A stretch of 24,000 bases of DNA from an uncultured Turneriella sp. (GTDB lineage Bacteria; Spirochaetota; Leptospiria; Turneriellales; Turneriellaceae): contig CAYOZO010000005.1 in the NCBI GenBank assembly GCA_964408405.1, positions 42,837 through 66,836 of the forward strand, in the 5' to 3' direction. How positions within the stretch are numbered: position 1 is the first letter of the stretch; every line of letters starts with the position of its first letter. Below the pieces are notes generated by a model that did not search any database, was not told the DNA's origin, and worked only from the letters and a program-made list of their open reading frames with translations. The position numbers were made by a program, and so were the translations under genes. This document shows positions 1-24,000 of this stretch, in pieces.

Positions 1-975
1 CTTGAGTTTCAGGATATTACCGAAGCAGCTGGTTTGTTGAGGACGCACAATACTTTTACAGGCATCTTTGCCGACGTCGACGGCGATTTTCAGCAAGACC
101 TGATCGTTGCACAGGATACCGGGCATGTCATGACCTGGAAAAATCTCGGAGGTCTGAAATTTCGCGAAATGCCCAACCCCATGAGCCTGGCCTTCGGATA
201 TCCAATGGGTATTGCTGCTGGCGACTTTGACAATGACGGGGAAATCGATTTTTATTTTTCCAACGTTGGTACAACGGTGCCCGATTTTCTGGGGCGCGGC
301 GACCTTCGCCCAGGACAACCATACCGTCGCTCGTTGCTTCTCATGAAAAATCTTGGCAACTTTCGTTTCGAAGATGTATCCGATGTGACGCGTACCGCAA
401 ACTACGAATTTTCCTGGGGCGTACTCATGCGCGACCTGAATCTCGACGGCCTGCAAGATATTCTGATTGCCGAGAATTACATTGATTTTCCACTCCACAG
501 GTTGTTCAAGCTACCTGGCAGAATCTTGCTGCAAACCCCGGCGGGCAAATTTGCGTCCGTTGAAAAGCGCATGGCTATGGAGAATCGCGCGGCGGAAATA
601 ACGCCGTTGGTTGCGGATTTCAACCGGGATGGTGTGCCCGATATTGTACGTGTTAACCTGGGTAGCAAATCGCGTGCGTTTATATCCACCGATAATAAGG
701 ACTTCCGTTCGATAGCCGTCAAATTACCCGATACGGTAGCGGTACTGGGAACTAAGGTAATCCTGCATTTTTCATCGGGGAGACGAATCACCAATTTTGT
801 GATTGCGGGCGAAGGATTGGGCTCAGATCAATCGCGGGAGATTCTGTTCGGACTGTTTGCGAACGACCTGGCCAAATCTCTCGAAATAATCCTTCCCTCG
901 GGACAAAAGAAGATTTTTGCAGTGGGGGCAGGGCAATCGCGCTACACCTTTTCTTCATCGAATCTGGGATTATGA
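1..975 (+). CDS. CRTAC1 / ASPIC-UnbV family protein with FG-GAP/VCBS-type repeats (5' partial, continues upstream of window)
   Basis: Frame 1 is open from nt 1, with no stop before the first ATG at 34. Repeated Ca-binding-like loops are present (GDFDNDGEIDFYF, DLNLDGLQDIL, DFNRDGVPDIV). The C-terminal segment GEGLGSDQSREILFGL is typical of ASPIC/UnbV domains. Confidence 0.75.
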   Translation, partial: LEFQDITEAAGLLRTHNTFTGIFADVDGDFQQDLIVAQDTGHVMTWKNLGGLKFREMPNPMSLAFGYPMGIAAGDFDNDGEIDFYFSNVGTTVPDFLGRGDLRPGQPYRRSLLLMKNLGNFRFEDVSDVTRTANYEFSWGVLMRDLNLDGLQDILIAENYIDFPLHRLFKLPGRILLQTPAGKFASVEKRMAMENRAAEITPLVADFNRDGVPDIVRVNLGSKSRAFISTDNKDFRSIAVKLPDTVAVLGTKVILHFSSGRRITNFVIAGEGLGSDQSREILFGLFANDLAKSLEIILPSGQKKIFAVGAGQSRYTFSSSNLGL

Positions 976-1655
976 GCGCGTCTCGCTTATTAGGCATCGC
1001 GGGCTTCATCGGTGCCATCGGTACTGGTTTGGGGGAGTACATGCTGCACTATTCGGCATTCGGATATTCTAATGCGGCCGAGTATGGTTATTTTAAAACG
1101 ATTACCGAGTACCGCGCGACAACCGGCCATTTTACCGCCATTCTGTGTTTACCATTATATTTCTGCGGATACCTATACCTGTACAAAATACTCGAGAGTG
1201 GTAACCGCGCTCTGCGCATCGCTTTTTTAGTAACCGGTATTTACGGAATTACCATCGGGGGATTCTGGCTGGGTGGCCGTGCATATTTGCACGCAGCCGT
1301 CACCAGTTCGCTGGCGCAAACAGGTAATGCGGAGCTCAGCTCGCTGATCGCGCGGATTGCCTTTCTGAACGAAACCCTCATCCAGATCGCACGGATAATT
1401 ATCCTTGCCAGTTCCATCTGCCTGGCTTGGATAATTCTCGGTGGCAAGACATTCATACCGAAATGGGTCGCTGCATTAAATCCCATCACTCTGGTGCTCG
1501 TGGCATTCGCGTTGTTTCTTTGGGTACCTGTCTTAGGCAATCACATCATGCCTGTGGCGATGAACTTCGCGCACATCGTCTTATTTGGGGTCATGCTCAT
1601 CGTGCAGAGCAGGCAACGCGCTTTGCTTGGGCGTCTTGCAGCAGAAATCAGGTAA
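972..1655 (+). CDS. hypothetical integral membrane protein
   Basis: 227-aa ORF with an ATGA start/stop overlap with the upstream gene. It has about six hydrophobic helix-length segments. I recognise no catalytic motif. Confidence 0.6.
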   Translation: MSASRLLGIAGFIGAIGTGLGEYMLHYSAFGYSNAAEYGYFKTITEYRATTGHFTAILCLPLYFCGYLYLYKILESGNRALRIAFLVTGIYGITIGGFWLGGRAYLHAAVTSSLAQTGNAELSSLIARIAFLNETLIQIARIIILASSICLAWIILGGKTFIPKWVAALNPITLVLVAFALFLWVPVLGNHIMPVAMNFAHIVLFGVMLIVQSRQRALLGRLAAEIR

Positions 1656-1665
1656 GGCAGGTTTC

Positions 1666-2901
1666 ATGCATATGATATTCACAAATCATCAGGGAGAAAA
1701 TCTTGCTGGATTTATGGATATGCCGGTAGGCAAGCCCGTTGCGACGGCCTTGTTCGCGCATTGTTTCACGTGCACAAAGAATCTCAAGGCGATTGCTCAT
1801 ATTTCGGCGAAGCTGCGGCAATTGGGTGTGGCGGTCCTGCGCTTTGATTTTACCGGCCTCGGGCAAAGCGAAGGGGATTTCGCAGACACCAATTTTTCCA
1901 GCAATGTGGCGGACTTAGTTGCCGCGGCAAAGTTCCTCTCTGACCACTATGCTCCGCCTTTCCTTATGATTGGACATTCACTGGGTGGCGCCGCCGCGTT
2001 ACGTGCTGCCGCGCAGATCGGCTCGGTACGAGCCGTGGCAACCATTGGCGCGCCAGCCGACCCAGGGCATATCAAGGCGCATTTTGCAGGCGCCGAAGGT
2101 AAAATATTGAACAGCGGTGAGGCGCTCGTTGACATCGGTGGACGTCCCTTCACCATCAAACGGCAATTTCTCGAAGATCTGGAAAGATGGCCCATCGATA
2201 GCCAGATTGCAGGTTTACACAAGGCGCTGCTCATCATGCACTCTCCGATTGATAGCGTAGTCGATATCGAAAATGCGCGGCGTATTTACGATCAGGCGCG
2301 CCATCCAAAGAGTTTTGTGTCGCTCGACGGTGCCGATCATCTGCTGAGCCGTGCGTCCGATGCGCAGTTTGTCGGAACGATGATTGCGGCCTGGGCGCAG
2401 CGATACCTGGTCAATACCCCAGCGGAAAAAGAAATGGAAACCAGGTATGTGCAGACGCGAACGCTTGCCAATGGTTTTGCGACCGACATCAGCGCTGGAG
2501 GGCATTATGTAGTCGCCGATGAACCGAAGGATGTCGGGGGCGGTGACACAGGGCTCACGCCCTACGACTTGCTTCTCGCGGCATTGGGTGCATGCACCGG
2601 CATGACCCTGGGCATGTACGCCCGACGCAAGGGAATCGCCGTCAATGAAATCCGCGTACGCCTAGCCCATAGGCGATCGTATATCGCAGATTGTCAGGCA
2701 TGTGGAGAAAAATCGACGATGATCGAAACAATCTCCCGCGAAATTGAAATGGACGGCAATGTTTCAGACGCTGACGTCCTTAAGCTGACTGAGATCGCCG
2801 ACAAGTGTCCGGTGCATAAATCGTTGCAAAGTTCGATGCAGATTCAAACGCGCGTTGAAAAAAGCGTAACAAGTCCAGAGTCTGGACCAGCAATTTCATA
2901 G
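1666..2901 (+). CDS. bifunctional alpha/beta hydrolase / OsmC-family (peroxiredoxin-like) fusion protein
   Basis: N-terminal half has the nucleophile elbow GHSLGG and a late DH (GADHLL). C-terminal half has OsmC hallmarks (GLTPYDLLLAALGACTGMT, KCPVHKSL). Start moved to the ATG at 1666, just after the upstream stop at 1653-1655. The 27 aa before it in the tracker ORF overlap the previous gene. Confidence 0.85.
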   Translation: MHMIFTNHQGENLAGFMDMPVGKPVATALFAHCFTCTKNLKAIAHISAKLRQLGVAVLRFDFTGLGQSEGDFADTNFSSNVADLVAAAKFLSDHYAPPFLMIGHSLGGAAALRAAAQIGSVRAVATIGAPADPGHIKAHFAGAEGKILNSGEALVDIGGRPFTIKRQFLEDLERWPIDSQIAGLHKALLIMHSPIDSVVDIENARRIYDQARHPKSFVSLDGADHLLSRASDAQFVGTMIAAWAQRYLVNTPAEKEMETRYVQTRTLANGFATDISAGGHYVVADEPKDVGGGDTGLTPYDLLLAALGACTGMTLGMYARRKGIAVNEIRVRLAHRRSYIADCQACGEKSTMIETISREIEMDGNVSDADVLKLTEIADKCPVHKSLQSSMQIQTRVEKSVTSPESGPAIS

Positions 2902-3038
2902 AGAATAAGCCGGTATCGAGCCGCGGCAGGGTTTATCGGAACGCCAAATTCTCGGCATTATTCTGGCGGTTTGCGTGGGAACGAAGAGCAATTATCCAAA
3001 CTATGTGATCCACGCAGAATGCGAGCCGGTACTTGTAG

Positions 3039-3088
3039 CTAGCAGGCTCCTGAAAAAGGAGCCAGAAGCAGGTTCCGGAACCTGCTAG
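3039..3088. repeat. Nested palindromic intergenic element, copy R1 (ctagcagg ... cctgctag)
   Basis: Hairpin 1 is ggctcc(3045-3050)/ggagcc(3058-3063) with loop tgaaaaa. It is followed by a perfect 20-nt palindrome agcaggttccggaacctgct (3067-3086). The outer 8-mers ctagcagg/cctgctag are also complementary. The layout is shared with the element at 7717-7864. Confidence 0.6.
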
Positions 3089-3195
3089 AATATGGAAGGC
3101 GTCTGCTTAAAGGTATTACCTGGTCGGAATTAAATATTTTGTAAGAGTGCTCAGCCCTCAGTCACTAACTTCGTAATCAACTATGAGGAGAACTT

Positions 3196-3660
3196 ATGAA
3201 ACAAAGACAGAATTTCCGACGGGTAAAAGTATTCGTAGCGGCTACGCTGGCGTTTGTGGCAGGTTCGCTCGCGAACTGCTCGCTGGATAAAAGTCTCGTC
3301 ACCAGACCAGCTGAAGTGAGGCCTTTTACCGCGCCACAGGCAGAACTCATTGCTGAAGGGGCGAGACTGTGGAAGGACACGAAGCTTAGCTCGGGTGGCG
3401 ATATTTCGTGCAACACCTGCCACATTAATTTCAGCAGCCTAAATGAATCGTTTGCTCAACCTTATCCGCACAAGGTCGAAATGGTCGAATCCAAAACCGG
3501 CATATCGAGTACGACAGCCGAGCAGATGGTACAGTTTTGCCTGCTCATGCCGATGGGCAGAGAGAAGCCCCTGGAATGGGATTCTCGCGAACTGGCAGCG
3601 CTCACAGCCTTTACTCTCCAATATCAGAAAGATTATCTGAAGGCAAGGACTAAAAAATGA
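3196..3660 (+). CDS. monohaem c-type cytochrome lipoprotein (resembles the N-terminal haem domain of cytochrome c peroxidase/MauG family)
   Basis: SD-like gaggag lies 7 nt upstream. There is a signal peptide with lipobox LANC. A single CXXCH (CNTCH) sits in the context LWKDTKLSSGGDISCNTCH, similar to CCP-family haem 1 sites. Confidence 0.75.
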   Translation: MKQRQNFRRVKVFVAATLAFVAGSLANCSLDKSLVTRPAEVRPFTAPQAELIAEGARLWKDTKLSSGGDISCNTCHINFSSLNESFAQPYPHKVEMVESKTGISSTTAEQMVQFCLLMPMGREKPLEWDSRELAALTAFTLQYQKDYLKARTKK

Positions 3661-4016
3661 AAACTATACGCAACATCTTCCTGCCGGCGGTGCTCATTAT
3701 CTCCGGATTGCCATTGCAGATTACCTTTGCTATTGACAACCACACCATGGAAAAAGGGAAAAAAATTTACCAGGAAAATTGCCTGCCCTGCCACGGTGCT
3801 ACCGGGGGCGGTGATGGCCCGGCAGCTGCAGTTCTTAAACCGAAACCGCGAAATTTTAAAGAAGGCAAATTTCTCTACGGTGATACAATGGCAGCTCTAA
3901 AGAAGACCGTGAAGAACGGTGTCAATGGAACGGCTATGCCTGCATGGGGGCCTACTCTGAAGGAAAAAGAGATCGAGGCCGTTATCCATTACGTAAAATC
4001 GCTGAAAACCCAGTGA
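3657..4016 (+). CDS. class I c-type cytochrome (small soluble, periplasmic)
   Basis: ATGA overlap with the upstream gene. N-terminal signal peptide, CLPCHG haem motif and distal GTAMPAW methionine ligand region. Confidence 0.85.
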   Translation: MKTIRNIFLPAVLIISGLPLQITFAIDNHTMEKGKKIYQENCLPCHGATGGGDGPAAAVLKPKPRNFKEGKFLYGDTMAALKKTVKNGVNGTAMPAWGPTLKEKEIEAVIHYVKSLKTQ

Positions 4017-4033
4017 AGCGGCGCATTTTTGCT

Positions 4034-4064
4034 TGCCCGGAACGATAGTTCCGGGCAATTTTTC
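4034..4064 (+). terminator. Rho-independent terminator-like hairpin
   Basis: 10-bp perfect stem tgcccggaac(4034-4043)/gttccgggca(4048-4057) with loop gata, followed by atttttc. Confidence 0.6.
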
Positions 4065-4099
4065 TGTAAGCTACGGCCTGTTATGTACACTAACCCCCG

Positions 4100-5407
4100 A
4101 TGAAAAAATCAGACCACGTTATCATTATCGGCAATGGCATTACGGGCATTACCTGTGCGCTTACATTACGAGAGCGCAGCGACTGCAAAATCACCGTAAT
4201 TTCTGACGAATCGGATTATTTTTTCTCCCGACCTGGCCTGATGTATGTCTTTCTGGGGCATATGCAGTTTCGGCATCTGGAACCTTATGAAAGGCACATG
4301 TGGCAGGAAAAACACATAAACTTAGTGAAGAAAAAAGTTACGCATATCGAGAAAACCCGGCAGAAAATCCGCTGTTCTGACTCGAGTGTATATGATTATA
4401 CTCGTCTGGTCCTTGCGACAGGCTCGAGGTACAACAAGTTTGGCTGGCCGGGTGAGAATCTGCCGGGAGTCCAGGGGTTCTACAGCCGTGGCGATCTCGA
4501 ACTGCTCGAAGAAAACTGCCGGAATGCCAGCCGCGCGGTCATCGTGGGCGGCGGGCTCATCGGCGTCGAAGTCGCCGAGATGCTGCATTCACGCGGCATT
4601 CCTGTAGATTTTCTCGTGCGCGAAAAGAATTTCTGGGATATTGTCCTCCCCGCTGAAGAAGCGAAACTCATTGGTCGGCATATTCGGCGACATGGCATCG
4701 CATTGCGGCTCGAAACAGAGCTTAAAGAAATTCACGCAAATAGATTGGGTCGAGTAAGTAGCATTACGCTCAAGAGCGGGGAGAAAATCGAATGCGACCT
4801 GGTTGCGCTCACCGCAGGGGTAAGTCCCAATATCGAACTTGCTAAATCCTCTGGATTGCAATGCAGGCGCGGTATCCTTGTCAATCGCCGGTTTGAAACG
4901 AGCGAAACAAACATCTATGCAGCCGGAGATTGCGCGGAGTTCACCGAACCACCGCCAGGTCGCAGGGCCGTCGAACAGGTCTGGTACACCGGCAAAGCCC
5001 ACGGGAAATTATTGGCCGAGATACTAATTGGCGAAGAGAAAATTTATGCTCCGGGCATTTGGTTTAATTCTGCGAAATTTTTTGATCTGGAATACCAGGT
5101 CTATGGCGATGTGCCCAATCGTCTGCCTGAGGGACATTCGAGTTACTATTGGGAAAGTTCTGACGGCGAAAAATGCCTGAGGCTAAACTGGCAATCCGCC
5201 TCTGGAGCGCTTACCGGAATTCATGCCATCGGTATGCGCCTCAGGCAAAGCAGCTGCATAAGGTGGATTGAAGAGCGCACCAAAGTATCGGCAGTCATAG
5301 AGCAACTTGCCGAGGGTTTCTTTGATCCGGAATTTTTCAGGAACCATGCATGGCAAATCGCAGCGGATTTTAGAACAAGAATACAGGGAGAGTTAAGCCA
5401 TGTCTGA
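4100..5407 (+). CDS. FAD-dependent pyridine nucleotide-disulfide oxidoreductase family protein
   Basis: Two Rossmann dinucleotide motifs (VIIIGNGITGITCA and AVIVGGGLIGVEVAE) and the distal FAD motif YAAGDCAE. Confidence 0.85.
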   Translation: MKKSDHVIIIGNGITGITCALTLRERSDCKITVISDESDYFFSRPGLMYVFLGHMQFRHLEPYERHMWQEKHINLVKKKVTHIEKTRQKIRCSDSSVYDYTRLVLATGSRYNKFGWPGENLPGVQGFYSRGDLELLEENCRNASRAVIVGGGLIGVEVAEMLHSRGIPVDFLVREKNFWDIVLPAEEAKLIGRHIRRHGIALRLETELKEIHANRLGRVSSITLKSGEKIECDLVALTAGVSPNIELAKSSGLQCRRGILVNRRFETSETNIYAAGDCAEFTEPPPGRRAVEQVWYTGKAHGKLLAEILIGEEKIYAPGIWFNSAKFFDLEYQVYGDVPNRLPEGHSSYYWESSDGEKCLRLNWQSASGALTGIHAIGMRLRQSSCIRWIEERTKVSAVIEQLAEGFFDPEFFRNHAWQIAADFRTRIQGELSHV

Positions 5408-6698
5408 AGCAGACGTATCTTTGAGCATCAGCCACCAGGCTGACGTTCGTCTGAATGCCACCGAACGCCTCGCCGCAGCTGCGGTTGCTCTTGCGGCACT
5501 TGTGCTAATAGTTGGCTTAGCCGGGGTACAACCGTTGGCAAATGCAGCCGTTTTCCTTTGGTCGCTTCTGGCACTCAGTGTGAGCGCGGTCATTTACTTC
5601 TCGATCCATTACCTGCGCAGACCGGCGGGTGTGCGCAACGAAGGTATATGGCACAGGAGCGTGCAAAGCCGCGGAATTATCGCTTATGCAACGGGGGTAG
5701 CAATTACCGGTTTTTACGTTCTGCTCTACTGGTTTCCCGAGTATCTGGCAAATGCTACAGCTCTTTTCAATCCGCTGAGCGAAGTTTTGCGTGGCATGCC
5801 TGCGGACTCATGGTTTCTCTATGGCACCCTCTACACGATAGCTGTTTTGGTGATGGGAATACGCGCAATCGTGCGTTACCGCCATTCGCGTTACCAAATT
5901 ATCCGTACGCTGGTCATCATGGTCTCTCAGCTGTTTCTCGGTTATCTGATCCCTGCGTTTATGAAACTCATGCACCAGCCGGAATTCTATTTCGGCTATT
6001 TCTGGCCATTAAAACCTGAATACCTTTTTCCCTCAACGGTATCGCAGCTTGTGAATCACCCCGGGGGGATTGGATTCTTCCTTGTGTTGTGGGGCCTTAT
6101 TCTATCGGTCGTCGCCACACCTATTCTGACTTATTTTTTCGGTAAACGCTGGTATTGTTCTTGGGTCTGTGGCTGCGGCGGCCTCGCCAACACCCTGGGA
6201 GATCCGTGGCGCCAGCTTTCTGACAAATCCGAGCGCGCCTGGAAAATCGAGCGGCGCATGATCTATTCTGTTTTGGGTCTTGTGATTGTTCTGACGATAG
6301 TCTTGTGGGTTAATTCTTATTACCAGGGCGAGGTCCTGGGCAAAATTTCCCAAAGTTATGCCCAATGGTATGGCTTTTTCATCGGTGCGCTTTTCTCCGG
6401 TGTTATTGGTGTGGGCTTCTATCCCATTCTTGGCACACGCGTCTGGTGCCGGTTCGGTTGCCCGATGGCGGCGTATCTTGGCATTTTGCAAAAATATTTT
6501 TCGCGATTCCGCATTTCTACCAACGAGGGACAGTGTATTTCGTGCGGCAACTGCTCGACCTATTGCGAGATGGGTATTGACGTGCGCGCCTACGCGCAGC
6601 GCGGAGAAGACATTGTGCGAGCTGCGTGCGTCGGTTGCGGCATCTGCGCGACGGTCTGCCCGCGCGGCGTACTAAAGCTCGAGAATAAGAAGCGCTAA
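5400..6698 (+). CDS. membrane-bound polyferredoxin (NapH/MauN-like 4Fe-4S binding protein)
   Basis: 8-nt overlap with the oxidoreductase gene. Multiple TM segments. Cys clusters CSWVCGCGG, CRFGCP, CISCGNCSTYCEMG and CVGCGICATVCPRG. Confidence 0.85.
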   Translation: MSEADVSLSISHQADVRLNATERLAAAAVALAALVLIVGLAGVQPLANAAVFLWSLLALSVSAVIYFSIHYLRRPAGVRNEGIWHRSVQSRGIIAYATGVAITGFYVLLYWFPEYLANATALFNPLSEVLRGMPADSWFLYGTLYTIAVLVMGIRAIVRYRHSRYQIIRTLVIMVSQLFLGYLIPAFMKLMHQPEFYFGYFWPLKPEYLFPSTVSQLVNHPGGIGFFLVLWGLILSVVATPILTYFFGKRWYCSWVCGCGGLANTLGDPWRQLSDKSERAWKIERRMIYSVLGLVIVLTIVLWVNSYYQGEVLGKISQSYAQWYGFFIGALFSGVIGVGFYPILGTRVWCRFGCPMAAYLGILQKYFSRFRISTNEGQCISCGNCSTYCEMGIDVRAYAQRGEDIVRAACVGCGICATVCPRGVLKLENKKR

Positions 6699-6716
6699 CA
6701 AGTTAGCGCTTCTTTC
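6688..6716. terminator. Hairpin between convergent genes (possible bidirectional terminator)
   Basis: 12-nt inverted repeat agaagcgctaac(6688-6699)/gttagcgcttct(6702-6713), followed by ttcg. The left arm overlaps the last codons of the + gene. The T-tract is weak. Confidence 0.5.
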
Positions 6717-6751
6717 GCAAAGGGTGTATTCCAGGATTTCTGCCGCAAACT

Positions 6752-7699
6752 TTACAGGGGAGTAATACCGAATTCCTTGCGCAGTTTCTCGTGTTCGGGA
6801 TCGTGCGTACGCCAGTAATCGAGCATCATTTGCTTCTTAAGAACTGCCCTGGTTTTGAGTCGCTTAGGATTTACGAAACCATCGAGGTATTCTTCGCTAT
6901 ACGATAGAATGCGATAGGGAAATTCTGCTTCAAAAGCATACTCCACCCGACGCTCATCCGGGCTCCCCTGCGCATATATAATAGTGTAGAGCCGGCGCTT
7001 TCCGCTTTGAGAAGCAGTCCCTGGTTCGTCAGACAAACTTGCCTGCGCTACCTCCGGAGCAATTTTGCGGTGCCTTAACCTAAGCGAAACGAGCCCCGGA
7101 ATAAAACGGACCTCGCCAACAGGTAGTCGGTCAGGAGCGGTGCGAATGCGCTGCCAAATTTCATCTTCGCTAATGGCGTCCTCCAGCGTGTCATCGACAT
7201 CGCCCTCGGCTTCGAAATAGCTGCGTGCCTGCAGGCGGTAGCGGCTTTTCTGCAGATTCAGCTGTACAAATGTCTGGCCGCACCATTCGACCGAAGTCGA
7301 ATTGACTTTCAGCGCCTTTGCGTCGGCGTCGAGCGGCTTGAAGCTGGTTGTGGTCATCGCATAATCATAGATGCCTGTGACAAACTTGCGCATTGTCTGT
7401 GCCTTCAATATGGTCTCGTCGTTTACTCCCGGTGTGAGCTCCGATTTGACCTGTTTATCGGTGCGAAAGGGTTCAGTTACCATGATGAGAAGCATTTCGC
7501 CACGGTTGAGATTGCCGTAGCGCGCCTGCGTCAGCTCATAGCGGCTGAGCTCGGCTTTGCCGTTCATCCAGTACTTTTTGAACTGTTCGCTCGTAGCTGC
7601 CACGGTCCGGGGTGTCTGCGTGCCGCAGGATAAAAACCCCAGTAGGCCGGCGCAGACAACCGTTCCCGGAACTATTTGTAAAAAAGTCCTTTTATGCAT
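6752..7699 (-). CDS. hypothetical lipoprotein
   Basis: 315-aa ORF with aggagg SD (complement of 7705-7710) upstream of the ATG. Signal peptide with lipobox FLSC. I cannot name a family with confidence. Confidence 0.7.
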   Translation of the reverse strand: MHKRTFLQIVPGTVVCAGLLGFLSCGTQTPRTVAATSEQFKKYWMNGKAELSRYELTQARYGNLNRGEMLLIMVTEPFRTDKQVKSELTPGVNDETILKAQTMRKFVTGIYDYAMTTTSFKPLDADAKALKVNSTSVEWCGQTFVQLNLQKSRYRLQARSYFEAEGDVDDTLEDAISEDEIWQRIRTAPDRLPVGEVRFIPGLVSLRLRHRKIAPEVAQASLSDEPGTASQSGKRRLYTIIYAQGSPDERRVEYAFEAEFPYRILSYSEEYLDGFVNPKRLKTRAVLKKQMMLDYWRTHDPEHEKLRKEFGITPL

Positions 7700-7716
7700 G
7701 AATTCCTCCTTTTGCG

Positions 7717-7864
7717 TTAGCAGGCTGTTGAAGAACAGCCATGAAGCAGGATGTTGAAACCGAGCGCAGCTGCAGACAGGCCATTTATGGCCGTTTTGCG
7801 AGCGATTTCGCTAAGAAATCGCGGCGTCTGCAGCGAGCACGGGATTTTTTCAACATCCTGTTAG
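7717..7864. repeat. Nested palindromic intergenic element, copy R2 (full-length, multi-stem)
   Basis: Hairpin 1 is ggctgtt(7723-7729)/aacagcc(7734-7740). The outer 13-bp stem is caggatgttgaaa(7747-7759)/tttcaacatcctg(7848-7860). The middle 9-bp stem is gctgcagac(7769-7777)/gtctgcagc(7826-7834). Inner hairpins lie at 7779-7792 and 7802-7822. Positions 7817-7853 are identical over 37 nt to 17955-17991. Confidence 0.65.
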
Positions 7865-7947
7865 TGTACACAACAGTCTGCTTCTTACGACTGGCAAGGT
7901 ATTTTAGGCTGTAAGAAATGCGCTGGTCACGACACTAACCATAAGTA

Positions 7948-9390
7948 ATGAGATTTACTCTCGCCGCCAAGCTCGTCTCATTCATCGGCGCTCTTATGCT
8001 GGCGCTTACCAGTTCGCTAGCCTATCTATCGTGGCATCGGGGATTTAAGAACCTCGAAGAGCGGTTCGGCCTTGTGTTAAAGCACATTGCGATCAACACA
8101 GCTCTGCAAATTGATGGGTATCAACACAGCCGAATCCGAAGTTCTGCGGATAAGCATTCCAGGGAGTTTAAGAAAATACATGCCCTCATGCAAAAGGCGA
8201 TGCTCGCTAACTATTTAAGTCCGGAAACATTTTATACGTTCCAGCTGGGCGAAGACCATGCCCTGCACTTTGCGGTGATGCTGCATAAAGAAAAATTTAT
8301 CGGCGACAGGTACGATCCGCCTGCGCTGAACAAAGCGTATTTCATGCGCGTCATGGCAGGAGAGAGCGTTTTTACGCAAATCTACACCGATGCACACGGT
8401 ACCTGGATTTCAGGGCTCGCTCCTATTTTTACCGGAGATAAGGTCACCGGCGTCGTTGAGGCAGATTTTCGGCTCGAAAAGTTTGTCGAAGAACTTAGGC
8501 AGCAGACATTAGAAATTGTCGAATATTCGCTCGTTGTTTTTATCGTGGCCGTGCTTTTGGCATTCTGGTTCATGCGCCGCATCACGAATCCAATTAAAGT
8601 GCTGAGCCGGGCAGCGGTCGCCGTTGCCGACGGGACTATCGGCAATCCGGTTTCTGTTACGTCGCACGATGAAATTGGTGAGTTACAGCAATCGTTCAAC
8701 ACCATGCTAAAATCGATCAGCGAGCGCTATCTCATGCTGAAATATCTGTCGCCTCACACCAAGCGGATGATCGAGCAGGAAATCCACGATCCGCAGGCAT
8801 CTGCTGGCAGAACTCGCGACGTGGTTCTTCTCTTCAGCGATATCCGGGGCTTTACGGGCTATAGCGCTAACCGCGATCCACGGGAAGTAATTGAAAACCT
8901 CAATACATTGCTCGGCAAACAAGCGGAAATCATTGAATCGTATGGCGGTGACATCGACAAATTTGTCGGCGACGAAGTGATCGCAGTATTTGAGGGAGAA
9001 AAGGCCGAGGAGCTCGCACTGCGCGCAGCGGTCACAATCCAACGCATGGTCACAGAAAACCTATCGAACCCTGAATTTGACATGAACCTGCGTGTCGGTA
9101 TCGGTATTGCATCCGGAGAAGTCTTCATGGGTAATATCGGCTCTGTCGGGCGTAAGGATTTTACCGTCATCGGCAGCAACGTAAACCTTGCCTCGCGTAT
9201 CTGCTCCGCCGCAATGGCCGGGGAAATACTCATGAGCTCCCATGTCTTTTATAAGATTGAGGCTAACAGCAACTTACCTGCAGAATTACAGATAACGCTG
9301 GTCAAGAAGGGAAATCTCAAGGCAAAGGGATTTCCAGACTTAATACCGGTTTATAGCTGCGAAATTGCGTTCGCCACCGCCGAACATTAG
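7948..9390 (+). CDS. membrane adenylate/guanylate cyclase with periplasmic sensor region, HAMP and class III cyclase domains
   Basis: N-terminal TM, a ~165-aa extracytoplasmic region and a second TM. HAMP-like segment (RRITNPIKVLSRAA...HDEIGELQQSFNTM). Class III core motifs VVLLFSDIRGFTGYS, KFVGDEVIAVF, RVGIGIASGEVFMGNIGS and FTVIGSNVNLASRI. Confidence 0.9.
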   Translation: MRFTLAAKLVSFIGALMLALTSSLAYLSWHRGFKNLEERFGLVLKHIAINTALQIDGYQHSRIRSSADKHSREFKKIHALMQKAMLANYLSPETFYTFQLGEDHALHFAVMLHKEKFIGDRYDPPALNKAYFMRVMAGESVFTQIYTDAHGTWISGLAPIFTGDKVTGVVEADFRLEKFVEELRQQTLEIVEYSLVVFIVAVLLAFWFMRRITNPIKVLSRAAVAVADGTIGNPVSVTSHDEIGELQQSFNTMLKSISERYLMLKYLSPHTKRMIEQEIHDPQASAGRTRDVVLLFSDIRGFTGYSANRDPREVIENLNTLLGKQAEIIESYGGDIDKFVGDEVIAVFEGEKAEELALRAAVTIQRMVTENLSNPEFDMNLRVGIGIASGEVFMGNIGSVGRKDFTVIGSNVNLASRICSAAMAGEILMSSHVFYKIEANSNLPAELQITLVKKGNLKAKGFPDLIPVYSCEIAFATAEH

Positions 9391-9532
9391 GAAAAGCCTA
9401 TAGAGCGGCATGCCTCGAACTGTGATTATTCACCAGCGCAAAAAGAAACCCGCCGTCTTCATGGACAGCTATACCGAGCACAAAAATATGCGCGAGCAAA
9501 GTGCAGGATTGCTTCAACGGCATTGAGAGATA

Positions 9533-10819
9533 TCATGCTGCGCGCTCGCGCGTCGCCAGTGCCGGGCCGAAGATTGTTCCCAGTTTTTCATTGGCGATTA
9601 GTCCGTCGGCATCTGCGGAAAACTCGGGCTTTAGGCGGTTGACGAAGTACATTTCTATCTCCCCCTTATTTTTTGCGACAAGTCGGCCGCGGTATTCGCA
9701 TTCAAAGTAATCTTTGATCAGATCATACGTAGCGCGGGAGACATTTACCCTGCCGGCTGCCCCTGAGCTTTCCATGCGGCTCGCGACGTTGACAGTATCG
9801 CCCCAGACGTCGTAGCTAAACTTTTCGCTGCCGATCACCCCGGCGACCAGGGGGCCCGAGTGCAGGCCAATACGAATCTTGGTTCCATTGGCGTGGCCTG
9901 AGGACTCTTGTGCCATGGCCGACTGCATGCGCAATGCCGCCAGCGCCGCTTTTACGGCATGCCAAGGGTCTTCGACAGGCAGGCCGGAAGCGGCCATGTA
10001 CGAATCGCCAATCGTCTTGATCTTTTCCATTCCCAAATCGCGCACGATGTTATCGAATGATTTGAAACAGCGGTCGAGTTCGGAAACGAGTTGTGAGGGG
10101 CTAAGCTTTTCAGCGTACTGCGTGAAGCCGACCATATCGGTAAAAAGTACGGTGGCAGAATCGTAATGCACGGGCTCGACGCGATCGTTGCGCTTCAGTT
10201 CGTCGGCCACATGGTTGGGCAGAATATTGCGCAGTAGCCGGTCGGATTTATCGCGCTCTTCGTTAAAATGGTTCTTCAAAATTATAACCGTAGCTGCGCA
10301 CAGAATCTGTACAAACAGAAACTGACCGAACACGTCACTGAACCGGTCTTGCGGTGTGGCGTATGCCACGATATATTGAGGGAAATAGATCTCTACTGAG
10401 AAAACCGCTACGGTGAAAAGCACGCTCAGCAGCGCAGCGTAGAGCGTCGTGCGGCTATTGCGTGATAAAATCGTTGAAATCAGCACCAGGGGGATGTAAT
10501 AGTAGTGCGCGCCGCCGAGGCTGCCGGCATTGCCGAGTATGTTGAAGAACAGAAATGCCTCCATAGTCAACACGAACGGCCAATAAAGGACGCGGTAAAT
10601 ACTAAAGAAGCGCGATGAGGCGTAATAAGCCAGAAACAGCACGCCGGTTCCCAGATTCAGCACAAAGAGCCAGCCATAATTCGAAGAAGGATTCAGCGAT
10701 CCCAGAGTATTTGAAATGCCGTTGAGGAGAGCAAACGAGTTAAAGAGACGATGCTCCAGTGACCAGTGCCTGGCGCTGCCGATGAGGCGGTCAATCGCAG
10801 TGGCAATTATCTTGTGCAT
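9533..10819 (-). CDS. membrane adenylate/guanylate cyclase (polytopic N-terminal domain + class III cyclase domain)
   Basis: About six N-terminal TM segments. Catalytic motifs ATVLFTDMVGFTQY, KTIGDSYMAASGLP, IRIGLHSGPLVAGVIGSEKFSYDVWGDTVNVASRMES. Start placed at the internal ATG (MHKIIATAI, 10819) to avoid overlap with the upstream small gene. The tracker start at 10891 remains possible. Confidence 0.85.
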   Translation of the reverse strand: MHKIIATAIDRLIGSARHWSLEHRLFNSFALLNGISNTLGSLNPSSNYGWLFVLNLGTGVLFLAYYASSRFFSIYRVLYWPFVLTMEAFLFFNILGNAGSLGGAHYYYIPLVLISTILSRNSRTTLYAALLSVLFTVAVFSVEIYFPQYIVAYATPQDRFSDVFGQFLFVQILCAATVIILKNHFNEERDKSDRLLRNILPNHVADELKRNDRVEPVHYDSATVLFTDMVGFTQYAEKLSPSQLVSELDRCFKSFDNIVRDLGMEKIKTIGDSYMAASGLPVEDPWHAVKAALAALRMQSAMAQESSGHANGTKIRIGLHSGPLVAGVIGSEKFSYDVWGDTVNVASRMESSGAAGRVNVSRATYDLIKDYFECEYRGRLVAKNKGEIEMYFVNRLKPEFSADADGLIANEKLGTIFGPALATRERAA

Positions 10820-10874
10820 ATGAGTATGTCGCAGGGGGTGTCTGAATCTTACAGCAATTGCGCGTGTAACAGAC

Positions 10875-11108
10875 TTATCGCTCCCTCGCAAAACACCGAC
10901 CGTGGATATTGACGGCGTAGGGGACTAAAAAACTCAACGCTGCGGAGATCCATCGGCTGGTGTCCATTTGGCCACTGGCGAGGGCCTGGCCGTGATTGAT
11001 AAGTAATAGTAAGGTGCCCACAATGAGCGCAAGGCGCAGCGCGGCAGGGGCAAGGTTGCGATCTAAGAGGCAGACCACGTATTGCTTCAGGCTTGACATG
11101 CTGGCCAT
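10875..11108 (-). CDS. small two-TM membrane protein resembling the NrtS (nitrate/nitrite transporter NrtS) family
   Basis: The core ALRLALIVGTLLLLINHGQALASG...LSFLVPYAVNIHG matches my recollection of the NrtS-family pattern (VVGT-L-LINQGD ... L-YLVPY-VS). The start is uncertain (11138, 11108 or 11099). 11108 was chosen to limit overlap with the divergent coaB region. Confidence 0.55.
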   Translation of the reverse strand: MASMSSLKQYVVCLLDRNLAPAALRLALIVGTLLLLINHGQALASGQMDTSRWISAALSFLVPYAVNIHGRCFARER

Positions 11109-11146
11109 TTTTTTGTAAGAATTTCCCTCATACAGCACTAATTACC

Positions 11147-11833
11147 ATGGAATTAAAGCCAGAATCCAGGGCTTTGAGTGGCGTACGCTTCCTGGTTACC
11201 GCCGGGCCGACACGTGAGGCTTTAGACCCGGTACGCTACCTCAGTAACCACTCAAGCGGCAAGATGGGATTTGCTATAGCAAACCTGCTGCATAGCGCGG
11301 GTGCGGATGTCCACCTGGTAACGGGCCCGGTCAGCTTGCAGACGGTTCTTCCCGAAGAGCAGATTACGCGTGTTGAGTCAGCGCTCGAGATGTTCGAAGC
11401 CTGCGAGGCGAGATTCGGAGAGATTGACATCGGCATCTTCGCAGCTGCCGTGGCCGATTACCGGCCGGCAGAAACTTCCGCAAAAAAAATCAAGAGGAGC
11501 AATGGTTCGGTCATGCTGGAACTCGTGCCTAATCCAGATATTGCCGCTGCCTTTGGCCGTGTCAAGAAAGCTAGGCAGCTATCCATCGGCTTTGCCCTCG
11601 AAACAGATAACCTGCTCAGGAACGCACACATAAAACTGAAAAAGAAAAACCTGGATTTCATCGTCATCAATTCGGCCTGTGAACCCGATTCCGGTTTTGG
11701 TACAGACACGAACCGGATCAGCATTCTGGATTCGTCTGGCAGTATCGAGGACTTTCCGCTAAAACAAAAAAGCGAAGTGGCGGGCGATATTCTGGGTAGA
11801 ATTATCGCGCTGTATCTTCTGAAGGCAGCTTAA
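11147..11833 (+). CDS. coaB: phosphopantothenate--cysteine ligase, stand-alone CoaB domain
   Basis: FLVTAGPTREALDPVRYLSNHSSGKMGFAIA is the hallmark CoaB (Dfp C-terminal half) nucleotide-binding motif. AAVADYRP and KIKR motifs follow. No flavoprotein (CoaC) half is attached. Start moved to the ATG at 11147 (MELKPES). Confidence 0.85.
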   Translation: MELKPESRALSGVRFLVTAGPTREALDPVRYLSNHSSGKMGFAIANLLHSAGADVHLVTGPVSLQTVLPEEQITRVESALEMFEACEARFGEIDIGIFAAAVADYRPAETSAKKIKRSNGSVMLELVPNPDIAAAFGRVKKARQLSIGFALETDNLLRNAHIKLKKKNLDFIVINSACEPDSGFGTDTNRISILDSSGSIEDFPLKQKSEVAGDILGRIIALYLLKAA

Positions 11834-11836
11834 GAT

Positions 11837-12619
11837 ATGCGATCCAAACAGATCACGGGGAAGCGCCCAATTTCTACCTTTACGCTCAATGAGGGGAATT
11901 ACACTGCAGCATTCGCCGAGACCCCGGCTGACATCGAAGCGGCGCAACGCCTGCGCTACAGGGTGTTCAATCTCGAGCTGGGTGAAGGGCTTCCCGAATC
12001 GCATCTGACGGGCCGGGACCAGGATCTTTACGACGCACAGTGCGCGCACTTGATTATCAGGCATAAGGCCTCGGGAGAAGTTGTCGGCACATACCGCATG
12101 CAGAGCTATCATGAAGCGGTGGAAGCCGAAGGCTTCTACTCTGCCAATGAATTTGATCTTAGTGGAGTGCCGCCGGAAATATTGGGCCGCACGATGGAAG
12201 TCGGTCGTGCGTGTATCGATGCGCAGCACCGCAACAATCGGGTACTCTTTATGCTCTGGAAGGGGCTTGTTGCCTACCTGCTTTACAACCGGCTGCGCTA
12301 CCTATTCGGTTGTTGCTCGCTAACATCTCAGGACGAATCGGAAGGCATGCAGCTCATGCAACAGCTGCTCAACGATGGGCACGTACGCGGGGACTTCTGC
12401 GTCGCCGCGAAGCCGGGTTATGCAATTTCTGGTGCGCCAAGCGGGAAGATTATCAAAACTCCAAAGCTCTTTCAGGCTTACATCAATTATGGGGCGAAAG
12501 TCTGCAGTCAGCCAGCGATTGACCGCACCTTCGGGACAATCGATTACCTGGTGATTCTAGACATTGAAACGGTGAGCCCCTTTACCAAAAATTTATTTTT
12601 CCCCCCGGAGTACCAGTAA
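11837..12619 (+). CDS. GNAT-family N-acyltransferase of the OlsB / N-acyl amino acid synthase type (Pfam Acetyltransf_5-like)
   Basis: AETPADIEAAQRLRYRVFNLELGEG...DLYDAQCAHLIIRHKASGEVVGTYRM and EVGRACIDAQHRNNRVLFMLWKGL...LFGCCSL match the conserved blocks of OlsB/'hemolysin-like' acyltransferases. The gene starts 3 nt after the coaB stop. Confidence 0.85.
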   Translation: MRSKQITGKRPISTFTLNEGNYTAAFAETPADIEAAQRLRYRVFNLELGEGLPESHLTGRDQDLYDAQCAHLIIRHKASGEVVGTYRMQSYHEAVEAEGFYSANEFDLSGVPPEILGRTMEVGRACIDAQHRNNRVLFMLWKGLVAYLLYNRLRYLFGCCSLTSQDESEGMQLMQQLLNDGHVRGDFCVAAKPGYAISGAPSGKIIKTPKLFQAYINYGAKVCSQPAIDRTFGTIDYLVILDIETVSPFTKNLFFPPEYQ

Positions 12620-13147
12620 ATGATTCTTCCTTTGATTAAACAAAACCTGCTGCTGATTGAGCAAGGTCGGGAAATTTTGCAAGCTCTGCCCGATGGCATT
12701 TATATCCGATCTAATGAAGAAACCTATGGGGCCAGCCTAGGCGGACATTTTCGCCATATCATCCAGCATTATGAAGCTTTTTTGCGCGATTTACCCGGTG
12801 GCATCATTAATTATGACAGGCGTGATCGCACATCTTCTGTCGAAACAGATCGCGTCGATGCCGATGTTGCACTGCGGCAAATAGCCGGGGAACTCGAAAC
12901 GCTTTCGGCCGAAGACCGCGAAATTATTATCATCCAAAACCATAACCCTGCTGAACCTGAACGCGGAGTCCGCTCGACACTCAGCCGCGAACTCACATTT
13001 CTCGTGAGCCACACCGTGCACCATTTTGCCTTGGTTGCGGTGGCGATGCACCTCAATGGTCGTGCCACGCCGCGTTATTTCGGATATGCCCCTTCGACAA
13101 TTTACTACCTTGAATCGCAGGTGCAACACGCTACGCTGACAAGCTGA
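12620..13147 (+). CDS. DinB/YfiT-like metal-dependent four-helix-bundle protein (DinB_2-like)
   Basis: Zero-nt gap to the upstream gene. A His triad pattern typical of the DinB superfamily is present (HFRHIIQHYEAFL near the N-terminus, SHTVHHFALV near the C-terminus). Confidence 0.75.
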   Translation: MILPLIKQNLLLIEQGREILQALPDGIYIRSNEETYGASLGGHFRHIIQHYEAFLRDLPGGIINYDRRDRTSSVETDRVDADVALRQIAGELETLSAEDREIIIIQNHNPAEPERGVRSTLSRELTFLVSHTVHHFALVAVAMHLNGRATPRYFGYAPSTIYYLESQVQHATLTS

Positions 13148-13152
13148 ACGGC

Positions 13153-13884
13153 ATGTGTACGGTTTCCTGGAAGTTTTCTCAGGCGGGATACGACCTCTAC
13201 TTTAACCGGGACGAAAAGCTTACTCGCCCACGTGCGTTACCTCCAGAAGAAAGAGCGGTAAACGGGGTAAAAGCTATTGCAGCGACAGATGCGCTTGCGG
13301 GTGGCACATGGCTTGTCACGAATGAATTTGGGAACACCGTGTTCTTGTTGAATCGATATCCGACCACAGGCGCCCCCATGGCCACGAGCCGGGGCATGCT
13401 TGTCTTGAACCTCGCGGATGTGGCAAATCGCGCAGACTTTGAAGAGCGTATATTCTCCGCTGCGCCTGGCAAATATTCTGCGTTCACCTGCGGGCTACTA
13501 ACACCCACCCACGAAGCGTCTGTGTATTCATGGGATGGGCGCAATCTAAGACCGCTGCAGCCGCGTCAGACCTTCCTGACGTCGTCGAGCGTCAATTCAG
13601 AGATCGTAGAAAAGACGCGCGTCGCCTTCTATCGGCTCATTCGGCCAAACACCGCTCGAGACTTTAGCGCCTTACACCGCTCGCATCTGCCAGAAAAGGG
13701 CGGCTCCTCAGTGTGCATGCACCGGGATGATGCGCAGACCGTGAGTTATAGCCATATCCGAGTGAGGTCGCGCTTTAGCCAGTTTTGCTACCTTGAAGGT
13801 CCACCGTGCTGTGGCGAAGGCATGGGTATCTTAAGTCTCAGGCTAAAGAAAGATCTCGCTTTTACTCCATCGCCTATGGGCTGA
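13153..13884 (+). CDS. NRDE (TANGO2/DUF833) family protein
   Basis: Starts MCT (Cys2, Ntn-hydrolase-like). It contains the eponymous motif in YFNRDE at residues 16-21. Gap of 5 nt to the upstream gene. Confidence 0.8.
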   Translation: MCTVSWKFSQAGYDLYFNRDEKLTRPRALPPEERAVNGVKAIAATDALAGGTWLVTNEFGNTVFLLNRYPTTGAPMATSRGMLVLNLADVANRADFEERIFSAAPGKYSAFTCGLLTPTHEASVYSWDGRNLRPLQPRQTFLTSSSVNSEIVEKTRVAFYRLIRPNTARDFSALHRSHLPEKGGSSVCMHRDDAQTVSYSHIRVRSRFSQFCYLEGPPCCGEGMGILSLRLKKDLAFTPSPMG

Positions 13885-13888
13885 TTGG

Positions 13889-15478
13889 ATGGCAGAATTT
13901 CTTAGCATCGCATTTTTTACTTTTCTCAGCGAAGACCTGGCATGCATTACCGCCGGTAGCCTTGCTGCACGCTCAGACATTCAGCTTTGGGTGGCAATCG
14001 TTGCCTCGTACGTCGGCATTGTTGTAGGGGATTTATTACTCTACCTGGCCGGCTACTCTGGGGGCGCACTTTTGCTCAAGACTCGCTGGGGCAGCCGTTT
14101 TCTGGCAGGAGAAAGGGTTATCCGGGCTCAGCAATGGCTGAAGAATTCCGGGGGTAAGGTGGTGATCCTCAGCCGCTTTGTTCCGGGAACACGGTTGCCA
14201 ACCTACGTAGCTGCGGGAATCTTGCGAATGCCCGTGACACGATTTACGGTGCTGCTGCTCATCGCTGCGCTTTTCTGGACGCCTATTCTGGTTGTCGCCT
14301 CGTACCTGTCGGGTACGTTGCTTTTAGACGCCTTTTCGGGCGCCAGTGCTATTACAAGAGGAGTAGCCCTGGCAGGCATCGTCGCTGTGGTATGGCTCGC
14401 GTCACGCCTTGTCCTATCCTTTGCTACCTGGCGTGGGCGAAGGTTGCTCTATTCACGCATTGAACGACTGCTGCGTTGGGAATTTTGGCCAATGTACTAC
14501 CTTTATGTTCCGGTAGGTTTCTACCTGCTGTACCTGGCCATCAGGCATCGCCAACTGGCGGCATTTACGGCGTGCAACCCGGCGATCTATGCGTCCGGTA
14601 TGCGCGGTGAATCCAAGTCGCAGATTTTGGCCGGGCTCAAACCTTCGGCCGGCAATTTTGGCAGTGTGGCACCGTTCATCCTGATCAGAGCAGAGCTACC
14701 TTACAGCGAGAGAAAAAAGCTGGCGCTGGCCTTTTTGCGAAAACTTCCGCAGAAGTACCCGGTGGTCATCAAACCAGACGTTGGCGAGCGTGGCAGCGAT
14801 GTAAAAATTGTGAGAAGTCAGGACGAACTTGAAGCGCATCTCCGCACAAGCGAGCAGGACGTGATTCTGCAGCAATACATTCAGGGGCATGAATACGGCG
14901 TCTTCTACTACCGCTACCCATCTGCCTCTATGGGAAGAATTTTCGCTATCACCGACAAGCGGCTGATAACTCTCACGGGCGATGGTTTGCATACGCTTGA
15001 AGAACTGATACTTCGCGATAAGCGCGCGGTGTTAATGGCCAAATTCCATCTGGAGCAGCACCGCAACGAACTGGATTACGTCGTGCCTAAAGGAGCAGCC
15101 TATCCGCTTGTGCAGCTGGGTACGCATTGCAAGGGTGTGCTCTTCTTAGACGGCAGTCACCTCATTACGCCAGAGCTCACGCGGGCCATCGATCGCATCA
15201 GCCAGAACTATGTGGGCTTCTTTTTTGGCCGCTACGATATTCGTGTACCCAGTGAAAAAGATTTGCGCGCCGGAAAAAACCTCCGGGTACTGGAACTCAA
15301 CGGTGTCACTTCAGAGGCCACGAGTATGTACGATCCGCGGCATTCGCTCTGGCACGCCTACAAAATCTTGTTTGCGCAGTGGCGTATTGCGGTCGAAATT
15401 GGCCTCGAAAATATCAGGCGTGGTGCAAAACCGGTTGGGTTAAAAACGCTCCTGCAGATGGCTTTCCGAGGCACATGA
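13889..15478 (+). CDS. fusion protein: N-terminal DedA/VTT (SNARE-associated) membrane domain + C-terminal ATP-grasp amide ligase domain
   Basis: The N-terminal ~190 aa has DedA-like features (EDLACITAGSLA, RFVPGTRLPTYVAAG, multiple TMs). The C-terminal ~300 aa has ATP-grasp features (YPVVIKPDVGERGSDVKIV, ILQQYIQGHEYGVFYYR, LRVLELNGVTSEATSMYDP). Confidence 0.8.
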   Translation: MAEFLSIAFFTFLSEDLACITAGSLAARSDIQLWVAIVASYVGIVVGDLLLYLAGYSGGALLLKTRWGSRFLAGERVIRAQQWLKNSGGKVVILSRFVPGTRLPTYVAAGILRMPVTRFTVLLLIAALFWTPILVVASYLSGTLLLDAFSGASAITRGVALAGIVAVVWLASRLVLSFATWRGRRLLYSRIERLLRWEFWPMYYLYVPVGFYLLYLAIRHRQLAAFTACNPAIYASGMRGESKSQILAGLKPSAGNFGSVAPFILIRAELPYSERKKLALAFLRKLPQKYPVVIKPDVGERGSDVKIVRSQDELEAHLRTSEQDVILQQYIQGHEYGVFYYRYPSASMGRIFAITDKRLITLTGDGLHTLEELILRDKRAVLMAKFHLEQHRNELDYVVPKGAAYPLVQLGTHCKGVLFLDGSHLITPELTRAIDRISQNYVGFFFGRYDIRVPSEKDLRAGKNLRVLELNGVTSEATSMYDPRHSLWHAYKILFAQWRIAVEIGLENIRRGAKPVGLKTLLQMAFRGT

Positions 15479-16335
15479 AATACTCGTGGCTATGCATTTT
15501 TGCTCTGCTCTTGTCAGGTGCGTGCTTTCCGCACCAAAAGCGCATCGATGCATACCGCGAAAAAATTGAAAAGAATTATCCCCAGGCCTCGCGAATCCTT
15601 GAAGCAAACGCGCGCAAGGCACATTACGTGCGAACAGGAACAGGGACACACCTGATTGTTTTCATTCACGGATCGCCCGGCTCTTGGGATGCATTTGCCG
15701 AATATCTGGCAAATCCAGAGCTGCAGCAATTAGCCCGAATGGTATCAGTCGATCGCTTAGGTTTTGGGAAATCTGAACCCATGGCTGCTGAAAAATCTCT
15801 GGCGGCCCATTGTTCATTGATTAAGGGAATTATTCTCGAAGAAAGAATGCTCTCCCCGCCGGGAAAAATAATTCTCGTCGGGCATTCCTTTGGTGGGCCT
15901 GTCGCGGCGCGCCTTGCGGCCGATGTAACCACAGGCATCACCGATCTTCTGCTGCTTGCGCCCTCTGTGGACCCCGAGCTCGAAAAAATTGAGTGGTACC
16001 AGAGAATTGCAGATTGGCGTGTAGTGCGCTGGCTTCTACCGCAATCTCTTGACCACGCTAATCAGGAAATATTGCCGCTCCGGGCCGAATTGGAAAAGAT
16101 GAAGCCACTTTGGGGCCAGATCAGGGCCGAAGTCACTGTCGTGCACGGCACAGACGATGCCTTGGTGCCTGTCGGGAATGTCGACTTTCTTCGTAATGTG
16201 CTTGTACACAAACCAGCTCATTACATAATTATCCCCAACCAGGGACACTTTATCCCCTGGGAGAGGTCCGAAATCGTCACCGGTCTTCTGTTGAAAACGC
16301 TGTCGCCGGTGAATGCTGAAGGGAAAGGGCCATGA
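15475..16335 (+). CDS. alpha/beta hydrolase lipoprotein
   Basis: ATGA overlap with the upstream stop. Signal peptide with lipobox LSGAC. HGSPGS oxyanion region, GHSFGG nucleophile elbow and C-terminal GHFIPWE His motif. The tracker's 32-aa N-terminal extension overlaps the previous gene and was trimmed. Confidence 0.8.
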   Translation: MKYSWLCIFALLLSGACFPHQKRIDAYREKIEKNYPQASRILEANARKAHYVRTGTGTHLIVFIHGSPGSWDAFAEYLANPELQQLARMVSVDRLGFGKSEPMAAEKSLAAHCSLIKGIILEERMLSPPGKIILVGHSFGGPVAARLAADVTTGITDLLLLAPSVDPELEKIEWYQRIADWRVVRWLLPQSLDHANQEILPLRAELEKMKPLWGQIRAEVTVVHGTDDALVPVGNVDFLRNVLVHKPAHYIIIPNQGHFIPWERSEIVTGLLLKTLSPVNAEGKGP

Positions 16336-16898
16336 ACCAAAATGCTCCTAGTCTGTTTTCCAATGACTTGCAGGCTCTGAATAATGCGCTATTTGCTTTC
16401 GCACGCAAGCGTGTCCAGAGCGAAGATGACATCCTGGATCTCATCCAGGATACGCTGACAGAATACCTCGCGAACAGAGAGAAGTTTCGTAACGCCTCAA
16501 GCGAGCTTACCTACCTGACCGGGATATTGCGCAATAAAATATTTGAACTATATCGCCGCCAGGGTCGCGAGTTGACGCCGGGGCATGAAACGATCGACGC
16601 AATGCTAGACAGCGGGACGTCATTGCACTCGCAGTATGTTTCATCGGATGCTGTACACGAGAAATTGGCATCCGATGACGTTACTCATCGCATCCAAAAG
16701 TGCATCCGGCGGTTAAAGCCGCCGTATTTTCAGGCCTTCGTCCTGAGGGAGGTCGAGGAGCTCAAGACTGATGAAATTTGTAAGATTATGGGGGTTAGCA
16801 TCACCAACTTAAACGTAATACTGCACAGGGCGCGTAAGCAACTGCAGTTGATGCTGAAAGCAGAGGGAATCAAAGATGCAAGTTCCGGTCTCACGTAA
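16332..16898 (+). CDS. ECF-type RNA polymerase sigma-70 family factor
   Basis: ATGA overlap with the hydrolase gene. Region 2 DLIQDTLTEYL. Region 4 HTH TDEICKIMGVSITNLNVILHRARKQL. Confidence 0.85.
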   Translation: MNQNAPSLFSNDLQALNNALFAFARKRVQSEDDILDLIQDTLTEYLANREKFRNASSELTYLTGILRNKIFELYRRQGRELTPGHETIDAMLDSGTSLHSQYVSSDAVHEKLASDDVTHRIQKCIRRLKPPYFQAFVLREVEELKTDEICKIMGVSITNLNVILHRARKQLQLMLKAEGIKDASSGLT

Positions 16899-17139
16899 AC
16901 CCATGCTCAACTGTCGCGATACCGGCACTTTGATCTCTTTGGCGCGCGATCACCGCGTAGGCGTATGGCGTAAAATACAGATTCGTATGCACGTCGCAAT
17001 GTGTGATGCCTGCCGCAAGTATTATAAATTTGTCGAACGCATCGGCCTCAAGGCTAGGGAAGATTCGGCCGTTGACAAAATGCCCGAGGCGATGCACAAA
17101 AAAATCGAAGCGAGGCTGAAATCATGGAACCCAAAGTGA
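16876..17139 (+). CDS. soluble zinc-binding anti-sigma factor (ZAS, RsrA-like)
   Basis: gaggga SD lies 7 nt upstream of the ATG at 16876 (alternative ATG at 16903). HxxxCxxC motif (HVAMCDAC) plus an upstream Cys 26 residues before the His. There is no TM segment in the 87 aa. Confidence 0.7.
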   Translation: MQVPVSRKPMLNCRDTGTLISLARDHRVGVWRKIQIRMHVAMCDACRKYYKFVERIGLKAREDSAVDKMPEAMHKKIEARLKSWNPK

Positions 17140-17369
17140 CAATCTATTCAAAAGACTACTGTCCGTATTGCATCCGCGCAAAGGAATTTTTTGCGGAACG
17201 GAATATTGCTTACCGCGAGGTTGATGTTACGGCAGATCCAGGAAAGTTGGAAGAACTCAAGGCGCTCACCAAGCACATGACTGTTCCGCAAATCTTCATA
17301 GATAATGAATTTGTGGGCGGCTATACAGATATGATAGCCAAGGTGAAATCCGGAGAATTGAAACTCTGA
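17124..17369 (+). CDS. grxC: glutaredoxin (GrxC-type, CPYC active site)
   Basis: 81 aa with VTIYSKDYCPYCIRAKEFF, TVPQIFIDNEFVGGYTD and the GG motif. It overlaps the anti-sigma gene by 16 nt. Confidence 0.9.
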   Translation: MEPKVTIYSKDYCPYCIRAKEFFAERNIAYREVDVTADPGKLEELKALTKHMTVPQIFIDNEFVGGYTDMIAKVKSGELKL

Positions 17370-17911
17370 TTCGCTCGCTTTTCCTGGCGCTGCTTATTCA
17401 GCTGCCGATCATTGCCTAAGAAAAGCCAGACGCCATATCGAACTGGAGCCTTGGGGCAGAGGTGCAAGTCTATCCGGCGGGCGTGATCGCTGGTGCCCGG
17501 GCGGAGTATAGCCTCAATGGGGTAAACACCATGAACTTTCGCGCAGGCTATAACCTGGCGCAGCGGCATGATTTCGGTAAACACGATAACGAGCACGGTG
17601 GCGGCTGGGGCGGTGGCTTTGGCTACAGGCATTACGGATTAACTCGTCGGTTACCATTTTTTTTCGGCGCAAGGTTCGATTTCTGGCAGCTCAGTATCGA
17701 TTGGAGAAATAGTCCAGGAGCTTCCGGAACATCCGGGATTTCGGTATTCCAACCGACAGGCGAAGCTGGCTACGAGGTTTTCCTGGGTGAAAGTGTACGG
17801 CTTCAAATGGCATTAGCTTTAGGTGCCGAAATTAATGCCATTACAATTGGTGACGCGGTGGGCGAAGGCGCAATTCTGCTCGCGGGATTGTCTGTGCTGT
17901 ACGCCTTGTAG
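17366..17911 (+). pseudogene. putative outer-membrane beta-barrel-like protein; signal-peptide-like leader separated from the body by an in-frame TAA (17417-17419)
   Basis: Frame 2 reads ...LIRSLFLALLIQLPIIA-TAA-EKPDAISNWSLGAEVQVYPAGV... The tracker ORF (17462-17911, GTG start) is the downstream part. No ATG/GTG/TTG exists in the leader between the upstream stop (17306-17308) and the TAA. The body has alternating beta-strand-like patterning and Gly/aromatic richness. Confidence 0.45.
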
Positions 17912-18001
17912 GCGGGAGCCTCTGCATGCAGCACGCATAGCGGTTCGCTACGTGAATCGCGGCGTCTGCAGCGAGCACGGGATTTTTTCAATATCGTGCT
18001 A
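17912..18001. repeat. Intergenic element copy B (right-half homologue of the 7717-7864 element)
   Basis: 17955-17991 is identical over 37 nt to 7817-7853. The flanks align with substitutions (gcggttcgctacgtg vs gcgatttcgctaagaa; caatatcgtgctac vs caacatcctgttag). An interrupted hairpin spans 17928-17969 (gcag/ctgc, acgc/gcgt, gcggtt/aatcgc). Confidence 0.6.
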
Positions 18002-18014
18002 CTATTGTAACCGA

Positions 18015-19003
18015 CTAACCAACCCCGGGGTAAAAATTATCCACATCAGCCGCGTCGACGCGATGCGGCAGCAGGGCTCGCATTGCCTCGTCCTGCTGGC
18101 ATAGCGGCAATTTGGCGAAGAGGTAGCGCAAATACATCCACGGCTCCAGGTCATTGGCCTTCGCCGTTTCAATCAGCGAATAGACGAGCGCGCTCGAATC
18201 GGCGCCGCTTCAATCGCATATAGCTTGCGAATTTCGTCTACAATCTGCGACGCGAAGGAATCAGCTTTCGTGAGCTTAATGACTTCAACAAACTTGCGAC
18301 GCGTATGTGCCTAAGCGGACAGGATGGCCGCAAAGCATGTGGCGGAGCGCGTTTCGCTGTATTGAAAAAATCGAATTTTTTTCGTTGCAAACGGCTGACG
18401 CAAAGACGACATCCGTGTCGGCGTCAGCTTCTCGCCCTCCGTGGCAAATACAAACATCCACGACTTCTGCGTGTTCGTTCGATCTGTTTCATTTAGAACC
18501 TGCAATGGAGTTTGCCAAGAGGCGCAGCTCGCTTCGCTCACTGAACATCGGCGAGGATTACCTTTTCTGCAAGTAAATCCTGCCAGATGAGTTGCTCAAT
18601 CCTATCGTACTGCTCATAGAATTGGATCTGCCGGCTGTTAGCCATGCTGGCTCCCAGCCCAGCTGGTTTGAAAGATTTGCTCTGGAAATATCAATCCCAT
18701 AGCGCTGAAAAATTTTTTCTTGCCGGTAGTACGGCAGATGGTCACAGAATTTGTTCGTGAGCACGTGTGCGAAAAGCCCCGGCGTTGCGATAGATTTTGG
18801 CAGAATCTCCGGCTGTCAGCCAAGAGGCGCCAGCCTATTGGCGGCATGGGAGCGATTTTGAATTCGGCGGATTTATTGCCGTTCAGGCAGCTTTTACATG
18901 TGTACTTCGGGCGGATGTGCTTGTGGACGACAATCTTGACAGGAACAATGCCGAGTTTTTCCGTAATTTCGCGGTCGATTTCCACGAGTTCGCTAGCACC
19001 CAT
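18015..19003 (-). pseudogene. IS66-family transposase (TnpC) pseudogene, frameshifted and internally deleted
   Basis: Minus-strand fragments: VPVKIVVHKHIRPKYTCKSC (zinc-finger region), DHLPYYRQEKIFQRYGIDISRANLSNQ, LNETDRTNTQKSWMFVFAT (DDE first Asp region), AHTRRKFVEV...LYAIE, and GADSSALVYSLIETAKANDLEPWMYLRYLF (IS66 C-terminal domain) ending at the TAG at 18015-18017. The pieces lie in different frames, and the total length is far below an intact ~500-aa TnpC. Confidence 0.8.
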
Positions 19004-19039
19004 TCCGACCTCGACGGCGACACCACACGCACAAATTTT

Positions 19040-19191
19040 TCCGCCTCTTGTTCGGCCATGCGCTTCTCTTTTGCCAGGTGATATTGCAGCGCCGAAACCT
19101 TGATGCCGTGCTCCTTGCAGTAGCTAATCATCGTCAGGCCGCTCGCACGGTAACGTTCCGTATGCGTCACATCGAATTTGCTTCTGTTCAT
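19040..19191 (-). pseudogene. IS66 accessory protein TnpA-like N-terminal fragment
   Basis: MNRSKFDVTHTERYRASGLTMISYCKEHGIKVSALQYHLAKEK is HTH-like, as in IS66 orf1 products. The ORF then reads through into out-of-frame tnpC sequence. No tnpB-like segment is present. Confidence 0.55.
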
Positions 19192-19250
19192 GTCCGAAGA
19201 TCGACAATAGTGTCAGGTCACCGAACCCGGTGTTGCTTTGACGGTTACCA

Positions 19251-19311
19251 GCAGGTTTAGGTTAGTCTTGTTGCCGGCGTCTATTGCAGCGCCACAATTT
19301 ACAGAACCTGC
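19251..19311. repeat. Possible degenerate element copy R3 abutting the IS66 right end
   Basis: gcaggtt(19251-19257)/aacctgc(19305-19311) uses the same clamp as R1 (caggtt...aacctg). It encloses ccggcgtctattgcagcgccac (19274-19295), which resembles gcggcgtctgcagcgagcac of the 7.8-kb and 17.95-kb copies. Confidence 0.4.
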
Positions 19312-19690
19312 CACCTGCCTCTGGTCTAATTAGGACCAGAGAATGTTTTCGACCGGCCTTACGAAGCAAAACATGGTGTCTTGTTAGCTGCTGTTTTTGC
19401 CCGCTGTGCCTTAACGCGGCCACGGCGCGTAATGGCCCGAAAGGGTAACGGCCAAGCAGGCCCTGGACAAATGCAGACTTACTTACATCGCCACGCGAGG
19501 ATCAGGGTCGGTAAATAAATGTCTTGAGAGAGAAGACGAGCGGGGATCTCTTTGCCAGCGATGTGTTGAATCTGGATAAACCATTACGCTGCCGTGTCTT
19601 TGCCGCGTGTGAAAGACCTCTTCGCGCCTGAATCTTTGGGGAACCGCATACATGGCCTGGCGGAATACCACACCCCCCATTCGCGCGCGC

Positions 19691-19731
19691 GGGGCGGGCA
19701 AAAATGGCAGCTAACGCGTTTCACCCGCCCC
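19691..19731 (-). terminator. G/C-rich hairpin immediately downstream of the minus-strand lipoprotein gene (possible terminator, atypical)
   Basis: 8-bp stem ggggcggg(19691-19698)/cccgcccc(19724-19731) with a 25-nt loop. It starts 5 nt after the stop codon of the 19737-20216 gene. No canonical trailing U-tract exists on the minus strand. Confidence 0.3.
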
Positions 19732-19736
19732 AAAAA

Positions 19737-20216
19737 CTACGGCACGAGATTCACACGCCGCTGCGGTGAAGAGTGCGTCAAATTACCAAACTGGTCATAA
19801 CCCCAGACCGCCCAATACCGATCGGTCCCGTTTCCCGGGTCGGCTGTGGCAGAGACGAAGTCTTTGGTGTTCTGGTCATACGTGTGCATGGTAGATCGGG
19901 TTTGTGAGCCGCGGACGAACCCTGAAAGACCATCCCGGCTACCTGCGATGAAAGCCTGTGGGTTTGAGATAGTCTTGCCTGAAGTTTCAATCTTGGCATT
20001 AAACAATCCAAATACGACATACTTCACTTCGCTCGGGACAGAATAGCTGAAAGAACCGCCCGCATTCACACTCCCACCATCAAGCGGCAAAATCAACCCA
20101 ATCTCCTCCGTGCCCGCGAAGATGGGCGTCTTCGGCTGCTCGGCCACGTTATTGATACAGCCGGCAAGCGTTCCGGCGAGAATGGCTGCTGCGAAGATGT
20201 GTGTTAGCTGTTTCAT
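19737..20216 (-). CDS. hypothetical lipoprotein
   Basis: Signal peptide with lipobox LAGC (MKQLTHIFAAAILAGTLAGC). 159 aa. It starts 10 nt downstream of the upstream gene's stop. No family recognised. Confidence 0.7.
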   Translation of the reverse strand: MKQLTHIFAAAILAGTLAGCINNVAEQPKTPIFAGTEEIGLILPLDGGSVNAGGSFSYSVPSEVKYVVFGLFNAKIETSGKTISNPQAFIAGSRDGLSGFVRGSQTRSTMHTYDQNTKDFVSATADPGNGTDRYWAVWGYDQFGNLTHSSPQRRVNLVP

Positions 20217-20226
20217 AGGTGCTCCC

Positions 20227-21513
20227 TCAGAAGTTCAGGCGGGCGCCGCCGCCGATGGAAATGTTGGTCAGGCTCAGGTCGCTCGATACCGAAAGCGGTT
20301 CACCCAAAATGCCCTGGCTGACATAGGTGCCGCGCGTGACGGTTTTGGTGAAAGCATTGTAGCGGGCTTCTAGAAAGAGGCTCACCTTGAGTTTGGGAAA
20401 AAACTCCACCCCCGCCTTAACGCCCAGCTGCAGCAGGTCGAACGACGCAAGTTTTTCTTTGGTTTCGTCGGTACCCTTCAGGCGGTAGTCGCTGACGCGC
20501 GTGTAGCCGCCGAAGACGCCGACGTAGGGCGAAATGTACGAGTTGATCGCCAATGGTTCAACAGCGATGCCGAGCAGGTACGCATTGAGCAGGTACTCGC
20601 GCGACTGCGAAAGCGAACCGAACGGGCTCGAGTATGAATACGAATGGTCCCACCCGGTGTTCAGGCCATAGCTGAAATCGGCAGTCCAGCGGCCAAACGT
20701 GATGCCCAGCTGTCCCATGAACAGGTTGCCCTGCTTAAGCGTTGAATTCACCGGAAACAGGCGTGCATAACCCGCACCGACAAATACCTGTATCGCTTCG
20801 CGCGCGGGTGCAAGGGTTTCGGTCAATCGTTCGGTCTCACCCGCGCGAATGGTCGCATTGCGCTCCGCCGATTCGTAACCCGGTTTGCGTAGAAAGATGC
20901 TGTGGTTGCCCGCGCTCAGTTTGTACTCCACCACCGGTGTGCTGCCGACAACGATACCATCGACCAATAGCTCTGCACCCTCGGGGCTTGAAGTCACGGT
21001 CAGCCGGCCGCTCTTGCCGCCCGCAATCGCCGAGGCCATCGCGAGCGACGCTTTGCCCGCTTCGTCGAGTACCGTTGCAAGGGGAGCTGAAACACTGCGC
21101 CCCTCAATCACCGCACCGGTCGCGACATCGACCGCGCGCAACGTGACGTTGATGCGCTCGGCGTCGCCGGTAAAGCTACCCATTAGCAGCACATCGGCAC
21201 GCAGCAATTTGCCGGCACGCGCCACCTGCCCGCTGTCTACTGCCCCACTCTGCTCCAGCTCAATCTCTTTGAGCACCTGCTTGAGTTCGCTGCGCTCGAG
21301 CACGGTAATTTCACGCGACGAGCTGAGCGTACCGCTCACCGATTCGGGCAATGCAGTCCTGAGGTAATCAAGGCTGCGCGAGGCGGAGCTATTGCTGAAA
21401 TTGACGACGGCAACGGTCTTTTTGGCTGCAGCGTGGCCTGCGACGGTAATCAGCAGTGTGGCAAGGCAGGCAACAAGGCTCCTGGCAAAGAAACCTAATC
21501 GGGGCAAACGCAT
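20227..21513 (-). CDS. outer-membrane protein with CsgG/LpoB-like N-terminal domain, PEGA domain and C-terminal beta-barrel
   Basis: Signal peptide, then KKTVAVVNFSN...ITVLERSELKQVLKEIELEQSG...LLRADVLLMGSF (CsgG-like pattern). PEGA motif in LTVTSSPEGAELLVDGIVVGSTP. The C-terminal ~190 aa has alternating beta pattern ending ...GGGARLNF, with a terminal Phe typical of OMP barrels. Confidence 0.8.
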   Translation of the reverse strand: MRLPRLGFFARSLVACLATLLITVAGHAAAKKTVAVVNFSNSSASRSLDYLRTALPESVSGTLSSSREITVLERSELKQVLKEIELEQSGAVDSGQVARAGKLLRADVLLMGSFTGDAERINVTLRAVDVATGAVIEGRSVSAPLATVLDEAGKASLAMASAIAGGKSGRLTVTSSPEGAELLVDGIVVGSTPVVEYKLSAGNHSIFLRKPGYESAERNATIRAGETERLTETLAPAREAIQVFVGAGYARLFPVNSTLKQGNLFMGQLGITFGRWTADFSYGLNTGWDHSYSYSSPFGSLSQSREYLLNAYLLGIAVEPLAINSYISPYVGVFGGYTRVSDYRLKGTDETKEKLASFDLLQLGVKAGVEFFPKLKVSLFLEARYNAFTKTVTRGTYVSQGILGEPLSVSSDLSLTNISIGGGARLNF

Positions 21514-21557
21514 GGTAGGCAGAGCATGGCGCCGAGACGGCAGCGGTCAAGCCGATT

Positions 21558-23339
21558 TCACAGCATGCGCCGGGCCCAGTGCTTGACCTCGCGCGCCGCG
21601 CGCGAGAGCGTGCTGTAGAAGAGCGCCGCATCGGGCTCCTCGCCCTGCTCGGTGATCTTGAGAATCAACGCCTGCGCGTTGAGGCCCGCAATTTCGCGTG
21701 CAATGCCGGTTGCCTTCAGCATGGCATCATTTGCATTCAGCTGTTGGATTGTCTGCGGCTCGGGCTTCTTCTGCCGTGAGAGCGCGGCATTTTCTTTGGT
21801 GATGCGGTACACATCGCTGAGGCCAATGATTAGCTTTTCTGCGCGCGCAAGGAGATCGGTTTCGGTTAGTACTTCCTGCCACTCACACGTCGCGCTCTCT
21901 TTGCCCAGGCCTTCGACCGCTTCAGTCAGCGAAAGGTGCTCGTAACCGCGCAGGTAGGCGCCGTCGTGTGTCGCGTTGATCAGCCGCACACGGCTCTTGT
22001 CGGTGTCCGCCGCGCGCGCCTCGAACCACTCGTGAAAGATACGCAGTTTGCCGTTGGTGCGCACCTGTGGCTGTCGAATGCCCTTCTGCCACAGCACGGG
22101 CATTGCCTTCATTTGCCGCAGGTTGTGCTGCTCCATGGTATAAAGTCGGTTCGCACGGTTGAATACCGCAGCCTCGAGTACAGCTCCCCGGCAATGCGCC
22201 TGCTTGTCGCTGAAAGAGAGGTCCTGCCCGACAAGAATAAGCCGACCCGGATCCTTCTGCCGTGCAGAGAGCCAGCGCACCGCGATGTCGAAGGCATTGG
22301 TCGAAACCGAACCACCGTGCGCGACATCGCCGCGGTCGCTGCTGCGAAAGATGCCGTCGGCGGCAAAGACGTTGTTCCAGAATGCAGTCTTTGCACCCAG
22401 CTGCTTAAGCCGGTGCGGTATCGCCGGGCAGACGACCGGGTCCATCAGCCAGCGAGAACGCGCCGCGTCGGGTGATTCGGCGAAGTGGTGGTTCAGCCAC
22501 TGCGGATCGGCCGCGAGCACCACGTCAGGAAAGATACCGGCTTTATTCAGCGGCACAAGCGCAGTGTCGGCAGCGAAGAGCAGAAAGCGCTCGCGGTGTT
22601 CTCTCAATTCAGCAAACGAAGACGACAGCGAAGGCCCTGCCCCCGCAAGCACGATCGCAGCCGGCGGGGGGAGCTTCAACAGATCATGGAGCGTTGCCGA
22701 GGCGCAGATCACGCGCTGGTTCAGAAAGATGTTCTTGTTCCACAGCTGCTGGAACTTCACAATCGTCGCCTGGTTGACGCTGCGCTTTTCAAACAGCGCC
22801 ACCACGCGCTCGTAAGCCCGGGTATAAAGGGCCTTGTTGGCTGCAAGAGATGCTGCGTGACAGTAAATATGAGTCTTTTTTAGATTTTTGCCCTGTAGCC
22901 AGGGCAGTACTTCTTCGAGCGCTTCTGCGCGCGCCAAATCGTCAGCAAAAAGCGTTATCGTGCCAGCAAAGTCTTCGTAGCGCTGCGCGAGCAAAAAGGC
23001 TGCGGCAACAAATGCCGACGGCTCAATCAATAGTACCGAGCGGACGGTTTCGGGCAACGCGCCGAGCAGCCAGCCCGCGCCGCACGAGACCGCAACGACT
23101 GCATTGGCCCCTGCAAGCGCTTGCGCCGCACGGTCGGCCTCACGCTTTGGGTCGCGCTCGGAATGCAGCAGGCGACCGTTAAGCAACCAGGTGCCGCTTG
23201 CGACACCCGCAGCAAGCGCCGTCCGTTCGTCTTCGCTGAGCTTTTCCCAAAGCGCATCGGCGCTGAAGTTGCCGAGCGCGTGGTGCTTTTTTAAGAAATC
23301 TACCGTTGCTCCAGTGAGCAGGTGGCGCAGATCGGCCAT
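21558..23339 (-). CDS. motility-accessory-factor (Maf)-like / DUF115 (MptE-like) family protein, putative glycosyltransferase
   Basis: Central region AAIVLAGAGPSLSS...FAADTAL...P.DVVLAADPQ and LILVGQDLSFSDKQAHCRG resemble the Maf/DUF115 core. Start set to the ATG at 23339 (MADLRHLL), 1 nt after the serB stop. The tracker's 46-aa extension overlaps serB. Confidence 0.7.
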   Translation of the reverse strand: MADLRHLLTGATVDFLKKHHALGNFSADALWEKLSEDERTALAAGVASGTWLLNGRLLHSERDPKREADRAAQALAGANAVVAVSCGAGWLLGALPETVRSVLLIEPSAFVAAAFLLAQRYEDFAGTITLFADDLARAEALEEVLPWLQGKNLKKTHIYCHAASLAANKALYTRAYERVVALFEKRSVNQATIVKFQQLWNKNIFLNQRVICASATLHDLLKLPPPAAIVLAGAGPSLSSSFAELREHRERFLLFAADTALVPLNKAGIFPDVVLAADPQWLNHHFAESPDAARSRWLMDPVVCPAIPHRLKQLGAKTAFWNNVFAADGIFRSSDRGDVAHGGSVSTNAFDIAVRWLSARQKDPGRLILVGQDLSFSDKQAHCRGAVLEAAVFNRANRLYTMEQHNLRQMKAMPVLWQKGIRQPQVRTNGKLRIFHEWFEARAADTDKSRVRLINATHDGAYLRGYEHLSLTEAVEGLGKESATCEWQEVLTETDLLARAEKLIIGLSDVYRITKENAALSRQKKPEPQTIQQLNANDAMLKATGIAREIAGLNAQALILKITEQGEEPDAALFYSTLSRAAREVKHWARRML

Positions 23340-23340
23340 A

Positions 23341-23967
23341 TCAAAAGACCAGTTCAGCAACGAGACGCAGGTCGCGCTCAAAAATTGCAGCAGAGCTCGC
23401 TTCAACGAGCGCAGGTTTGGCGCAGAAGGCAATACCCATTCCCGAAAGCGTGAGCATATCCATATCGTTGGCGCCATCGCCTACTGCGACGGTATTCGTC
23501 AGGGGGATTGCGTAATTTGCCGCGATTTGCTGCAGCAGTTCGGCCTTGCGCTGCCGGTTCACAATCGGCCCAAGCGTTCTGCCGGAGAGGTGGCCATCCA
23601 CAATTTCGAGCTCATTGGCGTAATGACCGGTCATACCGAGCTTTTCAGAAATTGCCCCGGTAAAAAAGGTAAATCCTCCTGACAACAGGTAGGTGTGCAC
23701 ACCGCGCGATTTGGCCGCAGCGATCAGGTCTGCCGCGCCATTCGTGAGCGTGATTTTCGTGCGCAGTACTGCATCGAGAGTATGTTCGGGTAAACCCTTG
23801 AGCAGCTGCACACGCTCGGCAAGCGCTGTATTGAAGTCGAGTTCGCCGCGCATCGCGCGTTCGGTGATCGCCGCCACGTGCGCTTTGTAACCGGCATAAC
23901 CGGCAATCTCATCGATCACTTCTTCGTTGATAAACGTAGAATCGGTATCAAAGACCAGAAGACGCAC
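23341..23967 (-). CDS. serB: phosphoserine phosphatase (HAD superfamily, SerB-type)
   Basis: HAD motifs: LLVFDTDSTFINEEVIDE (DxDST), SGGF, and GDGANDMDML. The tracker start is a GTG at 23967, but the frame stays open to nt 24000. The gene may therefore extend beyond the window and carry an N-terminal extension. Confidence 0.8.
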   Translation of the reverse strand: MRLLVFDTDSTFINEEVIDEIAGYAGYKAHVAAITERAMRGELDFNTALAERVQLLKGLPEHTLDAVLRTKITLTNGAADLIAAAKSRGVHTYLLSGGFTFFTGAISEKLGMTGHYANELEIVDGHLSGRTLGPIVNRQRKAELLQQIAANYAIPLTNTVAVGDGANDMDMLTLSGMGIAFCAKPALVEASSAAIFERDLRLVAELVF

Positions 23968-24000
23968 AGGCCTGAGCGTTGCGGGGCGCAGTGCCCAGGC

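Follow-up and report, generated by a model that had tools for sequence, protein, structure and literature searches.

We tentatively propose that five adjoining genes at positions 11837-16335 of an uncultured Turneriella sp. are this lineage's form of an accessory module, widespread but undescribed, in acyloxyacyl-aminolipid (ornithine-lipid-type) metabolism, with the mechanism given below as part of the proposal. That the module acts on aminolipids of the OlsBA or OlsF type is, in our judgement, highly probable, and ligation at the head-group carboxylate specifically is somewhat less likely than not. An earlier note made from the DNA alone did not recognise this gene combination as a described system, and we found no description of the module in the searchable literature. 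The terms DinB, DedA, and ligase are absent from a 2026 aminolipid review (PMC12971839). The DinB, NRDE, DedA::ATP-grasp, and hydrolase proteins lie outside every described aminolipid pathway.

Gene organization and family distribution

The five genes are all on the + strand of the window (the whole 24,000-nt stretch of DNA that was analysed) and are spaced by 0, 5, 4, and -4 nt (ORF list and junction check). The open reading frames, the gaps of 0, 5, and 4 nt, and the ATGA overlap given in the earlier note were borne out by the coordinates, and all five of its domain calls were confirmed with Pfam and NCBIfam. The genes and their packing are thus real, but the boundaries drawn around them were arbitrary, with tightly coupled flanks omitted: the packing continues into a CoaB gene upstream and into ECF sigma factor, ZAS anti-sigma factor, and glutaredoxin genes downstream, giving a run of nine genes with eight junctions each ≤5 nt. 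The grouping of the cassette genes is far beyond chance, because the same genes are found in the same order in relatives of several phyla.

The DedA::ATP-grasp family is large and uncharacterised, being present in at least 575 species genomes and forming 1111 clusters at 50% identity (1111 ligase representatives, counted at E ≤ 1e-30). Three ligase architectures were found, namely hydrolase-DedA-ATP-grasp (the majority), DedA::ATP-grasp, and ATP-grasp alone. In the 54 species-level loci whose flanks were complete, DinB was present in 41, the OlsB-like GNAT in 34 (orthologues of 41-70% identity adjoining the module), an OlsA-like gene in 29, and NRDE in 20; unbiased clustering of neighbours placed the same families at the top. 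The order GNAT-(OlsA)-DinB-NRDE-(ABH)DedA::ATP-grasp on a single strand is seen in Acidobacteriota, Gemmatimonadota, Calditrichota, Balneolaceae/Rhodothermia, Spirochaetota, and others. Co-localisation of the GNAT, NRDE, and fusion genes in other genomes, on which the earlier note had staked its reading, occurs in 12 of the 54 loci.

The OlsA-like acyltransferase of the 29 loci is encoded between GNAT and DinB (135 bits, full-length, to OlsA HMMs). In four Desulfobacterales loci an OlsF-like synthase (395 bits) replaces OlsB/OlsA, and stand-alone ligases are found directly beside OlsB-OlsA, as in DinB-NRDE-ATP-grasp-OlsB-OlsA with an LpxO/OlsC-like hydroxylase (L087), DinB-ATP-grasp-OlsB-OlsA (L090), and ATP-grasp-OlsB-OlsA only (L091), the smallest recurring set. 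The association with a synthase therefore persists through changes of synthase type, ligase architecture, and gene order. OlsA was found neither in the window nor in the 21.6 kb around the closest full relative (L005), and it is only from this lineage that OlsA is missing in cis. The claim that the cassette has no OlsA/PlsC partner and so departs from the canonical route fails for the family; because all three ligase architectures adjoin aminolipid synthases, that argument is limited to this lineage. Nor is the pathway self-contained, as had been supposed: the OlsB/OlsA/OlsF neighbours across relatives indicate an add-on to the canonical route. In about one third of the loci, no aminolipid synthase lies within 7 kb; among them are two of Gemmata algarum with DoxX-DinB-NRDE-ligase only (L085 and L086) and one with the ligase alone (L088).

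Proteins of the cassette

The first gene (11837-12619) encodes a GNAT of the Acetyltransf_5 family (PF13444, 109 bits), which is homologous to OlsB over its full length. Its matches to two OlsB equivalog HMMs (135 and 126 bits; NCBIfam cut-offs 320 and 350) agree with its earlier description as OlsB-like, and the GlsB model gave 25 bits only. Because the protein scores under every OlsB equivalog cut-off, the amino-acid substrate is not fixed by homology. It is predicted to form a lyso-aminolipid, namely an N-(3-hydroxyacyl) amino acid.

The DinB-fold protein (12620-13147; PF05163, 30 bits), which follows without a gap, is the most faithful partner of the ligase. All 54 orthologues share R123, E124, H131, H134, and H135 without exception, and H43 occurs in 49 of them and H46 in 51; a metal site is suggested by the conservation of the His and Arg residues. 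No signal peptide was seen in its sequence.

The NRDE/TANGO2-family protein (13153-13884, gap of 5 nt; PF05742, 37 bits) begins with Met-Cys. Its AF2 model (pLDDT 92.7) gave as top Foldseek matches human TANGO2 (8sv7/9bwa), isopenicillin-N acyltransferase (2x1c/2x1d/2x1e), CV2077, and bile-salt and penicillin V acylases. Among these fold relatives are Cys-Ntn enzymes whose reactions cleave or exchange acyl amides. The cassette protein shares its fold, its N-terminal Cys, and the NRDE motif with TANGO2, isopenicillin-N acyltransferase, and bile-salt hydrolases, which backs its earlier assignment as a Cys2 Ntn-type protein and leads us to predict a Cys-Ntn amidase or transacylase. C2, R19-D20-E21, H175, S177, H178, C188, H190, R191, and C219 are invariant, and N18 is nearly so. 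Identity to human TANGO2 is just 16-17%, the Pfam alignment covers residues 1-149 only, and an invariant His/Cys cluster of its own, in the C-terminal half, sets the cassette subfamily apart from the TANGO2 family. For TANGO2 itself, whose substrate is unknown, a role as a Cys-Ntn hydrolase of fatty-acid derivatives has been proposed, as has binding of acyl-CoA (PMC13044924, PMC11867700).

The fusion gene (13889-15478) starts 4 nt after the NRDE gene. Its DedA/VTT domain (aa 1-150, 13889-14338; PF09335, VTT_dom, 62 bits) has UptA as its best NCBIfam match (59 bits against a cut-off of 250) and carries the invariant residues S14, E15, D16, D48, R96, and R102. Part of the family does without DedA, the stand-alone ligases having no such domain. 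The membrane anchor that follows (aa 152-220, 14342-14548) consists, according to the AF2 model and hydropathy, of a TM helix, the sequence WEFWP, and a Pro-kinked hydrophobic helix; W197, E198, F199, W200, P201, and P208 are invariant, and the anchor is kept by every ligase architecture, including the stand-alone forms of 354-358 aa. Its position directly before a very small N-domain suggests a membrane-borne substrate.

The remainder of the fusion protein (aa 222-529, 14552-15478) was assigned as an ATP-grasp carboxylate-amine ligase domain from fold and HMM matches. No Pfam or NCBIfam ATP-grasp model reached its cut-off on this ligase, and the matches to ATP-grasp_3 and RimK were sub-threshold. 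The top Foldseek matches of the AF2 model (pLDDT 87.5) were the GshF ATP-grasp domain, the cyanophycin synthetase G domain, and Ddl/VanA (probability 1.0, E-values 7e-8 to 1e-5, at an identity of 13-20%), and an HMM search against the PDB returned the same relatives. The conserved Lys and E-x-N of GshF, cyanophycin synthetase, and Ddl are also found here among the invariant, catalytic-type residues K295, D297, E335, R448, D450, and E469-L-N471. These neighbours in sequence and fold all activate amino-acid or peptide carboxylates. In the cassette family their usual N-domain is replaced by the membrane anchor, and most members also have DedA and hydrolase domains.

The last gene (15475-16335), whose ATG overlaps the stop codon of the fusion gene (ATGA), encodes an alpha/beta-hydrolase (Abhydrolase_1, 71 bits; Hydrolase_4 (S33), 41 bits) with a signal peptide, a lipobox-like LSGAC, and the nucleophile Ser138 within GHSFG. 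In support of the start at 15475, the L005 orthologue, likewise a separate gene 3 nt after the fusion gene, aligns from residue 1. Membership of the hydrolase in the cassette is backed by fusion proteins: an N-terminal alpha/beta-hydrolase is fused to DedA::ATP-grasp in 55 of 85 family ORFs. From the signal peptide in this cassette and from the N-terminal anchor and positive-inside pattern of the fused forms (hydropathy), the hydrolase is predicted to lie outside and the ligase inside.

Proposed mechanism and alternative readings

As for the acyl acceptor, the nucleophile, and the direction of flipping, we infer the following. The OlsB-like GNAT would N-acylate an amino acid with a 3-hydroxy fatty acid. 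In most relatives the adjacent OlsA would add the second chain; here either OlsA would have to be encoded elsewhere or the substrate would be the lyso form. The ATP-grasp domain, held at the cytoplasmic face by its Pro-kinked hydrophobic helix, would phosphorylate the free carboxylate of the head group and then join an amine (an amino acid, a taurine-like amine, or ammonia), giving a head group that is extended or amidated and altered in charge. The DedA domain would bring this product to the outer leaflet, where the exported hydrolase could remove the added group or an acyl chain and so tune the level of the modified lipid. DinB with its putative metal site and the predicted Cys-Ntn NRDE protein may be optional cytoplasmic partners acting on the same amide-linked lipid, or suppliers of the nucleophile. 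The idea of making inside, flipping, and trimming outside, already put forward in the earlier note, is consistent with the predicted topology.

The same pathway could run on another ligase chemistry, which we regard as unlikely yet the best of the alternatives. The ligase might make a dipeptide or unusual amino acid before OlsB acts, or might activate a fatty-acid carboxylate as an acyl-phosphate, forming an N-acyl amide or re-esterifying a lyso-aminolipid, so that hydrolase, DedA, and ligase would make a recycling loop like LplT-Aas. Such a loop would be expected to have this very make-up, with a flippase-type domain and an ATP-using enzyme joined to a periplasmic hydrolase; the fold matches include ester-making VanA-type relatives, and an ester-forming ligase could replace the OlsA missing from the window and L005. 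ATP-grasp enzymes are able to activate fatty acids, as cited for acyl-histidine in Legionella (PMC11631085). Against these variants, OlsA and the ligase are both kept in most loci, which argues that the ligase is no substitute; the closest folds use amino-acid rather than fatty-acid carboxylates, and a soluble dipeptide ligase would not need the invariant membrane anchor.

The recurring redox and thiol neighbours are left unexplained by the lipid model. DoxX is near the module in 14 of the 54 loci, and AhpC/redoxin (L085, L086), rhodanese, YHS, and Grx (L005), and ZAS genes are near it in individual loci. A thiol/redox-stress module, in which the ATP-grasp domain builds or attaches a cysteine-containing peptide in the manner of glutathione synthetase, DinB is a thiol S-transferase, NRDE trims the conjugate like ergothioneine/mercapturate Ntn hydrolases, DedA exports it, and the aminolipid link reflects a shared stress regulon, would account for them, and the GshF glutathione-synthetase domain is the top fold match. 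Characterised DinB-fold enzymes are largely thiol-dependent, and the window itself holds the ZAS anti-sigma factor, the glutaredoxin, and the cysteine-using CoaB. We nevertheless consider this reading improbable: each redox gene is infrequent and varies by locus, OlsB/OlsA/OlsF is the commonest partner after DinB, the minimal trio of L091 has neither a redox gene nor DinB, and the GNAT is of the long-chain acyl-ACP OlsB type and no acetyltransferase.

It is very improbable that a UptA-like DedA recycles undecaprenyl phosphate for a Ddl-like ligase that builds a peptide on an envelope polymer; UptA as best DedA match and Ddl among the top folds would fit, but the UptA score is far below its cut-off, mur, glycosyltransferase, and polyprenyl genes do not recur in the neighbourhoods, and many family members stand beside OlsBA without DedA. 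Equally remote is mere packing for compactness or co-regulation without a shared pathway, which the unconserved flanks and the differing make-up of the module among loci would allow, but against which stand the order kept across phyla, the hydrolase-DedA-ligase fusions, and the persistent synthase link.

Related systems and genomic setting

The proposed accessory step on aminolipids has counterparts in chemistry and in logic. OlsB/OlsA and OlsF ornithine-lipid synthesis is linked to the module by genes of the same operon in relatives, and the window differs in having no OlsA. In the cerilipin of Gluconobacter cerinus, taurine is joined to the ornithine-lipid carboxyl in an ATP-dependent step for which the gene is described as unknown, and Ser-Gly and Orn-Ser-Gly head groups exist in Bacteroidota, for which the review names no extension enzyme (PMC12971839). 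Both are the reaction type proposed here, an amide at the head-group carboxylate, but carriers of the module are mostly in phyla other than those of the makers of these lipids.

MprF is an aminoacyl-PG synthase fused to a flippase, and a periplasmic hydrolase partner (AcvB or PA0919) reverses the modification. The logic matches, with cytoplasmic head-group addition fused to lipid translocation and an exported hydrolase, but there are no homologous domains (Pfam), the chemistry is that of ATP-grasp and not of aminoacyl-tRNA, and the lipid is probably an aminolipid and not phosphatidylglycerol. In the NAGGN pathway, Ngg combines a GNAT with an ATP-grasp domain, AsnO is an Ntn amidotransferase, and the product is a soluble acetylated dipeptide osmolyte. 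The module resembles it in an N-acylated amino acid, ATP-grasp extension at the carboxylate, and a Cys-Ntn enzyme; the module would use a long-chain fatty acid as its acyl group and has a membrane-anchored ligase, and a stand-alone family member matched the Ngg model TIGR03103 weakly (25 bits against a cut-off of 569).

The CoaB, sigma/anti-sigma, and glutaredoxin genes on either side, all on the + strand, are as tightly packed as the cassette but not conserved with the module. The CoaB-only gene (phosphopantothenate-cysteine ligase domain; 11093-11833; PF04127 DFP, 223 bits) aligns to the CoaB half alone (positions 179-391) of the CoaBC model and ends 3 nt before the GNAT gene. It likely starts at the ATG at 11147 and probably heads the transcription unit; near the module in only two other loci (L005 and L062), it does not belong to the conserved set. 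A promoter scan that was overall at chance level gave a promoter-like TTGACA-18-AAGAAT at 11093-11122. Downstream, the ECF sigma factor gene (16332-16898; Sigma70_r2 and r4_2) overlaps the hydrolase stop (ATGA) and likely encodes the regulator of the unit in this genome; of 85 sequences examined, 12 have an ECF sigma gene close to the module. It is overlapped by 23 nt by the gene of a soluble zf-HC2 (ZAS) anti-sigma factor (16876-17139; NF052368, 49 bits; weak RsrA match), which has an H-x3-C-x2-C motif at residue 39, like thiol-redox sensors. The glutaredoxin gene (17124-17369; PF00462, 81 bits) closes the tightly coupled run, shares 16 nt with the anti-sigma gene, and is also found downstream of the module in L005.

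The nine genes, including the ECF sigma/ZAS pair and the glutaredoxin, are probably co-transcribed in this genome, and a thiol-sensing regulator transcribed with the module would suggest its induction by envelope or oxidative stress. Because the grouping is conserved across many phyla, usually beside ornithine-type aminolipid genes, the module is most likely an add-on by which these phosphorus-free membrane lipids are modified, flipped, and trimmed.

Gene content and borders of the run

Nine + strand genes follow one another in unbroken succession from 11093 to 17369 of the window. A CoaB-only gene (11093-11833) ends 3 nt 5' of the gene for an OlsB-like GNAT N-acyltransferase (11837-12619), which carries Acetyltransf_5 and is followed by DinB (12620-13147) with a gap of 0 nt, by the TANGO2-family gene NRDE (13153-13884) after 5 nt, by the DedA::ATP-grasp fusion (13889-15478), hereafter the ligase, after 4 nt, and by an alpha/beta-hydrolase (15475-16335) at a spacing of -4 nt. 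The last three genes, encoding an ECF sigma factor, a soluble zf-HC2 anti-sigma factor (ZAS), and a glutaredoxin (Grx; together 16332-17369), overlap one another, and the sigma factor gene also overlaps the hydrolase gene at the hydrolase stop (ATGA); the overlaps further downstream are 23 nt (anti-sigma) and 16 nt (glutaredoxin). The anti-sigma factor has an H-x3-C-x2-C motif (HVAMCDAC). An earlier note had singled out the five genes from GNAT to hydrolase as a cassette. The genes, their spacing (0, 5, 4, and -4 nt), and every domain assignment were borne out, the last by both Pfam and NCBIfam, but the borders were drawn too narrowly, as the packing runs on to CoaB and to the sigma/anti-sigma/glutaredoxin genes. 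Judging from gene spacing, we infer that the run is a transcription unit; a promoter and terminator scan of the window gave signal no better than shuffled sequence and did not set the limits of the unit. Neither Rfam (gathering thresholds) nor tRNA scanning returned a match anywhere in the window.

CoaB, the sigma/anti-sigma pair, and the glutaredoxin were considered as core parts of the system and dropped, since they are near the module in this lineage alone. The CoaB gene encodes, as a stand-alone protein, the cysteine ligase half of CoaBC without the CoaC domain; its listed TTG start falls on a promoter-like TTGACA hexamer, so the true start is probably the ATG at 11147. Elsewhere, CoaB is close to the module only in the closest full relative, locus L005, and in L062. 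The pairing of a CoA-pathway gene with a TANGO2 homologue is curious in light of the reported link between TANGO2 and acyl-CoA. The ECF sigma-ZAS-Grx arrangement at the end of a lipid operon resembles a thiol-stress switch of the SigR-RsrA type.

Several other features surround the run. Just 5' of it lie two membrane-bound class III adenylate/guanylate cyclases (7948-9390, +; 9533-10891, -), and the second has homologues adjoining the module in six further loci, among them MAGs of Leptospiraceae and Blastocatellia (e.g., L003, L005, L007, L050, and L071). Further 5' are cytochrome c genes (3196-4016) and, at 4100-6698, a Pyr_redox_2 flavoprotein gene overlapping a gene for a polyferredoxin-like membrane protein (Fer4). 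The latter pair lies between CoaB and GNAT in L005, indicating that it belongs to the syntenic block of the lineage. Directly 3' of the glutaredoxin gene, a Gly/aromatic-rich ORF of 149 aa without a Pfam match (17462-17911) may encode a small outer-membrane protein, and short overlapping ORFs on both strands with a zf-IS66 fragment (18300-19200) look like a decayed IS66-family element just 3' of the unit. The GC content climbs from ~0.51 to ~0.60 across 20000-24000, where the - strand encodes a CsgG/PEGA lipoprotein, an MptE-like protein, and a HAD hydrolase; this shift may mark a boundary between regions of different origin.

The ligase family and its association with aminolipid synthases

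The DedA::ATP-grasp protein search retrieved >4000 cluster representatives, most of them ~860 aa, a length accounted for by an N-terminal alpha/beta-hydrolase fusion. This fusion is direct evidence that the separate hydrolase of the window works with the ligase. When one genome per species was scanned, the family was found in at least 575 carriers, including Acidobacteriota, Gemmatimonadota, Verrucomicrobiota, Balneolaceae/Rhodothermia, Calditrichota, KSB1, Desulfobacterales, Spirochaetota, and others; the nearest relatives among the matches listed were Spirochaetota and Leptospiraceae MAGs. Queried exhaustively by phmmer, the ligase part on its own gave 1111 representatives (50% identity clusters, E<=1e-30) in three architectures: stand-alone (~350-400 aa), DedA-fused (~520-600 aa), and hydrolase-DedA-fused (~800-900 aa). 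All three have an invariant WEFWP motif and a Pro-kinked hydrophobic helix just before the ATP-grasp domain. Hydrolase-DedA-ligase was the only combination seen; no fusion of PlsC, DinB, NRDE, or GNAT with each other or with the ligase was found.

The AF2 model of the fusion protein (pLDDT 87.5) matched the ATP-grasp domain of the bifunctional glutathione synthetase GshF, the G domain of the cyanophycin synthetases CphA1/2, and Ddl at a Foldseek probability of 1.0, and a profile search of PDB sequences returned the same set (GshF, cyanophycin synthetases, and D-Ala-D-Ala/D-Ala-D-Lac ligases). These enzymes phosphorylate the carboxylate of an amino acid or peptide and then join an amine or hydroxyl to it. 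Residues K295, D297, E335, D450, and E469-L-N471 of the ligase are invariant across 25 diverse sequences and, by analogy, are assigned as the putative ATP-binding Lys and Mg-binding acidic/Asn residues. The ligase did not reach the thresholds of the curated ATP-grasp families in Pfam and NCBIfam (RimK, ATP-grasp_3, Ddl, GshB, and CphA), scoring 21.5 bits against 23.2 for ATP-grasp_3 and 19.7 against 21 for RimK, with NCBIfam matches far under their cut-offs.

The GNAT matches Acetyltransf_5 (PF13444) with 109 bits, and its residues 21-248 align to positions 22-264 of the 278-position OlsB HMM. It scored 135 and 126 bits to the NCBIfam OlsB models, below the equivalog cut-offs of 320 and 350; it is a member of the OlsB family, at a score that does not support substrate identity with characterised OlsB.

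The neighbourhood was analyzed by tblastn of the window proteins against 84 fetched loci around ligase relatives and, separately, by assumption-free clustering of all neighbour ORFs, and the two agreed on the same partner families. Of the species-level loci, 54 have full flanks; 41 of these contain DinB, 34 an OlsB-like GNAT, 29 a 0.8-kb gene in the gap from GNAT to DinB, and 20 the window-type NRDE. The partners lie mostly 5' of the ligase gene and share its strand, and the order reads GNAT-gap gene-DinB-NRDE-ligase. A PF01553 member, the gap gene aligns over its full length to the models of OlsA, the lyso-ornithine-lipid O-acyltransferase (135 bits). No PlsC/OlsA-type gene occurs anywhere in the 24-kb window; the absence of an OlsA partner, to which the earlier note had drawn attention, is therefore true of the window and L005 alone and not of the family. 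L005, a Spirochaetota MAG locus, has all five window genes at 42-70% identity. The product of an OlsBA-type pathway would be an ornithine or other acyloxyacyl aminolipid.

The form of this association varies. In four Desulfobacterales loci, the ligase adjoins an OlsF-like bifunctional synthase (395 bits, positions 25-569 of a 570-position model). The stand-alone ligase lies directly 5' of OlsB-OlsA in three of the five loci with usable flanks: L087 reads DinB-NRDE-ligase-OlsB-OlsA with gaps of 4-14 nt and then encodes a YHS protein plus an LpxO/OlsC-like hydroxylase, L090 reads DinB-ligase-OlsB-OlsA, and L091, in an alphaproteobacterium-like context, has ligase-OlsB-OlsA only. In Pyrinomonadaceae loci, a canonical TANGO2 paralogue (268 bits) replaces the window-type NRDE. 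The association of synthase and ligase thus survives changes in the type of synthase, in the architecture and gene order of the ligase, and in the type of NRDE. Judging from the stand-alone loci including L091, the smallest recurring set is ligase, OlsB, and OlsA; it is often joined by DinB, NRDE, DedA, the hydrolase, and DoxX, all of which are optional. Exceptions without a nearby synthase are Gemmata algarum JC673 and L086, both with DoxX-DinB-NRDE-ligase, and L088, with a lone ligase near an MMPL transporter.

At L088/L089, a stand-alone ligase with no aminolipid synthase nearby neighbours an MMPL/RND transporter as well as a TP_0789/DUF1329 lipoprotein-carrier-like gene, a different lipid-transport context. 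A small membrane protein of the DoxX family is found beside DinB or the ligase in 14 of the 54 loci (including L003, L005, L007, L016, L040, L043, L059, L085, and L086). YHS-domain proteins (L004, L005, L056, L086, and L087) and AhpC/redoxin genes (L085 and L086) also recur, and the lipid model does not explain the recurrence of these three families. In 12 loci, mostly of Acidobacteriota (including L013, L014, L019, L024, L025, L050, L071, and L074), the gene that follows the ligase encodes a ~245-aa protein that contains an HELGH motif and weakly matches M48 peptidases.

NRDE, DinB, DedA, and the hydrolase

Sequence searches with GNAT, NRDE, and DinB against the PDB gave nothing significant, and the fold search alone was informative. 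NRDE matches the TANGO2 Pfam family with 37 bits (cut-off 22.6); C2, right after the initiator Met, is invariant, as is R19-D20-E21, with N18 almost so. Its model (pLDDT 92.7) has the alpha-beta-beta-alpha (Cys-Ntn) fold and found the crystal structures of human TANGO2 first (8sv7 and 9bwa), followed by acyl-CoA:isopenicillin-N acyltransferase, CV2077, and bile-salt and penicillin V acylases; NRDE is a candidate for amidase or acyl-transfer activity. Published views of TANGO2 have yet to converge: it binds acyl-CoA (PMC11867700), and a role as a Cys-Ntn hydrolase acting on fatty-acid derivatives, with an unknown substrate, has been proposed (PMC13044924). Outside the Pfam-aligned TANGO2 region, H175, S177, H178, C188, H190, R191, and C219 are invariant in the NRDE subfamily; this His/Cys cluster (175-219) may bind a metal or contribute to the active site.

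DinB (Pfam match 30 bits, cut-off 23) keeps H131, H134, and H135 in 54 of 54 orthologues, H43 in 49, and H46 in 51. These five His residues, conserved together with several Arg, form a putative metal site. The homologue search with DinB gave few matches and no fusions.

The VTT domain of DedA scored 62 bits against a Pfam cut-off of 33.9, and E15, D16, D48, R96, and R102 are invariant, so that the membrane-embedded acidic and basic residues are kept. The hydrolase matches Abhydrolase_1 (71 bits), with a GHSFG nucleophile elbow containing Ser138 and HGSPG at position 65. Its N-terminus, MKYSWLCIFALLLSGAC, has a hydrophobic core and Cys17 in a lipobox-like LSGAC, which differs from the canonical [LVI][ASTVI][GAS]C in having Ser at position -3. 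Export of the hydrolase is likely from this sequence, and its lipidation is uncertain. Hydropathy and the positive-inside rule, applied to the fused family members, predict an N-terminal anchor and place the acidic hydrolase domain outside, and the Lys/Arg-rich DedA loop and the Arg-rich segment before the ligase inside. The signal peptide that the window's separate hydrolase carries is in keeping with this predicted topology.

A candidate system for aminolipid head-group modification

From its gene content, the set appears best classed as a membrane-lipid head-group modification system joined to an aminolipid pathway. OlsB, with OlsA in most genomes, would make an acyloxyacyl aminolipid with a free head-group carboxylate, which the membrane-anchored ligase would activate and join to an amine, altering the size and charge of the head group; DedA would carry the modified aminolipid outward, and the exported hydrolase would trim it. 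We consider it highly probable that the module acts on lipids of the OlsBA/OlsF type. That the ligase performs carboxylate ligation specifically is a more tentative proposal, somewhat short of an even chance. We regard as rather unlikely the most far-reaching version, in which the ligase would be the missing class of amide-forming enzyme for aminolipid head-group carboxylates, DedA and the outside hydrolase would complete a synthase-flippase-hydrolase system for phosphorus-free lipids, and NRDE would be a lipid-amide Cys-Ntn enzyme.

According to a 2026 review, the transfer of taurine to the carboxyl of ornithine lipid is ATP-dependent and its gene is unknown, Ser-Gly and Orn-Ser-Gly head groups are listed with no extension enzyme named, and ornithine-lipid synthases are estimated to occur in about half of sequenced bacteria (PMC12971839). 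Cysteine-containing aminolipids are found in Desulfatibacillum (PMC11181052); a connection of the module with them was considered and set aside. Full-text literature searches for ATP-grasp with ornithine lipid, DedA with aminolipid, DedA/ATP-grasp fusions, and DinB, TANGO2, and DedA jointly found no description of the module. Its proposed design matches that of MprF with a periplasmic aminoacyl-PG hydrolase, but its domains are unrelated: neither the MprF-type synthase (DUF2156) nor the MprF flippase domains had a Pfam match in any of the nine proteins of the run, and the likeness is one of logic only. In its proposed chemistry, the module is akin to the NAGGN pathway (GNAT, ATP-grasp, and Ntn enzyme) transferred to lipids.

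The ligase might instead act before OlsB, or might activate fatty acids for amide or ester formation, with a precedent in Legionella (PMC11631085); the system would then be a recycling loop. A thiol/redox module could be read from DinB, DoxX (14/54 loci), AhpC, rhodanese, the glutaredoxin, the ZAS anti-sigma factor, and the GshF-like fold, but the redox genes are each rare and variable and are absent from the minimal trio. A C55-P or cell-wall role would draw on weak generic similarity only; in the equivalog test for the undecaprenyl-phosphate transporter UptA, the DedA domain scored 59 bits against 250. Chance co-location is excluded, being countered by the fusions and by synteny across phyla.

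Ornithine lipids influence stress tolerance, antibiotic tolerance, and host signalling, and several aminolipid head-group modifications have no known gene, one of them ATP-dependent and enzymatically characterised in the 1970s. The module occurs widely, with carriers in at least 575 species genomes and >1000 clusters at 50% identity; it adjoins the synthases and includes the kind of enzyme that such a reaction needs, which makes this gene question approachable by a simple co-expression experiment. Through it, the human disease gene TANGO2, whose function is disputed, also gains a bacterial relative in a fixed genomic context alongside enzymes of N-acyl amide lipids, as independent support for action of the TANGO2 family on fatty-acid amides or thioesters. 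If head-group modification by this module is true, the ligase would represent the kind of activity that underlies taurine-ornithine lipid and aminolipids with peptide head groups, and NRDE would give the TANGO2 family its first natural substrate class. The synthase-flippase-hydrolase system would then parallel MprF/AcvB, as a second design of the MprF type in which the making, flipping, and trimming of lipid head groups are tied together with unrelated parts, often in one fused polypeptide.
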